In this document: piece by piece, positions 1 to 64,000 of the stretch | Layout: each line of letters opens with the position of its first letter | Numbering within the stretch: the stretch's first letter is position 1 | Virus record (IMG/VR): IMGVR_UViG_3300026549_000042 | Span: 53,745 to 117,744 of that record | Direction: 5' to 3' (one strand) | DNA length: 64,000 nt | Source of the DNA: a virus | Taxonomy: Duplodnaviria; Heunggongvirae; Uroviricota; Caudoviricetes | Made by a program: the position numbers and the translations under genes | Notes under the pieces: model-generated | Told to the model about the DNA's origin: nothing | Database searches by the model: none | The model's input: the letters and a program-made list of their open reading frames with translations, nothing else

Positions 1-702
1 AATCTTCATAAGGATTTTGTTAAGTTTGAAAAGATTTATAATTGGCTTTATAAATATCAATTTATCTCAAGAATTAGTTTCATTGAAAATAGAATTGAAA
101 ATATTTTAGAAGAACTTTGCAAGTTTGGAGATCAAACTAAAGGATATCATAATCCTATGTGTGATACGGAACTTTACAACTACAAAGCTGAATTGTTAGA
201 TGATATTAATAAATCATCTTGGGGTAAAGAATATTTTGAGAATGGTATTTTAAAGAAGAATATTATTGATGGATATGATGCTGGTTGGCTTTCTCCAGAT
301 GGTGATTTTTACGGAGCTTTTGGCGAAACAAGCTCAATGATTCATTTACATCTTGCAGAACAATTATTCAATAAGAAGTTAAATGATGAAATGACAAAAG
401 ATGGAGTAAGCATTTGGAATTCAAATTCTCCGGAACAATGGCTTAATACAAATGGCTGGATTAAGATTCACCATAATGAAGTATATGGTAGTTTTATTGG
501 TGATAAGAATCCAACAAAAGATTTTCCATACAAGTATGCTCCAACAGATGTACAGGTTAAAGCAATCTGTTCATATATTGATTTGAATTGGCACGGAAAA
601 CTATATACACAGCCACAAATTGTTAGGCATACTGAACCTATTTCAACCTATAAACTTCGTCAAATGGATGAAATTCAACTTCATGAATTATTTAAATTAT
701 AA
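1..702 (+). CDS. hypothetical protein, 5'-partial (reading frame open from window edge; the ATG at 157 is the first in-window Met)
   Basis: Frame of ORF 157..702 has no stop back to nt 1; likely a gene truncated by the window start. Confidence 0.5.
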   Translation, partial: NLHKDFVKFEKIYNWLYKYQFISRISFIENRIENILEELCKFGDQTKGYHNPMCDTELYNYKAELLDDINKSSWGKEYFENGILKKNIIDGYDAGWLSPDGDFYGAFGETSSMIHLHLAEQLFNKKLNDEMTKDGVSIWNSNSPEQWLNTNGWIKIHHNEVYGSFIGDKNPTKDFPYKYAPTDVQVKAICSYIDLNWHGKLYTQPQIVRHTEPISTYKLRQMDEIQLHELFKL

Positions 703-707
703 CAACT

Positions 708-1121
708 ATGAATAATATGATCAATAGAGATTTAAAAATAGAATTTAGAGCAGTACCATACTCATCTTCACATGTTTTGGAATATAGATTTTCTCCAGAT
801 CAAGATTTGCACTATTATAAAGAACATAAATGGTTATGGGGATTGATTAAATTTAGAACACCACATAAGTATAGTACATCTTGGAAACAACCTGTAAGAT
901 TCCGTAATGCTATAAGTTCATATCGTTATCCTGAAAATGACTTGTGGAATACTGATTTTCCAATATTTATTCATTCAGAAGATGAATTAAATAAGTTTAA
1001 ACAAAAATTTAAGACATACGGAGAATTCTTAGATTGGTATTGGGAAGAAGATGCAAAAGAACGACAAGAATATAGAGAAGCCAGAGCAGAATACTTAAAG
1101 AAAAAACAAATTTGGTATTAA
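708..1121 (+). CDS. hypothetical protein
   Basis: 137-aa ORF tightly packed after the preceding gene; no recognisable motif. Confidence 0.5.
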   Translation: MNNMINRDLKIEFRAVPYSSSHVLEYRFSPDQDLHYYKEHKWLWGLIKFRTPHKYSTSWKQPVRFRNAISSYRYPENDLWNTDFPIFIHSEDELNKFKQKFKTYGEFLDWYWEEDAKERQEYREARAEYLKKKQIWY

Positions 1122-1188
1122 TGAATTAAAAAAAATTAAATTATTTAAGTTTTTATACTATATTTGATTAACATAAAAAATAAAGAAT

Positions 1189-1413
1189 ATGAAAGGTATT
1201 ACAAAGAAAGTTATTGAACAGGATTACAAGACTATACATGATATGGTTTTGAAATACAAAGAAGCTATTTATGAAAATCAAGATGGACAGCCAGCACATT
1301 TCGACAATCAATCTAAACTATGTAGATTGCTAATAGGGGATATTAGATGCGGTTTGACTGTTGTAGAAAATGCATTTAATGTTCTTAATGATATTGACAT
1401 AATTGAAGACTAA
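1189..1413 (+). CDS. hypothetical protein
   Basis: 74-aa ORF in a same-strand operon-like array. Confidence 0.4.
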   Translation: MKGITKKVIEQDYKTIHDMVLKYKEAIYENQDGQPAHFDNQSKLCRLLIGDIRCGLTVVENAFNVLNDIDIIED

Positions 1414-1416
1414 ATA

Positions 1417-1815
1417 TTGTTAATACATAAACTTATAGAAAAAATGGATAATCATTATAATAATCATTATAATTTTGGAATAATTACAGACAATAATATT
1501 ATATTGTTTAATAATGGCATACATGAGTTTCGATGTTCAATGTCTGATGCATTAGAAGATGTATATGTAACTATTGAAAATGGTATTTTGGAAATAAAAG
1601 CAAAACGTGTTATTTATGATTTTTATAATGATGAGGGATATCGAATTTTTGAAGATCAATGGAAACATACACCACATCAAAATGAAATTCATGAAGGCAG
1701 AAAATTTCCTTGGACAAAGAAAAAAAGATTTGTATATGCTGGTTATGTAAGGACTTATGAAAAAGAACCAGTAGAATTAATAATGAGTAATTTTAAAATT
1801 GAAATATACGATTAA
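1417..1815 (+). CDS. hypothetical protein
   Basis: 132-aa ORF, 3-nt spacing from upstream gene. Confidence 0.5.
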   Translation: MLIHKLIEKMDNHYNNHYNFGIITDNNIILFNNGIHEFRCSMSDALEDVYVTIENGILEIKAKRVIYDFYNDEGYRIFEDQWKHTPHQNEIHEGRKFPWTKKKRFVYAGYVRTYEKEPVELIMSNFKIEIYD

Positions 1816-1830
1816 TTTATACGATTAATT

Positions 1831-2085
1831 ATGTGGCATTTTATTCTATCAGTATTATTTATATGTATTGGTTTCGTTATTATAACTCTAGAAACGGATA
1901 AATATTATAAACCTGAAAAGGCATTTATAAGTACAATGTGTATTTGCATAGGTACAATATGTATGGTAAACTTTATAGGACAAAAATATCCTAAACCTAT
2001 AGATGTATATAGAGGAAAAACAACTTTACAAATAACATACAAAGATAATATACCAATTGATACTGTAGTAGTTTTTAAAAAATGA
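1831..2085 (+). CDS. small membrane protein (two hydrophobic helices)
   Basis: Hydrophobic segments LSVLFICIGFVIITL and ICIGTICMVNFIG; the stop overlaps the next gene's start (ATGA). Confidence 0.45.
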   Translation: MWHFILSVLFICIGFVIITLETDKYYKPEKAFISTMCICIGTICMVNFIGQKYPKPIDVYRGKTTLQITYKDNIPIDTVVVFKK

Positions 2086-2687
2086 TAAAACATAATGTAA
2101 TATATCAAGCTATGAATACTGAACAAAAGGCAAAAGCCTATGACGAGGCTATTAAAAGAGCAAAGTACTATCAGAAAGAGAATGGTTCTGCTGTAATCTC
2201 CGCAATCTTCCCTGAACTCAAAGAAGAATCCGAGGATGATAGGATAAGAAAAAACATCAAAATTGCTCTTATAAGCGTGGAAGAAGAACTAGCAGACTTT
2301 TATTCTACACACCATACGTCGCAAGAAGAATTTCTTGCTTGGCTTGAAAAGCAAAGTGAACAAAAGCCTGATGATTGGGGCGAAGAGGATAAAAAAGAAT
2401 TGGAAGTCATTATAGACGAATTGACAAAATATGTTATGTTTAATCAATATGGAACATCACTGTCAGTCTATGATATTTCATGGCTTGAAAAACTTCCATC
2501 AAGATTTATTACTCAGCAACAGCAAAAACAAGAATGGAGTGAAGAGGATAAAATAGATACAGAAATATTGAATGCTGCTATTTTGTTTGTCGTGAATAAT
2601 ACTGATGAATTTGCTTGTAATGGTGTAAGTAAAGAAGATGTTATTAACTGGCTAAAATCACTTAAACAAAAAATAAAAGAAAAATAA
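2082..2687 (+). CDS. hypothetical protein, paralog family member 1
   Basis: Shares N-terminal motifs (EQKAKAYDEA, FPELKE, AWLEKQ.EQK) with the adjacent ORF 2691..3659. Confidence 0.55.
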   Translation: MIKHNVIYQAMNTEQKAKAYDEAIKRAKYYQKENGSAVISAIFPELKEESEDDRIRKNIKIALISVEEELADFYSTHHTSQEEFLAWLEKQSEQKPDDWGEEDKKELEVIIDELTKYVMFNQYGTSLSVYDISWLEKLPSRFITQQQQKQEWSEEDKIDTEILNAAILFVVNNTDEFACNGVSKEDVINWLKSLKQKIKEK

Positions 2688-2690
2688 ATT

Positions 2691-3659
2691 ATGAAAACTA
2701 TAGAACAAAAAGCTAAAGCCTATGATGAGGCTTTGGAAAAAGCACGTCAACTATGTGGTTATCCTACGACTAAGCCGTTTATAAGCGACTTGCAAGACCT
2801 CTTCCCCGAACTTAAAGAGAGTGAGGATGAGAAGATAAGGAAAAGTCTTATTCATTTGGTACATTTATATGGAGGTGAGTTTGGAATGATTGATGCTAAT
2901 ACATCTGTAGAAAAGGCTATCGCTTGGCTTGAAAAACAAAATGAACAAAAGTCTACCGACACTTGTGATTCTTCAACTATAAATGGTAAAGAATTTCCAG
3001 CAAGTGAGAAACGAGATTTTAGGTATTTTATTAAGCCAAAGTTTCATGAAGGTGATTGGGTTGTGGATAATAAGTCCGGAATTACACAACAAGTTCTTGA
3101 TTTTAGAGGTGGAATATATACTTGTACATATAATAGTTTTACCATAGATTGTGAAAGTAATTATCACCTTTGGACAATTAAAGATGCAAAGAATGGTGAT
3201 GTACTTCAGCTTGGCACTGTAACTGCAATATTTAAAAAGTATATTGGTCAAGAAAAATGTATATGTTATTGTTCTATTGATGAGGATGGAGTTTTTGAAA
3301 TTCCAATTGAAGATGGAGAAGATAACATCTATGGTTGTACAAATACTACCCCAGCAACAAAAGAACAGCGTGCCCTATTGTTTGCAAAAATGGAAGAAGC
3401 AGGATATGAATTTGACTTTGAGAAGAAAGAGGTAAAGAAAATTCATGTTATAGATGAAGGCAAAGCTGAAATGGACTATTGTTTCACTAAGATGATGAAC
3501 GGAGAAAAGGTAAGTCCTGCATGGAGTGAAAAGGACAAAGAAAGATTCAAACGTATTGCTTCCTTTATGTGGCAAAATAGGAAAGGAGATACTGATGAGA
3601 TTTTTCAGCAAGAACAAGATGTAAAATGGTTAAATTCGCTTATATGTGAAAATAGTTAA
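2691..3659 (+). CDS. hypothetical protein, paralog family member 2 with extra C-terminal domain
   Basis: N-terminal 100 aa paralogous to 2082..2687; unique C-terminal extension of about 220 aa. Confidence 0.55.
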   Translation: MKTIEQKAKAYDEALEKARQLCGYPTTKPFISDLQDLFPELKESEDEKIRKSLIHLVHLYGGEFGMIDANTSVEKAIAWLEKQNEQKSTDTCDSSTINGKEFPASEKRDFRYFIKPKFHEGDWVVDNKSGITQQVLDFRGGIYTCTYNSFTIDCESNYHLWTIKDAKNGDVLQLGTVTAIFKKYIGQEKCICYCSIDEDGVFEIPIEDGEDNIYGCTNTTPATKEQRALLFAKMEEAGYEFDFEKKEVKKIHVIDEGKAEMDYCFTKMMNGEKVSPAWSEKDKERFKRIASFMWQNRKGDTDEIFQQEQDVKWLNSLICENS

Positions 3660-3724
3660 AAATCATTTAAATATTTTTCAATCTATAATCTATTTTAATT
3701 TATAAAAATATAATAAGTAAATAA

Positions 3725-4378
3725 ATGAAAAAACTTTTATTTTTAGTTATGTTATCCGTATTTATGATTGGTATGAATTCATGTAACCGTTGTAATAAGG
3801 ATAAAGAAAATGATAATGCTCAAGAACAAGTTGATTCAACAGATACAGCAAAGTTAGATTTTGCTCGTCTTGTTGCAGCAGATCGTCAAGAAATGTTTGT
3901 TATCGCAGGTGATGATTACCGTTGGTATGAAACATGTATGAGACTTAACAATTATCTTGATGAAGAAAATGATGGTACTTTAGCAGAACTTGTTAATGTA
4001 TTTCAAGCAGTTGTTGCTCGCAGTGAAAGTAGTTTTGATACTAAAGTTTACAAGTTCCAACATTTTAGTGACGGTACTAATCTTAAAGATTCTATTGCTG
4101 GATTCTGGGTTGAAGATGAACCTATGAATGATGATGCAATTCAACTTACATATGAACAAGCGTATGAAAAGTTAATGGAAACAAATATTCCTAAGCCACA
4201 TTCACGTTATGTAACATTACGGAAACAAGTTGGACCTAAAGAAGCAAATCCTCAATACATTTTTGGTAATGTACGGGAGCAGGTTTATGTAGATGCAGTT
4301 ACTGGTGAAGTACTTAATTATAATCCTGCATTTGGACCTGATTTGAATCTTGGTACTCCTCTTGGTGAGTGGCCCTAA
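3725..4378 (+). CDS. lipoprotein, hypothetical
   Basis: Signal peptide MKKLLFLVMLSVFMIGMNSC with lipobox Cys; locally higher GC. Confidence 0.6.
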   Translation: MKKLLFLVMLSVFMIGMNSCNRCNKDKENDNAQEQVDSTDTAKLDFARLVAADRQEMFVIAGDDYRWYETCMRLNNYLDEENDGTLAELVNVFQAVVARSESSFDTKVYKFQHFSDGTNLKDSIAGFWVEDEPMNDDAIQLTYEQAYEKLMETNIPKPHSRYVTLRKQVGPKEANPQYIFGNVREQVYVDAVTGEVLNYNPAFGPDLNLGTPLGEWP

Positions 4379-4394
4379 ATAGTAGATGTGAGAA

Positions 4395-4656
4395 TAGGCC
4401 TCTGAGTATGTATAAGGGTAATTCTTTAAGAAATAGCTCGAGTAAAGTTAAAGAAGTAGATTGGAACTGAAAGAGTTTCCTCAGCCTTATGAAAAGAGTT
4501 GGTTGGATTAAATTCCAAAATGTGAAGAGCAGCAGATTCCGTAAGGAGCCATACGGTGGAACACAACAAAAGTCGTAAAACAGCGCAAGTGCCTAATAGC
4601 GGGTTGCCAAATTTGGTTGCAAAAGTCTGTACCTCGCAAATCTTCTCACCATAACA
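4395..4656 (+). ncRNA. candidate structured non-coding RNA (unclassified)
   Basis: GC-rich segment in an AT-rich genome, no convincing ORF, several local stems (ccgtaaggagccatacgg; palindrome ccaaatttgg), followed directly by a strong terminator. Confidence 0.2.
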
Positions 4657-4690
4657 TGCAGTTACTTTAAGTAACTGCATTTTTTTGTTT
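4657..4690 (+). terminator. rho-independent terminator
   Basis: gcagttac-ttta-gtaactgc hairpin followed by tttttttg. Confidence 0.6.
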
Positions 4691-4758
4691 AAATTACTTA
4701 AATATCTAAGTGAAAATTTCTATATTATATTTGTAAAACTTAAAAAAATAAAAATATT

Positions 4759-5007
4759 ATGTTAGTTAAAGTTTCATACGATTCCAGAAGAAAATGCAGA
4801 GAAACGTTTCCTATTAAAAGAATTGGGAAACTTATTAATAGTGCAGTTTCTCTTCTTGAATTAGTACCCGTAGAGCAAGTTATTTCTGAATGTATTTATG
4901 ATCCAAATAACAAGGAGTTGTACAATATTCTTCTTTATTTGATTAGAGAAAACTGTACTGATGAAAAGATAATTAAAGAACTTGAAAAATTTGAATATTA
5001 TAAATAA
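4759..5007 (+). CDS. hypothetical protein
   Basis: 82-aa ORF. Confidence 0.4.
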   Translation: MLVKVSYDSRRKCRETFPIKRIGKLINSAVSLLELVPVEQVISECIYDPNNKELYNILLYLIRENCTDEKIIKELEKFEYYK

Positions 5008-5016
5008 CTTATTTAA

Positions 5017-5181
5017 ATGACTAAAGAAGAAATTATAAAGAAGTTTCCATTTATGTTAGATGGACATTGGTATGGTGAAATGGGGGTTTGTACAATATGT
5101 TCTTATTTTGAAACTTGTGATAAGATGCTTCCGGGATTTATTCATACTAGAAAATGCGGTGGACCATTTATAAATAATTGA
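5017..5181 (+). CDS. small Cys-rich protein (CxxC...C...C), not in the supplied ORF track (<60 aa)
   Basis: 54-aa ORF MTKEEIIKKF...CTICSYFETCDKM...RKCGG; followed by a palindromic hairpin. Confidence 0.3.
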   Translation: MTKEEIIKKFPFMLDGHWYGEMGVCTICSYFETCDKMLPGFIHTRKCGGPFINN

Positions 5182-5200
5182 TAATATTAAATATTTAATG

Positions 5201-5232
5201 AAGGGATCACTTAAGTGATCCCTTATTTCGTT
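5201..5232 (+). terminator. palindromic hairpin / weak terminator
   Basis: aagggatcacttaagtgatccctt perfect palindrome with CTTAAG core, then a T-rich tail. Confidence 0.4.
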
Positions 5233-5418
5233 GAAAAGAGTTATTTAATGTTACTATATTTTAATTATATATATACTAAAAATTTTAATGAAAAATTTTG
5301 ATTGGCAAGAAAGTAACATGTGTAAGTTTAATGGGTGCATCTATTATGATTTTGAAAATAATAAATGCTCATTGACTATATGTAAGATGCTAAACAAAAA
5401 ATAATATTAAGTATATGT

Positions 5419-5467
5419 TATGAATTTATGAATTATTATGAATTATTATGAATTATTATGAATTATG
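5419..5467. repeat. 10-bp tandem repeat (atgaattatt x about 4.5) spanning the start codon of the downstream gene
   Basis: tgaatttatgaattattatgaattattatgaattattatgaattatg read directly from the sequence. Confidence 0.8.
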
Positions 5468-6276
5468 TAAATAGTTTATCAATATATGGGTTTATGAATA
5501 AGAATTGTCAAAAGATTGATAATTCATTGTCATTTTGGAAAACCAAGTCACATTCACAATTAGTTTCATGTATAGAACCTCTTGATGTTATTCCTGAAAA
5601 TGTTCAAAAATTATCTTATATGTATTTAGACAAAGACCCAGGAATTAAAGGTACATATATGACAGAACAAATTACTTCAATAATTGACAATACATTTTTG
5701 AAAGATAATTTGACAAGAAAGAATCATAAAGAGATTTTTGAGACATACAGGAAATATCAATCAAGAATAACAGTTCATGAAGACTTAGACTATATACAAA
5801 GGCATTATGATGATATTATTGAAATGATTGAAGAATGGAGATATGCAGACTATGGTGGAATGAAATATATGTGGCAAGAAAGAGCTGGTGTTGATAAAGC
5901 ATTTTTTAAAAAATACTTAGAAGACATATTTTTACAACATCAAATATCAGTATATATATTTACTCATAATGAACTTGACAATAAGATAATAGGATATTCG
6001 GTTATGCCAAATATTTATTCTATCAACAATCATCATGTTCCTGAAGTATCATATATGCTTCGTAAATGTTTGTTAAAGAATGATAAAGTAAATTTGCGAA
6101 ATATAACTGAATATATTGATTGGATTACTTTCTGTAATACAATGAAAAACCTAAACATAGATATTTTGGCAGTAAATTGGGGATGTTCTGATAAAGGTGT
6201 AAAATGGTATAAAGAACATAAATGGCCATTGTTATATAAAGAAAATAAATACTTTGTAAACATTAAACTATCATGA
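5458..6276 (+). CDS. hypothetical protein
   Basis: 272-aa ORF; its start lies inside the tandem repeat and only the last ATG is in the long frame. Confidence 0.5.
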   Translation: MNYVNSLSIYGFMNKNCQKIDNSLSFWKTKSHSQLVSCIEPLDVIPENVQKLSYMYLDKDPGIKGTYMTEQITSIIDNTFLKDNLTRKNHKEIFETYRKYQSRITVHEDLDYIQRHYDDIIEMIEEWRYADYGGMKYMWQERAGVDKAFFKKYLEDIFLQHQISVYIFTHNELDNKIIGYSVMPNIYSINNHHVPEVSYMLRKCLLKNDKVNLRNITEYIDWITFCNTMKNLNIDILAVNWGCSDKGVKWYKEHKWPLLYKENKYFVNIKLS

Positions 6277-7463
6277 TACAATTAGAAATTCCATATACAT
6301 ATGAAAACTCTTCAAATCCTTGGTTGATGGATAAAATGGATGATAGCGATGTACTAGAATTTAACGGTCATAAATATACTGCTGAATACTTATGGACGTT
6401 AGATATTGAAGGTCGCAAGAAAGCCTTACAGAATGTGTTTCTCTATTATAGGGATCACGGTTTTCCATATCCTAATATATTTTATAAAGACATAGAAAAG
6501 GAATTTGAGAAGCTCATTCGGTATAATGTAAATAATGTAATAAATAAAGATGGATATATATCTAATTCAAGTAATATTTGTTTAAATTTATGTAAGTATT
6601 TTTGTAAAGATTATTTCTATAAAGCATCGGATGGTAATATGTCTGTTGAAGATGTATTTTATAATGATGAACTATTTATAAAAGTATTGAAAAACAGAAT
6701 GGGATGGAATACAACTAAAGAAGGTGGTATAGAACGCCCATATTTATTTCCTATATCTGATAAACAAATATTAAATGGAATACGTAATTCAGGATTAGGG
6801 TATGGTGTTTCAAACTTTAGACCAGTAGTTGCTAAATATATGTATGATCATGCTTTAGATTTAATCTTTGATTTATATGATTTTGATATAATTGATCCAT
6901 ATATATTTGACTATTCTGGTGGATGGGGTGCTAGAATGATGGGTGCTTTGTCTATATCAAATTGCCATTATGATTGTACAGATCCATTGACACATGAATG
7001 CTTGAAAGATATTGAAAAAACATTGTTGCACCATAATCAAGAAGTAAATGTATATGATAAATGTTCGGAAGACAACTTCTTTATGAATGAACAATTTAAG
7101 GAAAAATATAATATAATTGGTTCATGTCCTCCATATTATGATCAAGAAATCTATTCAAAAGATGATACACAAAGTACATCTTCAAATGACAATTATGTGG
7201 ATTGGCTTAATAACTATTGGAAAGATACTATAAAAAATTGTCATTATATGTTAGACAAAACAGGCATATTCATATTAGTCATTAAAGAAAAACATGTAAA
7301 ATATGAATTAATGAAAGATATGAATGACGTTATAGTAAAAGAAGGATTTGAATTGGTGGATGATAAACAATATAAATCAAATACTAATCATCTAAGCGGT
7401 AAAGCAAAAACAGGTAGAACATCTAAAAATAATGAACATATATTGTTTTATAAGAAGCTTTAG
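6273..7463 (+). CDS. hypothetical protein with methyltransferase-like motifs (possible gamma-class amino-methyltransferase fold)
   Basis: Motif I-like DPYIFDYSGGWGARMMGA and motif IV-like SCPPYY about 75 aa later; start overlaps the upstream stop (ATGA). Confidence 0.45.
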   Translation: MIQLEIPYTYENSSNPWLMDKMDDSDVLEFNGHKYTAEYLWTLDIEGRKKALQNVFLYYRDHGFPYPNIFYKDIEKEFEKLIRYNVNNVINKDGYISNSSNICLNLCKYFCKDYFYKASDGNMSVEDVFYNDELFIKVLKNRMGWNTTKEGGIERPYLFPISDKQILNGIRNSGLGYGVSNFRPVVAKYMYDHALDLIFDLYDFDIIDPYIFDYSGGWGARMMGALSISNCHYDCTDPLTHECLKDIEKTLLHHNQEVNVYDKCSEDNFFMNEQFKEKYNIIGSCPPYYDQEIYSKDDTQSTSSNDNYVDWLNNYWKDTIKNCHYMLDKTGIFILVIKEKHVKYELMKDMNDVIVKEGFELVDDKQYKSNTNHLSGKAKTGRTSKNNEHILFYKKL

Positions 7464-8764
7464 CTAATTATTTCATAAATCCATTCTTTTAATTCATTTA
7501 TATTCCAAAATTCTAAGTAGTTTAAATTATTTTGTTTAGCTATATTTCTCTTATTTACATCACGTATAGTCCAACAATTTATAGCATTATTGTAGAATTT
7601 GGTATTTTTACTTTTCCAATGTTCTAATATTAAATTATCTTCTTCTGTTCCTTCATAAGGTTTTCCGCCATGTGTCCAATGATAGTTACATTCAATATAT
7701 GTATCTAAACTTGGAATATAAAAGTCACAAGCAAAAGGATATACATTAGATTTATATTGATAGAGTGCATCAGGATATTTTTCTTTTAATAACTTATATG
7801 ATTCTTCTTCAGGTTTTGATGTATTAAATGTATGATTTTTGCGTTTTGTATCTAATACCTTTTGTATACATTCTTCTGAAAAACGTTTTTGTTTAGATAT
7901 TTCAGATTTTAAATAATTATCTACTCCATATTTTTTTATTAGTGTTTGTTTTCTTTTTTCATTAACTTCTGGTGTTTGAGCTGCTAATATACCCTTTTTA
8001 TGTATTTCTGGTATTTGATATGGATGAATATATCCTGTTCTTTCTTTTAATGTATTTTGTATTTTATTTTTTACTACATCTGAACATATAGGGGCTGGAC
8101 CACCATATTTTTTAATATTTGTTTGCTTTGTTTTTTCTTTAATATCTTCTCGTTGAGATGAATGTTCAACCCCATATTTATTTATATTATTTTGCTTAAC
8201 TAATGTTTTAAAATAATTTGTTTTAAACATTAAATCACCAAACTTTTCTATAATAGTATTGTTAGCCTTTTCTCTATTTGTAAAATTTTCATCTCCGTAT
8301 CTTTCTAATTTTGTTTGTTTTGTTTTTTCTTTAATATTATCATTTAATAATGGAGAAGTTGTTCCATATTTTTCTAAACATGTTTTCTTAACCTTTTCTT
8401 TAACTATACTTGAATTAACAGGATTTTCAACACCATATTTTTCTAAACATGTTTTCTTAACCTTTTCTTTAACATTCTTATCTAATGTTGAACATCTACA
8501 AGAACAATGAGATCTATATTTATTTTGTCCTAAATAAGTAACTTTATTACCACATACAGGACATACTGGACGAACTTCAATATTATAATATATTCTATAA
8601 ATTGTTTCAGTAAATGATTCAGAATCTTCAAATCTATTTATTAAATATTTTTCAATTTCTTCAGGATATTTATGTTTGTTTAATTTTGTAATATTATTTA
8701 TTTCAATTTTTTTATTTTGTTTTATAAATAATTTAATTATATCATTATCTGTTATATCTTTCAT
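7460..8764 (-). CDS. free-standing homing-endonuclease-like protein: Zn-ribbon, tandem K-x-LEKYG DNA-binding repeats, C-terminal nuclease-like domain
   Basis: CPVCGN...CSCRCS zinc ribbon; five or more repeats of KEKxKKTxLEKYG(V/T).NP; C-terminal CDFYIP...IECNYHWTHGG block; sits immediately downstream of nrdD. Confidence 0.55.
   Translation of the reverse strand: MKDITDNDIIKLFIKQNKKIEINNITKLNKHKYPEEIEKYLINRFEDSESFTETIYRIYYNIEVRPVCPVCGNKVTYLGQNKYRSHCSCRCSTLDKNVKEKVKKTCLEKYGVENPVNSSIVKEKVKKTCLEKYGTTSPLLNDNIKEKTKQTKLERYGDENFTNREKANNTIIEKFGDLMFKTNYFKTLVKQNNINKYGVEHSSQREDIKEKTKQTNIKKYGGPAPICSDVVKNKIQNTLKERTGYIHPYQIPEIHKKGILAAQTPEVNEKRKQTLIKKYGVDNYLKSEISKQKRFSEECIQKVLDTKRKNHTFNTSKPEEESYKLLKEKYPDALYQYKSNVYPFACDFYIPSLDTYIECNYHWTHGGKPYEGTEEDNLILEHWKSKNTKFYNNAINCWTIRDVNKRNIAKQNNLNYLEFWNINELKEWIYEIIS
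8375..8495. repeat. intragenic direct DNA repeats (about 45-60 bp units) encoding the LEKYG protein repeats
   Basis: ccatatttttctaaacatgttttcttaaccttttctttaac occurs twice almost identically. Confidence 0.7.
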
Positions 8765-8804
8765 TTATCTTTCCTATATTAAAATGTTTAATTAAAAATA
8801 ATAA

Positions 8805-8838
8805 AAAATTCCCGAATTACTTAAATAATTCGGGAACA
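8805..8838 (-). terminator. rho-independent terminator downstream of nrdD (minus strand)
   Basis: ttcccgaatta-cttaaa-taattcgggaa hairpin; an A-run on the plus strand gives a T-run for the minus transcript. Confidence 0.5.
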
Positions 8839-8863
8839 TATTTTAAATTATTTTTGAAATTTT

Positions 8864-10591
8864 TTAATTCTTAAAATGTTTTACTCGGTCATGGAATTCC
8901 TTCTTTTTACCAGCATTAAAGTGTTCTACTTGTGTACTTAAATATCCTGTGACTCTTCCAAGTTGGTCTATTTTTTCGCAACCACACTTTGGACATTTGT
9001 CTAAACTAAGATCCCATATACGTTCACCGCAATTATGACATTGTGAAATCTTTACATTTATTGCAAAATATGGTATATCTTTTTCCATAGCATAATCTAC
9101 TAAACTCTCAATTCCATCAATATTATTATATGGAACCTCACCAACTTCGGTATAAGTGATACACCCGGCGTTTGAATACGATGTGAGTTGGCTTTCTATA
9201 TCAATCTTTTCAAAAGGATCACATTCATGGTATACAGGTACATGCATTGAATTGGTAAAATATTTCTTATAATCCTTTTCTTTGTCTTCATTATAGAACC
9301 AAGTAACATTTTCTATATCAAATTCTGGAAATGCCTTTTGAAATTTTTTAAACGCTGTATGACAAAGATTTTCTGCTGGTGTATAATAAACTCCAAAATT
9401 AAGTTTATATTCCTTCTTAAATTCTGATGTCCTATCAAGCCAAAGTTGCTCAATTTGCTTTGCATATTTCATACCTTCTTCACAAGTATGGTCAAATCCA
9501 AACATAATAATTAATGCTTCAGAAAGTCCAAGTTGTCCAATTACAATAGTACCATGTTTAAGAGCTGAAATAATACCTTCATCTTTATGATATCCACTCA
9601 TAGTATGGTTTTCATACATAAATTTTGCTGATTTTACGGATTGTGAACAAATGTGATTGAATCGTTCGAGAAGCATATCCTTTGCCTCATGAAGTTTCTT
9701 GTCAAGTAGTTTTATGAATTCATTCCAAACTTGTTCAACTAATTCCGTAGATTCTCTGTTTAAATATTCTATCACATTGTCTTTTGCAACCTTTTTGACT
9801 GTCATTGCTGCTAAAGTAGGAAGTATGATAGTTACTGGGCAAATATTACCACGACCATCCTTTTGAATAGCTGAAAATACATCATCAATCTTATCAAATT
9901 CACCATCAATAGCATGTTGAACGTTATTCTTAAAATTATCTAATGCATTAATGTCTAATAGATTAACTGTACGACATCCCATAGTATTAAAAAATTCTAT
10001 TTGGCGTTCTGTTTTATCAACTTCTATATATGATTCTTTATTAATAAATAAACCAAGTTTTTCCATAAAAATATTAGGATTTTTACCAACTTGATTATAT
10101 AATTTATTATAAGTTTCAGGATCTAATGAATCAATAAATTCTTGTTTTTGCTTTCTATCTTGTTTAAGTGCATTAGTATTGTTACTCCAATCTGCATTTG
10201 CATAATTAGGATAAATACGCTTTGTGGTTGATTCTAATGCAAGACGTTTCAAGTCATAGTTAGGTGTTCCTGGTTTATCATTTACGCCTTTTTTATATTG
10301 AAATATACCACATGGGAAAATACTTGTTACACCATTTTCACCAAGACCCTCCATAGATACTTCTAAAAGAGCTTTTGTTACCATACGACCTGCTGGTAAA
10401 GTACAAGTACCGTAATTAATACTTGTGAAGGGTAGCTGATTCCCGCTCCTTGATTGTAATGTATTTAAATTGTGATACATCCCTTCAACGGCTTGATGAA
10501 TTTCCTTTTCTGTCATGTCCATTGCATACTTCCAAGCGTCTTTATATTGTTTATACTTAGAATCTGTAATTTCTATATCTGTTACTTTCAT
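8864..10591 (-). CDS. nrdD: anaerobic ribonucleoside-triphosphate reductase NrdD, C-terminal fragment (catalytic barrel, Zn ribbon and glycyl-radical motif)
   Basis: Matches T4/E. coli NrdD blocks: LNTLQSRSGNQLPFTSINYGTCT, VTSIFP, PNYDLKRLALESTTKRIYP, YYTPAENLCH, CHNCGER...CPKCGC, RVTGYLS; its own start MKVTDIEI. Confidence 0.9.
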   Translation of the reverse strand: MKVTDIEITDSKYKQYKDAWKYAMDMTEKEIHQAVEGMYHNLNTLQSRSGNQLPFTSINYGTCTLPAGRMVTKALLEVSMEGLGENGVTSIFPCGIFQYKKGVNDKPGTPNYDLKRLALESTTKRIYPNYANADWSNNTNALKQDRKQKQEFIDSLDPETYNKLYNQVGKNPNIFMEKLGLFINKESYIEVDKTERQIEFFNTMGCRTVNLLDINALDNFKNNVQHAIDGEFDKIDDVFSAIQKDGRGNICPVTIILPTLAAMTVKKVAKDNVIEYLNRESTELVEQVWNEFIKLLDKKLHEAKDMLLERFNHICSQSVKSAKFMYENHTMSGYHKDEGIISALKHGTIVIGQLGLSEALIIMFGFDHTCEEGMKYAKQIEQLWLDRTSEFKKEYKLNFGVYYTPAENLCHTAFKKFQKAFPEFDIENVTWFYNEDKEKDYKKYFTNSMHVPVYHECDPFEKIDIESQLTSYSNAGCITYTEVGEVPYNNIDGIESLVDYAMEKDIPYFAINVKISQCHNCGERIWDLSLDKCPKCGCEKIDQLGRVTGYLSTQVEHFNAGKKKEFHDRVKHFKN

Positions 10592-10609
10592 TTTATATAT
10601 TGAATTATA

Positions 10610-11611
10610 TTATATATTTTTTATAGATTTTAAAAATGTAAATGGTGAAACAAATCTTTCATTTAGTTCCTTAATAACTAATTTAGTATGTTGAATTAAC
10701 TTTTTTTCAAACTTGTTCCATCTATTGTTTATTTTCTTTATAATTTCATTGTTAGATATATTAGGATTAATGTTTTTGATTAAGTCTTCATAATCAATAT
10801 TATTCTTTTTAATTGTTTCTATTCTATTTTTTGTAATTTTTCTATATGAATTACAAAAATCATTTACATATTGTTTATCAGTATTTTCATTTAGATATTT
10901 AATATTGTTTTTAACTATAACAAATGTTTTATATAATGGATTCTTAAAAATTAAATTAGCTTGTTTATCTGATTGGTATATATCATAACTATCATTATTC
11001 AATATATTTTTAAATTGAGCAATATACGCATTTTTTTCAATATCAGATAAGCAATATATAATGTTTTTTACTAAAATATCCATATCTGTATCATCCTTTT
11101 CAATAGTAATTAATGATTGATAACCTGAATTCTTAATTGCTCTATATATTGTATTTTTATTGCCTTTATTATATGCGGAAATATTATCATATATATGTTC
11201 AAATTCATGTGCTAATAAATCTGTATAATTATCCTTTTCTTGATAAACAGTTTTTATATATAGATCAATTGTTATTATATTGAATTTTTTATCATAAGGA
11301 TTATAGTTTATATTAATTCCTGAATTATTTTCTTTGACAATATGATAATTTGCTTCATCTTTATTGTAATTCCCTATAAAAACATTTATAATTAACATAT
11401 TACAAAATATATTATAAGGACATTCATGCGAAAGTATTTCTATTATATTATTACCATTATTTAACTCTTTAATAATTTTATTTGATAAAAAATCACAAAT
11501 TTCATCTATTTTGGGGGGCGATCCCTTTCTTTCAAAAATCTCATATATAAATTCTTGTGTAAATTTATTATAGATATTTTGTTCATATATATATTCTGAA
11601 AACTTTTTCAT
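10610..11611 (-). CDS. hypothetical protein (contains HEFEH, an HExxH-type motif) in the insertion between nrdD fragments
   Basis: 333-aa N/I/K-rich ORF; TDLLAHEFEHIYDN. Confidence 0.45.
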   Translation of the reverse strand: MKKFSEYIYEQNIYNKFTQEFIYEIFERKGSPPKIDEICDFLSNKIIKELNNGNNIIEILSHECPYNIFCNMLIINVFIGNYNKDEANYHIVKENNSGININYNPYDKKFNIITIDLYIKTVYQEKDNYTDLLAHEFEHIYDNISAYNKGNKNTIYRAIKNSGYQSLITIEKDDTDMDILVKNIIYCLSDIEKNAYIAQFKNILNNDSYDIYQSDKQANLIFKNPLYKTFVIVKNNIKYLNENTDKQYVNDFCNSYRKITKNRIETIKKNNIDYEDLIKNINPNISNNEIIKKINNRWNKFEKKLIQHTKLVIKELNERFVSPFTFLKSIKNI

Positions 11612-11617
11612 ATTTAA

Positions 11618-12463
11618 CTAATAAATTATTGTTGATATTGGATATTCAAAATTATTATAGAAAATAATTCTTGACATCATAAATACTAATGTATGATATT
11701 TTGCCATCCAAATATTTTTTATATTATCAAAATCAATTTCTGTAGATGATAATAGTTGTTTTCTTTCATTTAATAATTTTCCATAATTAGTATTTTTATC
11801 TATACATTTAACATTACAAATTATTTTTATAAACTGATCAAATATTTTACATGTTTTAAAATTATCAATATTTATTAAATTTAAGTAATAATCAACATCT
11901 AAATTAGATTCATATATATTTATTTGGTTATCATATTTTTTATATGCACAATTATATAATGAATGAAATTGAAATTGTTCATTTTGATATTTTTCAAATT
12001 TTATATTATATTTATGTGTGACTGCTTCATATGAATTAATTAGTAAGTATTTTATTATATAATCTAAATCAATAAACTGGTAATCATTAGTCAAATTAAT
12101 ATAAAAATATAGATTATCAATTAGATGATCATCGGTTATTTTGTTATAAGTATAGTTTATTGAAAATTTTTCTGAATCAAAATTAACTATTAAGTACAAA
12201 TGATTAAAATATTGTTCATATATTTTACTATTAAAACAATCTTCTTTAGTTATTAAAATATTTTTTGAATATATATGTTTTATACATAGTTTACATAATT
12301 TTTCGCAATATTTATAGTTAAAATAATTGTAATAATCATAATAATAACTATAATAATTATCATTAATAGTATAAAAACATAATTTATATAAGTTAATAGA
12401 ATTATCTAAATTATTTATTAAATATTCATAATAACTTATTGATTCATCTGTCTTCTTCAACAT
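11618..12463 (-). CDS. hypothetical protein (N/Y-rich) in the insertion between nrdD fragments
   Basis: 281-aa ORF of extreme N/Y/I composition. Confidence 0.4.
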   Translation of the reverse strand: MLKKTDESISYYEYLINNLDNSINLYKLCFYTINDNYYSYYYDYYNYFNYKYCEKLCKLCIKHIYSKNILITKEDCFNSKIYEQYFNHLYLIVNFDSEKFSINYTYNKITDDHLIDNLYFYINLTNDYQFIDLDYIIKYLLINSYEAVTHKYNIKFEKYQNEQFQFHSLYNCAYKKYDNQINIYESNLDVDYYLNLINIDNFKTCKIFDQFIKIICNVKCIDKNTNYGKLLNERKQLLSSTEIDFDNIKNIWMAKYHTLVFMMSRIIFYNNFEYPISTIIY

Positions 12464-12662
12464 ATACTTTATTATCTTCTATTTTAACAATTTTGAATAC
12501 TGTTCCACCTGCATACCAACCATTACCGATCTTTGGATAGCGTTTCCATTTCTTTGCTCCTTCAGTAAAAGTTTTATCTAAAGATCCATTAACATATACT
12601 TCCCAGTCTTTACCGTTTTCTGGCTTGACTGCTTCATTTATATATTGTATTAATTTTTTCAT
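12444..12662 (-). CDS. small hypothetical protein immediately downstream of nrdD exon 2
   Basis: 72-aa ORF starting 2 nt after the exon-2 stop. Confidence 0.4.
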   Translation of the reverse strand: MKKLIQYINEAVKPENGKDWEVYVNGSLDKTFTEGAKKWKRYPKIGNGWYAGGTVFKIVKIEDNKVYVEEDR

Positions 12663-12663
12663 A

Positions 12664-12984
12664 TTAATCTTGTAATATTGTATTAACTATTGCATCTATT
12701 TCTTGATCAGTTTTATGTTCAACGTATTTTAGTCCATCCTTAAAATGCTTCATAAATGATTTACGAACATAAGGTACCATTGTCCAATCAATATGAGTAG
12801 CACCTACACCACCAAATTGTTGTAATGATTGTAATTGGAAAATAACAGCAACTAATTGCATGGCGGTATTTACTGAATTAGCTCCTCTAACATCTGTTTG
12901 TCTTGTCTTAAATCCTTCTGCAAGTAGCTTATCAAATGGTATGCTTAAACAGTTATGATCCCCCGTCATATAATGATCTAAATC
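12664..12984 (-). CDS. nrdD: NrdD exon 2 (N-terminal fragment, second part)
   Basis: DLDHYMTGDHNCLSIPFD...GANSVNTAMQLVAVIFQLQSLQQFGGVGATHIDWTMVPYVRKSF aligns to T4 NrdD HDIDYSPALPFTNC...GVATAIMAQITAQVASHQYGG; exon begins at the Asp codon after the intron-terminal G. Confidence 0.8.
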   Translation of the reverse strand, partial: DLDHYMTGDHNCLSIPFDKLLAEGFKTRQTDVRGANSVNTAMQLVAVIFQLQSLQQFGGVGATHIDWTMVPYVRKSFMKHFKDGLKYVEHKTDQEIDAIVNTILQD

Positions 12985-14105
12985 CATTTCCTCTTTATAT
13001 TTCTATATAGAACTGACTATATCATCTTCCATAAAGGAAGTTGCGCACTTCGAATAGTGTTAATCTCTATTCTACATCCTTACACTCATCAGGATTAGTC
13101 GATACACCTTTAAATTTATCCTTTTCAATAATTATTTTTAAGTTTTCAAATTTTTTATGCTTACTAAATTTAGGTTTCCACGTATTATTAATTATTTGAT
13201 AAGAAATAGTTCTTGATAATCCTAAATTATTTCTAATCCAAGAAAACATATCTTTTCTATATCTTGTTTCATATAGAATAGTATCATCTAATTTACAAAT
13301 AAAATTATCAGGACATTGAGCATTTCTATTATTTAAAATTGCTTGAAGAGATAATTTTCTTCCTTTTAATTTTAATCCTATTTGTTTATGCATTTCTTTG
13401 GCTTTTTCTGTTTTGTTAAAATTTTGTATTGCATTTCTAAGATTTTCAAGATGTTCTTGTGAAAAATGTCTTGAAACTCCTTTATTTGCTTTACTTATTC
13501 TTTCAAGTTGTTCTTTAGTATATACATGATGCCACATTGGATTTTTTTCACCTGTTCTTGTTTTTGCAAATTCACTTAATTTTTTTCTCATATTTTCACC
13601 ATAGTTTCCATGGTTTCCACCTCTACCACCTTCATGAAAATTTGCTTTACATTCGCCTCTTTCCCAATACTCATGTATTAATTTTCTTTCTAAATCCCAA
13701 GATTCTTGCTCATAAAGATTTTCATACAATTTTTTAACATCAACATTATTTCCCTCTTTTGCAATTATTGACTTAAAATAATTATTTCTATGAAATTCAA
13801 CATCTTTCCATCTATCATAACATCCTTTCCCTATATAAAATATCTCATTAGTATCTATATAGTACCAAGCATAAATATAATATTTGTTTTCTGTTGTATT
13901 CATATTATTTAATAAATTTATTTGGCTCGGTATTTCCAGCTATCCAAATTAATGGACCTTAGGTTCTCTTAGTCAGTGTATTCGTGAGTAGATCATTCTC
14001 CTTATTTAACTGATACCGATAGCAGAAGTTTAACTTCCACACCCCTTTAACATAGGTTCACGCAATTATTCAAAACATATTACTATATTAGGCCACAATT
14101 TTCTT
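12985..14105 (-). mobile_element. group I intron in nrdD carrying a GIY-YIG homing endonuclease gene
   Basis: Interrupts NrdD between ..MIYIH and DLDHY..; upstream exon ends in U and the intron ends in G; GC-richer flanks (12988-13066, 13904-14105) suggest a structured RNA; T4 nrdD has an intron in the same gene. Confidence 0.7.
13067..13903 (-). CDS. GIY-YIG homing endonuclease (intron-encoded) with NUMOD-like repeats
   Basis: YYIYAWYYIDTNEIFYIGKG...R...E; repeats GEKNPMWHHVYTKEQLERISKANKG and FSQEHLENLRNA. Confidence 0.85.
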   Translation of the reverse strand: MNTTENKYYIYAWYYIDTNEIFYIGKGCYDRWKDVEFHRNNYFKSIIAKEGNNVDVKKLYENLYEQESWDLERKLIHEYWERGECKANFHEGGRGGNHGNYGENMRKKLSEFAKTRTGEKNPMWHHVYTKEQLERISKANKGVSRHFSQEHLENLRNAIQNFNKTEKAKEMHKQIGLKLKGRKLSLQAILNNRNAQCPDNFICKLDDTILYETRYRKDMFSWIRNNLGLSRTISYQIINNTWKPKFSKHKKFENLKIIIEKDKFKGVSTNPDECKDVE

Positions 14106-14600
14106 ATGGATATATATCATATTTTCTTCGTGATTCTTTCGTGCCATCTTTGACATTGTCTTTAATGCAAGATTTTTAGCAACAGCACCTGCAGTTTCTC
14201 CTAAACGACCTCCAAAAGATGCTTCATCAAGATTTGCATTTTGATTTTGTACATTTTTTGCAGAAAGCTTATCATTAATTTGTTTCATTAAGTCAGATTT
14301 TTGTTCACGAATTTCTTCACGTTTACGTCTATAATTAATGAATGATTCAACAACTTCATATTTGTTTCTCTTAATAAGTTCCTTTTGAATTACATCTTGA
14401 ATTTCTTCAATAGGTGTTCCTTCACCATTGTTTTTTATAATAACCTTTTCAACTGCATCTTTAACTTGTTCTAAAAACTTCTCAGGAACTTCTTGATTGA
14501 CTGATGTAAAGGCTTTTGTAATAGCATCAGCAACTTTTATAAATGAATATTCCTGAGGAGTACCATCTCTTTTGATTACTTTCATATAAATAGAATTCAT
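14106..14600 (-). CDS. nrdD: NrdD exon 1 (ATP-cone plus start of catalytic domain)
   Basis: ATP-cone MKVIKRDGTPQEYSFIKVADAITKAF; ends ..SKMARKNHEENMIYIH, aligning to T4 ..IMKAHESGIIHVH; the ORF runs 5 codons into the intron before a stop. Confidence 0.8.
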
Positions 14601-14792
14601 TATATTTTTATTATAAAATAGTAAAATTTTTGCATTATATAAAATAAAAATGAAGGAATATTAGACAGTCTAAGCTGAATTTTATTCCTTCAAATTTATA
14701 AATATTTTGCCTTAGACTATATATATTAAAAATATTAAAATATATCTAAAGTCATAAAATTAAATTATATTCAAATTATATAAATATAACTT

Positions 14793-15794
14793 TTATTTTT
14801 TCCAGTAACTATAAATATTTTTTTCTACCTCGTAATTGTCAAATATAAATGACTTCCTATCTTGTATGTTATTTGCCCAGTTCCACATATTTTTCAGGCC
14901 TTCTTCAAATGATATGTCTTCTTTATAGTCTAATATATCTATAGATTTTTTACCATCAGGATATGCAAAAAATACTTCATGACGTTTTTCAAGATATACT
15001 TTATCATGATATCCTGCAATATTCATTAATATATCGGCAGCTTCATTTATCGTATATTCTTTAAGACCTCCAAGATTAATAATTTGCTTACTTGCTTTAT
15101 CATATACCGCAGCATTCCATAAACAAGGCAAACAGTTATCAATATATGAAAATGCTCTTACTTGATTACCATCTCCATATATTGAAATTGGCAAGTTATG
15201 ATTTATTTGATTAATCCATATACCAAGTACATTACGATACTTATCCCATATATTTTGATTTTCTCCGTATACATTATGGGGACGAATAATACACCAGTCT
15301 AATCCATGCTGTATACCTGCAATTCTAATGTCTTGCTCACAACTATATTTTGCTACTCCATAAGGATCTATAGGTGCAGGGGTATCATTCTCTGTAAACA
15401 TAGAATTTGACATATTTCCATGACCGTATACTGACATTGATGATGTAAATATTAGTCGTCTTACATTAAAGTTTATACATGCATTTACTACATTAGCTGT
15501 TGCTACCATATTATTCATATAATTAAACCTACGAATAAACGGTGATAATCCTTCAGCAGCATACGCAGCAAGATGATATACATATTCTATATCATATAAT
15601 TCAAAAATATCTTCAATATCATCTGTTGCTAAATCTCTATCATATAATGTACATCCTTTAGGCAAATTGTCTAAATAACCGCCAAGTAAATTGTCTATAC
15701 CTATAACATTATATTCTGGATGTGTGTTTATTATATATTCTGCTAATCTACTACCAATAAAACCAGCAGCTCCTGTTATTAAAATCGATTTCAT
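14793..15794 (-). CDS. NAD-dependent sugar-nucleotide epimerase/dehydratase (GalE-like SDR)
   Basis: Rossmann motif ITGAAGFIGSRLAEY, catalytic YGVAKY; adjacent to glf. Confidence 0.8.
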   Translation of the reverse strand: MKSILITGAAGFIGSRLAEYIINTHPEYNVIGIDNLLGGYLDNLPKGCTLYDRDLATDDIEDIFELYDIEYVYHLAAYAAEGLSPFIRRFNYMNNMVATANVVNACINFNVRRLIFTSSMSVYGHGNMSNSMFTENDTPAPIDPYGVAKYSCEQDIRIAGIQHGLDWCIIRPHNVYGENQNIWDKYRNVLGIWINQINHNLPISIYGDGNQVRAFSYIDNCLPCLWNAAVYDKASKQIINLGGLKEYTINEAADILMNIAGYHDKVYLEKRHEVFFAYPDGKKSIDILDYKEDISFEEGLKNMWNWANNIQDRKSFIFDNYEVEKNIYSYWKK

Positions 15795-16963
15795 TAATTA
15801 AGTGTCTCTATATATTTATCATTAAATACTATATTCTTATAATCTTCCATTGCCTCCTTAATACAATCATCCATGTCTAAATATTTATACTTTCCGATTC
15901 TTCCACCAGGTATGATATTTGGATATGTCTTTTGTAATAATTCGATATATTTAGTATATAAAGTATTGTTTTCTTCGTCATTAATAGAATAATATCGTTC
16001 CTTTTCTGGTGTCCAATCATCAGGAATCTCAAGCGTCTTAATAGTATAATTTCCTATAAAAGATTCAACAGATTCAGGAGTAAACCAAATATGATCAATT
16101 ATTCGTGTTCCTTGTTGGTTGTCTATTAAATTTGTAACAGCAATACCTTCAGATGATTTATAATCAAACTTATATAAATTATGTTCGAATCTTAAACTAC
16201 GATATTGTAAAACTCCTAATTCATAGTCAAGTAATTCATCTATAGCTCCACAATATATTACTTTACTATATTTACTTAATTCTTCTTTATGATCAAGTAT
16301 ATTATAATTTAGTTTTACATCAATGCCAGACAATATGTTAGATATCATTTTTGTATATCCGCCTATAGGAATACCTTGAAATATGTCATCAAAATAGTCA
16401 TTATTATAATTCATTCGTATAGGTATTCTATTTATGATAGATGCCGGCAATTCTTTAGGATCTTTATTCCATTGTTTTTGAGTATATTTCTTTATGATCT
16501 TTTCATATAATGTCTTACCAACCAATGATAATGCCTGTTCTTCAAGATTAGTAGAATTTTCAATATTTAACTTTTCACTTTCAATAGTTTCTAATATCTT
16601 TTTACTATCTATTGTTCCAAACACATCATAAAATGTATTCTTATTAAATGGTAAATGATATATCTTATTGGCAGAATCTATAGCAATTACAGAATGTCTA
16701 TAGTTATTGAATTCTGCATAATTACTTACAAAATCTATTACAGTTTTGTCAGATGTATGAAATATATGTGCACCGAATTCATGAACAGTCATACATTTTC
16801 CATCTTCAGCATAGAATGGATTATCATGGCACATTCCACCAACATATTCATGCTTATCAACTACTAAACATTTATGATTATTGTTTGTCAATAACCTTGC
16901 TATTGTTGCTCCATATAATCCTGCACCAACAATCAAATATTCATAATTATTATCTTCATTCAT
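15794..16963 (-). CDS. glf: UDP-galactopyranose mutase
   Basis: FAD motif LIVGAGLYGA, FGAHIFHT, EEQALSLVGKTLYEKIIKKYTQKQW; collinear with E. coli Glf. Confidence 0.9.
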   Translation of the reverse strand: MNEDNNYEYLIVGAGLYGATIARLLTNNNHKCLVVDKHEYVGGMCHDNPFYAEDGKCMTVHEFGAHIFHTSDKTVIDFVSNYAEFNNYRHSVIAIDSANKIYHLPFNKNTFYDVFGTIDSKKILETIESEKLNIENSTNLEEQALSLVGKTLYEKIIKKYTQKQWNKDPKELPASIINRIPIRMNYNNDYFDDIFQGIPIGGYTKMISNILSGIDVKLNYNILDHKEELSKYSKVIYCGAIDELLDYELGVLQYRSLRFEHNLYKFDYKSSEGIAVTNLIDNQQGTRIIDHIWFTPESVESFIGNYTIKTLEIPDDWTPEKERYYSINDEENNTLYTKYIELLQKTYPNIIPGGRIGKYKYLDMDDCIKEAMEDYKNIVFNDKYIETLN

Positions 16964-18021
16964 TAGAGTTGTCGTTTCTTTAGGATTTCAATAAACTGAT
17001 CTTCAGTAAAAGTACAACCAGCTGCACCTTTATGACCTCCACCATTATATTTTTCTTTTAAAAATTCACCACAATGGAAATAGTCATCATTATTGATATT
17101 GTACATAGACAATACCCAATTTCCATTAGATTGATGTTTAAATACAAGACCATTTCTAATGTCTTTATTTTGTAAACATTTGAACATTAATGAATTTGAT
17201 TGCCCTTCATGAAATATTGCACATGCCTTTCTATAAAATGGCCTTCCTCTGTCGGCATCATCAACCACTATATTCCAAGAACAATCTCCATTATATTTAA
17301 TAATATTTTCTATAGTTATATCTTCATAATCATTAAGTTCTTGCCCGCGTTTATACATGTTACCAATTAGTATATTCTCAAATTGAATATCTAATCCATT
17401 ATGATATATTCCAATAATATATTGAACCGTTTCTAATACTTTATCAATATTTAAGTTAAATTCAACAGTAGTACCTTTATTTATATGTCTTACCCATTCA
17501 TGAGTATATCCTTCATGTTCATATGACCAACTGTCCCATGCAGAAAGTATTCTAAAAAACTCAGGAAATTCTCTGTGTAATTCAGGAATAGGTTTATTTG
17601 CATCTATTTGATTATACTTTTCATTAAATGGATCATAAAAATATTCATAAGCACATAATATAGCCGATTTTGAAGTATTTCGAACACCTTCACAATCAAA
17701 TCCATTCTTTACTTTTAATGATTCATTTATAATTGGTGCATGATGATCAAACCATATCATATTATGAGCAAATTCATTATAAAGATCATGCATATAATCT
17801 GCAGTAAAAGATATATCAGTCAATATAATAGTATTATATCTTTCATGAAGTTTCTTTGGCGTATTGTTTTTCTGAAAATAATTCATTAAATTATAATCGG
17901 CACCAATAAGATTAATTTCATCTCTTGCTATATCATGTGTTATAAGATAATTAAGTATTATTGCTGCAGAAAATACACCGTCATTATCTTCTTTATGATA
18001 TATTAATAAATATTTTTTCAT
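16963..18021 (-). CDS. DHH-family phosphoesterase (NrnA/RecJ-like)
   Basis: Motif I YHKEDNDGVFSAAI, motif III FDHHAPI. Confidence 0.65.
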   Translation of the reverse strand: MKKYLLIYHKEDNDGVFSAAIILNYLITHDIARDEINLIGADYNLMNYFQKNNTPKKLHERYNTIILTDISFTADYMHDLYNEFAHNMIWFDHHAPIINESLKVKNGFDCEGVRNTSKSAILCAYEYFYDPFNEKYNQIDANKPIPELHREFPEFFRILSAWDSWSYEHEGYTHEWVRHINKGTTVEFNLNIDKVLETVQYIIGIYHNGLDIQFENILIGNMYKRGQELNDYEDITIENIIKYNGDCSWNIVVDDADRGRPFYRKACAIFHEGQSNSLMFKCLQNKDIRNGLVFKHQSNGNWVLSMYNINNDDYFHCGEFLKEKYNGGGHKGAAGCTFTEDQFIEILKKRQL

Positions 18022-18117
18022 ACTATTTCTATTTTAATATTATAAGTTTAATTTAAAATTGATTTATTGATAGAAATATTTTAATATTTTTATATATAAT
18101 ATATAGAGGGTTTTTTC

Positions 18118-19797
18118 ATGAATTTAGTTGTATCATTAAATAATATTGATGAATTAAAAGATATTAATATTGATGAAAATATTAAAGAAAAATTTGATAA
18201 TATTTTCTATGTTTTCAATGATAGTCAAATAGAAAAACTTAAGTTATTATATCCTAATGATATTATAATTGTAAATAAGAATAATAAATTATTTAATAAT
18301 AAAGTTAATATAAGTATTCTTATTCCTGTATATAATTGTGAAAAGTATATTAAAACATGTTTAGATAGTTGTCTAAAACAAGATTTTGAAGGAACTTATG
18401 AAATTATTATTGTTGATGACGGGAGTACTGATAATACAGTAAATATTATTAAATCATATAATGACAATAAAATTAAATTATATAAATTAGAGCATAATGG
18501 TATAAGTAATGCTTTAAATTTTGGATTGTCTAAATGTGAAGGTGAATATATTTGTAGAATGGATGGAGATGATGAAATGTATGTTAATAGATTGACAATA
18601 CAATATAAATATATGTTAAGACATCCAGATACTGATATATTAAGTAATGGATTGCTGTGTTTTGATGAAAGCTTAACATATATAAAAGATAATATCTCTA
18701 TATGTAATTTTGATAAATCCAATCTATTATTATTAGATATTGTCAATAATTGTGATATACACCATCCTTGTACATTTATAAAAAACAATATTAATGGATT
18801 TTATTATGACAATACTTATGATGGATTTGAAGATTATGAGTTATGGTTTAGATTGATAAAATATGGATATAAGATATCTTCTTGGCATATACCTGTAATT
18901 AAATATAGATATAGAGAAAATTCAAATAGTCATAATATAAATATTGTAAATGATGTAAATAAATTAAAAACAAATATATTAGAAGAATCTAAAAAAATAG
19001 TTGGTATTTATTATATTGCTACAGGTATATATAAAAACAATTTTAAAAAATTTTTAGAATCAATACATAATTTCTTACCAATATATAATAAAACAATTAT
19101 ATTATTAACTGATGGCTTGGAAGAATATAAAAACTATAGTAAAGACAATATAAATATTGAACATCATTATATTGAAGATCATCCATGGCCAATAGTTGCA
19201 TTATTTCGTTTTCATTATATATTAAAATATAAAACAAATTACGATTATATATTTTTTATAAATTCAAATGCAGTAATTAAAGAAAATAAATCAATAAATT
19301 GGTTTGATCAAAACAAAATAAATGTTACCAAGCATTTTACATATCGCTCTGGCGTTTTAACTACATATGAAATGTTATTACCAAGTGATGATAACCCAAA
19401 TTCAACTTCATATATAGGAAATATTGAATATACATATTGTCAAAGTGGTTTTTTTGGTGGTCCAAATAATTTAATTTATGAAATGTGTGAAGATATTGTA
19501 AATATAATAGATATTGACTTAAAAAATAATATTATTGCAAAATGGCATGATGAAACATATTTTAATAAATGGTTATATAGTAAAAAATATGATAATAGAT
19601 TAATTAATATTACTGATGTATTTTTTACTAAAAATTTTTCACAAGAGAAAAAATCTAATTTTATTTATCTTGAATATAAAAATGAAGATGATAAAGATTT
19701 AAATAAAAAGAAAAAGTTAGAAAATAAATTAAATTATGGACAATATAAAAATGAACATAATTATGATTTAGACAAAAATACATTAAATAAAATTTAA
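18118..19797 (+). CDS. bifunctional glycosyltransferase: N-terminal GT2 domain fused to a C-terminal GT6 (ABO-like alpha-1,3-Gal/GalNAc-transferase) domain
   Basis: GT2: ISILIPVYNCEKYI...IIIVDDGSTDNT...MDGDDE; GT6: HPWPIVALFRFHYI, FINSNA (NxN in place of DxD), QSGFFGGP, WHDETYFNKW (compare human GTA/GTB HDESHLNKY). Confidence 0.75.
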   Translation: MNLVVSLNNIDELKDINIDENIKEKFDNIFYVFNDSQIEKLKLLYPNDIIIVNKNNKLFNNKVNISILIPVYNCEKYIKTCLDSCLKQDFEGTYEIIIVDDGSTDNTVNIIKSYNDNKIKLYKLEHNGISNALNFGLSKCEGEYICRMDGDDEMYVNRLTIQYKYMLRHPDTDILSNGLLCFDESLTYIKDNISICNFDKSNLLLLDIVNNCDIHHPCTFIKNNINGFYYDNTYDGFEDYELWFRLIKYGYKISSWHIPVIKYRYRENSNSHNINIVNDVNKLKTNILEESKKIVGIYYIATGIYKNNFKKFLESIHNFLPIYNKTIILLTDGLEEYKNYSKDNINIEHHYIEDHPWPIVALFRFHYILKYKTNYDYIFFINSNAVIKENKSINWFDQNKINVTKHFTYRSGVLTTYEMLLPSDDNPNSTSYIGNIEYTYCQSGFFGGPNNLIYEMCEDIVNIIDIDLKNNIIAKWHDETYFNKWLYSKKYDNRLINITDVFFTKNFSQEKKSNFIYLEYKNEDDKDLNKKKKLENKLNYGQYKNEHNYDLDKNTLNKI

Positions 19798-19854
19798 CTG
19801 ATTTTTTACAATGTTGTCTAAAATTAAATATTATAATAAATTTAATTAAAAATC

Positions 19855-20724
19855 ATGAATAGTATATATTTTTTTACAATAGCCACAAATACATATAAAG
19901 AATACTTAAATAAATTTGTTAAATCTTTAGATAATTGTTTTCCTGATAATGATAAGAAATTGATTGTAATAAGCGACAAGGATTATATAAATAATATAAA
20001 TAATATTTATACATATAATTATCATATTTGTGATACTAATTATGCATTATGTGCTTTACAAAAATATACATATATTTATGATTCTATACAGTATCTTCAA
20101 TTAAAACTAAAAAAGAATGACTTAATATTCTTTTGTGATGTTGATTCATATTTTATAGAAAAATCAAAATCATATTGGAATAAGATATATAATTCTATAA
20201 TAAAATATGATATCTGTATATCTATTTTTCCATGGAATTATAATGATACTAATAAATATAGAGTAATGAAAAAATATAAAAATATACCATCAATTGCACA
20301 AATAAACAAATTTAGATATAATCTTTTATGTGCATCATTTTTAATTGCTAAGCCATTTTGGTTTAACAAAATATATAAATTAGTTGATTTATTAACAGCG
20401 TATGATATGGCTAATTTACAAAATGGTTGTAGAATAATTCCAGAATTACCTGAACAAGAATATTTAAATAAAATTATTCAAGAAAATATAATAAATACAA
20501 ATAATATATGGGTAGATTATTTTCAAATTATAAGTAATGATATTTTTTTACAAGAAAAGCATAAAACATTAAATGATTTTTTAGAAAATAATGAATATAT
20601 ATTTTCTATTAAAGATTATGATCCCACTATAAAATTAAAAAATATAAAACGTAATCTTTCTAAGAGTAATATAATGCAGTTTATAAAAAATGAATCTAAC
20701 AATAACAGTAATGATAACACCTGA
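19855..20724 (+). CDS. divergent GT6-like protein (possibly degenerate)
   Basis: N-terminal IYFFTIATNTYKEYLNKFVKSLDNCF...KLIVISD aligns with GT6 [25 protein letters not shown]...YYVFTD; IFPWNY present, but the FGG and HDE motifs are degenerate. Confidence 0.4.
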   Translation: MNSIYFFTIATNTYKEYLNKFVKSLDNCFPDNDKKLIVISDKDYINNINNIYTYNYHICDTNYALCALQKYTYIYDSIQYLQLKLKKNDLIFFCDVDSYFIEKSKSYWNKIYNSIIKYDICISIFPWNYNDTNKYRVMKKYKNIPSIAQINKFRYNLLCASFLIAKPFWFNKIYKLVDLLTAYDMANLQNGCRIIPELPEQEYLNKIIQENIINTNNIWVDYFQIISNDIFLQEKHKTLNDFLENNEYIFSIKDYDPTIKLKNIKRNLSKSNIMQFIKNESNNNSNDNT

Positions 20725-21514
20725 TATAACTTATTATTTTTGCTGTCATAAAGATATTGACTTAACATATATTAATAAATATGTAGATAATATTGATGAT
20801 AATAGAATAAATATTATTTGTAATGAAGATAATAATATAATAACAAAATATAATATCATTAAAGAACCTTATAATGATCTTCAATGTTTTTATGGGGAAA
20901 ACTCTAGAATGATTTATATATATAAATTATATAAAGAAGGAAAAATTAAATTAAGTGATTATATATCATTTAACCAATATGGATTGTTTTTTAATTTTTA
21001 CATGTATGATAGAATGTGTGGATTATTAAAGTATAATGATGCATTAGTACATGGGCAATATTTTAATAATATATATAATAGTTATAATAGTTTACATAAT
21101 GGCGAAGACTTATTAGAAATTGTTAATTATATATGTGAAAAATATAATGTAAATAAATATTATAAAGAATATTTTTTATATGATGCAAATTATCCAGGAC
21201 ATTATAATATATTTATACTTAAAAAAAACATATTTATTAAATATATAGAATTTATAATTGATATATCAGATTATTATAAAAGAAAACATAATATTAATAC
21301 ACAAAATGATTTAAGAAAATATATATCAAATAATGCAAATAAATATTATAATGAAAATAAACTTAATTGGTATTGGGGAGTTGATAATCAAATGAGATTA
21401 TTTGGATTTATATCAGAAAGAATATTTGGATTATTTTTGACAATAAATAAAATAAATTATTCTACATTTCCTTATATAGATATACAATATCTATCAAAAA
21501 TAAATAGAAATTAA
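20690..21514 (+). CDS. hypothetical protein in the glycan locus
   Basis: 274-aa ORF overlapping the upstream gene by 35 nt. Confidence 0.45.
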   Translation: MNLTITVMITPDITYYFCCHKDIDLTYINKYVDNIDDNRINIICNEDNNIITKYNIIKEPYNDLQCFYGENSRMIYIYKLYKEGKIKLSDYISFNQYGLFFNFYMYDRMCGLLKYNDALVHGQYFNNIYNSYNSLHNGEDLLEIVNYICEKYNVNKYYKEYFLYDANYPGHYNIFILKKNIFIKYIEFIIDISDYYKRKHNINTQNDLRKYISNNANKYYNENKLNWYWGVDNQMRLFGFISERIFGLFLTINKINYSTFPYIDIQYLSKINRN

Positions 21515-21521
21515 TTAAATT

Positions 21522-22346
21522 ATGACAGATAATACATTAATAATAAGTTTAACATCATGGACAAAACGTATTGATACTGCATTTTTTACATTAACTAAAT
21601 TATATGATATATCATTAAATAAAGATGTACAAATTATATTTAACTTATCACAAGAAGAATTTCCTTATGGTATAAATAGTCTCCCATATTGCTATAAAGA
21701 GTTTTTACAAAAAAGTTCTATAATTATTAATGTTGATGAAGGTAATATTAGGGCGCATAAAAAACTTATGCCAACATTAGAAAAATATCCATATAATGAT
21801 ATTTTAGTTGTAGATGATGACAAATTATATGAGGAAGATATGATAGATAATTTTTTACAAGCTCATAATAAATTTCCACATGATGTTATAGTTGGTAGAT
21901 CTCATTTTAGAATATATGGTGAAAACAATAAATTTATATCTAAACCAATAGTTTATGATTTAAGTAAAATATGGGAAACACCATTAAGTCCATTATTTAA
22001 TTGTAAACAAGCATCTGGATTAGCTGGAACATTATACCCCGTAGGTACTTTTACGGATCCTTTATTTTTCGATAGAAAACTAATGATGGAAAGTTGCTAT
22101 TATAGTGATGAAGATTGGCAATGGTTTTTTAATATAAAAGAAAATAGAACATTAAGAACAAATTTTAAAGTAAAAGTATATTCAGGAAATAATGATGGTG
22201 ATGAATATGCATTATATAATAATTATGGACAATCTTATTATGAACAATACTATTACAATTTTCAAAAAATCTGGTCAGATTTTTATGATAGACTTAATGA
22301 ATTAAATGATCAGTTTATAAGATATTATCCTGAACTTTCTGTGTAA
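21522..22346 (+). CDS. putative glycosyltransferase (GT-A-like, DDD motif)
   Basis: ILVVDDDKLYEED acidic motif; located in the glycan locus; function tentative. Confidence 0.4.
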   Translation: MTDNTLIISLTSWTKRIDTAFFTLTKLYDISLNKDVQIIFNLSQEEFPYGINSLPYCYKEFLQKSSIIINVDEGNIRAHKKLMPTLEKYPYNDILVVDDDKLYEEDMIDNFLQAHNKFPHDVIVGRSHFRIYGENNKFISKPIVYDLSKIWETPLSPLFNCKQASGLAGTLYPVGTFTDPLFFDRKLMMESCYYSDEDWQWFFNIKENRTLRTNFKVKVYSGNNDGDEYALYNNYGQSYYEQYYYNFQKIWSDFYDRLNELNDQFIRYYPELSV

Positions 22347-22440
22347 AATTATTTTTAAATATATAAATATACAAAACATAAAACATGCAAAACATATAGA
22401 GGCAAATATATAATAAAATTATATACTATATGTTTTAAAA

Positions 22441-22878
22441 ATGATTAAGAATATTTTGAAATTTTGTGGAATTGGAAAGGTTATGAAAAATGATGGATTT
22501 TGGACAAAGTTAGTAAAGGAAGATACAAATGTAAGTGTAATGAATTTCTTCCTAATGGCCACTTTAGCCGTTGGTGTGTTATTGTTGTTTATTCCTGCTG
22601 TAGGTATGATTGTTGATATAATATTCAATCATACTATAACAATCAATATGTCTGATCTTGGTGTATATATCGGTGCAGTTGCTGGTATATTCGCCGCAGG
22701 TGGATTATCTTCAGCATGGACAGAATTTGCATATTCTAAGTATAATGTACCTGTAATTACTGAAGAAGACATGGCGCGTTCCGAAGTTGCAGCTCAACAA
22801 ATTCGTGATGAAAACAATAATGGTATACCTGATGAAGAAGAAGAAAATAACGAAGATATAGAAAAATGCGAAAACTAA
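22441..22878 (+). CDS. membrane protein with acidic C-terminal tail
   Basis: Two or three TM segments (FFLMATLAVGVLLLFIPAVGMIV; GVYIGAVAGIFAAGGL); EEEENNEDIEKCEN tail. Confidence 0.5.
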   Translation: MIKNILKFCGIGKVMKNDGFWTKLVKEDTNVSVMNFFLMATLAVGVLLLFIPAVGMIVDIIFNHTITINMSDLGVYIGAVAGIFAAGGLSSAWTEFAYSKYNVPVITEEDMARSEVAAQQIRDENNNGIPDEEEENNEDIEKCEN

Positions 22879-23210
22879 TATTATTATTTGTTTCTGTAGT
22901 TTTATTAAGTTCTTGTGACGAAGGCAGAGATCAGTATAACAATTGGTTGACTGGTAAATGGGAATTTAATGATAAGACAGAATATATAAATTTCTTTGAT
23001 GATGACGTCTTCATAATGAATGATACAATACAAGGTTCATATGAAGTACAAGACGGTGATGATAAAGATTTATGGTATTACTATATTTCTAAATCTGGAC
23101 TAACAACTGGCTATGGCATAATGTCATTTAGTGATGTTTCAAAAAATAAAATGACTGTTTATGGTATGCCTTTACATGAAGAAGAACAAATAGAAATATA
23201 TCGAAAATGA
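22866..23210 (+). CDS. lipoprotein, hypothetical
   Basis: MRKLILLFVSVVLLSSC signal peptide and lipobox. Confidence 0.5.
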   Translation: MRKLILLFVSVVLLSSCDEGRDQYNNWLTGKWEFNDKTEYINFFDDDVFIMNDTIQGSYEVQDGDDKDLWYYYISKSGLTTGYGIMSFSDVSKNKMTVYGMPLHEEEQIEIYRK

Positions 23211-23217
23211 ATTAATT

Positions 23218-23844
23218 ATGTTAGGATCACATGACAGTTTTACATATTTAAAGACAGGCAATATACTTATAGATGCTGCATCTAGATTTTGGAGATGTCA
23301 AGAAAAGACAATTGATGAACAATATAAGTGCGGTGTAAGAGTATTTGATGTTCGTGTAATTGATAGTAATGAGGATGGTTTTATATGGTGGAGAGTTGGT
23401 CATGGACTTGCAAAGGTAAAGCAAAGATTCATTAACCTTGAGAATATATGTCTTTACTTTAAACAACAATATCCAGAAGCAATTATCAGAATTATTCTTG
23501 AAAGTGGCGGTAATAATGAATCTATTGTAGAAAGATTCAAGAATGAGTCTGAAACTATTCTGAATAAGTATAAAGAGATAATATGGGAGATAGTTATTAA
23601 AAAGCCTTGGATATATATTTATCAAAGTGGAATGTTTAAGACAATTGATGATGTAACTTGTAAGCTATTCAATTGGAATCTTAGTGAAAGTATATGGGAT
23701 AATCTTAAACATTTTGAAATAACATCATCTTCTATTAAGACATGGGCAAAGAAACATAATCCAACAAAAATTACAAAGAAAATGAAAGAAGACAAGAAAA
23801 TATTATATTTTATGGATTATGTAGGAACATATCCAAAACTATAA
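23218..23844 (+). CDS. PLC-like phosphodiesterase (PI-PLC X-domain-like)
   Basis: MLGSHDSFTY ... GVRVFDVRV resembles Bacillus PI-PLC IPGTHDSGT ... GIRYFDIR. Confidence 0.5.
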   Translation: MLGSHDSFTYLKTGNILIDAASRFWRCQEKTIDEQYKCGVRVFDVRVIDSNEDGFIWWRVGHGLAKVKQRFINLENICLYFKQQYPEAIIRIILESGGNNESIVERFKNESETILNKYKEIIWEIVIKKPWIYIYQSGMFKTIDDVTCKLFNWNLSESIWDNLKHFEITSSSIKTWAKKHNPTKITKKMKEDKKILYFMDYVGTYPKL

Positions 23845-23847
23845 AAC

Positions 23848-23880
23848 AAAAGGAAGTCTTAAGACTTCCTTTTTTATTTT
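23848..23880. terminator. bidirectional terminator between convergent genes
   Basis: aaaacaaa-aggaagtcttaagacttcct-ttttt; perfect palindrome with CTTAAG core. Confidence 0.6.
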
Positions 23881-23881
23881 G

Positions 23882-24691
23882 TTATACTTTTGCACCACAA
23901 TACGGGCAAAACTTAAATTTTTGATTTAATTTTCTTCCACAATTACTACAATATCTTTTTTGTAAATCACTACTATTTATTGGTTTAGTAGAGCTTGGCA
24001 TAATCTTAATAATTTCTGTTGCAAATGGCCAATATTCAAAATCTTTATATGTATTTGTGAATTTTTGATTTGAATGACTACCTTTTTCAATTCTACCGGT
24101 TTCTATTTTATTTGATTCTGAACTTGATGTACTTAAATAATTATTATAGCATGTAACTGTACTAGCTGTACTATATGATATGTCTGATGAAGTTGCCGTT
24201 GTGGTAGTTCCCATATCAATTGTACCAGTTGTTAATGCATTGCTATTTTCATACCAAGTAGTATCATACCAAGCAGGATTAGCCTGTGTAGAAGCCACAT
24301 TAATGTTTGAAACATAAATACTATAATCATTATTTGTTCTTTCTTTAAAGAACTTAATAGTCAATTTACCATTATTCTGTATAGCATTTTGTACAGCTTT
24401 TGAATTATTTACTTTATAAGTAGAAAATAATAGTTTTGATTCGTTATCAAGATAGCGATCTAACCATACACGCTCACCAGGTTTCAAAACTAAAAGATTT
24501 GAAGTACTTTGCTGGTTTTCATTAAATGAGATTGAAACGCCAATTACATAAGAATAAGGATTAAAAATTTGAATTTGAAATTCCGTATCATCATTCATAT
24601 ATACGATACGTTCATTGGAAGAATTTGAATACTCTTTTAATAGAGATTTGTTGATGGCAATTTTAGCCAATTTGTCATTAGTACTTGTCAT
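23882..24691 (-). CDS. hypothetical protein with C-terminal zinc ribbon
   Basis: CSNCGRKLNQKFKFCPYCGAKV at the C-terminus. Confidence 0.5.
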   Translation of the reverse strand: MTSTNDKLAKIAINKSLLKEYSNSSNERIVYMNDDTEFQIQIFNPYSYVIGVSISFNENQQSTSNLLVLKPGERVWLDRYLDNESKLLFSTYKVNNSKAVQNAIQNNGKLTIKFFKERTNNDYSIYVSNINVASTQANPAWYDTTWYENSNALTTGTIDMGTTTTATSSDISYSTASTVTCYNNYLSTSSSESNKIETGRIEKGSHSNQKFTNTYKDFEYWPFATEIIKIMPSSTKPINSSDLQKRYCSNCGRKLNQKFKFCPYCGAKV

Positions 24692-24822
24692 AAATTAACA
24701 TAAAATTTAATATATATTTATTAAATCTATTCAAATGTTTTCATATATTTTACTATATTCAAAAGAACTAAACATTCTCAACAAATGAATAAATGTTATA
24801 TAATTAAAAATAGTATAAAAAA

Positions 24823-25533
24823 TTAAAAATGTTCACATTTCTTATTTAATTCTTTCATTTTATCAAGAACCGGTGTAACATATTTAAATTTATACATATC
24901 ATTTATTGTATATATATCAGTATATACTCCAGTATTTTCAAAATATTTTATTTTTCCTTGCCAAAAATGTTCTGCGGGATCATCATATTTCATGCATTCA
25001 AATGCAAATTCTGATCTAATAGCATATATTGCAGCATCACCCATTTTTTCGCGTTTATGAACACTTGACAATTTATGCAATTCATTAGATCTATTGTTTA
25101 ATACATTATCAACAAAGAAATGACTTCTATCAGATATTGTTGTATATGAAGTAATTATATCAAATTTTCCATCAATATTATTTATACAATCAACTAATAA
25201 TTTTGTTGTCTTAAAAATTTGATTAATATTTAATAGAATAATCCAATCAGGGTAGTAATTATTTTCTTTTCCATAAGTATATGTTGCTAAATATTCAAGA
25301 TATTCAATGTCACGTTCAGATTTACAAGCATAATGAATTGTTTTCTTAAATCCAAGTTTAATAGCAAAATCTAATAAGTCTTTGTTGTCAGATATAATAT
25401 ATGTTTGATTAAATAAGTTTAATTCACTAATGTATATATAAGAAAATTTTAATGCTTCCTTATTCTTATTATATTCATTAGTGTTATGTCCTCTAGCAGT
25501 TATGAATATAGGTATGTTTGAAACCATGTTCAT
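24823..25533 (-). CDS. putative CMP-sugar synthetase-like cytidylyltransferase (NeuA/KdsB family), tentative
   Basis: IPIFITARGHNTNEYNKNK and YIISDNKDLLDFAIKLGF resemble IPAR.SKG..KN and ..STD...I.E.A...G of acylneuraminate cytidylyltransferases. Confidence 0.4.
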   Translation of the reverse strand: MNMVSNIPIFITARGHNTNEYNKNKEALKFSYIYISELNLFNQTYIISDNKDLLDFAIKLGFKKTIHYACKSERDIEYLEYLATYTYGKENNYYPDWIILLNINQIFKTTKLLVDCINNIDGKFDIITSYTTISDRSHFFVDNVLNNRSNELHKLSSVHKREKMGDAAIYAIRSEFAFECMKYDDPAEHFWQGKIKYFENTGVYTDIYTINDMYKFKYVTPVLDKMKELNKKCEHF

Positions 25534-25542
25534 ATATAATTT

Positions 25543-26322
25543 TTATTTTGTATATTTATATCTTATATTCAAAACTGATGTAAGCTCAGCAGTTTGTATA
25601 TGTAATTGATGAAGATTAATATTATCCATTGCAACTTCATTTTGATATTCTAATACTAAAAGCCCCATAATTAAATTATTTTTATTGTACATGCCAGTAT
25701 ATACAATTGACTTAGTATTATCATCTTTCAGTATTGCCATTAAAACTGGATTTTCTTCTTCAAATTTTTCCATATCAGTATAAATTACTTGTTGTGTTGG
25801 CGACTTAATAACATCAGTTACAATATTAGCTATTGAACTAAATGCTAAACCCATACAACGATTTGATAATGGAATAAGTCCTTTATCAAACCATTCATAG
25901 TTACAAGAATATTTAGCAAATGGGATGCCTGAAAAATTTTGTGATGTATTATGAAATTCTACAATGAATGCTCTTTGTGCATTATGGATATTCATTATGT
26001 CTTTAAGCTGATAATTGATTTCTGATGCACTAATCATTCGAGCTTCAAGCATATTATTATGGTTTTCATTATCTTTATTTTCTTTGTTTACCAAATAATC
26101 AACTAATTTGTCTTGCTGTGATATCATTGTTGTTATTAGTTGGTCATTTTGCTTACTCATTTGGGTGGTAAGATCGGTACCAATTTTTTCAAGTCCAGTA
26201 CTTATTTCAGTATTTAACTTATTACCAAATTTTCGTAATAGAATAAAAATTATCATACATACAAATAAGCCAATAATACCTATCCATCCATATTTCTCAA
26301 ATATATCAAAAAATATACTCAT
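25543..26322 (-). CDS. membrane-anchored hypothetical protein
   Basis: N-terminal TM WIGIIGLFVCMIIFILL. Confidence 0.5.
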   Translation of the reverse strand: MSIFFDIFEKYGWIGIIGLFVCMIIFILLRKFGNKLNTEISTGLEKIGTDLTTQMSKQNDQLITTMISQQDKLVDYLVNKENKDNENHNNMLEARMISASEINYQLKDIMNIHNAQRAFIVEFHNTSQNFSGIPFAKYSCNYEWFDKGLIPLSNRCMGLAFSSIANIVTDVIKSPTQQVIYTDMEKFEEENPVLMAILKDDNTKSIVYTGMYNKNNLIMGLLVLEYQNEVAMDNINLHQLHIQTAELTSVLNIRYKYTK

Positions 26323-26470
26323 TATATTTTATCAATGATTATCCCATATATAATTCTTATATATTAATAATAAAACTTATAATTAAAAAATTAAATATAG
26401 CTTAAAATTCAATATAATTAGAATAACAAGATATTGAAAAAATGAAATATTTTTAATTAAATATCTATAT

Positions 26471-26499
26471 TATTATAGATGTTTTATTATAGATGTTTT
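26471..26499. repeat. 14-bp direct repeat (attatagatgtttt x2) in the divergent promoter region upstream of nrdG
   Basis: Read directly from the sequence. Confidence 0.5.
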
Positions 26500-26530
26500 A
26501 ATAATTTTATTTATATAGAGGAATATATAT

Positions 26531-27025
26531 ATGCTTAGAATTTTAAATATTACAGCACCAGACATTAATAATGGTAATGGAATTAGAGTAACACTGTGGG
26601 TAGCAGGTTGCAAGCATTATTGTAAAGGCTGTCATAACCAATGGACATGGAAATATGAGCAAGGAAAAGTATATCGTTATGAACAAGAAAATATAAAAAA
26701 GGAACTTGCTAATTGGTTAAATCGTGATTATGTTGAAGGATTGACATTATCAGGAGGTGATCCGTTGTGTCAAGATAATGATGGACTATGTGAATTGCTT
26801 GATTTGATCAAATGGTTTAGAAAAGAATATCCAACAAAGAACATTTGGTTATATACTGGATATACAAAAGAAGAAATTGACAATTCTAATAACTATATAA
26901 TGAAAGAAGTTGTGAACAGTATTGATGTGTTAGTTGATGGTCCGTATATTGAAAGTCTAAGAGATATATCACATACTCCATTTAGAGGCAGCACAAATCA
27001 AAGATTAATATATATTAAGAAATAG
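26531..27025 (+). CDS. nrdG: anaerobic ribonucleotide reductase activating protein (radical SAM)
   Basis: DINNGNGIRVTLWVAGCKHYCKGCHNQWTW, LTLSGGDPL, IWLYTGYT, VLVDGPY, FRGSTNQ; collinear with E. coli NrdG. Confidence 0.9.
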   Translation: MLRILNITAPDINNGNGIRVTLWVAGCKHYCKGCHNQWTWKYEQGKVYRYEQENIKKELANWLNRDYVEGLTLSGGDPLCQDNDGLCELLDLIKWFRKEYPTKNIWLYTGYTKEEIDNSNNYIMKEVVNSIDVLVDGPYIESLRDISHTPFRGSTNQRLIYIKK

Positions 27026-27057
27026 TTATTTTTAATTAACTATATAGAATAATTAAA

Positions 27058-27456
27058 ATGAAAAGTCTTTATACATATATTTTAGAAGCAGATAGTAAAG
27101 ATGATAAGGAAAAAGATATGACTCGTAGAGGTAATATCAAATTTACTATATGGGAAGCACCAGACAAAAAGGTAAAATGGATAGAAAATAATAATAAGTA
27201 TCAAAAGATTGAATATAAATATGAAGATAAAGACAATGAAATATACATTGATTTTCTTTTAGGATTTAAAGAAAATGAATGGAAGCTTTGGATTGGAAAA
27301 ATAGGAGCCTTGACTTATGATGATGACCCTTATTGTGGATTTGATACAGATTCATTTAGAGATGCTATTTTGTTAGCATTAGACAAGGTTGAAGAATTTA
27401 TTGATAAAGTTAATGAAGATCCTGATAATTATATACAATTCTATAAGCTAAAATAA
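27058..27456 (+). CDS. hypothetical protein
   Basis: 132-aa ORF. Confidence 0.5.
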   Translation: MKSLYTYILEADSKDDKEKDMTRRGNIKFTIWEAPDKKVKWIENNNKYQKIEYKYEDKDNEIYIDFLLGFKENEWKLWIGKIGALTYDDDPYCGFDTDSFRDAILLALDKVEEFIDKVNEDPDNYIQFYKLK

Positions 27457-27480
27457 TAATTTTATTTTTTTATAATATTA

Positions 27481-27534
27481 AATCTTCTTAAGTCTGTAAC
27501 TATATTTTATAAAAGGACTTAAGAAGATTTTTTG
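27481..27534 (+). terminator. long inverted repeat / probable terminator
   Basis: aatcttcttaagtc ... gacttaagaagatt followed by tttttt. Confidence 0.4.
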
Positions 27535-27541
27535 TATATAT

Positions 27542-28384
27542 ATGAATAAACCAGAAGTACTTATATTTCCAGATGTACATGGAAGAAAATTTTGGAAAGA
27601 TGCTATTGACAAATTTCCAAAGAATCAATATCCCGATTTGAAGATAGTTTTCTTAGGTGACTATATAGATCCTTATGTAGATTATGATGGGATAAGTAAA
27701 GAGGAAGCATTTGTAAATTTTGAAGATATTCTTGAATATATCAATAATGATTCACGAATAGTTCCTTTAATTGGAAATCATGATTGGCACTATTTTGTAA
27801 GTCTTGATACTTGTCGTATTGATAAAGCTCGTGAAAGAGATATTGAATATATGTTCAAGAACAATATTTCAAAATTTAGACTATCATATATACTTGAACT
27901 TAATGATTCCAAATATTTGTTTAGTCATGCAGGAATAACACAGAAGTGGCTAAATGATATTACTGGCATGGCTACACAGGAAGTAAATAAATGGAATCCT
28001 GGTGAAGGTGAAAATTATGTAGATCCAAAGACAGATGAAAAATATATTTGGATTGAAAAAATGTCCCATATTGCCAATAGTCATGATTTTTCATTGCTTG
28101 AAACTTGTCTTCAAAAATATAATGACTATTTTTACAGTTGTCCTATTTCAATAATTAGTCATGAAAGAGGCGGTTGGTACCCTCATGGATCTCTTATTTG
28201 GGCAGATATACATGAACATCTTTTTAATGAAGATCTAAAAGGATATTACCAAATATTTGGGCATACATATTCATATCCATCTACATCAGAACCTGCTATA
28301 TCTCCAATGGGGCATTGCTGGGCTATGCTTGATTGCGGTAGTGCATTTGTAATGGATATTGAAGGCAACATTGAAAAAATATAA
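27542..28384 (+). CDS. metallophosphoesterase (Ser/Thr phosphatase / ApaH-like calcineurin fold)
   Basis: PDVHG, LGDYIDPY, GNHDW motifs in canonical order. Confidence 0.8.
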   Translation: MNKPEVLIFPDVHGRKFWKDAIDKFPKNQYPDLKIVFLGDYIDPYVDYDGISKEEAFVNFEDILEYINNDSRIVPLIGNHDWHYFVSLDTCRIDKARERDIEYMFKNNISKFRLSYILELNDSKYLFSHAGITQKWLNDITGMATQEVNKWNPGEGENYVDPKTDEKYIWIEKMSHIANSHDFSLLETCLQKYNDYFYSCPISIISHERGGWYPHGSLIWADIHEHLFNEDLKGYYQIFGHTYSYPSTSEPAISPMGHCWAMLDCGSAFVMDIEGNIEKI

Positions 28385-28400
28385 ATAAATTAATATAAAT

Positions 28401-29261
28401 ATGTTTGAAAAGGTAACACCAAGTCATCCAGATAAGATAGCTGATCGTATTGCTGGAGCTATAGTAGATTTAGCATATACTATTGAAAAAAATCCTAAGA
28501 TTGCTGTAGAAGTATTAATAGGACATGGGGAATGCAATATTATAATTGAAAGTAATGTATATGATAAATTGTCAAATACTGATATACAACATATAGTATA
28601 TCGTATTTGTAATGATAATAAGATTTTTGTAGACATACACAAAATTCCACAAGATACATATTTAGCTAATAATCAAATAGGTGAGATAAAATGTGGTGAT
28701 AATGGTATATTTAAAGGTACACCTGTAACATATGAACAACAAAAATTGTCATTAATCACACAACTTATATATGATAACTATCCTTATGATGGTAAATACA
28801 TATATAATGAAAAGGAAGATACTATAATAGGATGTCAATCACATATACAAACAAATAATTTAATTAATATATTGAAGAAATTTGCAAAGAATGTGAAAGC
28901 AAATCCATTAGGGGATTGGACAGGCGGTATTGATTCTGATTCTGGTGCTACTAATAGAAAACTTGGTAGTGATATGGGAGATTCAGTAACTGGTGGCGGT
29001 CTGCATGGTAAAGATCTTTCAAAAGCAGATGTAGCTGTCAATATATACTGTTTTCTTAAAGCACAAGAACTAAAGAATGACTATGAACTATATTGTGCAA
29101 TTGGTGATGATACTATAGATGGTAAGAAATATTCTGAAATTGTTGAAATTGCAAGAGAATATATTGAAAGAATTGGAGGATTTGAAAAGTTTGCGGAATG
29201 GGGACTAATAACATATGAATCATCAATTACAAACAGATTAATAAGCAAATTAAATTCTTAA
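28401..29261 (+). CDS. compact, divergent S-adenosylmethionine synthetase (MetK) homologue
   Basis: SHPDKIADRIAGAIVD matches MetK EGHPDKIADQISDAVLD; GATNRKLGSDMGDSVTGGGLHGKDLSKADVAVNIY matches MetK [38 protein letters not shown]; 286 aa versus about 384. Confidence 0.65.
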   Translation: MFEKVTPSHPDKIADRIAGAIVDLAYTIEKNPKIAVEVLIGHGECNIIIESNVYDKLSNTDIQHIVYRICNDNKIFVDIHKIPQDTYLANNQIGEIKCGDNGIFKGTPVTYEQQKLSLITQLIYDNYPYDGKYIYNEKEDTIIGCQSHIQTNNLINILKKFAKNVKANPLGDWTGGIDSDSGATNRKLGSDMGDSVTGGGLHGKDLSKADVAVNIYCFLKAQELKNDYELYCAIGDDTIDGKKYSEIVEIAREYIERIGGFEKFAEWGLITYESSITNRLISKLNS

Positions 29262-29347
29262 AAACATCTAAATAAATTTTCAATAATATTTAAATTCTAA
29301 AATTTTCATAACTATATTAAATCATCAATAAATTAAAAAATAAAGTT

Positions 29348-29494
29348 ATGATCAGCAAAACAAAAGAAAAGATCAAAAGAAAGTACACGAGAACTTATAA
29401 AGAAGGTGATCATTCGGTAATAGTATCATATGATCCTACTTTATTTTTTAAAATTAACTATCCTGGTGAATACGTAGATTTTGAAGAAGTTTAA
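29348..29494 (+). CDS. small hypothetical protein (48 aa), not in the supplied track
   Basis: ORF MISKTKEKIKRKYTRTYKEGDHSVIV... fills an otherwise empty 280-bp gap. Confidence 0.25.
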   Translation: MISKTKEKIKRKYTRTYKEGDHSVIVSYDPTLFFKINYPGEYVDFEEV

Positions 29495-29541
29495 GTAAGT
29501 ATATAAAAATTATTAATAAACAATTTAAAATTATTAAACTT

Positions 29542-29754
29542 ATGGCATCAACATTTAATCTTGAACAGTTCAAAATGGGTAAGAAGGCACAGACTAAACT
29601 TGGTAATCCTGCACGATTCATTACAGTATCAAATCACAATGAACTTATTGTAGCAGTTAAGCCCAGATGGTCAGAAGAACAATGTGAAAAGTATAGTTTG
29701 GATGGAAAACGATTGCATAATCCTAATTCAGTATATGATCTAGAAATGGTTTAA
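29542..29754 (+). CDS. hypothetical protein
   Basis: 70-aa ORF. Confidence 0.4.
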   Translation: MASTFNLEQFKMGKKAQTKLGNPARFITVSNHNELIVAVKPRWSEEQCEKYSLDGKRLHNPNSVYDLEMV

Positions 29755-29787
29755 CTATATAAATAATTTAATAATAGTTTTTTTACT

Positions 29788-30324
29788 ATGATGACTCATT
29801 GGTATTTAATTGGTTTTTATTTTGTCATGGCAGTATTTATCATCAAATATCTTGTATCATGGATATTTGGTGATGTTGATGTCGACTTCGATATTGATGG
29901 CGATATGGATTTTGACATCTCTTCAATGCTTTCATTCAAAGGCGTGCTTCATTTTCTTATAGGTTTTCTTGGATATTTGTCAGTTACTGCCAGATTTTCA
30001 TCCACATATGTAATTGATGAACCATATAAGTTTTCTACTGGTAATTATATGGGAGCAATTATATGCGGTATTATATTTATGATAATTTTGTGGTATGCAT
30101 ATAATATTACTGCTAAGTTTAGTCATGAAAATACTGATATGCCCGACTTTACTAATTGTGAAGGAAGAATTCTTGCAAATAATGGTGATGGTACATATGA
30201 AGTTCTTATATTTACTTCGGCAGGATCATACAAAAAGACAGTAAGATCAGGAGCAAATGAAACTAGTATAGAAGTTGGAAGTGTTGTAAGAATATTGAAA
30301 ATAAATAATGAATATGTAATATAA
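29788..30324 (+). CDS. NfeD-like membrane protein (YuaF/YqiJ-like; TM N-terminus plus C-terminal OB-like beta domain)
   Basis: Three or four TM helices, then GRILANNGDGTYEVLIF...VGSVVRIL; architecture and position upstream of the flotillin gene. Confidence 0.5.
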   Translation: MMTHWYLIGFYFVMAVFIIKYLVSWIFGDVDVDFDIDGDMDFDISSMLSFKGVLHFLIGFLGYLSVTARFSSTYVIDEPYKFSTGNYMGAIICGIIFMIILWYAYNITAKFSHENTDMPDFTNCEGRILANNGDGTYEVLIFTSAGSYKKTVRSGANETSIEVGSVVRILKINNEYVI

Positions 30325-30340
30325 GATGTAATATAAGAAT

Positions 30341-30523
30341 ATGTCAATTAAAGAAGTAATATATGAAGTTCTTAAGAACAATATGGACAATAACTGTAAT
30401 AATGATACCGAAATTGTTGTAGATGGTGAGAATTTTATGGGAGCCCCTATTAAACGAATTTATTATGATAAGGAAGTAAACCAATTATGTATAAAAATAA
30501 ATGAAAATGAAGCGATGGATTAG
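30341..30523 (+). CDS. small hypothetical protein
   Basis: 60-aa ORF. Confidence 0.35.
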   Translation: MSIKEVIYEVLKNNMDNNCNNDTEIVVDGENFMGAPIKRIYYDKEVNQLCIKINENEAMD

Positions 30524-30971
30524 TATTTGTATTGTATTATTTATATCTATTATATGTCAAGCACAACGTATATATGTCGGTAATTCTACATCATATTCAA
30601 ATATTGTAGTTAATATCAAAAATGGATATGTATATACTGGAGATTCTTCATTACGTTCAAATATAATTATGCATTACAATAATGAATATTTGTATGAGTA
30701 TGATTCGAATTTAACATCAGATATTATTGCAACATATTCTAATGGAAAGATATATAAAGGAAAAACAAAATTGACATCTAATATTTTATATACATACAAA
30801 AATAACAAAATATATAATGGAAATTCTACATTAAATTCCGACATATTATATATCTATATTAACAATAAATTTTATAAAGGAAATTCTACAATGGAATCTA
30901 ATGTAATATTACGAACAAGTTCATATGTAAATCCTTTAATATTAGTAGTAATAAGTAATTTAATATATTAA
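30501..30971 (+). CDS. secreted tandem-repeat protein
   Basis: Signal peptide MKMKRWISICIVLFISIICQA, then six repeats of about 20 aa (Y.GNST/S.L.SNI....Y.N.KIY). Confidence 0.5.
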   Translation: MKMKRWISICIVLFISIICQAQRIYVGNSTSYSNIVVNIKNGYVYTGDSSLRSNIIMHYNNEYLYEYDSNLTSDIIATYSNGKIYKGKTKLTSNILYTYKNNKIYNGNSTLNSDILYIYINNKFYKGNSTMESNVILRTSSYVNPLILVVISNLIY

Positions 30972-31004
30972 CACATTTTTTAATTTTTTAAATTTTAATT
31001 TTTT

Positions 31005-33005
31005 ATGAGTGGTATTTATTTAACAATTGGTATGGTGGCTTTTGGCGCATTGCTATTTATTGCAACTGTTGTAGCAGTTTTGACACGCTATAGGAGATCT
31101 GCACCTGATGAACTGTTGGTAGTTTTCGGTAAAGCTGGTAAAGTAAAGGATGAGCATGGAAAGACAATTATGACACCTTCTAAGATTATTCAGGGTGGTG
31201 GTACTTTTGTATGGCCTGTCATTCAGGATTTCAAGAAGATGTCAATGAAGCCTATTCAGATTAAGGCAACTGTTGACGGTATTGATTCACAAGCAATTCA
31301 GTTGCATTTGCCAGTAGTATTGACAACTGCTATTTCTCAAGACAAGATGATCCAGCAAAATGCAGCAACACGTTTCTTGAGTGCATCACCTGGGGAAATT
31401 CAGCAACAGATTCAAGAGATTTTGATTGGTGAGACTCGTGCTATCATGGCAACAATGCTTATTGAGGACATTAATGCTGACCGAGATAAGTTCCTTGCTA
31501 AAGTACGTACAAATCTTGAACAGGAATTGATTAAGATTGGTTATGATGTAACTAACATTAACATTTCTGAAATTACTGATGATGCCAACTATATTAAGAA
31601 TATGGGTCAAAAGGCAACTACACGTAAGCAAGCAGAAGCAGAGGCAGATATTGCTGAGCAGCGTAAAGTAGGTAATGTAAAGATTGCAAATACTAAGAAG
31701 GAAGAAGAAATTGCTGTGGCTGCTGCAGAAAAGGAGAAGCAGGTACAGGTAAATCAAACTAAACAGGAACAGGAAGTAACTGTGGCTAATATTAATCGTG
31801 AAAAGGAGATTAAGTTAGCAGAAGCAACTAAGGAACGTGAATCTGGTATTGCTGCACAGGAAGCTGAAAAGGCAGCTCGTATTGCTGAAGCTCAGGCAGA
31901 TGCTGAATCAAATAAGGCTAAGGCTATGGCACGTCAGATTGCAAGTGTAGCAGAGGCAGAGGCAGATGCTGAATCAAAGAGAGCGGAATTTGAAGCAACA
32001 CAGACTAAGAATATTGCAAAAGCGCAAGCAGATGCCGAAGCTGCACAAAATGAGGCAGAGGCATTGAAACAGACGCGTATTGCTCAGGCTAATCAGGAAA
32101 AGGAAGCTAATGTGATTAAGGCTACCCAGGAAAAGGAAGCTAAGGCAGCTGAATATGAATCAAGTAAGCGCCAGAAGAAAGCAGAGCAAGACAAATTGGC
32201 AGGTGTAGCTGAACAGGAAGCAAAAATTGATGTTGCAAAGGCTCGGGCTAAGGCAGCTCAGGCAGAGGCAGATGCAGTAAAGGTCGGTGAGACTGCAAAG
32301 GTTGAAGCAGAAATGTCAGTGGCAAAAACTAGACAGGAACGTCAATTGGAAGTAAATAAGGCACAAGCAAAAGCAGCAGAAGAGCAATTGAATGCTACTG
32401 AAATTGTACCTGCAAATAAGGCTAAGGAAAAAGCTATTATTGAAGCGGAAGCCATTAAGCGTAAAGCAGAACTTGAAGCAGAAGCTGTAAAGGCTCGTAT
32501 TCTTCGTGAGGCGGAAGCAGAAGCCCAGAAGACACAAATGATTAAGGAAGCTGAAGCTGAAGGTAATCGTAAGAAGTTACTTGCAGAAGCTGAAGGTGCA
32601 GAAGCTATGGCACTTGCTAAAGCTAAAGGTATACAACAGGAAGCACTTGCTCCAGCTATGGCATTTGAAAGAATGATTCAGGCAGCAGGTAGTCCAGAGA
32701 TGGCAGTACAATGGAAGATGGTTGATCAGTATAAGGGTATTGCAGAAGCTCAGGCTCATGTATTAGAGCATGTACAACTTGGAAATGTTACTGTCTATGG
32801 TGATAAGAATACTGGTGCTGATTTTGCTAAGAGCTTTGTTCAAAACTTTGCACCAGCTCTCGATATGATTAACCACGGTGTTAAGGATCAATTCCAGAGT
32901 TTATTTGGAACTAAAAAGGATGAACTTATGCCTCCAACAGATCCTACTCCATCCAATGGAAAGAATAGTGATCAGGACAATTTAGTATTTGAAGACATAG
33001 ATTAA
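31005..33005 (+). CDS. flotillin-like SPFH/band-7 protein (YqiK family) with long Ala/Glu-rich coiled coil
   Basis: N-terminal membrane hairpin IGMVAFGALLFIATVVAVL...RYRRSAPDE.LVVFG, SPFH core, about 350 aa of AEAEA/KAKA coiled coil; mirrors E. coli YqiK. Confidence 0.8.
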   Translation: MSGIYLTIGMVAFGALLFIATVVAVLTRYRRSAPDELLVVFGKAGKVKDEHGKTIMTPSKIIQGGGTFVWPVIQDFKKMSMKPIQIKATVDGIDSQAIQLHLPVVLTTAISQDKMIQQNAATRFLSASPGEIQQQIQEILIGETRAIMATMLIEDINADRDKFLAKVRTNLEQELIKIGYDVTNINISEITDDANYIKNMGQKATTRKQAEAEADIAEQRKVGNVKIANTKKEEEIAVAAAEKEKQVQVNQTKQEQEVTVANINREKEIKLAEATKERESGIAAQEAEKAARIAEAQADAESNKAKAMARQIASVAEAEADAESKRAEFEATQTKNIAKAQADAEAAQNEAEALKQTRIAQANQEKEANVIKATQEKEAKAAEYESSKRQKKAEQDKLAGVAEQEAKIDVAKARAKAAQAEADAVKVGETAKVEAEMSVAKTRQERQLEVNKAQAKAAEEQLNATEIVPANKAKEKAIIEAEAIKRKAELEAEAVKARILREAEAEAQKTQMIKEAEAEGNRKKLLAEAEGAEAMALAKAKGIQQEALAPAMAFERMIQAAGSPEMAVQWKMVDQYKGIAEAQAHVLEHVQLGNVTVYGDKNTGADFAKSFVQNFAPALDMINHGVKDQFQSLFGTKKDELMPPTDPTPSNGKNSDQDNLVFEDID

Positions 33006-33029
33006 AAATACCACAAATATTGAATTATA

Positions 33030-33070
33030 AAAAAAGAACCTTACTTAAGTAAGGTTCTTTTGTTTTTTTA
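33030..33070. terminator. bidirectional terminator
   Basis: aaaaa-agaaccttacttaagtaaggttct-tttgttttttt; palindrome with CTTAAG core. Confidence 0.65.
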
Positions 33071-33877
33071 AGATAACCAATAAAATGGATATAATTTAGT
33101 ATAAAATGTTGATGTAGTAGAATATAAATAAATTCCAATTAAAAATTCTATTGCTATACCGTATATTCTTTTATGATTTTCTTTAGTTGTAAACCATGTA
33201 AATTTATCGCATATTTTTTCCATATCAACAATTTCATATATATTATCATCCATAAAAACAGAAAATTCTTCAATAGTATTAATATTGTATTTTCTTAATA
33301 TATGTCTTATAAATGATTCTATGAAATTAACTAAAGATTGAAAAGTATTCCAATTTGTAACATATATTTCACGTCCACAAATATATAAGATATTGTTTTC
33401 TGTTGTGATATTTTCTATCTTTTTTATTTTAGAATGCTCTTTAATTTGTTGTTGTATATCTATTGGTTGAGATTCCATAAACTCAACAAAATCATTATAT
33501 ACAGAAATTGCCCCATATTCATATAAATAAGCATATATAAGTTCATATGTTGCTTTCTCTTTTATAGCCTTTTCTAAAAAATTTTTATATATGTTATAAG
33601 TACATGTAAATATTTGTGTCTTATTATTTTCTATTATTTCTTTACTGTTTATAATATATTTGTCTATAATTCGTCTATATTGGCAAAAACCTATATAATC
33701 TTCAGGTCGTCCATATTTCGCGATACAATATTGTGCAACAAATTCATTAATATATTTATCCATCTTCAATATTATATCATCATTATTTACGGTATATACA
33801 AGTCTAGTGTTTAAGTATTTATAATTATTGTTGCTTACATAAACAAATGAATCACTATGTCCTATTATATATATCAT
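33068..33877 (-). CDS. hypothetical protein
   Basis: 269-aa ORF directly downstream of a putative glycosyltransferase. Confidence 0.45.
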   Translation of the reverse strand: MIYIIGHSDSFVYVSNNNYKYLNTRLVYTVNNDDIILKMDKYINEFVAQYCIAKYGRPEDYIGFCQYRRIIDKYIINSKEIIENNKTQIFTCTYNIYKNFLEKAIKEKATYELIYAYLYEYGAISVYNDFVEFMESQPIDIQQQIKEHSKIKKIENITTENNILYICGREIYVTNWNTFQSLVNFIESFIRHILRKYNINTIEEFSVFMDDNIYEIVDMEKICDKFTWFTTKENHKRIYGIAIEFLIGIYLYSTTSTFYTKLYPFYWLS

Positions 33878-33879
33878 TA

Positions 33880-34707
33880 CTAAATTTCATTATATTTATA
33901 TGCTCTTTGCTCATTTGCAGTCAATATACTTTCTTTATCTTTTAAGTCTTCATTAATCTCAAAAAAATCATGTAACTTTCTTGAATATGCATTATTGTCC
34001 ATTTCACCTCTTACAAATAATCTGTTACAATATTCTTCCCATGATTTTGTAAGATAATGTCTTAATTTAAATGGTGGTTCTGCGGCCCAGTGTGTATCAT
34101 AAAACTTTTTTGCGGTTTCAGGTAAATTATATACATACAATGGTCCATGTGGAATATTAGCAAATTCATTATCCTCCATTCTATGAACAAACAATAATGG
34201 CTTTCCGTTGTCATTCATATCTATATATCTTTTAGTCATTGGTTTAGTATATGTTTCTATCAATGAATATTCTTTACCATGTCCAGGATCTTCAATATGT
34301 CCATTTGCGGTCATTGTTATCCATCTAAACTTTATTGCATGCTTACCCTCATTATATATATTATTTATGTATGACAAAAATTCTTCTTTATTACAGTCTA
34401 AAAATTCATCAATATCAATATATAATACAGCATCATAATTCTTACTAAACTTTCTTTTGAATATATACCACATTATTGCTATTCTATATTCACCATTAAA
34501 AGCACCGTTTAACTCTTGTTCATTACATACATCTATGAATTTATACAGTTTAACATTTGGATATTGATTAGTAATTTCTTTATGTGAAGTACTATTAATG
34601 TCTTCAAATAATATAATATCATCTATGCCAATGCTTGTATAAAACTCGATGAACTCTCTTAAATATCTTTGTTCATCTTTAATCATCGTACATGTACAAA
34701 TTTTCAT
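33880..34707 (-). CDS. putative glycosyltransferase (GT-A-like, DxD motif)
   Basis: AVLYIDIDEFL acidic motif; overall layout resembles small GT-A transferases; tentative. Confidence 0.45.
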   Translation of the reverse strand: MKICTCTMIKDEQRYLREFIEFYTSIGIDDIILFEDINSTSHKEITNQYPNVKLYKFIDVCNEQELNGAFNGEYRIAIMWYIFKRKFSKNYDAVLYIDIDEFLDCNKEEFLSYINNIYNEGKHAIKFRWITMTANGHIEDPGHGKEYSLIETYTKPMTKRYIDMNDNGKPLLFVHRMEDNEFANIPHGPLYVYNLPETAKKFYDTHWAAEPPFKLRHYLTKSWEEYCNRLFVRGEMDNNAYSRKLHDFFEINEDLKDKESILTANEQRAYKYNEI

Positions 34708-34781
34708 AAAACAATAAAAATAATTTAATTAAATATAACTATATTAATTAATACAATTAATATATATTTTAAAATAGTTTT

Positions 34782-35696
34782 ATGAATGAAACAAAAACAA
34801 TGAATAGAACATTAACTTTAAGTGATGCTGACAAAAATGAACTTAAAGACAAACTTACATTTGATTTTATATCAACTAATACAATTATTTGTAATGACAT
34901 AAATAAAATAAAAAATTCTATTCCCAAAAAATATTTTAATCTTATATTACTTGACCCACCATACAATATCACAAAAAAATATGGTTCAGATATATTCCGT
35001 GAACTTCCAGATGATGAATACTATGAATATATAAAATATATTATTGATCATTGTTTGAGTGTACTGGATGATAACGGAACACTTTATATATGTGGTGATT
35101 GGAAGACGTCTTATATTCAAAGAAAGGTATTAGAATGGTTTGAAAATCAAGGAATGTGTGATGTAATAAATAGAATTACATGGTCACGTGATAAAGGTAG
35201 AGGGGCATTAAACAATTGGAAGAATAATTGTGAAGACATTTATATGGTTGTAAAGGATAAAAATCATTATTATTTTAATGTAGATGCTGTAAAGATTAGA
35301 AAGACCGTATTAGCTCCTTATAAAGACAAAAATGGGAACAATAAAGATTGGACCACAGATGAAAATGGTAATTATAGAATGACATATCCATCAAATGTTT
35401 GGTATGATATAGTTGTACCGTTTTGGTCTATGGCAGAAAATACAAATCATCCTACACAGAAATCAGAAAAACTTTATGCAAAATTAATTTTAGCATCATC
35501 TAAAGAAGGAGATACTATATATGAACCATTTGCTGGCGTATGTACCGGGTGTGTTACTGCAAAGAAATTAAATAGAAACTATGTTGGTGTAGAAATGTGT
35601 GAAGAATATTGTTTGTTGGGTCTAAAACGTCTTAAATTAGCAGAAGTAAATAAAAACATACAAGGATATGAAGACGGATTATTTAGAGATAAATAA
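34782..35696 (+). CDS. DNA methyltransferase, beta-class (N6-adenine or N4-cytosine), orphan
   Basis: Motif IV LILLDPPYNI precedes motif I YEPFAGVCTGCVTA; no adjacent restriction endonuclease candidate. Confidence 0.8.
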   Translation: MNETKTMNRTLTLSDADKNELKDKLTFDFISTNTIICNDINKIKNSIPKKYFNLILLDPPYNITKKYGSDIFRELPDDEYYEYIKYIIDHCLSVLDDNGTLYICGDWKTSYIQRKVLEWFENQGMCDVINRITWSRDKGRGALNNWKNNCEDIYMVVKDKNHYYFNVDAVKIRKTVLAPYKDKNGNNKDWTTDENGNYRMTYPSNVWYDIVVPFWSMAENTNHPTQKSEKLYAKLILASSKEGDTIYEPFAGVCTGCVTAKKLNRNYVGVEMCEEYCLLGLKRLKLAEVNKNIQGYEDGLFRDK

Positions 35697-35734
35697 TGAA
35701 AACATAAAAATATATTATTAGATGAAAACATAAA

Positions 35735-36010
35735 ATGGAATCTTTATTAGTAAATAAAAAAGATCTATTGAACAAAATTAATTCGGTATTAGATACTCTT
35801 AATTCAATTAAAACAGATATAATGAAAGATATTGAATTAGATGATATTACAATGATTGAAGATGTTAAAGAAAGTAAATATAAGGAAACATTAAAGACTT
35901 TAACACCTCAAAAACAATCAAAAACCAAGAGGTATGGAGATGAGTATGAAAGTACTAATGGATGGAATGAAGTAGGTGATAATAGTGTATTACCTAATAT
36001 TACCATGTAA
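35735..36010 (+). CDS. hypothetical protein
   Basis: 91-aa ORF; 3' end overlaps the convergent terminase gene by 11 nt. Confidence 0.4.
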   Translation: MESLLVNKKDLLNKINSVLDTLNSIKTDIMKDIELDDITMIEDVKESKYKETLKTLTPQKQSKTKRYGDEYESTNGWNEVGDNSVLPNITM

Positions 36011-38657
36011 AATTATCATATTCACTAAATTCTGTAATATTTGCTATATTTGTTGGCATTTGATACATATTATTTTGTTCAAACATATTAAATTGGTTTA
36101 GTTCATCATTTGAATTAAACCAATTATTGTTTATTGACTGTTGTATATTGCTTATTGCTATTTCTTCAATAAAATCTTTATATCTTGGTGTTTGTAATAC
36201 TAATGGTATTTGAACAAAAGTCATAATAATGTCATCATGTCCATAAGATGCTTTATAAGACCCATTTCCATTCTTATCTTCAAATCCTTCAAGTTCATTA
36301 ATAGCTAACATATCGGTTGTTGTAACATTGCCCTTTTCAAAATTAATCTTAAGTAATGAGCATGCTACTGACTTATTACCGGAAGTCATACGAACTCCAG
36401 GTATATATTTTGAATTGACATTTAGTCCCATATTAGCAATTTGTTCATCTAAAGGACCTTTCTTATATAATACGAAATTATACATATCAATACCCTCAGG
36501 CACAATGTTAAATCTCCAATTGTAGTCTATATTATAGTCATTTTCATTATAGTTAGACAATAATGTATAGAATAATGCCCCATAAGTATTCCATTCCAAT
36601 GACCATAATGTTCTATCATCATTAAATAATTGACCAACTAATAGCCAAAATTCAAGTGAAGCAAACTCTAGTTCAATCTCATTACTTGACCAACGACCTA
36701 CGTGAATGAACTTATCTTTTTCTGGAATATAAAATATGTTAAATACTGTACTGTCTTGACCGGAACCTTCAGCAAGATCAACTGTTATTAAGAATCTGCC
36801 AGTACGTAACAACTTAAAATCAAACTGAGGATCCCAAAACAAACATTCCGAATGAGAAAGATATATATGTGGAAATTCCTTCATAAAATCTTCTGTTCTG
36901 TTATCCCATAATACTGATGTATCTCTTAATTTACTTAAACATTCTCTTGATACTAAGCATTTATCACTTGCAGAGAATTGCGTGCCATATTGATATTGGA
37001 ATGCTTCTTCTGAACCAAGAATACCTACCATTTTCTTGTGCCATGCTTCTGTTCTTTTTTCCCATTTTTTAGTTACTTTATTCCATTCTGGTACTTGATC
37101 CCAGTCAACTTTAAATGGTCCATATATGTTTTTCTTTTCAATAGCAGCTTTCCAAAGTTTATAGAAAAGATTAAATCCATTTTGTGTTGACATAATACAT
37201 ACATTAGCAGAACTATCAGCAGTAATAGTAGGAATAATATTGTTATAGAATAGTTCTACATCATTAGGAGGACACCAAGCAAACTCATCAAGAATAAGGA
37301 AGTTAATTGTTTTACCAAGACCTGCTGTAGGTGAGAATGCTTCTGTAGAAATTGATGAATTGTTGTCAAAAGAAATTTCTGATTGATTCCATTTATATAC
37401 ACCAACTTTTAAAAAATATGGAAGACACATATACATATCTTTTATCTTTGCTAATAAGTCTCTACCTGCAGGTCCAGATTTAGAAAGTATTAGGGCCATT
37501 TTATCGGTATTAAATAATATTATCCAAAGACAATAGATTGCTGTTGTAGTTGAATTATGACTTAATATTCCATTTGAATAGAATCTATGGTTTTCATCAT
37601 TAACTGTTGTATCACACATTGATATTTTAGTTGATGAAATTTTTAATGAAACAATTTTTTGTAATCCTTTATCAGTTTGAATATAATCACCAATTGATAA
37701 ATTTTTTACATATATTTCATTAAATTTTTCATCAAATACTATATGTTCATCCGCACAATTTAATTCATAACCATTTTCTAATTTTATTATATATTGTTCA
37801 AATGGCTTAGTTATCATTATATGAGATAAAGGTTTATATCCAGTATCTGTCAATATTTCAATATTATCATGTAATTCAATTTCTTTAATAGTTTTATAAT
37901 TATCTATAAGTTTTTCTTTTCTTATATAATGATAATCTATATGATCTATTATAGAAATTAATTTATATAAAAATTCTATAAATTGTTGGGAATCTTCATG
38001 TTTCTTTTTTTCTTTATTCCTTTTATTCCTGCCATAAGTTAATCTATAAATTATTTTATATAATTGATATTTACATTTCCATATTAATGTTTGCTTACAA
38101 TATAAATTATAAAGTTCAAAAATTGGTAAATTATAAATATTATCCTTTATACAATAATGATTTATTTTATTAACATGTAAATAATAATCTATATATGTTT
38201 TATTAATTCTTACATAAATATTTGACAACATGTTAAGAGATTTGCCACTTTGTCTACAACTCAACATTATACTGAATGGGTGTGTCTGAAGATGTTTTAA
38301 ATAATTAATTTGATAATCTCGTAATTCAACAGGAGAAAATCCACCAGCAGGATTTTTAAGATAGCATTTAGATGCAAAATATACAGGATCTTGCATACAT
38401 TTTATATAGTCGTCTATTTCCTCTTCCGTTCTTTTATATACAAGATCTGCCTTTAAAAGTTTTGTATTTTTACCAATAAAAGGATTAGCCTTAAGTGGTA
38501 ATCCTTGTTTTAGTGCTTCTACGGCTTTATTTAATGAATATGTTGACCAAACTACACGTTCAGCTTCTTTACCACCTATTTGTTTTTTAACAGGATCAAA
38601 TTCTCTGTCTTTACTTATATCATATTCAAAGTCTTTATCTTGTGTATTATCCTGCAT
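36000..38657 (-). CDS. terL: terminase large subunit containing an intein in the Walker A P-loop
   Basis: DYQ...CRQSGK[intein]STTTAIY reconstitutes RQSGKST; Walker B FLILDEFAW; C-terminal nuclease motif GHDDIIMTF. Confidence 0.85.
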   Translation of the reverse strand: MQDNTQDKDFEYDISKDREFDPVKKQIGGKEAERVVWSTYSLNKAVEALKQGLPLKANPFIGKNTKLLKADLVYKRTEEEIDDYIKCMQDPVYFASKCYLKNPAGGFSPVELRDYQINYLKHLQTHPFSIMLSCRQSGKSLNMLSNIYVRINKTYIDYYLHVNKINHYCIKDNIYNLPIFELYNLYCKQTLIWKCKYQLYKIIYRLTYGRNKRNKEKKKHEDSQQFIEFLYKLISIIDHIDYHYIRKEKLIDNYKTIKEIELHDNIEILTDTGYKPLSHIMITKPFEQYIIKLENGYELNCADEHIVFDEKFNEIYVKNLSIGDYIQTDKGLQKIVSLKISSTKISMCDTTVNDENHRFYSNGILSHNSTTTAIYCLWIILFNTDKMALILSKSGPAGRDLLAKIKDMYMCLPYFLKVGVYKWNQSEISFDNNSSISTEAFSPTAGLGKTINFLILDEFAWCPPNDVELFYNNIIPTITADSSANVCIMSTQNGFNLFYKLWKAAIEKKNIYGPFKVDWDQVPEWNKVTKKWEKRTEAWHKKMVGILGSEEAFQYQYGTQFSASDKCLVSRECLSKLRDTSVLWDNRTEDFMKEFPHIYLSHSECLFWDPQFDFKLLRTGRFLITVDLAEGSGQDSTVFNIFYIPEKDKFIHVGRWSSNEIELEFASLEFWLLVGQLFNDDRTLWSLEWNTYGALFYTLLSNYNENDYNIDYNWRFNIVPEGIDMYNFVLYKKGPLDEQIANMGLNVNSKYIPGVRMTSGNKSVACSLLKINFEKGNVTTTDMLAINELEGFEDKNGNGSYKASYGHDDIIMTFVQIPLVLQTPRYKDFIEEIAISNIQQSINNNWFNSNDELNQFNMFEQNNMYQMPTNIANITEFSEYDNFTW
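37554..38240 (-). mobile_element. intein (about 229 aa) inserted between GK and ST of the terminase P-loop
   Basis: Begins with Ser after ..RQSGK; ends ..MCDTTVNDENHRFYSNGILSHN with +1 Ser (block F/G-like); the central N/K/Y-rich region may be a degenerate endonuclease domain. Confidence 0.6.
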
Positions 38658-39552
38658 ATAATCCTGTTTTTGATGCTATATTTGAAAGTAATTTTAATTT
38701 TAATGAAACAAGTTTTATAGCTGCTTTTGTTTTTTTTGTTTCGGACTTTTCTAAAAGTCTTTTCTGCGCCTGTTCTAATTGATTATTGTATACACCTAAC
38801 ATTCTTTGTCCAATTGTTGTTCCTAAAGATTCTATTTTATCTTCATATGCTTGCTTATCGTGCTCATTCCATTGCTTATCAACTGTTTTTTGCACTTGTT
38901 GTTTAGTATGTATTAAAGCTTTGTTTATTTGATCAGATATGATATCTGGTCCTTGTTCCATATAAGATGTAATATCAGTAAGTACATTAGTAATATTGTT
39001 TACATATGAAGTAACTGTAGAATTTACTTTATTCATAGTTTTCTTCATATCATCTAAGAATTTTTTCTGATTATTCTTTTCATTTTTTTCATTTTCCTTT
39101 TTTAATCTACTTTCTGCTGACTCTTTAAGTGTTTTTAATATATCTCCTATAGATTTTTTATTGTCATTAAAATAAGAAAATGCATAAGATGAAACTGCAG
39201 ATGGGAATCTTGAAATCTCAGTTGTATGTTTATTTATATAGTTTCCTAAAATTTTTGTAGTTTCTTTAGTAAGTATCATTGTAGCATCAGAAATTATTTT
39301 CTGTGCTATTGTATTAATTAATTCAGGATTTATTTGAGAAATAGTTCCAGCAGCTCCTAATCCTATAGCTGCTAAGTCCGTAGTTGCTCGTATACTTGAT
39401 AAGTTAGTTATATTTTTTGTTGTATTTGAAACTGCACTAGTTACTTTACCAGCAATAAATGAATTACCAGCATCTATAGCATAATCTTTAAATGATTGTT
39501 GTTCTGCATCCGTTAATGAAGTATTTGAAAGTGTAAATAGTTTCTCACTCAT
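38647..39552 (-). CDS. hypothetical protein
   Basis: 301-aa ORF, Ser/Thr/Asn-rich N-terminal half, K/E-rich C-terminal half. Confidence 0.5.
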   Translation of the reverse strand: MSEKLFTLSNTSLTDAEQQSFKDYAIDAGNSFIAGKVTSAVSNTTKNITNLSSIRATTDLAAIGLGAAGTISQINPELINTIAQKIISDATMILTKETTKILGNYINKHTTEISRFPSAVSSYAFSYFNDNKKSIGDILKTLKESAESRLKKENEKNEKNNQKKFLDDMKKTMNKVNSTVTSYVNNITNVLTDITSYMEQGPDIISDQINKALIHTKQQVQKTVDKQWNEHDKQAYEDKIESLGTTIGQRMLGVYNNQLEQAQKRLLEKSETKKTKAAIKLVSLKLKLLSNIASKTGLYAG

Positions 39553-39564
39553 AAATATTCTATA

Positions 39565-40254
39565 TTAATTAACTTTAGTATTTTCTGCAATTATTGGATC
39601 TAAATCAGAAAGTGCACTTTGACATTCTTGAAAACCTGGTATTAATTTTGCGGTATGTGAATCAGATGATGCATCTTGTTTTAATTTATTAAAACCCTTA
39701 TGTAATTTTTCCAATATTTCTTTTAATGAATCACCCATAACTGCATGTTCATAATTACCATCCTTTTTTCCAACTTTTATGTGTGACCCATCAATATCAA
39801 CTTCACCGCTTCCCCCTAATAAAGAAATATGACCATCAGGATGAAGTTCTATATGATGTTCTCCAATTTTTATAGTAAAACCATTTTGATCATCATATGT
39901 TGACATTGCATTTAATGAACCGTTATTATGTGACATAAATATTTCAGGATTGTCAGAGTCATATACAGATTCTAAAAACTCTTTACTTATGTCATTAAGT
40001 TCAAAAAATGGAAAATACCAATATTCATTATAATTAGACTTATTGATTAATACCCAAACCTTGAATCCTACAACTGGCTTAGAAAATGTTTGGCTTCGAT
40101 TCATAAATATTGGTCTAATCCATGGCATGTTTTCTATAGACATTGTATTATGATCCACTAAACCCGGAATATCACATTTTATACGTCCAAGTTTTAATGG
40201 ATCATCTGTTGATTGTATTACAGCAGGAACTAATTCACAATCTTTCAATTTCAT
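39565..40254 (-). CDS. hypothetical protein
   Basis: 229-aa ORF. Confidence 0.5.
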   Translation of the reverse strand: MKLKDCELVPAVIQSTDDPLKLGRIKCDIPGLVDHNTMSIENMPWIRPIFMNRSQTFSKPVVGFKVWVLINKSNYNEYWYFPFFELNDISKEFLESVYDSDNPEIFMSHNNGSLNAMSTYDDQNGFTIKIGEHHIELHPDGHISLLGGSGEVDIDGSHIKVGKKDGNYEHAVMGDSLKEILEKLHKGFNKLKQDASSDSHTAKLIPGFQECQSALSDLDPIIAENTKVN

Positions 40255-40290
40255 AATTATTTGCCTCTATATATTAAACTAATAAAATTT

Positions 40291-42054
40291 TTATGCTTCA
40301 GTGGTTTCGGCAGATTCAGGTTGTACATCACCCATCATTTCATCATCAATTTCTCCGCCGCCTTCTTCTTCACCACCGCCTAATTCATCTGTACCTTCTG
40401 CTCCTTCTTCTTCACCGCCACCTAATTCATCTTCACCTTCTGCGGATGCTCCGCCTTTATTCTTTTCTTCTAACTTAAGTTTTTCATTAAGTTCAAGATC
40501 AGCTTCAGACATCTTAAGATATTTTTGAATCAAGAACTTCATAGCAAAGAAAGGTATATCATTACCTTCTGAATCAGTCTCAACTAACGAATCTTTCATT
40601 GTACTTATAAATTCAATACGTTTTGTCATAATTTCAATATTCATCATTTCTTCAAATTGATTATATGAATTCCAACGTAAAGAAACTGAATCTAATATTC
40701 GCTTGTCATTCTTAATATCAGGAATAGATAATGTAAGTTGAATACGTAATGGCTTAAGCAATATATAACCGAAAGTATTGCGAAGACGATTTACAAATCT
40801 AGCAAAATCAATTTCTTCTCTTAATGCTTGTGTAGGATCTGAACCAAACCATGTTGCTTGAGATTCTTTGTCAAATCTATTAAGAGGAATTTTTGACATT
40901 TTATATAATTTCTCTGCAAAATACTTAATTTGATCTGAATCATTAAGTGTAGGACCAGAATCAACAAGCGTTTCTATTTCTGGCTTACCGCTCTCATTTT
41001 GTGGAAGCCAATATTCTTTGTTGAATGGTAAATTTACTCTACCGTTTACTTTTATTTCACCAGTATCTTGATTGAATGATATATCTTCTTTGTATCTGTT
41101 CATTGCAGATGCTAATGTTTGCATTCCTTTTGCTCTATTCATACCGCCAACAGGAATTGTAAACATTGTCTTAAATGAAGATTGCGTAACTGTCCAAATA
41201 ATTTGTGCTTGCTCAATAATTCTATATATATTAAATGGGCGAATAAGACGTTCTAGATATGATTGTCTATTTGTTACACCAGAATCTTCATATTTAATAT
41301 ATATGATCTGTGAATCTAACAGTTTACGTTCTCTACCAACAACACCCTTAAATTGAACCCAATATATAATACCATTTTCAACTGACTTAGTTAATGTATT
41401 TGGGTCTAGATCAACAATATTTATAATTGATTTTGGATATTCTATGTTATCATATACTATTTCATATGCAAGTACACCTTCAATAAGCCATCTCTTATAA
41501 ATATCCCAAGCCCTGTTTTTCCAGTTCAACAATAAATATATCTTATAAAAATTAGCATTAATGCATTTGTCAATTTCTTCTGCATTCTTTTCATTAAGAT
41601 CTTGAATAAGTCCATTGTCTAAGAACGGTGTACATATATAAGCTTCTTCATCATCATATACAATTGACTCATTAGACATCATATCTAATATATCCTCAAG
41701 TTCAGGTTGTACTGCAAGTTTTCTTAATATTTCTCGTTTTTGGTCAAATGATTTTTCTTGGAATGTCTTTTCTTCATCAGGTTTTACTTTCCAATTGTTT
41801 AACCAAGACCCATATAGATTTTGCTGAAGAACTGCATCATCTTTAGGTTGCAAAAACTTGTCTGCTGGAATAGCCATCATGTTCTTAAATATCTTATCAT
41901 CATAGTCCATTCCATAATGTGACAATGATGTAAGAATCTTAGAAAATCTTGTTGGCTTTTTAATATTAGCTATAGACTCGTAGTAGTTTTGCTTTACAGC
42001 CTCCATTATAGTTTGTTCATTTTCTAATACATTATTTAAATTACCAAAATTCAT
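40291..42054 (-). CDS. hypothetical protein with Gly/Glu-rich acidic C-terminal tail (possible portal protein, unverified)
   Basis: 587 aa; C-terminal GGASAEGEDELGGGEEEGAEGTDELGGGEEEGGGEIDDE; same-strand cluster with terL. Confidence 0.5.
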   Translation of the reverse strand: MNFGNLNNVLENEQTIMEAVKQNYYESIANIKKPTRFSKILTSLSHYGMDYDDKIFKNMMAIPADKFLQPKDDAVLQQNLYGSWLNNWKVKPDEEKTFQEKSFDQKREILRKLAVQPELEDILDMMSNESIVYDDEEAYICTPFLDNGLIQDLNEKNAEEIDKCINANFYKIYLLLNWKNRAWDIYKRWLIEGVLAYEIVYDNIEYPKSIINIVDLDPNTLTKSVENGIIYWVQFKGVVGRERKLLDSQIIYIKYEDSGVTNRQSYLERLIRPFNIYRIIEQAQIIWTVTQSSFKTMFTIPVGGMNRAKGMQTLASAMNRYKEDISFNQDTGEIKVNGRVNLPFNKEYWLPQNESGKPEIETLVDSGPTLNDSDQIKYFAEKLYKMSKIPLNRFDKESQATWFGSDPTQALREEIDFARFVNRLRNTFGYILLKPLRIQLTLSIPDIKNDKRILDSVSLRWNSYNQFEEMMNIEIMTKRIEFISTMKDSLVETDSEGNDIPFFAMKFLIQKYLKMSEADLELNEKLKLEEKNKGGASAEGEDELGGGEEEGAEGTDELGGGEEEGGGEIDDEMMGDVQPESAETTEA

Positions 42055-42172
42055 AATTTAATTTGTGCTTATATTATATATTAAAAATAAATTTATACTT
42101 AAAATCTTTTGAATAAGTTATCATTTTATTTCAATTTTATATTAAAAATATTGGATTTTTAATTAATATATT

Positions 42173-43036
42173 ATGGAAAATATTGAACAACTCAAACAGG
42201 ATAATTTAAAATTGACAGAACGTCTCAATAATGCTGCAAAATTTTTTAGAGAGCAAAAGGCACAAATAGAAGCTTTAACTAAAGAAAATGAAGAACTAAA
42301 AAGCAAACCTAAAGATAATTATATTTCTCCTGAAAAATGGAATGCATTAGTAACTGAAAAGGAATCACTTGATAAGCAACTTAATGAATATGAATTGAAA
42401 CTTCAAAAGTTAGAAGGAGATTATAAAGATCTTAAAAAAGTATATGAAGATGAACAATCTGAATATGAAAATAAGATAACTTTACTTGAAGAGGATAATA
42501 TTAAGTTATCAGAAAAATCTAATTTACTTGATAAATGTGAAAATAAATTAAAAGAAAAAGAAACATTATATAATGAATTAGAAAAAAACTATGAATCTTA
42601 TAAGAAAACACAATCTGAATTAGTAGAAAAACTTCAAGCAAATTTAGAAAAAGCAAATATTGAAATAGATACTTTAGAAACACAAAAGGCAGTACAAGCA
42701 TCATTACAAAAACAGTTAGATGATCTTCAAGAAAAATCAACAGTAACATTACATGAATTCAAAAAACTTCAAACTGAATATGACAAATTAACAAATGAAT
42801 ATAATAAATGTTTTGAGGAAAAAACCAAGTTATTTGAAGAAAATAATGATTTGTCTACAAAATTAAATAATATAATAGAAAATTCAGAAATAAGAAATGA
42901 AATACTTGATAAAATTGTAAGTTTAGTTAATGGGTTAAATAATGTCAATAACAATCAAACTAAAGTAACAAAAAATAATAATAGCGAAAGAATAGGAAAT
43001 GAATATGTAGTTGATAATCCTGTTATGAATATTTAA
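42173..43036 (+). CDS. coiled-coil protein, hypothetical
   Basis: 287 aa, heptad-rich K/E/L composition throughout. Confidence 0.55.
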   Translation: MENIEQLKQDNLKLTERLNNAAKFFREQKAQIEALTKENEELKSKPKDNYISPEKWNALVTEKESLDKQLNEYELKLQKLEGDYKDLKKVYEDEQSEYENKITLLEEDNIKLSEKSNLLDKCENKLKEKETLYNELEKNYESYKKTQSELVEKLQANLEKANIEIDTLETQKAVQASLQKQLDDLQEKSTVTLHEFKKLQTEYDKLTNEYNKCFEEKTKLFEENNDLSTKLNNIIENSEIRNEILDKIVSLVNGLNNVNNNQTKVTKNNNSERIGNEYVVDNPVMNI

Positions 43037-43037
43037 A

Positions 43038-43062
43038 AAAGAGGGCTTAAGCCCTCTTTATA
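43038..43062. terminator. bidirectional terminator
   Basis: aaaaaa-gagggcttaagccctc-ttta; palindrome with CTTAAG core. Confidence 0.6.
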
Positions 43063-43064
43063 TG

Positions 43065-43517
43065 TTAAAAGTTTAAGTATGATGTATGTGGAGTGTTATT
43101 TATATATTTTTCGTTTACATTACTACTGCCGTTAATTGTATCAATAATATCTTGCTTAACTTGAATAGGAACATTAGTATTGTTATATTTTGATACAATA
43201 TTTTCTAATTTAACATTATCATCATGTGTTATATTTGAATTATTTATATATTCTTTAATAGTATTCATATCTTTACTATTTCTATACTTAAATGATGATG
43301 CATAATTTATTGCTGCCAAAAAACCAGTATGTCCCTCACCTGGATTTGAATAATAAGATGTTATATAAGAATCAATATTATCATATATGCCAATATATAC
43401 ATCTTTATTTGTTCCTGTAGTTTCAACAATTATAAGATCTTGTGCATCTATAAAATTATTAAGAGAAATATAATTATATGCATCATCAATACTTGAAAAA
43501 ATATGAGAGTTTAACAT
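43065..43517 (-). CDS. hypothetical protein
   Basis: 150-aa ORF. Confidence 0.45.
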   Translation of the reverse strand: MLNSHIFSSIDDAYNYISLNNFIDAQDLIIVETTGTNKDVYIGIYDNIDSYITSYYSNPGEGHTGFLAAINYASSFKYRNSKDMNTIKEYINNSNITHDDNVKLENIVSKYNNTNVPIQVKQDIIDTINGSSNVNEKYINNTPHTSYLNF

Positions 43518-43572
43518 AAATTTTAAGAATAAAATTTTATTTATATATATAAAAATAAATTATAAAATAAAT

Positions 43573-44703
43573 ATGATAAAAATAGATAGTTGTATAATAG
43601 TCAAAAATGAAGAAAACAATATTTCACCTTTATTGGATCAATTATTACAGTTTTCTTCAGAAATTCATATTACAGATACTGGATCAACAGATGCAACAGT
43701 TAGTATTATTGAAGACTATGCAAAAAATTATCATAATATATTTGTAAATCATTTTGATTGGATATATGACTTTAGTGCGGCAAGAAATTTCTCATTAAAT
43801 TATGATAATGATACATCGGAATTTAAATTTTGGTGTGATGCTGATGATCAATTAAGTGATAAGCTTCTACAAATGCTTATTGATATAGCACAAAATGGTG
43901 ACTATAATACAATGAATGGTGCATACGGAATAAGATATGTATATTATACTGGAGACAAAAACCCATATTTTAGAATACCTTTATTTAAGACAAATTCCGG
44001 TTTTAAATGGAATGACCCAATACACGAATATCTTTCATTTGATCAATCAACAATACATAACTATAATTACTTTACCGATGATGCAGTAATTATTCATAAA
44101 CGAGCTGAAGGCGTAACTCATAATGATAGAAATCTTCAAATATTCAAAAATGCTGAAGCTGAAAATAAGCCGTTCACTTCTAGAATGTATCATTATTATG
44201 GTATGGAACTGTATCAAGCAGGTGATGAACGTGCATATGAGATACTTACAAAGTCTTTATACTGTGAAGAACATATAGATCCACAAAATCTAGTTCGTTC
44301 ATTATGTACAATGTATATAATTGATAAAGATAATAATGGATGGATTAATGAAGCATATAGAGTAATGAGTAAGGGCATTTGTAGGGGTGATTTATTGTAT
44401 TATATTGGAAATTGGTATATGAAACGAGAATTGATTGAACTTGCGAAAATGTTCTATAAAAGTGCATTAACATTTAGAATACCAAAATCATTAACATTTG
44501 GACTTAACAATATGGACATAACTATAAATCCATTATTGCAACTTGGTGTTATATATGCAAATTTTGAACATGATTTCAATAAAGCATTAATGTGCAATAA
44601 ATCAGTATTAGACTATGATCCTAACAACCAAACAGCTAAGTCAAATATTGCAATACTATATAAGCTTATTAATGAACAAAATATTAAAAATACTGAAATG
44701 TAA
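43573..44703 (+). CDS. glycosyltransferase family 2 protein with C-terminal helical (TPR-like) region
   Basis: DSCIIVKNEENNI...HITDTGSTDATV...FWCDADD. Confidence 0.65.
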   Translation: MIKIDSCIIVKNEENNISPLLDQLLQFSSEIHITDTGSTDATVSIIEDYAKNYHNIFVNHFDWIYDFSAARNFSLNYDNDTSEFKFWCDADDQLSDKLLQMLIDIAQNGDYNTMNGAYGIRYVYYTGDKNPYFRIPLFKTNSGFKWNDPIHEYLSFDQSTIHNYNYFTDDAVIIHKRAEGVTHNDRNLQIFKNAEAENKPFTSRMYHYYGMELYQAGDERAYEILTKSLYCEEHIDPQNLVRSLCTMYIIDKDNNGWINEAYRVMSKGICRGDLLYYIGNWYMKRELIELAKMFYKSALTFRIPKSLTFGLNNMDITINPLLQLGVIYANFEHDFNKALMCNKSVLDYDPNNQTAKSNIAILYKLINEQNIKNTEM

Positions 44704-44752
44704 CTGAATAATTGTTGACTGTTTTATTTTTAAATAAAATAACTAACAATAA

Positions 44753-45229
44753 ATGCAAGACAATAATGAAATAAACATAAAAAAGGATTTAGCAAACAAG
44801 TTATGTTTTGGTAAACCTGAAAAAATAGTAATTCAATATTCAAATGCATTTATGCCAATAAATTCAAATACTGAAGAAGTTGTTCTTGATGAATTGACAA
44901 ATACACCTGACTATGTAGGTACTGATGGTAGTATAAATATATATATTAGTGATAATGAAATAGAGACAGATTCAAATAAGTATACTAATACTACTTCAAT
45001 ATATGACAGTTTACAGAACATATTTTCAACTATAAATAAGACTATTGAAGACAATTATACTGAAGATGAAATTAACAATATAATTACAATGATAAAGTCA
45101 AAATTGGATGAAAATGGTGGATCTAATACAAACAACTATTCATTTCTATTGGAACGAAAAGACAATATACGATATAGTAAAAGACTAATTTCACGTTTAT
45201 TACAAACAGATTTTTATAATATGAACTAA
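44753..45229 (+). CDS. hypothetical protein
   Basis: 158-aa ORF. Confidence 0.45.
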   Translation: MQDNNEINIKKDLANKLCFGKPEKIVIQYSNAFMPINSNTEEVVLDELTNTPDYVGTDGSINIYISDNEIETDSNKYTNTTSIYDSLQNIFSTINKTIEDNYTEDEINNIITMIKSKLDENGGSNTNNYSFLLERKDNIRYSKRLISRLLQTDFYNMN

Positions 45230-46410
45230 TGAATAACTTACAACTATCTATAAATATAAATCCTAATATTGTATTATATAAAGATAGATATTATTTAGTA
45301 ATATCTAATATATTAGGTTATCAAAATAATCCTGCATATGCTTTATTTGTATTAATTAATGACAAAGTTATGCAAGATGATAATGATATGCAAATATTTC
45401 TTCATTCATTACAAGGATCTGACTTAGGTGAGATTTCAAATATTATTGCAGAAGGTATTGATGAAGAATTTATATTAGGTACTGACTATTTTGTGTCATA
45501 TTCTTTATGGAACTATCTTATGACATATGATAATGATACAAAATTCAAACTATTATCATCTAAAGTAAATGATTATAGATATCCTGACTATTTAGACGCA
45601 CAATACAATAGAATAAATACTGAAGTATACGGAGATATTCAAGATACTAATATACGATATTTCTATTTATATAACAAGATACAAGATTTTGAATTTACTA
45701 AAGAAGAACTTAATAATTTTGCATCAACATTCTGCAATATAATTCTTGAAGAAACTACATTAACTAATATTACAGACACAACTAATTTAATATATAAATA
45801 TGTATTAGAATTTTATGCAAACAAAGGTAAAGACAATACTAGTGTAATTCTTGATCTTATATTTAGTAATACTTCATTGTTATCATATAATTCTCCTGCA
45901 AATTCATGCTGTACTGTAAATAGTTCTACTGCAGGGAATTCAGGTAGTAATGGAACTAATACATCAAATATTCTTAGTCAACAATCATCTATAGACACTA
46001 CAACATGTAAAGAAAAATATGAGCAGGCAATGTTCTTATATCTTATACAAATGCTTAGTGATCCAGATTTTTATTGTGATTGGTTCTATGTATATTCTGA
46101 TTTAGACTCAAATATTTCTCAACCTAACTTACCAATGATTGACAAACTTAAGAAATTATTTGAACAATTCAAAGAATTAGGATATACATTGTCTTGGGAT
46201 AAGATAACTACAAAATGTGGATGTAAGACAAATTCATCTTCATTATTAGACAAAATTAATAAAGTTTCTGCAGACAACTATACTATTTTAGACAATTATT
46301 ATAAAGTACTTGAATATGCAGAAAATAAAGAAATATGCAATAACAAAAATAAGATAAAAGTATATGGTACAGCATTTGCAAACATCTTACCATATATGTA
46401 TTTTGTATAA
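45229..46410 (+). CDS. hypothetical protein
   Basis: 393-aa ORF, start overlaps the upstream stop. Confidence 0.5.
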   Translation: MNNLQLSININPNIVLYKDRYYLVISNILGYQNNPAYALFVLINDKVMQDDNDMQIFLHSLQGSDLGEISNIIAEGIDEEFILGTDYFVSYSLWNYLMTYDNDTKFKLLSSKVNDYRYPDYLDAQYNRINTEVYGDIQDTNIRYFYLYNKIQDFEFTKEELNNFASTFCNIILEETTLTNITDTTNLIYKYVLEFYANKGKDNTSVILDLIFSNTSLLSYNSPANSCCTVNSSTAGNSGSNGTNTSNILSQQSSIDTTTCKEKYEQAMFLYLIQMLSDPDFYCDWFYVYSDLDSNISQPNLPMIDKLKKLFEQFKELGYTLSWDKITTKCGCKTNSSSLLDKINKVSADNYTILDNYYKVLEYAENKEICNNKNKIKVYGTAFANILPYMYFV

Positions 46411-46412
46411 CT

Positions 46413-46595
46413 ATGGAATTAAAAGGAAATGATAAAGGAAATACATGGCAGGAAAGAAAAATTACAGTATCATGTGCATGTTGCGGTAATTCATATGAAG
46501 CAAAACTTAGTGAATTGACTATGATAAATGATGCAAGTTCAATATATAACTTTAGCTGGACTTGTCCAAATTGCGGTTTACTAAATAAAAGATAA
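46413..46595 (+). CDS. small zinc-ribbon protein
   Basis: CACCGN...WTCPNCG. Confidence 0.4.
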   Translation: MELKGNDKGNTWQERKITVSCACCGNSYEAKLSELTMINDASSIYNFSWTCPNCGLLNKR

Positions 46596-46621
46596 AAAAT
46601 AAAATTTATATATAATATATT

Positions 46622-47002
46622 ATGAAAAATTTAAAAGACTATATTTTAGAAAATTCAAAGTCTGTTGAAAATCAAAATGAAATAAATGAAGCTTCTACAG
46701 AAAAGAAGATTACTTTTGATTTTACAGGACTTGAAAATGATGAAGAAACACTTAAGTCATTTGAAGGTAAAGATTTTTGTACAGTTGAAGATAACAAATT
46801 AACAGTTACAGTAACTGCTGATAATTGCGATAAGTTAGATACAGTACAAGACATTCTTCAACAATATGCAGAGACTTTACGTAGTTCAACAAAGAATTCA
46901 TCTGATGAACAATATGCACAAAAGACACATAAGTTCGCTGATAAGGTTGCAGAATTTAATGATGTATTAGATGAATTTCAAAACCCAGGTGAAGAAGAAT
47001 AA
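46622..47002 (+). CDS. small acidic protein, hypothetical
   Basis: 126 aa, D/E-rich. Confidence 0.45.
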   Translation: MKNLKDYILENSKSVENQNEINEASTEKKITFDFTGLENDEETLKSFEGKDFCTVEDNKLTVTVTADNCDKLDTVQDILQQYAETLRSSTKNSSDEQYAQKTHKFADKVAEFNDVLDEFQNPGEEE

Positions 47003-47036
47003 TTAATGAGTTATTAGCCAATCAAAAATAATAAGC

Positions 47037-47735
47037 ATGAAAAATATCAAAATTGTTTATATTGCAACAAACAAATATATTGAGAGATTTAAGTATTTTC
47101 TTGAAGAACTCAAATATTTTTATCCAAATGATCATAAAGAAGTAATATTATTAAGTAATGTACATGTTCATAAATATGATGATTATAATCATAATAATGT
47201 TTCTATAAAGTTTTATATGATTGATCATTATCCTTGGCCGATTATAGCATTATTTAAAATGCATTATATAAAGAAATTCATAAATGAAAATGATGATTTT
47301 ATATTTTATTTTAATAGTAATGCATATCCAAAAAGATATTTTGATGATCAAGATCTTTTGAATGATGATAGACTTATTTGTTTTAGAGTAAAAAAGGAAG
47401 GATATTTTAAAACTTGGAATGACTTAAATCCATTTAATCAAGAAATAAAATATGTTCAGTCTGGATTATTTGGCGGTAATTATAATTCTATATTAGAAAT
47501 GTGTAATTATGTTACAAATCGAGTAAATGAATTACTTCGAAAAAATATAATTGATAAACTTCATGATGAAACTGCACTAAACTCATATATATCAGTGTTA
47601 GATTCTTCAAAATATGTTATTAAAGATTGGTATGATATGGCAATCCTTGACTATGAGCGATTTAATAGTGGATTAGGATTAGATAATAAATTGCACACAC
47701 ATTATGGTATTTTAGATAGAGTAGAAATCTATTAA
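47037..47735 (+). CDS. glycosyltransferase family 6 (ABO-like) homologue, stand-alone
   Basis: IVYIATNKYIERFKYFLEEL, HYPWPIIALFKMHYI, FYFNSNA (NxN), QSGLFGGN, LHDETALNSY. Confidence 0.7.
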   Translation: MKNIKIVYIATNKYIERFKYFLEELKYFYPNDHKEVILLSNVHVHKYDDYNHNNVSIKFYMIDHYPWPIIALFKMHYIKKFINENDDFIFYFNSNAYPKRYFDDQDLLNDDRLICFRVKKEGYFKTWNDLNPFNQEIKYVQSGLFGGNYNSILEMCNYVTNRVNELLRKNIIDKLHDETALNSYISVLDSSKYVIKDWYDMAILDYERFNSGLGLDNKLHTHYGILDRVEIY

Positions 47736-47753
47736 AAATAAATTTAACTAATA

Positions 47754-47782
47754 AGAGAAGATCTTAGATCTTCTCTTTTTTG
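47754..47782 (+). terminator. rho-independent terminator
   Basis: agagaagatc-tta-gatcttctct followed by tttttt. Confidence 0.6.
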
Positions 47783-47941
47783 TGATTATAAAGTATGTGC
47801 ATAAAAAATATAAAAAATTACAAATATGAAGTATATTAAAATATGTCACAGAACACCATTCTTCTTTATTCTGTTACATTAAAATAGTAAAACAATATAT
47901 TTATATATTTAACTATTTTCTATGAATCTGGATGTATTTTT

Positions 47942-48286
47942 CTACTTGTAATACTTATTATTATAAAGTAATAGTTTTGTATTGTTTAAGAAGTCTTCAT
48001 CATTCATTTCAAAAAAGGTTGTTTCCTTAAGATTTGAATAGTCATATTTTATATTTTCAAGAAATTCGGTAATAATATCTATATTTGCTAAATCAGATAC
48101 AAATATATATTCATTATCATATAATTTAAATGGTATATATTGATTTTTATATATTATTATAGAATCAAGTATGCAATATTTGTTTATAAATTCATTAAGA
48201 TCACTTTTACCATTGTTTAATTTTTTGTCAATTTCTATCTTAGCACTAATAAGATCTTCTATATCATTTATGTTTATTATTTTCAT
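47942..48286 (-). CDS. hypothetical protein
   Basis: 114-aa ORF flanked by long AT-rich intergenic regions. Confidence 0.4.
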   Translation of the reverse strand: MKIININDIEDLISAKIEIDKKLNNGKSDLNEFINKYCILDSIIIYKNQYIPFKLYDNEYIFVSDLANIDIITEFLENIKYDYSNLKETTFFEMNDEDFLNNTKLLLYNNKYYK

Positions 48287-48359
48287 ACTATTTTCATATT
48301 ATTTCATTTGTATTATATATTAAAATATATTTTTAATTATAATTTATTTAAAAAATCTT

Positions 48360-49970
48360 ATGGCAAATGATAAGTTAAATAGTACTAAATCAATAAATAG
48401 AATAAGAAATAAGTGGAAACGACCTTGGAATATTCAAAAATTTGATGATCTTTATAATAGAGATGAGCGTTTTTTCAGTATACTTATAAAGGGAGCAATT
48501 TCATATCTTAACAATCATATTAAAATGTATGATACAAAAATCAATCATTTCATATTGAATACTGGATCATCATATATGTATGTTGAAAATAATGGATATG
48601 AATTTTCTTGGAATGAGACAAGTGGTGAAGACTATATTTATATGCAAATGCCAAGATGTATTGTTGAGATAGGATCTATATCTATTCCACAAGAAGAACT
48701 GTCACAATCATTTGCTCGTGGAAACTATGAAAGACGAGATGGTGAAGTAATAAAAGAATATAATGCAGAAATTAAACGAATTCCAATAGAGGTTGAATTG
48801 TCATTACATTATGTATTTGGTACATTTAATGAATCTATAGTTGTATTACAGGAACTTATTGACAAAATGATATTTCAACAATATTTCAACATAACATATC
48901 TTGGAAATATAATTCGTTGTTCTATTGAGTTTCCAACAAATACACAAATACAATTAAATAAGATTGATTTTTCGTCAACAGATGTTACTCAAAAAAGTAT
49001 AGACATTACGGTTACTATATGTTCAAACTATCCTCTTATTAATGAACATTCAGAAATACCTGGAACACAAATCATATCTAAATTTGGAGGATTGATAAGT
49101 GATAATTCCGAAAAACATATTGTCATAACTATAGACGGTGTAGAAATATATAGACATACAATATTTATAGATTGTAGAAAGTTTGATTTGAATAATGACG
49201 GTAAAATAGATGAAAATGAAATAGAAATCATAAGAGAATTTATTGAACGTTTTGATACTGATAATGACGGTGAAATTACCACACATGATATACAAGTAAT
49301 AGAAGAAGATTTCATTAATAATGTATATAATATAAAATATGATGTATTGAATATTGGAACTGTCAATAATCAAAATCTTGTAATAATAAAACATCTATTT
49401 GATATTTTAGATATTAATAAAGATGAAGTAGTAAACAAATATGAGATTACAACAATACTTAAGCATATAGAACTAATATCAAAATATGATTTCAATAATG
49501 ATTTGAAAATTGATTATGATGATATAGTTGCAATATTAAACTACTTAATTAGTCATGAAAATCTTACATATGATAGTTTATGGGAAAAATTAGTAAGTTT
49601 TTGTGATATGAATATATTTGTTATATCTGAAGAACTTTATAATTATATTTTAGAAATAGTAAAGACAAACATAACCGATGCTAAAATTGCTATTGAATAT
49701 TACATTAATCAAAACAATATAGAAATTGATAATGACATATTAGTTGAATTATATAAGATAATAGATGAAATGATTGAATTCAGTATATATGACATTAATA
49801 ATACTGGAGTCATTTCAAAAGATATTGCAGATACTATAATGAATGAAATATCTGAATATTCTAACAAAGAAATTAGCTATTATGTATCTTCAAACATAAT
49901 AATTCATAGTAAAGACCATACATTATCTGACAGTTCAATAACAGATACTGAAACAATGAAAAACTTCTAG
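48360..49970 (+). CDS. hypothetical protein with paired dockerin/EF-hand-like Ca-binding loops
   Basis: DLNNDGKIDENEIEII.EFI and DTDNDGEITTHDIQVI (DxNxDGxIxxxE, about 22-aa spacing); a second degenerate pair DINKDEVVNKYEI and DFNNDLKIDYDDIV. Confidence 0.55.
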   Translation: MANDKLNSTKSINRIRNKWKRPWNIQKFDDLYNRDERFFSILIKGAISYLNNHIKMYDTKINHFILNTGSSYMYVENNGYEFSWNETSGEDYIYMQMPRCIVEIGSISIPQEELSQSFARGNYERRDGEVIKEYNAEIKRIPIEVELSLHYVFGTFNESIVVLQELIDKMIFQQYFNITYLGNIIRCSIEFPTNTQIQLNKIDFSSTDVTQKSIDITVTICSNYPLINEHSEIPGTQIISKFGGLISDNSEKHIVITIDGVEIYRHTIFIDCRKFDLNNDGKIDENEIEIIREFIERFDTDNDGEITTHDIQVIEEDFINNVYNIKYDVLNIGTVNNQNLVIIKHLFDILDINKDEVVNKYEITTILKHIELISKYDFNNDLKIDYDDIVAILNYLISHENLTYDSLWEKLVSFCDMNIFVISEELYNYILEIVKTNITDAKIAIEYYINQNNIEIDNDILVELYKIIDEMIEFSIYDINNTGVISKDIADTIMNEISEYSNKEISYYVSSNIIIHSKDHTLSDSSITDTETMKNF

Positions 49971-49997
49971 TTCTTAGAACTAGAAGTTTTTGTTTTT
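49964..49997. terminator. bidirectional terminator between convergent genes
   Basis: cttctagttc-tta-gaactagaag followed by tttttgttttt. Confidence 0.55.
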
Positions 49998-51726
49998 ATT
50001 GTATTAATGAAGATGGCCTTACGCCGTTCATTACATTTTTAGAGAAATTATATCTTAACCGCATATTATTTATATTATATTGGGCTGTTATTCGTTTTCC
50101 TCGTATAGAAGTAGATGGACCGTTCTTCAAATCTTCCATTTTCTTATAGAACATTGCAGAACCAGTACCTAAGTCACCATGTTCACCTTTTAATACAGTT
50201 CCATCTCCACGTGTACCTAATGCTGCACCTGCTCTATACGAAGTACCAAGCCATTTTTGTAATATATTAAAACCAAAATCTCTAAAATAGTTTATTAAAT
50301 TCTTTTCTGGTTTTAACAGTCTAAGTTTTTCTTTCATATAGTCAGTCAATATTGAACTATTATATTTACGTGTTCTTCTATCGGCACCATATATATTGCC
50401 TAATGCAAAGTTTTTATCAGAACCAAGTAATTTGTCTACATGAGTATTTATAAATTCTTCAGATGCGGTAACAATATTTTTTACGCTTGTATCAAAAACT
50501 ACTTCATTATCAACATAAATGCCATTTGATCCAAACATAAATCCCATGATTTCATTCATTGTATATTCATAGCATCTGTCATATGTTATCTTTATTGAAT
50601 TCTTACCAAATTGAAATGGATTATCATTAGTCATTTCTCCTGGTGCATAAGATCCTAATGAAGAAATATCAAATTCACAATTTAATAGTCTGTATAACTT
50701 AAATGACATTTTATTGTCCTTTTGGGATTCATTGGACAAATCTTTGTATTGTGTGCCTCCTAATATCTTACCATCTTCTCTGTTTTTGTTTGGTGTATGC
50801 AAAATCTTTATTGGTGATTGCATAATGACAATGTCCATATCAAACTTGCGTAGGTTTTCTGGAATTATTTCTTTGCAATTAATATCATCAAAACAAGCAT
50901 ATTTATATAAAGAAAACAATGTTGTCAATCTCATATCAATAGCATCTTCCAAAAAATCTATTTCTATTGATTTTTCTTCACCAAATTTAGCAATATATGG
51001 ATTACCCGCATTATTGAGATTTTTTATACTTTTAAAGAACCAAGGAGCTCTAGTATTTATGTAACTTAATAATCTTACAAATTTGATTAATGCTATACCT
51101 TTATTTGTTAGACCCGAAGTTTGATATCTTTTTTCACATAAATATAAATATTTTAATGCACTATTGATAGCTGGCCAAGAATCATTTGTCATTGCATCAT
51201 CACCGATAAATGATGAAATGGGAGATTTCATATTAAGAATACTACCAAAAAGCCCATACATTGTATTAAAATTGAAAAATATCTTAAAATACATCCATGA
51301 TGGACCTGCATAGTTATTTCCAAGACCCTTTAAGAATAGATTACGTTCATTAATAAAATCATCATACCCCCATAAAGGCAACTGCAATCTATAGTTCTGA
51401 TTGTCATAATAATTAGAAAAATTCCAATTAGATTTTGCATTTCTATTTAATGATGTATGTTTCCATCTTTCATTTTGTTCTGTAATTCTAGAATTAGAAC
51501 CAAAAGAATCTGCAATTTCTGATACAGTATTTGTAAGATCATCATTTTTCTTATCATTATAATAAAATGACATTACATCATCCATCAAATCATCACCAGC
51601 ATTATAAGATTCTCCAAATTCTGATGACGGCATCAATATTGATAATCTAGATTCATTTATTCCTTGTGCAATTCCTGATAAAGCTGAATCTTTTATTAAG
51701 TTTCCAAAATCTGACCAAGTACTCAT
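49996..51726 (-). CDS. hypothetical protein (first gene of a long minus-strand, probably structural, module)
   Basis: 576-aa ORF. Confidence 0.55.
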   Translation of the reverse strand: MSTWSDFGNLIKDSALSGIAQGINESRLSILMPSSEFGESYNAGDDLMDDVMSFYYNDKKNDDLTNTVSEIADSFGSNSRITEQNERWKHTSLNRNAKSNWNFSNYYDNQNYRLQLPLWGYDDFINERNLFLKGLGNNYAGPSWMYFKIFFNFNTMYGLFGSILNMKSPISSFIGDDAMTNDSWPAINSALKYLYLCEKRYQTSGLTNKGIALIKFVRLLSYINTRAPWFFKSIKNLNNAGNPYIAKFGEEKSIEIDFLEDAIDMRLTTLFSLYKYACFDDINCKEIIPENLRKFDMDIVIMQSPIKILHTPNKNREDGKILGGTQYKDLSNESQKDNKMSFKLYRLLNCEFDISSLGSYAPGEMTNDNPFQFGKNSIKITYDRCYEYTMNEIMGFMFGSNGIYVDNEVVFDTSVKNIVTASEEFINTHVDKLLGSDKNFALGNIYGADRRTRKYNSSILTDYMKEKLRLLKPEKNLINYFRDFGFNILQKWLGTSYRAGAALGTRGDGTVLKGEHGDLGTGSAMFYKKMEDLKNGPSTSIRGKRITAQYNINNMRLRYNFSKNVMNGVRPSSLIQ

Positions 51727-51732
51727 GTTCTA

Positions 51733-52890
51733 TTATAATTTATTTAATTTATAAGTAAATGTATTTCTTAATATTGAATCATCTATTTCGGTATTGTTTT
51801 TTACATAGTCAAAATCAACATCATAAGACATATCATTTATTTTTGAATACATTTTTACTTTACCATGAATATAATCTATATCTGTTATGTAACTATCATT
51901 TTTGTTTTCTTCAGTTACTTTTATGTCTTCAATATTCTTATTATTGTAAAATTGATAATTATTCCAATATGGTGTCAAATCAACAATTCTTTTATTAAAT
52001 GGAAAATATTTATTGTATATTATGATTTTTGATGCTTTATAATATTCTTCATTTTGTATTTCAACTATTCTATGAGTACTTAAAAAGTCATCCAATAAAT
52101 TTCTAAGCATGATACTTTTCAAGTTGTCATTTGTTGATGTTATAAGAACTGACAAATAATCATATATATTACTATCAATTTGTATGTCTTTATTTATGTC
52201 TATTATCCATTTACCTTCTTTGTTATATCCAATATGATAGTCATTCTTTATTGTATCTTCATATATAAATACAAATTCATCATTATCTATATCTTGTTCC
52301 GAAGCAATAAAGTCAGTTTCTTCTTCATTTATGACATATATAGAATTTTTGTACTTTATTATAAAATCTGAAATATCTGATATTTGCCCTATATCTTTAC
52401 TTTGCAGATTACTTTTGACAGAATATAACAATACAATCATATTAAATAAGATATATTTCAAATAGTTTTCTTGACTTTCTTGATTCATGTCTAACTCATC
52501 AAAAGCATTTCTAATGTTTATAGTATCATCACTTTCTAATATATATTTTACTAATCTATTAAAATATGTCTTATGATCTTGTACATCTCCATTAAGTATG
52601 TTATCAATTTCTTCTTCATCAAATATATGAAAACCATCCTCGGTATATTGACTTTGAACATACATAACAAAATCATCTATCTTGTCATCATTGAATTCAG
52701 TCAAAAAGTTATTGAATACATTTAATATATTATACAAATTAACGCCCATAATAGTTTCATATATATGACTATCTAAAAATCTTTGTAAAGCGTCTTCATA
52801 TAATTCAGCATGAACTATATCATATTTATTGTTTATATAGTCATTGAACTTTACTGGTCTTGTATTATATATCAATTTGTCATAATTCAT
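51733..52890 (-). CDS. hypothetical protein
   Basis: 385-aa ORF. Confidence 0.5.
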   Translation of the reverse strand: MNYDKLIYNTRPVKFNDYINNKYDIVHAELYEDALQRFLDSHIYETIMGVNLYNILNVFNNFLTEFNDDKIDDFVMYVQSQYTEDGFHIFDEEEIDNILNGDVQDHKTYFNRLVKYILESDDTINIRNAFDELDMNQESQENYLKYILFNMIVLLYSVKSNLQSKDIGQISDISDFIIKYKNSIYVINEEETDFIASEQDIDNDEFVFIYEDTIKNDYHIGYNKEGKWIIDINKDIQIDSNIYDYLSVLITSTNDNLKSIMLRNLLDDFLSTHRIVEIQNEEYYKASKIIIYNKYFPFNKRIVDLTPYWNNYQFYNNKNIEDIKVTEENKNDSYITDIDYIHGKVKMYSKINDMSYDVDFDYVKNNTEIDDSILRNTFTYKLNKL

Positions 52891-52894
52891 AATT

Positions 52895-54544
52895 TTATTT
52901 TAATGCATTAAGATTTATTTTTGGCATTGTATGTAAGTTATCAATATTAGATATAGGACCTCGTTTAATTAAATATAAATATTGATTTATTTGATTTGAT
53001 TCATATGAATATGTAAATTTCATGCTATCAATATAGTATATGTCAGATAATGCAATATTTGGCATTGATGAAGATGATGAATAAATAAATTCTGCCTGAT
53101 TCATATCTTCAATTCCTTCTAACATATTGTCTGATTCTAATGTTCCACCTTCTTCTGCAACATTATTTGATCTATCAATAAGTAATCTCTCTATTGTAGG
53201 ATTGTCTTCAAATATTGCAACATTTACAAGTGTCCCACGTTGCAATCCAAAATTTGGTTCCTCCAACAATACTTCTAATATTCTTTGTCTATGCTTCGAA
53301 AAGAATTTGTTTCTTATTATCTTTTGCTTATTTATTGGTAAATCATTACATTCAATAACAGTTTCTAATCCTTGTTGTTTAGCATATTCTTCAGTATGTT
53401 TTCCGTCAATTGAATTTTGTATGACTTCAATATCGTATCTTGACAATGAATTATTTCCATTATTTACATCTAATAAGTTAAGATTATACATTGTCAATGA
53501 TGTACCGCTTATAAGATCACTATTGTTTACTTGAACATTATAACTGCGTATTTTTAAGTTATTTGCTGCTTGAGTATTATTATAATTTGTAAGTGTTCTA
53601 TTCACATATCTTGTCTGATTTTCTGGTACATTAGTTGTACTTGTTGCATTAATGCCGACAAATGAATGAATTGCTAAGTTTTTTGGATTGACATTTTCTT
53701 CATTAAACAGCCATCCAACATTAACTAATACAATATATCCATATAAATCAACCCAACAGTCAAATATGTTTTGTTCATCTATACCTCCCCATTTTATATG
53801 TTGTTGTATGAAATTTGTATATGTTTGACGTTGTATTAGTCTTGGCAATCTGTCATTAATGTTTTTACAATGATCTGTAGAAGAAAAACCTAACTTACAT
53901 TTTTTTGCTATTTCATGAAGACATTCCCAAGTATTTGGCTGTTTGTTTTCTCCGGATGTACAGTCTTTTCCAGAACAACCGGCATATGTTATTTCCTCTA
54001 AATACATTTTTTTGAATGCATTTAACTTGTACGTACCAGAGTATAATATTCTGTTTCCAATTATATTACATCCAGTAATTTCAAATTCAAGCTTTATAGA
54101 CTTATATGTATTATTTACTTGTGGGACTAATATTACTTTTATTGAATTATTAAGTTCTGGTATATTCGTTGCTTTTATAATGCCTTCTGAATCATCCACA
54201 GTTATTGATATTGATGGTAGAAAATCATTATAAAAAATCGACATTGAAATAATTTGATTATAGTTTATTCGTCTATCATTAATATTGACTAATGGATATA
54301 ATATTCCTGAAACTTTTGTAGAGTCTATTTCTCCTGCCGCATCTGTAGGTATTGGGGCTACATCTTGTGTAATTGTTTCAGCAGAATTATTTGTTTCTTT
54401 TACTTCATTATTTCCATCAGACACACTATATATATCAGCCAAAGATATGAATTCTATCTCTGGATCATGAAATATTATAGGATCAGTAAAGTTTATTGGC
54501 TCTAATATTTCTTCATTTAAAATATTTTGACTATTATCTGGCAT
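52895..54544 (-). CDS. hypothetical protein
   Basis: 549-aa ORF; stop overlaps the next gene's start. Confidence 0.55.
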   Translation of the reverse strand: MPDNSQNILNEEILEPINFTDPIIFHDPEIEFISLADIYSVSDGNNEVKETNNSAETITQDVAPIPTDAAGEIDSTKVSGILYPLVNINDRRINYNQIISMSIFYNDFLPSISITVDDSEGIIKATNIPELNNSIKVILVPQVNNTYKSIKLEFEITGCNIIGNRILYSGTYKLNAFKKMYLEEITYAGCSGKDCTSGENKQPNTWECLHEIAKKCKLGFSSTDHCKNINDRLPRLIQRQTYTNFIQQHIKWGGIDEQNIFDCWVDLYGYIVLVNVGWLFNEENVNPKNLAIHSFVGINATSTTNVPENQTRYVNRTLTNYNNTQAANNLKIRSYNVQVNNSDLISGTSLTMYNLNLLDVNNGNNSLSRYDIEVIQNSIDGKHTEEYAKQQGLETVIECNDLPINKQKIIRNKFFSKHRQRILEVLLEEPNFGLQRGTLVNVAIFEDNPTIERLLIDRSNNVAEEGGTLESDNMLEGIEDMNQAEFIYSSSSSMPNIALSDIYYIDSMKFTYSYESNQINQYLYLIKRGPISNIDNLHTMPKINLNALK

Positions 54545-55002
54545 TAATAAAATACAAGACCTAATGATCTATCTATTACAAAATTACTATTTCCAACAGT
54601 AAGCTCATTGGGTGTTCTTTTTTCATTTGTCTTTTTTCTATTATCATTATACGTCTTTTCGTCTATAATAGTATCTGATTCATTAGCTAATATTGATGGT
54701 GTGTCTTGATGAATTAGACTTTCTAATATGTTTTCAATACTTGGTATATAAATAATCATATTTTCATTAAGTTCGAAAGGATTGGATATACCATTGAACT
54801 TACATATTATATCTCCATATTTATCATCTCCAAATATTGCTAATGATATTAAGTCAGGACGGGCAACATATTCTTTACTCACAACAATGACACTAGTTTG
54901 TGGTGATTGACTTAACTTATATGTTTTAGAAAGTAAGTCAATATATTTTTCATTATTTTGTGATAAATATGGTTTATTACTTAATATTTTATAATCTAAC
55001 AT
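54544..55002 (-). CDS. LysM-like domain protein (tail/baseplate accessory?), tentative
   Basis: YVARPDLISLAIFGDDKYGDIICKFNGISNPFELNENMIIYIP follows the LysM hydrophobic pattern (Y.V..GD.L..IA..Y......N......L..GQ.L.IP). Confidence 0.4.
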   Translation of the reverse strand: MLDYKILSNKPYLSQNNEKYIDLLSKTYKLSQSPQTSVIVVSKEYVARPDLISLAIFGDDKYGDIICKFNGISNPFELNENMIIYIPSIENILESLIHQDTPSILANESDTIIDEKTYNDNRKKTNEKRTPNELTVGNSNFVIDRSLGLVFY

Positions 55003-55118
55003 GTATAGACAAAAACATTTTTATATATATTTAAAAATATTTATTTATATGAAAATAGAGGACCCTTTAATAAAAAAGAGCCCTCATATATTAATATTAT
55101 ATAAAATTTATACTTTAA

Positions 55119-55526
55119 TTAAGGATTCAGTGTAGGATCAAGTGGTTCTTCCGTTTCCTCACCAGATTGTTGAGTATCTGGTGTTATATCACTACCATCA
55201 ACTACAATACTTTCATAAAGTGCTTTTACTAAAAGACTTAATGATTTAATTTGCGCCTGTTGTTCTGCTACAACTTTAATAAGATCACCTGTTGTATTTA
55301 TACCTGTTATTGATAGATCTTCTGATGTACTTTCAGATGCTTGTGAAACCGCACTTTGTAAATCTGCCGCATTCCAGTCAATATCTACTGCATTAATTAT
55401 TCCACCAAATTCTGAATCTACTCCTTCTTGTCCACTAACAAGTATTGGGGCAACACCAATTGCTTGTCCATCTGAACTTTCACGATATTTATTAAATAAT
55501 ATTCCGTTTTGTGTAAAATTTTTCAT
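55119..55526 (-). CDS. hypothetical protein
   Basis: 135-aa ORF. Confidence 0.45.
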   Translation of the reverse strand: MKNFTQNGILFNKYRESSDGQAIGVAPILVSGQEGVDSEFGGIINAVDIDWNAADLQSAVSQASESTSEDLSITGINTTGDLIKVVAEQQAQIKSLSLLVKALYESIVVDGSDITPDTQQSGEETEEPLDPTLNP

Positions 55527-55541
55527 TTTTGTTTATTTTAT

Positions 55542-57581
55542 TTAATTTAATGTAATTATAATTGTACCTCCGTTAGCTACAGCTGATCCTGTCTTATATA
55601 CTTTATGTTCAGGTATACTTATACTTGTAATTTCAGATACTGATACTGTACCTCCCATAACTTTTTCTCTAACAGAAACTGTTTTATTTGAAGGAGCTAA
55701 AATGTAAACATATGCTCTTGTTCCTGAATTAGTATATTCTTTTGTTGTAGGAATAACATTAGTAGCATTATTGGCTGATGTATAATTATCTGATGTAACT
55801 TCTTCAGTACCTACCGAAAAATAATATTCAACTTCTGGTGTTTGTTGATCACCATATTTTGCATATAATGTCATATTTCTTTCTGGTGTTATATATGAAT
55901 TCATTTCATAATTGGTATAGTTTGCATTATAATTATAACCGTCATATTCACCCCATCCTATTGGTCGTTTTCCCATATATGATGATATTAATGCTGGTAA
56001 CCTTTGACGATCTCCTGATTTTACATCTATATAACTAAATATTATATCTGAGTTTGGTCCAACAAATGTTAATCTATTACCCATATATGCATAAATATTT
56101 CTTGGATTACTATTATATTCATTAGCATCAAAATATGCATAGTATGAATTAGGTCTATTTCGCCAATTTGTATTATCACCTATATATGATTTTTTATACC
56201 ACATATCATCAGGTAATTTAATATAATCAATTGGTAATTCTTGATGTGTAAATATATATGATAATGTTTGTGGATCACCTTCCTGACTAGTCGTAGTAAA
56301 TCCATAAATTATATGTTTATTATGGTTACGATCTTCAATATCAAAATATGAATAATCAGCAATTGTAGATAAATATTCATTATTATCTGTTAAGTTAGTA
56401 ATATCATATTGACCGCTTAATGTTTTATTACCATCAGCGTGACATGCAGCCTTTACTGGTAAATTATATCTACTACCTAATATGTTTATTGTAATATTCT
56501 TTTTAGGTGCAAATAAAATATTATTATAATGTAATTCATTTGTGGTTATATAAGAATTTGTATTTACATCATGATATTTTGCATTCATGTCAAATGATGC
56601 TAAATAACTATAGCTCATTCCAGCGTTTACATTTATTTCAAACTCATTATAATCATTATCAATATTAGTATTAATATCTATAAGAGCATTTGCACTATAA
56701 CTATAACTATAACTATAACTATAACTATCTATGGTTGTATAAGAATATATAAATTCTTGACCAGATAATCCACTTTGACCAACACCATGATAATATTTAT
56801 CTAATATTCTATAAGGATAAGTTCCATTAGTACCATCTGGATCATTAATATAAGTACTATTTAAATATGAAAGCGGATGTCTTGAATCTTTGGAAGAATA
56901 ATCATTAAATATATCTGCGCCATTTACACCACCAAAAAATACATTTACACCTGTATGATTATGTTTAATATAATTATGATAATTAATAGATGAAATTTTC
57001 ACTGGTGTACTTGTTTCATCTGTTGGTACCTGGTCGCCAGATTGTCCACCAGATTGTCCACCAGATTGTCCATCATCACTGCCTTCTTTAAATGTGGCGC
57101 CTTGTAATGATAAGTTCTTTATTTTCCAAGATAAATTATTATCATCTAATGAAACAGTTTCTTCTTCATCATTAGAAAATATTAATTTAACAGTTGGTTT
57201 TGGAAATTTAATAGATTCACCAATATATAAAATTCTGCCATCATATATATCATCTTGTTTAATAATTTCGGCAGAAACAATAGTGGCTTGTTTATTATTT
57301 TCCAATTCTTTAATTCTATTATCTAATGCAACAATTTCTTCATTCATTAAATTAAATTGACTTGCAATAAAATTTAATACATCTGTTGTTGAATTAAATG
57401 GTGTAGATGTTTGCCCCATATCAGTTCTTGCAGTTACATCTTGCCAATTAATATCTGATGCATATAATATTTTATCATTATTTGCAGTATATAATGGAGA
57501 ATTAATTACTGTATATTCTTTACCACTATTTGGCGTATGTTTGTTTTGTTCATTTACAATAAAATCTTCGTATTGTTCCAT
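55542..57581 (-). CDS. putative tail-fibre/receptor-binding-like protein containing simple-sequence-repeat-encoded low-complexity tracts
   Basis: 679 aa; (GGQS)x3 and (SY)x6 tracts encoded by exact DNA tandem repeats; Y/N/G-rich beta-type composition. Confidence 0.5.
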   Translation of the reverse strand: MEQYEDFIVNEQNKHTPNSGKEYTVINSPLYTANNDKILYASDINWQDVTARTDMGQTSTPFNSTTDVLNFIASQFNLMNEEIVALDNRIKELENNKQATIVSAEIIKQDDIYDGRILYIGESIKFPKPTVKLIFSNDEEETVSLDDNNLSWKIKNLSLQGATFKEGSDDGQSGGQSGGQSGDQVPTDETSTPVKISSINYHNYIKHNHTGVNVFFGGVNGADIFNDYSSKDSRHPLSYLNSTYINDPDGTNGTYPYRILDKYYHGVGQSGLSGQEFIYSYTTIDSYSYSYSYSYSANALIDINTNIDNDYNEFEINVNAGMSYSYLASFDMNAKYHDVNTNSYITTNELHYNNILFAPKKNITINILGSRYNLPVKAACHADGNKTLSGQYDITNLTDNNEYLSTIADYSYFDIEDRNHNKHIIYGFTTTSQEGDPQTLSYIFTHQELPIDYIKLPDDMWYKKSYIGDNTNWRNRPNSYYAYFDANEYNSNPRNIYAYMGNRLTFVGPNSDIIFSYIDVKSGDRQRLPALISSYMGKRPIGWGEYDGYNYNANYTNYEMNSYITPERNMTLYAKYGDQQTPEVEYYFSVGTEEVTSDNYTSANNATNVIPTTKEYTNSGTRAYVYILAPSNKTVSVREKVMGGTVSVSEITSISIPEHKVYKTGSAVANGGTIIITLN
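56695..56728. repeat. hexanucleotide tandem repeat (ctataa x about 5.7) inside a CDS, encoding (SY)n
   Basis: Read directly from the sequence. Confidence 0.8.
57037..57072. repeat. 12-nt tandem repeat (ccagattgtcca x3) inside a CDS, encoding (GGQS)n
   Basis: Read directly from the sequence. Confidence 0.8.
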
Positions 57582-57616
57582 AACTATTCTTAATTATTAT
57601 ATATTATATATTATTT

Positions 57617-59134
57617 TCATATATTATTTCTTTTTATAATATTAATAAATGCTTTATTTGCTGTATTATTATTTATTAAGCTGTCTTTATATACATAGCA
57701 TTTATATGATTTATTATTTACATTAATAGTGTCTGATGAATTAAAACTACTTAAATCTTTAACATAATTTTGTGCTATACCATTTTCTGTCATATTTAAG
57801 TATAATGAATATCCATCAGGAATTATAACTAACAAATAATCATCCTCTGATAAACCAAATGGATTATATTGTTCTTTATCTACTGATATAGTTTCATATT
57901 TGTTATTACTGTAATCCATAACAGTATATGTATTATCTATTAAATGCCATCCAGTTTCATAAGCACTTTTTATATCTCTATTATATACATCAATTGATTC
58001 TGAATCTAAGAAATGCATTATTTCTTTAATATCTATAGAACTTTCAGAATTCTGAAAGCTTTCAGAAATCTTATTTAATATATTATTATATGTTGTTTCA
58101 TCAATAACATTCTTTCGTTTTGCTTCAAATGCAAATACTTTTAATGATCCAAGCCAATATACATCTTCATTTACACCAGATTCGGTAACATTAATATTTA
58201 GTTTATTTACTAATGTCTTTACTTGTCTTCCATTTACTGAATCACTATAGCTTAAAGATATTGTTAAACTTTCTTCTCCAATATAATTTGGTGTAAATTT
58301 TATTGTTCCACTTTTATTATTTGTAGATGATATTCTATATGAAATATTTCTTGAAGAAGGTATAATAGCTAAATTAGAGGCAATATAGTATTTATCATCA
58401 AATGTATATTTAATAGTGTATTGTTGTCCTTGTTTACATGTAATACTATTTATTGGTAAATTATTACTATCAAATAAATTAATATCTTGAGGAAAACGTT
58501 TAAATGTTACATTGTTTGCTGTTATTACATTAAGTTCAGTGTTTTCTAATTCTACAGAAAAATTAAGTGGAAGTATTATAGAATTATTTGTTGAATCTTC
58601 ATTTATAATACATGGTAATTTTATTGTTCCGTTTCCAATTACACTTGAATCATAATTAAATGTTAAAAAATCTTCATAACTTTCTGGATTATCTTTGTTT
58701 ACATATACAATATTTGGTGTTGATATTGTTTTCTTACCATCACCATTCAGAAATTCAAAAGATATATCAATTTTATTATTTACATTATAAATTATTGGAG
58801 AATTTAATAAATATTCAGAATTTGCTGCGAGTCTCCAATCTTTTATTTCGGATTCAACAAACAAACCAATTACACCATTATCAATCCCTAGTCTAATGAT
58901 GTTTCCTGCAACAGTAATACTATTATTAGTATCATCTATTTTATATATTCCGTATGGCGAACCGTTTTTCCATATTACATTTGTTTCATTTGTTTCATTA
59001 TCTTTATTTCCAAAAAATACTACAAATGGATAATTTAATGATTCGTCTTTTAAAACTGAGTTTTTCAAATCATCAACAAATGCAATTCTTCTCATGTCTG
59101 ATATTATCTTGTTTCCTGTTGTATTATTAGCCAT
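57617..59134 (-). CDS. hypothetical protein (structural module)
   Basis: 505-aa ORF. Confidence 0.55.
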   Translation of the reverse strand: MANNTTGNKIISDMRRIAFVDDLKNSVLKDESLNYPFVVFFGNKDNETNETNVIWKNGSPYGIYKIDDTNNSITVAGNIIRLGIDNGVIGLFVESEIKDWRLAANSEYLLNSPIIYNVNNKIDISFEFLNGDGKKTISTPNIVYVNKDNPESYEDFLTFNYDSSVIGNGTIKLPCIINEDSTNNSIILPLNFSVELENTELNVITANNVTFKRFPQDINLFDSNNLPINSITCKQGQQYTIKYTFDDKYYIASNLAIIPSSRNISYRISSTNNKSGTIKFTPNYIGEESLTISLSYSDSVNGRQVKTLVNKLNINVTESGVNEDVYWLGSLKVFAFEAKRKNVIDETTYNNILNKISESFQNSESSIDIKEIMHFLDSESIDVYNRDIKSAYETGWHLIDNTYTVMDYSNNKYETISVDKEQYNPFGLSEDDYLLVIIPDGYSLYLNMTENGIAQNYVKDLSSFNSSDTINVNNKSYKCYVYKDSLINNNTANKAFINIIKRNNI

Positions 59135-59187
59135 AGTTAATATTTAGTTCTTTATATAATCTATATATTTAATAATATTTTTTTAAG

Positions 59188-60588
59188 TTAACTGGTTAAA
59201 TATTTTGATGGAATCCAATATCTATTAGTATATATTGACATATCATTGTTTGTTGAACTACTATGTGATATTAACTCTAATTTTAAAATACCGTCATTAA
59301 ATCCATTGTTATTTATGAAATATGGTAATCCTTCAATATTATCCGTCAATACTTCATTAACCGCGGTAAATGATACAATATCATCATTTATCTTATACAT
59401 AAATTCTTTAACATCATAACTATTGCTTCTTGTCTTGTCAATATACCAAGCATTCAATATACTATAGTTATTATGATCATACCAAATAGATATTGTCTTA
59501 GTATTGTTTGTTACAGGAATAAATGTATATACTGGCTCACTTTCTAATGAATGATATCTTAATTCAATATTATTCATTTGGTTAACACTTTCGGTAATTT
59601 GATCATCAGTCAAATCATTTAAGTTATCATATGAATATTTTAGTACAGGAACACCATATAATACCGGTATTTCTATATTTATAGTATGATTTTTTATTTT
59701 ATTGAATGATATAGGTACAATTACTGATGATCCATCTTGACCTTCTATTGTAACTGTTTTATATTTAGAACTTGGCGTTTCTAATATTGAAAGTTCAAAT
59801 TTATTAAATAATTCATTTTTACCAAGGTTTACATCATATACAATATCAGTATCATTAAATGTTCTAGATATATAGATTTCAAATTTATTAGAATCTGATG
59901 GATCATATGAAGCATTATATCTAATAATACTTGGATATTCACCATTAGTATTAGATTTGTTTATGATTATATTAATTGATCCTACACCACCACTATCATT
60001 TATTGTCCCATATACTCGGCACTCCATATTACGTAATATTGTCCCTTCAAGTATAGTATCTTCATTACTATATACATTATCATTTGTATCATATATAGTA
60101 TATTCTACATTATCAATTGTTAAGTCATTATAAGTAGGAAGATTAGTATATAAATCTATAAAAGACTTAAGTGGAATATTATATTCATTCTCATAATCAT
60201 CAGTATACACAATATACGTATATGATGAATTTCCTGTTTTGTCTAATTTAGTATCAATTAATTCATTATAATAAGAATATGTTTGATTTTTTATATTGTT
60301 AATGCTATTCCATATATCTGTATATGAATAATTATATGTTGATGCTAAATATGACAATTGATCATATTGGTCTTTTGGAAATCCATACCCGCCAGATATG
60401 AATTTACCTCCAATATATATTTCATAATAATCCTGTTTAGACGGATCTGAATATATAATCATAGATCCAGAATCACTTAAATAACGTATTGAATTTTTGT
60501 TATTAGTGATTATACATTTAAGTGGCTTATTATTTATTTTTGCTAAAGCATTTGAATATGTTATACTTGAATTTGCCATGTTTGCCAT
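59188..60588 (-). CDS. hypothetical protein (structural module)
   Basis: 466-aa ORF, start MANMANSS. Confidence 0.55.
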   Translation of the reverse strand: MANMANSSITYSNALAKINNKPLKCIITNNKNSIRYLSDSGSMIIYSDPSKQDYYEIYIGGKFISGGYGFPKDQYDQLSYLASTYNYSYTDIWNSINNIKNQTYSYYNELIDTKLDKTGNSSYTYIVYTDDYENEYNIPLKSFIDLYTNLPTYNDLTIDNVEYTIYDTNDNVYSNEDTILEGTILRNMECRVYGTINDSGGVGSINIIINKSNTNGEYPSIIRYNASYDPSDSNKFEIYISRTFNDTDIVYDVNLGKNELFNKFELSILETPSSKYKTVTIEGQDGSSVIVPISFNKIKNHTINIEIPVLYGVPVLKYSYDNLNDLTDDQITESVNQMNNIELRYHSLESEPVYTFIPVTNNTKTISIWYDHNNYSILNAWYIDKTRSNSYDVKEFMYKINDDIVSFTAVNEVLTDNIEGLPYFINNNGFNDGILKLELISHSSSTNNDMSIYTNRYWIPSKYLTS

Positions 60589-60600
60589 TAATTATTTTTT

Positions 60601-60707
60601 AACTATTTAAAATTTCATTATTAAATGTTTAATATTTTTAACTATTTAAAATTTCATTATTAAATGTTTAATATTTTTAACTATTTAAAATTTCATTATT
60701 AAATGTT
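60601..60707. repeat. 39-bp tandem repeat, 2 full copies plus 1 partial, duplicating the last 9 codons and stop of the upstream 1075-aa gene
   Basis: aactatttaaaatttcattattaaatgtttaatattttt at 60601-60639 and 60640-60678, partial copy 60679-60707; reverse complement reads ..TFNNEILNS*. Confidence 0.85.
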
Positions 60708-63700
60708 GGTATGTATTCTTCAGAATTAATATCTATAATATTTGTAGAAACAACTATCTTCATAATATAATTATCAATTTGTCTTGTTAATGATGGTTTT
60801 AAGTCAAATGCTAATGTTTTAGTAATTTTTTTGTTGTTTGTATCTGTCAAATAATATTCTAAAAGAATTGGTATAGTAATTGATTCACCAATATTAATCT
60901 TTTTATATTGATTATTTTTGTTGTTGTCACATAATATTTGATTTCTGTTCAATAAATTAGGAATTAAGAATGCTCCTATTAAATTTTCATTATTCCATAT
61001 TCCAGCATTTTGTGCAACAGTTTTTGATTGTGAATTTACTAAATTGCTTAATGATATGTTTTGATCAAGATAAGATATAGTATTGTCACTATTAGTATAA
61101 GGTATATGTTCATACTTTAATATTATGTTGTTATATACAAACTTACTAATATTGTCAGTATCAAAGAAACTAACATTATTTTCAGCAGTATATGTATTAT
61201 AAGCTATTTCATATTTATTATAATTATTTTTTGTAATATTAATACTTTTCCATGTAGGTAAGTTGTTGATTTCTGATCTTTCTCTATATCCTATCAATAA
61301 TTGAGAATTGTCATTTAACATAAATCCTAATATATTGTCTGGGCTTAATGTCAAATCTGTTTTATTATTGAAATTAATAGTATCTAATATATTTTGAGCC
61401 TGATTTACATTATATAATGATTCTCCAGTAAATACATTATTTTGTCTAAAGTATATCCATTGTCCTTGAACTTGTGGAAATACCGATTCTCGCGGATTTT
61501 GAATATTTTCTAACAATAAAGGAACTCTTTCGTAATTACTTATATTGTCATTAAAAAATGATTTTTCGGTATGTATCAATGGTATTTCAATATTACCAGG
61601 GAAAATACTGTACATATTGATTGGCATTGCTCCTGTATTCTTTATTACAAGATTCATATCCTTTCTAACATAATTGTCATATTGAGTATTTACGTTATTG
61701 ATATTTATTGTGTTTAATGTTTCCTTTTTTAATTCAATTACTTTATCATCATATTGTAATAATACTTTATATTCAGAATTAAGTTCATTATTGATATATG
61801 TTTGATATTCAGTAATTTCCTTATCCATATCAATAAGTTTGTCCTTTAATGAGATAAGTTTGTTTTCCTCAGTATTGAATCCAGAATATATATTTTCTGG
61901 CATATGATAGTATACTTGTGAATTATCAATTATCTTATTTGATATATGTTCTTGATATCCACCGTTTATAAGTTCTTTTAAAAATGTACTATTCAATAAG
62001 TCGGTTTCATTTGCTGCTAATATAGAAGATACATCAGTAATATTTGCAGCATCTGATTGTGTATATGATATAGTTACTTCATCAGACCAAGGTGTATATA
62101 AGTTGATGAATGGTTGTCCAATACTATATTTATATCTGATACGTATTACAACATCTTCACCAGCAGAAATTGGAATGTCTATTTGATTCCATTTTATAAT
62201 ATTTGAATTAGTATCATAGTTTACATATTCAATAGTATAGTTATTTGTTATTGAATCAAACTTAAGATATCTTTGTTTTTCAATGTTGTTTACTCTTACC
62301 CAATCAGTAAAGATAGTATTTGAATTGTTTTCAACTGTTGTAGAGTTTTGGTTGATATTTTTATATTTATATTCTACTTCAAGACCAATTAATTGACATT
62401 TTTCTCCATAATTTTCCTTTAAATATGCAACTATTTCTGATTCAGTGCCAGATTCATCAATGTCATTAGCAGATGTAACACCTCTTACTCTATGCTTAAG
62501 TTGATCATATCCAACAATATCATTCTTTATTAAGTCAATATTGTTTATTACTGATAATATTTGTTGTTGATATTTTAGTTTTTCATTATAATAAGTGTCT
62601 AACTGTGTCTTAAGATATGCTTGTGATACTGATGTGTCTAATGAGAAATCTGTATTTACTAATTGATTATATGTAGAATCAATATTTGCATTTATATTTG
62701 ACAATTCATTATTAAGCTCAATTTTTTGCTTATGTAATGCTGCCAAATTACTTGAAATCTCATCATCAACAAGATGTGAATTGATGACTGTCACATTAAG
62801 TACTTCATTATTTTCTTTTCCTAATGTATCAGTAACTAATGTCTTAATAGTCTTTCCAGTTGTAAGTTCTTTAAGTTGTGCATTAGTATATTCATCAATT
62901 TGCGAATAAGATATCTTACCTATACTATAGATAATATCTCCTAAGTTCTTGCAATATTTGTTATAATAGTCAATATATGATAGTTTTGAAGTACCGTCAT
63001 TTATATATATGTTATTTAAATTAAGTTTTATAGCATTTGACCAGTTACTTCTTATATTGTTGTATACAGAACTTACAAATAGTATTATATATGGATTTTC
63101 CTCTAATGGAATGTCAATATATTTTTGTGTAATTGTTTCTGGATCTATATATAAAGTAAAATATACATCATTTTTGTTTTCTGTTGTGTCTAATATAGAA
63201 TGACCGTTAGTTTCTTGTAGTTCAACTATATATTCAACATTATCACCATTGTCATAGTCAGCATATTCATTTATATTAAGAACTTTGAATATATTATACT
63301 TGTCATGTAAAGTAAGTCTATCTCCAATCTTCAATTTGTATTGTATAGAATCATCATTTACATCATAATAGTATAATGTATTTAGTCTTATCTTATATAC
63401 TAATGAGTTAAGATCTTCATTAAATGTTCCTTCTTCAACAATATCTAATATATCAAATTTAGAATTATATTTGACATATTTTACTGGCATTTTTAAGTTA
63501 AAGTCATATTCAGAATAATCAGTACCTTCATTTAACAAATATAGTTTTTCTTTATAACTATTATATGTATCTAAAGTATCATCATTAAAAATATCTGTAA
63601 TTAGACTATCATTATGAAGAACAATTTTCTTTACTATTACTTCATTTATGTTTTCTGGAAGATTAGCAACATTTAGTCTTATGTATGTATTTGGTGAAAC

Positions 63701-63904
63701 AAGATCCTTAAAGAAATTGTTTTCTTTTACAGCAAAATTTGTATTGCTGTCATAAGTTATTTGAGGAATTACTGGAGCAATATCAGAATTCACCATGTTT
63801 AACTTATACATATTAGAGCTCTTAGAGAACCAAGCCTCTCCAGATTTAGGTATACTGAATAAAGATGAAATTGTTGTTTCTATTTCTTCTATTTTATCTT
63901 CCAA
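60677..63904 (-). CDS. large hypothetical structural protein (1075 aa) with central coiled-coil-like segment
   Basis: Longest ORF in the window; N/Y/I-rich; central heptad-like region (..LAALHKQKIELNNELSNINANIDSTYNQL..). Confidence 0.6.
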   Translation of the reverse strand: MEDKIEEIETTISSLFSIPKSGEAWFSKSSNMYKLNMVNSDIAPVIPQITYDSNTNFAVKENNFFKDLVSPNTYIRLNVANLPENINEVIVKKIVLHNDSLITDIFNDDTLDTYNSYKEKLYLLNEGTDYSEYDFNLKMPVKYVKYNSKFDILDIVEEGTFNEDLNSLVYKIRLNTLYYYDVNDDSIQYKLKIGDRLTLHDKYNIFKVLNINEYADYDNGDNVEYIVELQETNGHSILDTTENKNDVYFTLYIDPETITQKYIDIPLEENPYIILFVSSVYNNIRSNWSNAIKLNLNNIYINDGTSKLSYIDYYNKYCKNLGDIIYSIGKISYSQIDEYTNAQLKELTTGKTIKTLVTDTLGKENNEVLNVTVINSHLVDDEISSNLAALHKQKIELNNELSNINANIDSTYNQLVNTDFSLDTSVSQAYLKTQLDTYYNEKLKYQQQILSVINNIDLIKNDIVGYDQLKHRVRGVTSANDIDESGTESEIVAYLKENYGEKCQLIGLEVEYKYKNINQNSTTVENNSNTIFTDWVRVNNIEKQRYLKFDSITNNYTIEYVNYDTNSNIIKWNQIDIPISAGEDVVIRIRYKYSIGQPFINLYTPWSDEVTISYTQSDAANITDVSSILAANETDLLNSTFLKELINGGYQEHISNKIIDNSQVYYHMPENIYSGFNTEENKLISLKDKLIDMDKEITEYQTYINNELNSEYKVLLQYDDKVIELKKETLNTININNVNTQYDNYVRKDMNLVIKNTGAMPINMYSIFPGNIEIPLIHTEKSFFNDNISNYERVPLLLENIQNPRESVFPQVQGQWIYFRQNNVFTGESLYNVNQAQNILDTINFNNKTDLTLSPDNILGFMLNDNSQLLIGYRERSEINNLPTWKSINITKNNYNKYEIAYNTYTAENNVSFFDTDNISKFVYNNIILKYEHIPYTNSDNTISYLDQNISLSNLVNSQSKTVAQNAGIWNNENLIGAFLIPNLLNRNQILCDNNKNNQYKKINIGESITIPILLEYYLTDTNNKKITKTLAFDLKPSLTRQIDNYIMKIVVSTNIIDINSEEYIPTFNNEILNS

Positions 63905-64000
63905 GTATAGAAATGAAGGTATGCGAACAGTTGTATCATCATTTAATGTAATGACAACATCTGGTGTATATGCTGTAAATGCATTATTTATTCCATTAAG
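63905..64000 (-). CDS. 3' end of a further minus-strand gene continuing beyond the window (partial)
   Basis: Open minus-strand frame from the window edge down to the start of the 1075-aa gene; too short to classify. Confidence 0.25.

Follow-up and report, generated by a model that had tools for sequence, protein, structure and literature searches.

We report what is probably a phage-carried prokaryotic flotillin operon, in which an NfeD2/YuaF-type protein precedes an SPFH2 flotillin and the two would act as a membrane scaffold. It lies in a window of 64,000 nucleotides, the whole stretch of viral DNA analysed here. The strongest evidence for the pair is gene context, namely a gene order that stays constant across two unrelated lineages of phages. 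Selection on both genes is purifying. The two reading frames, at 29788-30324 (178 aa) and 31005-33005 (666 aa), both on the + strand, lie where an earlier note on this DNA had placed them.

The window is phage DNA. It carries a T4-type terminase, a portal and NrdD, the first two encoded within 10 kb on a single contig; in relatives, on contigs of 83-180 kb, the T4 structural genes Gp23, neck protein and S77 prohead protease surround the module. The source is a low-GC T4-like phage of gut or rumen whose host is probably a member of the Bacteroidia. In a genome of ~26% GC, a chance origin of a 2-kb open reading frame is very remote. These surroundings argue against reading the pair as passenger DNA without a role in infection, that is, as recently acquired host genes or as mis-assembled or mis-binned bacterial DNA. 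Such a reading could draw on a homologous pair on a bacterial-looking contig, and on the one match in a search of 185,579 species-representative genomes, a 5.9-kb contig in a Methanobrevibacter MAG, which is itself probably mis-binned. Between phage copies, dS is ~1 or more and dN/dS is 0.1-0.5 (0.10-0.15 for the flotillin, 0.29-0.48 for the partner), the nearest bacterial-looking flotillin (L021) is only 35% identical over 473 aa and collinear with the phage copy, and the genome search found no close cellular homologue; acquisition is therefore old and the genes have been maintained. The passenger reading is thus already largely refuted, and we hold it to be very unlikely.

Profile and sequence matches support identification of the 666-aa protein as a prokaryotic flotillin of the SPFH2 type, with membership of another SPFH family unlikely. 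Pfam Band_7 (PF01145) matches residues 34-220 (31104-31664) at E 1.4e-21, with 77.8 bits against a cutoff of 23.6, and the match spans profile positions 5-175 of 176; this SPFH domain is the best-conserved portion of the protein among relatives. The sole NCBIfam match at E up to 0.1 is FloT (NF058507, E 7.9e-36), whose equivalog cutoff of 700 bits is not reached by the 124 bits of the phage protein, and by these scores we class it as a flotillin-family member and not as a FloT orthologue. Among 177,635 PDB sequences, only flotillin-2 (9.8e-20) and flotillin-1 (7.2e-17) were matched at E up to 0.001; neither the NCBIfam models nor the PDB chains of HflK, HflC and QmcA were matched. The alignment with E. 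coli YqiK (22% identity, E 4e-13) is collinear from the N-terminal anchor up to and including the coiled coil, and in PHROGs the protein matches phrog_200 alone ('lipoprotein', category other; E 7.7e-09, residues 46-244). Pfam Flot (PF15975) has no match on the window flotillin, while the homologue of the phage csAssE-Sib passes it with 38 bits against a cutoff of 27; the flotillin-type C-terminal region of the window protein (residues 511-624, 32535-32876) aligns to that stretch of csAssE-Sib with 40% identity (E 1e-23) and a 22-residue insertion in the window protein. The Pfam comparison proposed in the earlier note thus succeeded for Band_7, while the Flot and NfeD profiles went unmatched by the window proteins.

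The same note had described a full flotillin architecture with a membrane hairpin, an SPFH core and an Ala/Glu coiled coil. The SPFH domain and coiled coil hold up; in place of a recognisable hairpin there is one hydrophobic stretch of ~25 residues, for which hairpin and single span look alike in sequence. It forms the predicted N-terminal membrane anchor (residues 1-29, followed by RYRR; 31005-31091), a single hydrophobic segment with a Kyte-Doolittle maximum of 2.65. Residues 206-545 (31620-32639) make up the predicted helical, coiled-coil region, with 25.6% Ala, 17.6% Glu, 13.5% Lys, 57 EA/AE dipeptides and two Pro; compared with the flotillin of the bacterial-looking contig the region has additional residues, and the alignment of the two proteins has 64 gap positions. 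An AF2 model places helices at 3-30, 254-436 and 470-561, with pLDDT mostly 50-84 over the two long ones. This model was built from a shallow alignment (at least 74% identity) and has a pLDDT of 51, unfit for fold search or geometry; therefore anything said below of oligomer geometry is pure analogy.

The upstream protein (29788-30324) is a putative NfeD2/YuaF-like flotillin partner. An AF2 model (mean pLDDT 76) has three membrane helices (residues 5-27, 50-70 and 84-111), a linker (112-123) and a C-terminal OB-like domain of five strands (124-177, 30157-30318), in agreement with the earlier description of a polytopic membrane protein ending in an OB-like beta domain. The modelled layout fits the published description of short, flotillin-associated NfeD proteins (NfeD2/YuaF), in which a short hydrophilic linker joins three hydrophobic stretches to an all-beta, soluble C-terminal domain (PMC2636767). 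At the junction of helices 1 and 2 lies an acidic loop, GDVDVDFDIDGDMDFD (residues 28-43, 29869-29916), in which D31, D33, D35, D37, D41 and D43 are invariant in a 19-sequence alignment and conservation of D31 and D33 reaches at least 90% across 92 family members; its pLDDT in the model is below 50.

By profile search the 178-aa protein has no direct match in Pfam, NCBIfam, PHROGs or PADLOC. Pfam NfeD (PF01957) matches one of the 92 family members (E 0.008) and not the window protein. Flotillin-associated NfeD2 proteins have been described as 'minimally conserved', with YuaF and PH0471 sharing 21% identity (PMC2636767). Among PDB sequences the 92-member family profile scores best with YuaF, at a marginal E of 0.022, and a viral homologue carries the UniProt name NfeD-like. 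Foldseek against the PDB returned generic OB folds only, none significant. A transporter match in the PDB was judged spurious; the profile had then been built from only 20 close sequences. We also dropped a YqiJ/DUF1449 label: an hhalign comparison of the family with E. coli YqiJ gave E 0.13 (probability 0.4%), and DUF1449 had no Pfam match across the 92 members. The links to NfeD proteins are each weak and agree with one another, and the NfeD identity draws on profile, fold and context taken together.

Linkage of the two genes was examined in 80 IMG/VR viral loci chosen by flotillin alone. Some belong to a T4-like clade, at 66-84% identity, and the others to epsilon crAss-like phages, at 37-39%. 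The partner lies upstream on the same strand in all 80, as the NfeD-flotillin operon arrangement proposed earlier would have it, and the gap between the genes is at most 60 nt in 70. Outside the window, 17 of 18 flotillin-bearing phage and metagenome loci have the partner upstream, the exception being Vibrio phage KIT04; in most relatives no other gene lies between the two, and distant partner-family members at the loci L021 and L022 likewise precede Band_7 genes. Flanking genes vary among relatives while the pair stays together. That constancy bears on whether the 666-aa product could be a virion protein, with the long Ala/Glu helix acting like a tape measure or as part of an internal head protein. 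Phages do have structural proteins that are long, helical and rich in Ala and Glu, and in one relative (L009) the flotillin gene is less than 8 kb from gp23. Since the protein combines a membrane anchor with an SPFH domain and has a membrane protein as its obligate partner, and since no structural PHROG is matched and no homologue was found to be annotated as tail or structural, we consider a structural role exceedingly improbable.

In the window genome ~680 nt, with one or two extra open reading frames, separate partner and flotillin. The earlier note had counted two small open reading frames here besides a repeat protein; on the + strand we find one of at least 40 aa, together with the repeat protein. 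The former, a putative 60-aa frame at 30341-30523 (+) taken from a mechanical list of open reading frames, overlaps the start of the following gene, has only a weak PHROG match (E 0.0067) and shows no similarity to the small frame at the corresponding place in a relative (L007). The repeat protein (30501-30971, +, 156 aa) can now be specified as a predicted secreted 6-fold beta-flower protein, with a match to Pfam Bflower_3 (PF21786, E 1.4e-29) and a hydrophobic N-terminus read as a signal peptide. Homologues with 43-51% identity occupy the corresponding position in six relatives (L003-L008), and the gene is missing from all 80 IMG/VR loci; judged from these comparisons, it is an insertion confined to a subclade.

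Downstream, between the flotillin stop and a convergent gene, is a terminator-like hairpin (33032-33061) with a 13-bp stem and T runs on both strands. It is the sole + strand terminator-like site found in 26000-33400, as would fit transcription running on from the NfeD-like gene to the flotillin. The T4 late-promoter consensus TATAAATA occurs just 5' of the NfeD-like gene, and the window as a whole shows a mild excess of it (62 copies against 39 ± 6); as a guide to the timing of expression it was set aside, since it is not conserved upstream of the partner in relatives. An A/T-rich leader resembling TTAACTTTTTAAA lies 5' of the flotillin gene and is common to relatives; it is not a general motif in the window. 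Synteny with relatives is limited to the module, a 70-aa open reading frame and, in another part of the window (7460-8764), a DUF7487 gene.

Known flotillin and NfeD biology suggests how the pair might work. In infection, the two genes would be co-transcribed with the beta-flower gene, transcription ending at the hairpin at 33032-33061, and both products would insert into the host cytoplasmic membrane. The flotillin would be held there by its N-terminal anchor, with the SPFH domain and the ~340-residue coiled coil in the cytoplasm, and its subunits would assemble via the coiled coil as a ring or cage; the NfeD-like protein would bind that coiled coil with its cytoplasmic OB domain and stabilise the oligomer. 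Direct binding of this kind, OB domain to coiled coil, has been described for NfeD and FloA of S. aureus, as has stabilisation of flotillin oligomers by NfeD (PMC11222466). Cages of related proteins comprise 26 heterodimers for QmcA-YbbJ (Tan et al. 2024, as cited in PMC13086221) and 44 subunits for the flotillin-1/2 barrel (bioRxiv 10.1101/2024.05.09.593390). The most likely role, and the weakest step of this scheme, would be to keep the membrane and membrane proteins of the infected cell intact and energised until programmed lysis. The earlier note had suggested other roles, in which the viral flotillin might organise sites of assembly or lysis or reshape membrane signalling in the host.

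A narrower version would have the assembly shield the inner membrane from abortive-infection effectors or from premature holin action, so that infection is completed. It is hardly separate from the membrane-scaffold explanation, of which it is a refinement, and it is encouraged by the ties of bacterial flotillin operons to membrane stress, as in the sigmaW-controlled yuaFGI (PMC2636767), and to stress survival in S. aureus (PMC11222466), by purifying selection on the pair in two unrelated lineages thought to share a host class (PMC11054128), and by the membrane-remodelling host protein DynA, which alters the lysis outcome of phage infection (PMC8844932). PADLOC matches neither protein, although its library covers defence and anti-defence falls outside it, and no lysis genes were seen beside the module in the window; counter-defence or lysis timing in this specific form strikes us as rather unlikely. 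We give a similarly low rating to a fuller evolutionary account, in which phages acquired the pair long ago from a bacterium, most likely a host of the Bacteroidia, and it was then exchanged between the T4-like and epsilon crAss-like lineages and fixed in both because it builds a virus-made membrane cage that infection needs, for example against abortive-infection effectors or for lysis timing.

SPFH complexes also associate with proteases, as HflK/C does with FtsH (PMC12330512) and YbbK with FtsH (PMC2636767), and long NfeD forms bear a ClpP-type protease domain (PMC13086221). The phage cage might accordingly enclose or regulate a host membrane protease such as FtsH, in the manner of HflK/C, and so alter how stable host or phage proteins are. 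The phage protein, however, groups with flotillins and not with HflK/C or stomatin, and its partner is a short NfeD without a protease domain, which leaves protease modulation a long shot.

The membrane-scaffold operon, which we prefer, matters in part because the function of bacterial flotillins and their NfeD partners is still debated. The two-gene unit is under purifying selection in two unrelated, abundant lineages of gut phages and should therefore bring a benefit within one infection cycle, a much tighter frame in which to seek its function than the stress phenotypes examined in bacteria to date. The known repertoire of membrane proteins carried by large gut phages is extended as well. 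If the captured and exchanged membrane cage proved true, it would be the first demonstration of a phage supplying a membrane-scaffold 'organelle'. Practical value is limited at present; the role is one that we infer, and to our knowledge none of these flotillin-bearing phages is in culture.

Among phages, a literature search found no study of a phage flotillin, though such proteins are already named by database pipelines in a few records: csAssE-Sib WOZ57345.1 and Vibrio phage KIT04 BBL19217.1 both bear the GenBank label 'flotillin family protein', and the window flotillin is 41% identical to the first and 31% to the second. In csAssE-Sib a partner-family gene lies directly upstream of the flotillin (29% identity to the window partner, E 5e-16); the neighbour in KIT04 is an 82-aa membrane protein without a beta domain that the partner family profile does not match. 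In its text the csAssE-Sib paper (PMC11054128) uses neither 'flotillin' nor 'SPFH'. The phage SPFH proteins of PHROG 200 ('lipoprotein') resemble the window protein in having a phage-encoded SPFH domain, the match being partial, and for a phage with an SPFH lipoprotein a 2026 paper states that the reason for its presence in the genome 'remains unclear' (PMC13239085).

The phage pair is of an operon kind already known from bacteria, the p-flotillin/NfeD2 operon. B. subtilis yuaF-yuaG (NfeD2-FloT) has the same order, NfeD first and flotillin second; unlike it, the phage pair is virus-borne, has a beta-flower gene inserted, and has a partner with a conserved poly-Asp loop and marginal similarity to YuaF, and the phage flotillin has 666 aa against the 477 positions of the FloT model. 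E. coli yqiJ-yqiK likewise joins a membrane protein and then a flotillin-family protein in one operon, but YqiJ (DUF1449, 209 aa) and the phage partner family are not significantly similar by profile comparison, and YqiK has 553 aa. S. aureus FloA presumably belongs to SPFH5, the YqfA group, a different subgroup from the phage flotillin. The B. subtilis YqfA group is SPFH5 in the SPFH subgroup scheme (PMC2636767). By published description, S. aureus NfeD-FloA matches the phage pair in that the gene preceding the flotillin encodes a membrane NfeD whose OB-like domain is cytosolic, and FloA, at 37 kDa, is about half the size of the phage protein (PMC11222466). Eukaryotic flotillins differ in being hetero-oligomers without an NfeD partner or a transmembrane N-terminal helix, and the phage flotillin is ~240 residues longer. 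The flotillin-1/flotillin-2 cage (PDB 9BQ2, 9L3G) nonetheless provides the only solved structures detectable by sequence from the phage flotillin, the flotillin-2 match covering phage residues 61-438, which take in the SPFH domain and a portion of the coiled coil.

The strongest evidence for the identification of the pair is the gene context of the flotillin and its NfeD-like partner. Five plus-strand ORFs in 29542-33005, with spacings of 16-33 nt or overlaps, are tightly packed: they encode 70 aa (29542-29754), 178 aa (the partner, 29788-30324), 60 aa (30341-30523), 156 aa (a beta-flower protein, 30501-30971) and 666 aa (the flotillin, 31005-33005). The 60-aa ORF is not conserved, and we do not claim it as a gene. 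Because GC content is ~26% in the window, the 2-kb flotillin ORF is not due to chance. The sole plus-strand terminator-like hairpin found in 26000-33400 (13-bp stem, 33032-33061) lies directly 3' of the flotillin stop codon, facing a convergent gene. The T4 late-promoter consensus TATAAATA occurs at 29758-29765 (+), 23 nt 5' of the partner start; this octamer is mildly enriched in the window (62 observed vs 39 ± 6) and is not conserved at that place in relatives. An A/T-rich leader resembling TTAACTTTTTAAA (30975-31004) has an equivalent site upstream of flotillin in relatives L003-L018, in most of them 10-25 nt 5' of the ATG and irrespective of the upstream gene; it is no general motif in the window (4 matches vs 1.3 expected).

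In 17 of the 18 flotillin-carrying phage and metagenome loci examined, a set that includes several duplicates and four loci (L003-L006) retrieved via the partner itself, the partner precedes flotillin in the same orientation. Only the T5-like Vibrio phage KIT04 departs from this: there, an 82-aa membrane protein without a beta domain (L002 4689-4937) precedes flotillin; the NfeD-like profile does not match this protein, which may represent a partner that is truncated or of unrelated origin. In a second IMG/VR scan, flotillin was the sole selection criterion and 149 viral stretches emerged; every one of the best 80 encodes the partner upstream in the same orientation, at a distance of ≤60 nt (70 loci) or 61-500 nt (10 loci). 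By identity to the window flotillin the best 80 of the 149 form two groups. (i) A T4-like clade is 66-84% identical; its metagenome relatives (67-80%) lie on contigs of 83-180 kb bearing Gp23, a T4 neck protein and an S77 prohead protease. (ii) A group 37-39% identical, on contigs up to ~155 kb, matches csAssE-Sib, an epsilon crAss-like phage (PMC11054128); this group accounts for 68 of the best 80 loci, which are close to one another, so the independent observations are far fewer than 80. A Band_7 gene also comes next in the loci of two distant partner-family members, L021 and L022; L021, a bacterial-looking contig that carries an HU-CCDC81/SPOR gene, encodes a flotillin with 35% identity to that of the window.

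The 156-aa protein between the pair has a hydrophobic N-terminus and matches Pfam Bflower_3, the '6-fold beta flower' (E 1.4e-29). Its homologues occupy this position only in one subclade, comprising the window and L003-L008, and are absent from the best 80 of the 149 IMG/VR loci, which makes the gene an insertion into an ancestrally adjacent pair.

Profile matches identify the 666-aa protein as a flotillin. Residues 34-220 match Pfam Band_7 (E 1.4e-21), and the only NCBIfam model matched is the FloT equivalog (E 7.9e-36); because its 124 bits compare with a cutoff of 700, the protein is a family member and not a FloT orthologue. A search of all PDB chain sequences yielded just flotillin-2 (E 9.8e-20, residues 61-438) and flotillin-1, with no match to stomatin, prohibitin or HflK/C chains. 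A structural role for the phage flotillin is poorly supported. Residues 1-29 are hydrophobic and followed by RYRR. Ala, Glu and Lys make up 26%, 18% and 14% of residues 206-545, a stretch that contains two prolines and 57 EA/AE dipeptides. The Pfam C-terminal Flot domain finds no match in the window protein; the csAssE-Sib homologue passes this model, and the window C-terminus is 40% identical to the passing stretch, with a 22-residue insertion. The AF2 model is poor (pLDDT 51) and was therefore used only for its long helices, at 254-436 and 470-561.

Sequence, predicted fold and gene context assign the 178-aa protein as an NfeD2/YuaF-type partner, each sequence or fold link being weak alone. 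No curated profile (Pfam, PHROG, NCBIfam, PADLOC) matches it; it has 19 close homologues and a family of 254 representatives at E ≤ 1e-3 in a library of 1.84 billion proteins, full-length members being mostly 150-200 aa. In its AF2 model (mean pLDDT 76) three helices (5-27, 50-70, 84-111) are joined by a short linker to a barrel of five strands (124-177), the same arrangement as laid out for SPFH-associated NfeD proteins (PMC2636767). Searched against PDB sequences, a 92-member family profile has as its best match B. subtilis YuaF (2k14, C-domain covered, E only 0.022), the partner of FloT, and Pfam NfeD picks up a single one of the 92 members (E 0.008). The best BFVD match is a full-length 175-aa homologue (E 1.6e-11) named 'NfeD-like C-terminal domain-containing protein' in UniProt. 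Such weak individual links are expected, because flotillin-associated NfeD2 proteins have been termed minimally conserved (PMC2636767). The ORF also encodes an alternating poly-Asp loop, GDVDVDFDIDGDMDFD (29869-29916, +), in which six Asp never vary among close homologues and two reach at least 90% conservation in the 92-member set; the loop may serve to bind metal or to contact flotillin.

Comparison of the window with four relatives gives dN/dS values of 0.10-0.15 (flotillin) and 0.29-0.48 (partner), which are rough since dS is ~1.0-1.8. Within these genome pairs, identity is 67-80% for flotillin and 38-51% for the partner, and almost no flanking genes are common to the window and these relatives. 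A search of 185,579 species-representative genomes turned up a single close relative, on a 5.9-kb contig of a rumen Methanobrevibacter MAG. Together, selection, divergence and the genome search indicate that the acquisition is old and that the pair is maintained; the alternative, that the pair is passenger DNA, is poorly supported. The MAG contig (CACYVR010000057.1, 'uncultured Methanobrevibacter sp.') encodes a flotillin sharing 73% identity with the phage one; it probably comes from a low-GC phage and was mis-binned because of its composition.

The window itself is of phage origin: it encodes a T4-type large terminase (36000-38657, -; profile matches), a portal protein (40291-42054, -; phrog_213, E 4e-81) and an NrdD-like reductase (8864-10591, -; profile match). 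It represents an uncultured lineage: megablast of 35000-59000 gave no DNA match to any phage record, and the blastn match of 29000-34000 to phage records is limited to a short conserved piece. The portal's closest named relatives are from Sphingomonas phage PAU, Tenacibaculum and Chryseobacterium phages, and Prevotella Lak phages. We infer that the host is probably a member of the Bacteroidia from these portal relatives, the beta-flower family (which we take to be associated with Bacteroidota), the signal-peptide context and the hosts predicted for epsilon crAss-like phages. The beta-flower signal peptide ends Cys-Gln-Ala|Gln in the window (30501-30971) and Cys-Asn-Ala-Gln in L003 (8549-9016). 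Gln at +1 is reminiscent of signal-peptidase I sites as they usually occur in Bacteroidota, and the Ala-Gln context is a hint of the phylum to which the host belongs. The epsilon crAss-like predictions are based on CRISPR spacers (PMC11054128).

Some peculiarities of the window deserve mention. (i) The 885-aa terminase ORF matches phrog_2 over residues 78-817, with the T4-type Terminase_6N match beginning only at residue 369; after the Walker-A-like SCRQSGKS comes an insert of ~230 residues, whose terminal GILSHNS resembles the C-terminus of an intein. This ORF showed no match to a Hint-domain profile. (ii) A short MetK-like protein (286 aa, 28401-29261, +) strongly matches phrog_1569 (E 3.7e-59), with only the S-AdoMet synthetase N-terminal domain detected (Pfam E 4.6e-11), whereas relative L011 encodes a full three-domain MetK. 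(iii) Glycosyltransferase-like genes (GT2, DUF4422, Glyco_tranf_2_4) surround the module on both strands (18118-22346, 33068-34707, 43573-44703) and may modify host surface glycans or phage DNA. (iv) A DUF7487 protein with a YacG-like zinc finger (7460-8764, -) lies ~22 kb from the module; paralogue-like relatives adjoin flotillin in L009 (12105-13082) and L015 (7207-8190).

In GenBank the proteins of csAssE-Sib and KIT04 already carry the label 'flotillin family protein', and UniProt already names a viral partner homologue NfeD-like. Our literature search found no paper on phage flotillins; both 'flotillin' and 'SPFH' are absent from the text of the csAssE-Sib paper (PMC11054128), and according to a 2026 phage paper, why a phage genome should carry an SPFH protein 'remains unclear' (PMC13239085). 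What is added here is that the whole flotillin/NfeD operon is fixed in two phage lineages.

The identity, linkage and selection of the pair are direct results; the rest of the mechanism we infer by analogy. With RYRR after the anchor, the SPFH domain and coiled coil of flotillin would be cytoplasmic, and the partner's three membrane helices would place its OB domain, and likewise the poly-Asp loop, on the same side. The pair could then form a phage-made assembly at the cytoplasmic side of the host membrane, keeping the membrane and its proteins functional until lysis. Rival explanations are a specific counter-defence or lysis-timing role, or regulation of a membrane protease by the pair. The membrane assembly is proposed because in S. 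aureus NfeD uses its OB-like domain to bind the flotillin coiled coil directly and stabilises oligomers of high order (PMC11222466), and because SPFH proteins build rings or cages: 26 heterodimers for QmcA-YbbJ (Tan et al. 2024, as cited in PMC13086221) and 44 subunits for the flotillin-1/2 cage (bioRxiv 10.1101/2024.05.09.593390). Compared with the E. coli pair, YqiJ has no detectable relation to the partner family by profile and only a weak counterpart of the poly-Asp loop, and YqiK is collinear with the window flotillin from the N-terminal anchor into the coiled coil.

Follow-up and report, generated by a model that had tools for sequence, protein, structure and literature searches.

A contiguous mini-intein in the P-loop of a phage large terminase, probably re-fused from a split intein after loss of its homing endonuclease gene

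Among the inteins known from large terminases (TerL) are the atypically split AceL-TerL, GOS-TerL and Cat inteins, and the known TerL split inteins combine an IntN of 25–37 aa with an IntC of about 104 aa (PMC11766414, PMC13014065). GOS-TerL uses Ser1 as its first residue (PMC11766414). The atypically split VidaL intein is broken at S1 after strand beta2 and has an IntN of 16 aa, and PolB16 has been described as the sole natural cysteine-less atypically split intein known (PMC13014065). Dassa et al. (2009) described 'fractured genes', in which a split intein is accompanied by a free-standing Vsr-like or GIY-YIG homing endonuclease gene (HEG), among them a gp17-like Terminase locus.

Here, a TerL gene interrupted by an unsplit intein was analyzed in a 64,000-nt stretch of viral DNA (Caudoviricetes), referred to as the window. 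Inteins in the TerL P-loop and terminase genes fractured by an HEG have been described before, and the finding by itself is therefore ordinary. What is new is the long IntN of its family, a helical hairpin, and what appears to be a cis revertant with an HEG scar. The best overall explanation, held with good confidence, is a functional P-loop mini-intein that was re-fused from a split intein after deletion of the HEG.

The terminase gene and its Hint intein

The TerL precursor is encoded by an ORF of 885 aa, intein included, at 36000..38657; this and all features given below lie on the minus strand. Alignment with intein-less proteins assigned residues 1–139 (38241..38657) to the N-extein, which terminates in the first half of Walker A (RQSGK, residues 135–139, 38241..38255), and residues 369–885 (36003..37553) to the C-extein. 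The latter opens with Ser+1 (S369, 37551..37553), the start of STTTAIY, which completes Walker A as GK/ST. Walker B (LILDEF) lies inside 37278..37304. The protein conforms to a large terminase of the T4/gp17 type (Terminase_6), which is marked by Walker A, Walker B, a C-terminal RNaseH-like nuclease and an adjacent portal gene; here, Portal_T4 lies two genes upstream. In Pfam, Terminase_6N matched residues 369–519 with 22.0 bits (cut-off 22, E = 1.4e-4), and the Terminase_6C match was weak. There were 2528 homologues at E<1e-10, and annotated phage TerL genes were matched by tblastn, the closest being those of uncultured huge phages and of Vibrio and Tenacibaculum phages, with 26–32% identity. 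A megablast search of the gene against 50,697 phage genomes gave no match.

The intein comprises the 229 residues S140–N368 (37554..38240). Two intein-less orthologues, P0002 (97% identity) and P0014 (74%), lack exactly these residues and read SCRQSGK/STTTAIY, and excision before S369 restores RQSGKSTTT, as had been predicted from the sequence. The position within the P-loop, likewise proposed in the earlier note, was confirmed by this absence in orthologues, by phmmer against the PDB, by AF2 and Foldseek, and by TIGR01443. That note had also given the distance between Walker A and B after excision as about 87 residues. By measurement, 89 residues separate Lys139 from Asp457 of LILDEF. The same spacing is found in T4 gp17 between K166 and D255.

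The element has the features of a class-1 Hint mini-intein with Ser1 and Ser+1: it is an in-frame insert in a conserved host motif, precisely missing in orthologues; its nucleophile Ser140 is the first intein residue and lies within block A; its F/G blocks end in His-Asn followed by Ser+1; and its fold is the Hint horseshoe. Block A, SLNMLSNIYVRIN (38202..38240), forms the first strand (residues 146–151 in the AF2 model) and resembles CLDLKTQVQTPQG of gp41-1. Across the intein family, position 1 is Ser, Cys or Thr. The all-beta Hint core (aa 256–368, 37554..37892) contains block B, ELNCADEHIVF (37734..37766), and blocks F/G, ISMCDTTVNDENHRFYSNGILSHN (37554..37625), with Asp349, His357, His367 and Asn368; the C-terminal end reads NHRFYSNGILSHN/S. 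D303, H305, D349, H357, H367, N368 and S369 were invariant in 62 sequences. In the TxxH motif of block B (A302-D-E-H305), Asp and His were thus unchanged, and the usual Thr was Ala302 in all 62 family members. This Thr is not strictly needed in known inteins.

Generic profiles barely registered the element and gave little information on its N-terminal half. The NCBIfam model of the intein C-terminal splicing region, TIGR01443, scored 18.7 bits against a curated cut-off of 15.6, which together with the invariant His367-Asn368/S369 bears out the HN/S junction noticed before. Intein_splicing of Pfam remained sub-threshold (E = 0.013), N-terminal intein models gave no match to the intein in the Pfam and NCBIfam scans, and a PHROGs scan of the intein matched no PHROG. 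By phmmer against the PDB, the Cat intein (E = 4.6e-9), gp41-1 (7.6e-7) and VidaL (3e-5) were matched, with alignments extending to the terminal HN. The AF2 model of the intein (pLDDT 90, pTM 0.87) had VidaL, gp41-1 and Cat inteins as its best PDB matches; Foldseek placed VidaL 6vgv first (E = 1.7e-9, rmsd 1.6 Å), and about 50 further PDB matches were all inteins, BIL or Hedgehog Hint domains. Scans with Pfam, PHROG and NCBIfam found no LAGLIDADG or HNH domain between blocks B and F, and the Hint core was uninterrupted in the model, in keeping with the proposed mini-intein without an endonuclease domain. A genuine Hint intein at the TerL P-loop site is thus practically certain, and it probably belongs to the same TerL P-loop lineage as the atypically split inteins AceL-TerL, GOS-TerL, Cat and VidaL.

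Judged from its conservation, the intein is probably competent for splicing in cis. Following the established intein pathway, the 885-aa precursor would fold, Ser140 would carry out an N-O acyl shift onto the Lys139 carbonyl, Ser369 would attack the ester, and Asn368 would cyclize, aided by His367 and His357. A final O-N shift would leave TerL as a protein of 656 aa whose P-loop, RQSGKSTTT, is intact. Since the intein interrupts the P-loop, TerL should lack ATPase activity before splicing.

The helical hairpin and the fractured relatives

Between block A and the Hint core, the AF2 model contains a variable alpha/beta excursion (aa 153–178), which is missing in P0076 and P0078, followed by helix alpha1, IFELYNLYCKQT (aa 179–190; together 38088..38201). 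An antiparallel two-helix hairpin specific to the family comes next (37923..38087), with helix 1 at aa 191–212, a loop, and helix 2 at aa 217–245. The hairpin helices of the model (H57–78 and H83–111, intein numbering) had a pLDDT of 96–98. The hairpin was about as strongly conserved as the Hint core across the listed cluster representatives (45 contiguous forms, 55 C-fragments and 120 N-fragments). The middle part, which had been called low-complexity, is thus modelled with confidence as a helical hairpin. The N-terminal part, which had been called atypical, consists of block A, the small excursion, alpha1 and the hairpin.

The hairpin lies at S2, the position at which relatives are broken and at which the known inteins AceL-TerL and GOS-TerL are split as well. 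The closest relative, locus L001 (96–97% nucleotide identity), carries a 1.12-kb cassette with an HEG in the hairpin loop. Its ORFs comprise 220, 390 and 665 aa, TerL being fractured into 220 + 665 aa; those of L002 comprise 219, 396 and 654 aa. In L003–L005 the HEG is decayed. In L001 and L002 the HEG ORFs (390–396 aa) start with one and the same overlapping ATG, as does the decayed HEG frame of L003. The middle ORF matches the uncharacterised family PHROG 22677 (2e-13 and 7e-17) and contains an 'EFxGDYWH' motif. In Pfam, weak matches to REase_MTES_1575 and DUF559 were restricted to the HEG copies of L002 and L003, and the L001 HEG had no match; phmmer of the HEG against the PDB had none either. 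On these sequence grounds, the middle ORF is regarded as a putative free-standing Vsr/DUF559-like homing endonuclease gene.

Among the 120 best TerL matches, 55 were C-fragments beginning at one common point and 45 were other contiguous cluster representatives; in a second search, the best 120 of 332 matches were all stand-alone N-fragments. IntN was 68–95 aa long (median 80) and IntC 146–148 aa in the fragments among the matches listed. Atypically split inteins are encoded by two ORFs with an IntN of 15–37 aa that holds only block A, with or without alpha1; the window ORF is contiguous and the IntN of its relatives is longer. The Hint core is homologous to atypically split inteins (CatC by phmmer, VidaL by phmmer and as best Foldseek match). 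In L001 and L002 an HEG lies between the intein halves. The window has none there: tblastn with the HEGs recovered only a 10-codon start remnant, and no second, potentially trans-acting HEG copy was found in the window.

The hairpin at the break may act as an antiparallel helical 'zipper' that supplies the affinity between IntN and IntC, which are unusually long here (about 80 and about 147 aa). If true, this zipper would be the natural equivalent of split inteins engineered with assisting coiled coils, and the family in which it occurs is largely cysteine-independent (Ser/Thr1, Ser+1). Ser+1 is common to the whole family, and Ser or Thr takes the place of Cys at position 1 in many members; with at least 55 C-fragment and at least 120 N-fragment cluster representatives the family constitutes a large natural pool of S2-split inteins. 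Cysteine-less split reagents are scarce according to the protein-engineering literature (PMC13014065). For annotation, it is relevant that generic intein profiles nearly miss the element and that many split halves are left as 'hypothetical' ORFs.

The fusion scar and the origin of the contiguous allele

In the relatives, the HEG divides TerL, leaving an IntN of about 80 aa on the N-fragment and an IntC of 146–148 aa on the C-fragment, and the two fragments would have to be joined by trans-splicing. Relative to its fractured sister L001, the window allele would have lost about 1.12 kb, containing the HEG body and the start codon of IntC, and through the extra loss of a single T one frame would now run from IntN across the first HEG codons into IntC. 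A scar of this kind was located in the hairpin loop (37983..38033) by blastn, junction alignment with L001 and in-silico reconstruction. It consists of the IntN tail GRNKRNKEK (38007..38033), the 1-nt indel in codon K218 (38004..38006), the HEG 5' codons KHEDSQ (37986..38003), now in frame, and, at about Q225 (37983..37985), the deletion junction, whose position in the AT-rich sequence is uncertain by about 20 nt. The start of the HEG ORF, with its overlapping ATG at 38035, persists in a dead alternative frame as MAGIKGIKKKRNMKIPNNL followed by a stop codon (37976..38035). Compared with L001, the window is missing precisely positions 1119..2238 of that locus and one T. In-silico deletion yielded the fused ORF, 2 codons longer than the real ORF, and the junction permitted two about equally good alignments, to the HEG 'QRFPEY' codons or the IntC 'KQYIIN' codons.

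Since the IntN tail and KHEDSQ are in frame and the cassette is absent, re-fusion after HEG deletion is most likely, and derivation of the window allele by HEG loss is favored with fair confidence from these sequences. The alternative is that the window represents an ancestral, never-invaded HEG site, L001 having arisen by HEG insertion and a subsequent 1-nt insertion. HEGs do spread into HEG-less alleles, and invasion of a window-like allele would leave the same allele pair. Moreover, every deep-branching clade in the extein tree is made up of contiguous forms, and the Fitch reconstruction gives cis as the root state, so that the ancestor was probably a contiguous intein that already bore the hairpin; intein history may differ from that of the exteins, however, because the elements move horizontally. 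The hairpin also occurs in contiguous short-loop forms without an HEG trace (P0031, P0053, P0076, P0078). Against a never-invaded allele, the insert would have to begin at HEG codon 18, and the target would already have needed the HEG start codon and the first 17 HEG codons in a different frame. Both the overlapping ATG and the IntN tail belong to the conserved architecture of the diverged fractured loci L001, L002 and L003, and most contiguous forms lack them, loop residues 213–222 being found in only 16% of the other contiguous forms. Furthermore, the nearest neighbor of the window intein is the split P0001 (98.5% identity), the next nine neighbors are all split, and the nearest cis intein is 83.6% identical. 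A never-invaded allele is considered unlikely, though more probable than the other rivals.

Re-fusion may not be confined to the window. Healing may have occurred repeatedly in the family with differing scars (window, P0003, P0006 and P0007), and P0007 retains an HEG repeat module in frame. The joint reading, that gene fracturing was naturally reversed from trans to cis by HEG deletion, seemingly repeatedly, and that the hairpin perhaps serves as a zipper, is put forward tentatively and stays doubtful as a whole.

Possible traces of mobility were also seen in the extein. In about 30 nt of the N-extein by the insertion site (38241..38270), differences between intein-plus and intein-minus alleles are clustered and purely synonymous. 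This 30-nt bin held 10 of 106 differences between the window and L006 (P = 8e-6) and 12 of 85 between L002 and L008 (P = 2e-8), and the intein-plus flank reads AGTGGCAAA. From these sequences, the segment is a putative homing or co-conversion tract. The empty allele L006, the contiguous intein of the window and the HEG-split L001 share about 95–97% nucleotide identity in the TerL flanks, and farther relatives have split alleles with a decayed HEG. This allelic series is a near-complete snapshot of the homing cycle and informs the origin and possible reversion of split inteins, which are usually only modelled.

The earlier note had considered that the intein might be degenerate. On such a reading it would have ceased to splice, and the TerL copy would be a pseudogene or would work with the insert retained. 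The sub-threshold Intein_splicing match, the missing N-terminal profile match, the Thr to Ala exchange in block B and the extremely low GC content (18.6% versus 30.3% in the extein) are compatible with decay. However, the insert breaks Walker A at GK/S, and therefore an unspliced protein cannot bind ATP. Block A is present, and the catalytic residues of blocks B, F and HN+S are invariant in the 62 relatives, except for Ser, Cys or Thr at position 1. The frame is strongly kept: the 101 very AT-rich codons of aa 153–253 (15.8% GC) remain open, as was the case in 0 of 20,000 shuffles, and the other two frames contain 13 and 15 stops. Extein differences from L001 are mostly synonymous (58 synonymous versus 7 non-synonymous codons), and the AF2 model is confident. 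Sequence and model thus indicate an intein that is not degenerate, and an inactive one is very improbable.

An assembly or sequencing artefact is similarly improbable. Here, the gene would truly be split without an HEG, and a T missing by the A7 run would falsely fuse the ORFs. A single nucleotide does set the contiguous against the split state, and with the T restored a 220-aa N-fragment and a C-fragment starting MKHEDSQ result. Nevertheless, the contiguous ORF is taken as real because the identical 885-aa protein is found on three independent contigs of 50–200 kb each; in addition, the difference is a lost T with the length of the A-run unchanged, and the contiguous form recurs in 45 further cluster representatives. 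The segment might also be an intron or a structural insertion conserved in this TerL clade, for which its presence in 100 of the 120 best TerL matches might speak, but this is effectively refuted by intein-less alleles that are 97% identical, by the Foldseek Hint matches with Ser/Cys/Thr as first residue and HN then Ser at the end, and by an open frame with no Rfam family, group I and II introns included, at threshold anywhere in the window. A tRNA search of the whole window found none.

Comparison with known split inteins

The window intein shares the host protein TerL with AceL-TerL, GOS-TerL and Cat, and its Hint core is homologous to CatC (6dsl; 27% identity). With AceL-TerL and GOS-TerL its relatives also share the S2 split, i.e., the break after helix alpha1 (PMC13014065), and the intein itself has Ser1 like GOS-TerL. 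In contrast to these three, which are split and have Cys at +1, the window intein is contiguous and has Ser at +1, and its family carries the two-helix hairpin at the split site. VidaL, the best structural match (106 columns, 28% identity), lacks the helical hairpin and is cysteine-dependent, whereas the window intein has the hairpin and Ser1. The Hint core of gp41-1 (6qaz, 6riz) could be aligned from residue 18 to the terminal HN; however, gp41-1 has a helicase as host, the canonical S0 split and no hairpin. PolB16 and split relatives such as L001, which has Ser1 and Ser+1, are both atypically split. PolB16 differs in its host, its S1 split and its 15-aa IntN, the inteins described here keep internal non-catalytic cysteines, and the window copy is a cis form.

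The closest parallel in gene organization is provided by the fractured genes of Dassa et al. (2009). L001 and L002 have the same order of N-fragment, Vsr/DUF559-like ORF and C-fragment, with overlapping ORF boundaries; the Terminase locus contained therein is likened by architecture, not by sequence, and IntC is 146–148 aa here. The window differs from these loci in representing an HEG-less, unfractured and fused state, which their model does not seem to include among its outcomes.

An intein in the P-loop of the large terminase

The T4-type large terminase (TerL) precursor of 885 aa is encoded by a minus-strand ORF (36000..38657), with the P-loop residues RQSGK at positions 135-139. The intein extends from S140 to N368, i.e., exactly over window positions 38240..37554, and is followed by S369-TTTAIY. 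Excision of its 229 residues yields RQSGKSTTT and places Lys139 89 residues ahead of Asp457 of the Walker B motif LILDEF. Thus, the earlier note had described an intein at this site accurately in its coordinates, the restored P-loop and the Walker B spacing (there about 87). The intein has a GC content of 18.6%, compared with 30.3% for the host gene. Its most AT-rich part, 101 codons long (aa 153-253; 15.8% GC), is free of stops; this frame was open in 0 of 20,000 shuffles, and the other two frames carry 13 and 15 stops. Three contigs in a public collection also code for the identical 885-aa protein, and the insert has therefore not arisen by chance.

In 5.8 billion protein clusters, 2528 relatives of TerL were found. 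The comparison with intein-less relatives proposed in the earlier note bore out the insertion: P0002 (656 aa, 97% identical) and P0014 (645 aa) read SCRQSGK|STTTAIY and lack precisely the 229 aa. The profile search proposed there was positive only for the C-terminal region, where TIGR01443 was the sole profile over its cut-off, and just above it; Pfam Intein_splicing (E = 0.013) stayed under threshold, and no N-terminal intein model in the profile libraries matched. Using phmmer against PDB sequences, residues from about 255 to 368 were aligned to the Cat intein 6dsl (E = 4.6e-9), gp41-1 (7.6e-7) and VidaL (3e-5), each alignment extending to the terminal His-Asn. An AlphaFold2 model of residues 135-373, built on a 62-sequence alignment, had a mean pLDDT of 90 and a pTM of 0.87. 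Its best Foldseek match in the PDB was VidaL (E = 1.7e-9, rmsd 1.6 Å), and about fifty other matches were without exception inteins or other Hint domains. D303 and H305 of block B, D349 and H357 of block F, and H367, N368 and S369 are invariant across the 62 sequences; position 1 of the intein is Ser in the window. By these features, the element is a class-1 mini-intein. An intron was rejected, as no Rfam family reached its gathering threshold in the 64-kb window.

In the AlphaFold2 model (TerL numbering), the N-half consists of the block A strand (146-151, SLNMLSNIYVRIN; compare CLDLKTQVQTPQG in gp41-1), a small alpha/beta excursion (153-178) that is not found in the relatives P0076 and P0078, helix alpha1 (179-186, IFELYNLY) and two long helices (191-212 and 217-245) connected by a short loop of low confidence; the all-beta Hint core (256-367) follows. 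The long helices have a pLDDT of 96-98, and their majority-residue frequency across 39 contiguous relatives is 0.5-0.6, about equal to that of the Hint core (0.66). Therefore, the earlier view of an atypical, low-complexity and perhaps degenerate N-half and middle part gives way, on model and alignment, to a predicted conserved, family-specific hairpin.

Thr as first intein residue (RQSGK|T...) is common among contiguous relatives (P0031, P0039, P0053, P0094, P0101-P0120 and others), and the 120 listed N-fragments P0121-P0240 begin their intein with Ser (53), Cys (46) or Thr (21). A single nucleotide change separates these residues from one another, and they are freely exchanged within the family. 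To our knowledge, a Thr nucleophile at position 1 is rare among inteins or has yet to be characterised.

Splicing would follow the standard four-step class-1 route with Ser140 and Ser369 as nucleophiles, cyclisation of Asn368 and restoration of the P-loop. Because the ends of the hairpin are adjacent in the fold, splicing in cis should still be possible.

Split and intein-less relatives

Among the 120 best TerL matches of the 2528 relatives, 20 are intein-less, 45 carry a contiguous intein of 189-258 aa and 55 are C-terminal fragments with an IntC (C-terminal intein half) of 146-148 aa; the alleles form a series of empty, contiguous and fractured states. All 55 C-terminal fragments begin within the hairpin loop (M..IINILYKLIS...). 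A second search with residues 1-221 gave 332 matches, and the 120 listed were all stand-alone N-fragments of 196-234 aa that stop right past helix 1 (...LTYGRKKRNENKKES*), with an IntN (N-terminal half) of 68-95 aa (median 80). The split follows helix alpha1 and so occupies the S2 position. Speculatively, the two helices, one per fragment, may aid fragment association.

In locus L001 (96-97% nucleotide identity to the window), an N-fragment of 220 aa, a middle ORF of 390 aa and a C-fragment of 665 aa are found; the more distant L002 has 219, 396 and 654 aa, respectively. The middle ORFs combine 'EYYxKxxPELSxEE' repeats in the N-terminal part with a nuclease region, 'EFxGDYWH...IWEYDY', in the C-terminal part. 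They match PHROG 22677 (2e-13 and 7e-17), with weak additional matches to REase_MTES_1575 and DUF559. This sequence evidence fits the Vsr-like homing endonucleases of 'fractured genes' (Dassa et al. 2009). The homing endonuclease gene (HEG) shares about 41 nt with the N-fragment end, read in a different frame (L001 1067..1107; L002 2821..2864), and its stop codon and the C-fragment ATG overlap (ATGATTAA; L001 2232..2239; L002 4001..4011). These overlaps suggest coupled translation of the three ORFs. In the likewise more distant L003 (3610..4004), L004 and L005, TerL is still split (N-fragment 208 aa, C-fragment 646 aa) and the HEG is decayed by an internal deletion, a frameshift and a change of GDYWH to GYYWH. 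An ORF of 62 aa remains, the stop of which overlaps the C-fragment start (ATGA); this remnant may be kept for translational coupling of the C-fragment.

Origin of the contiguous allele

By blastn, the window matches L001 1..1118 and 2239..4727, leaving 1120 bp without counterpart, namely the HEG codons from about 18 on and the C-fragment ATG. One further T is absent from the window (L001 AAAAAAATGAAAC, window AAAAAAAGAAAC); in L001 it sets the N-fragment frame towards a TGA stop a few bases on and also creates the in-frame HEG ATG. Because both are missing, the window reads in frame through the IntN tail, HEG codons 12-17 and IntC (...LTYGRNKRNKEKK-KHEDSQ-QFIEFLYKLIS...). When the 1120 bp were removed in silico, the L001 gene stayed split, with a C-fragment starting MKHEDSQ; removing the T as well gave a contiguous 887-aa ORF equal to the window's save two junction codons. 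The window still contains the overlapping HEG start codon, now opening a dead 19-codon frame, and the HED(S)xRFxEYY start recurs in L003 and the N-fragment P0148. The scar residues 213-222 occur in only 16% of the other contiguous forms, the loop junctions of which differ from the window's. The closest intein is that of the split P0001 (98.5% identical), followed by nine further split forms; identity to the closest contiguous intein is 83.6%. The missing 1120 bp and T, the in-frame HEG codons, the dead HEG start and the split nearest neighbours argue that the window allele probably descends from a fractured gene that has re-fused. The alternative, an un-invaded homing site of the HEG, is supported by the neighbour-joining tree of the C-extein, in which the deep clades are all contiguous, but is less probable given these traces.

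The contiguous intein of P0007 (258 aa) carries 'KEYYQKYFPSLTEEECEKIKKEK' in frame between the two helices. This stretch matches the N-terminal HEG repeat module (BLASTP E = 4e-7, database of two HEG sequences) and would represent an independent scar.

In the same C-extein tree (121 taxa), the window, the split P0001 and the intein-less P0002 form a single tight clade (distances 0.013 and 0.044), and at least 11 state changes are required. Intein-plus and intein-minus alleles show a cluster of exclusively synonymous differences in the 30 nt directly 5' of the insertion site (38241..38270, minus strand), with 10/106 differences between the window and L006 (Poisson P = 8e-6) and 12/85 in the independent pair L002 and L008 (P = 2e-8). 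This hotspot looks like the co-conversion expected in homing, or a signature of target-site immunity or resistance.

Genomic setting and known systems

The TerL ORF shares 11 nt (38647..38657) with an upstream 301-aa ORF (38647..39552, minus strand) and 11 nt (36000..36010) with a convergent 91-aa ORF (35735..36010, plus strand), both syntenic in L001, L006 and L007. These loci also keep the 304-aa N6_N4_Mtase (PF01555) DNA methyltransferase gene just downstream of TerL (about 34782..35696, plus strand, coordinates inferred from L007). At its C-terminus, the 587-aa Portal_T4-type portal protein (40291..42054, minus strand) has an imperfect repeat that is acidic and rich in Gly and Glu (GGASAEGEDELGGGEEEGAEGTDELGGGEEEGGGEIDDE; 40291..40420, minus strand), with a local GC content of 34-37% versus a window mean of 26%. 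The 64-kb window (26.3% GC) contains no tRNA genes, and megablast of the TerL gene (36000..38657) against 50,697 deposited phage genomes gave no match. The relatives lie on metagenomic contigs of 50-400 kb; therefore, a large T4-like phage that has not been cultured is the likely source.

TerL is well known as an intein host, with P-loops as a hotspot (PMC4760082), and both terminases fractured by HEGs (PMC2677866) and TerL inteins with atypical splits (PMC11766414, PMC13014065) have been described. AceL-TerL and GOS-TerL are split at S2 (PMC13014065), the break site of the window's split relatives, but these inteins have no hairpin and an IntN of only 25-37 aa, against 68-95 aa in the relatives. 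Being contiguous and HEG-less, the window element is neither a 'split intein' nor a 'fractured gene'. Compared with characterised members, the novelties are the helical hairpin at S2, the long IntN and IntC that it entails in relatives, the combination of Ser (or Thr) at position 1 with Ser+1, and an apparent return from split to cis that left a HEG scar.
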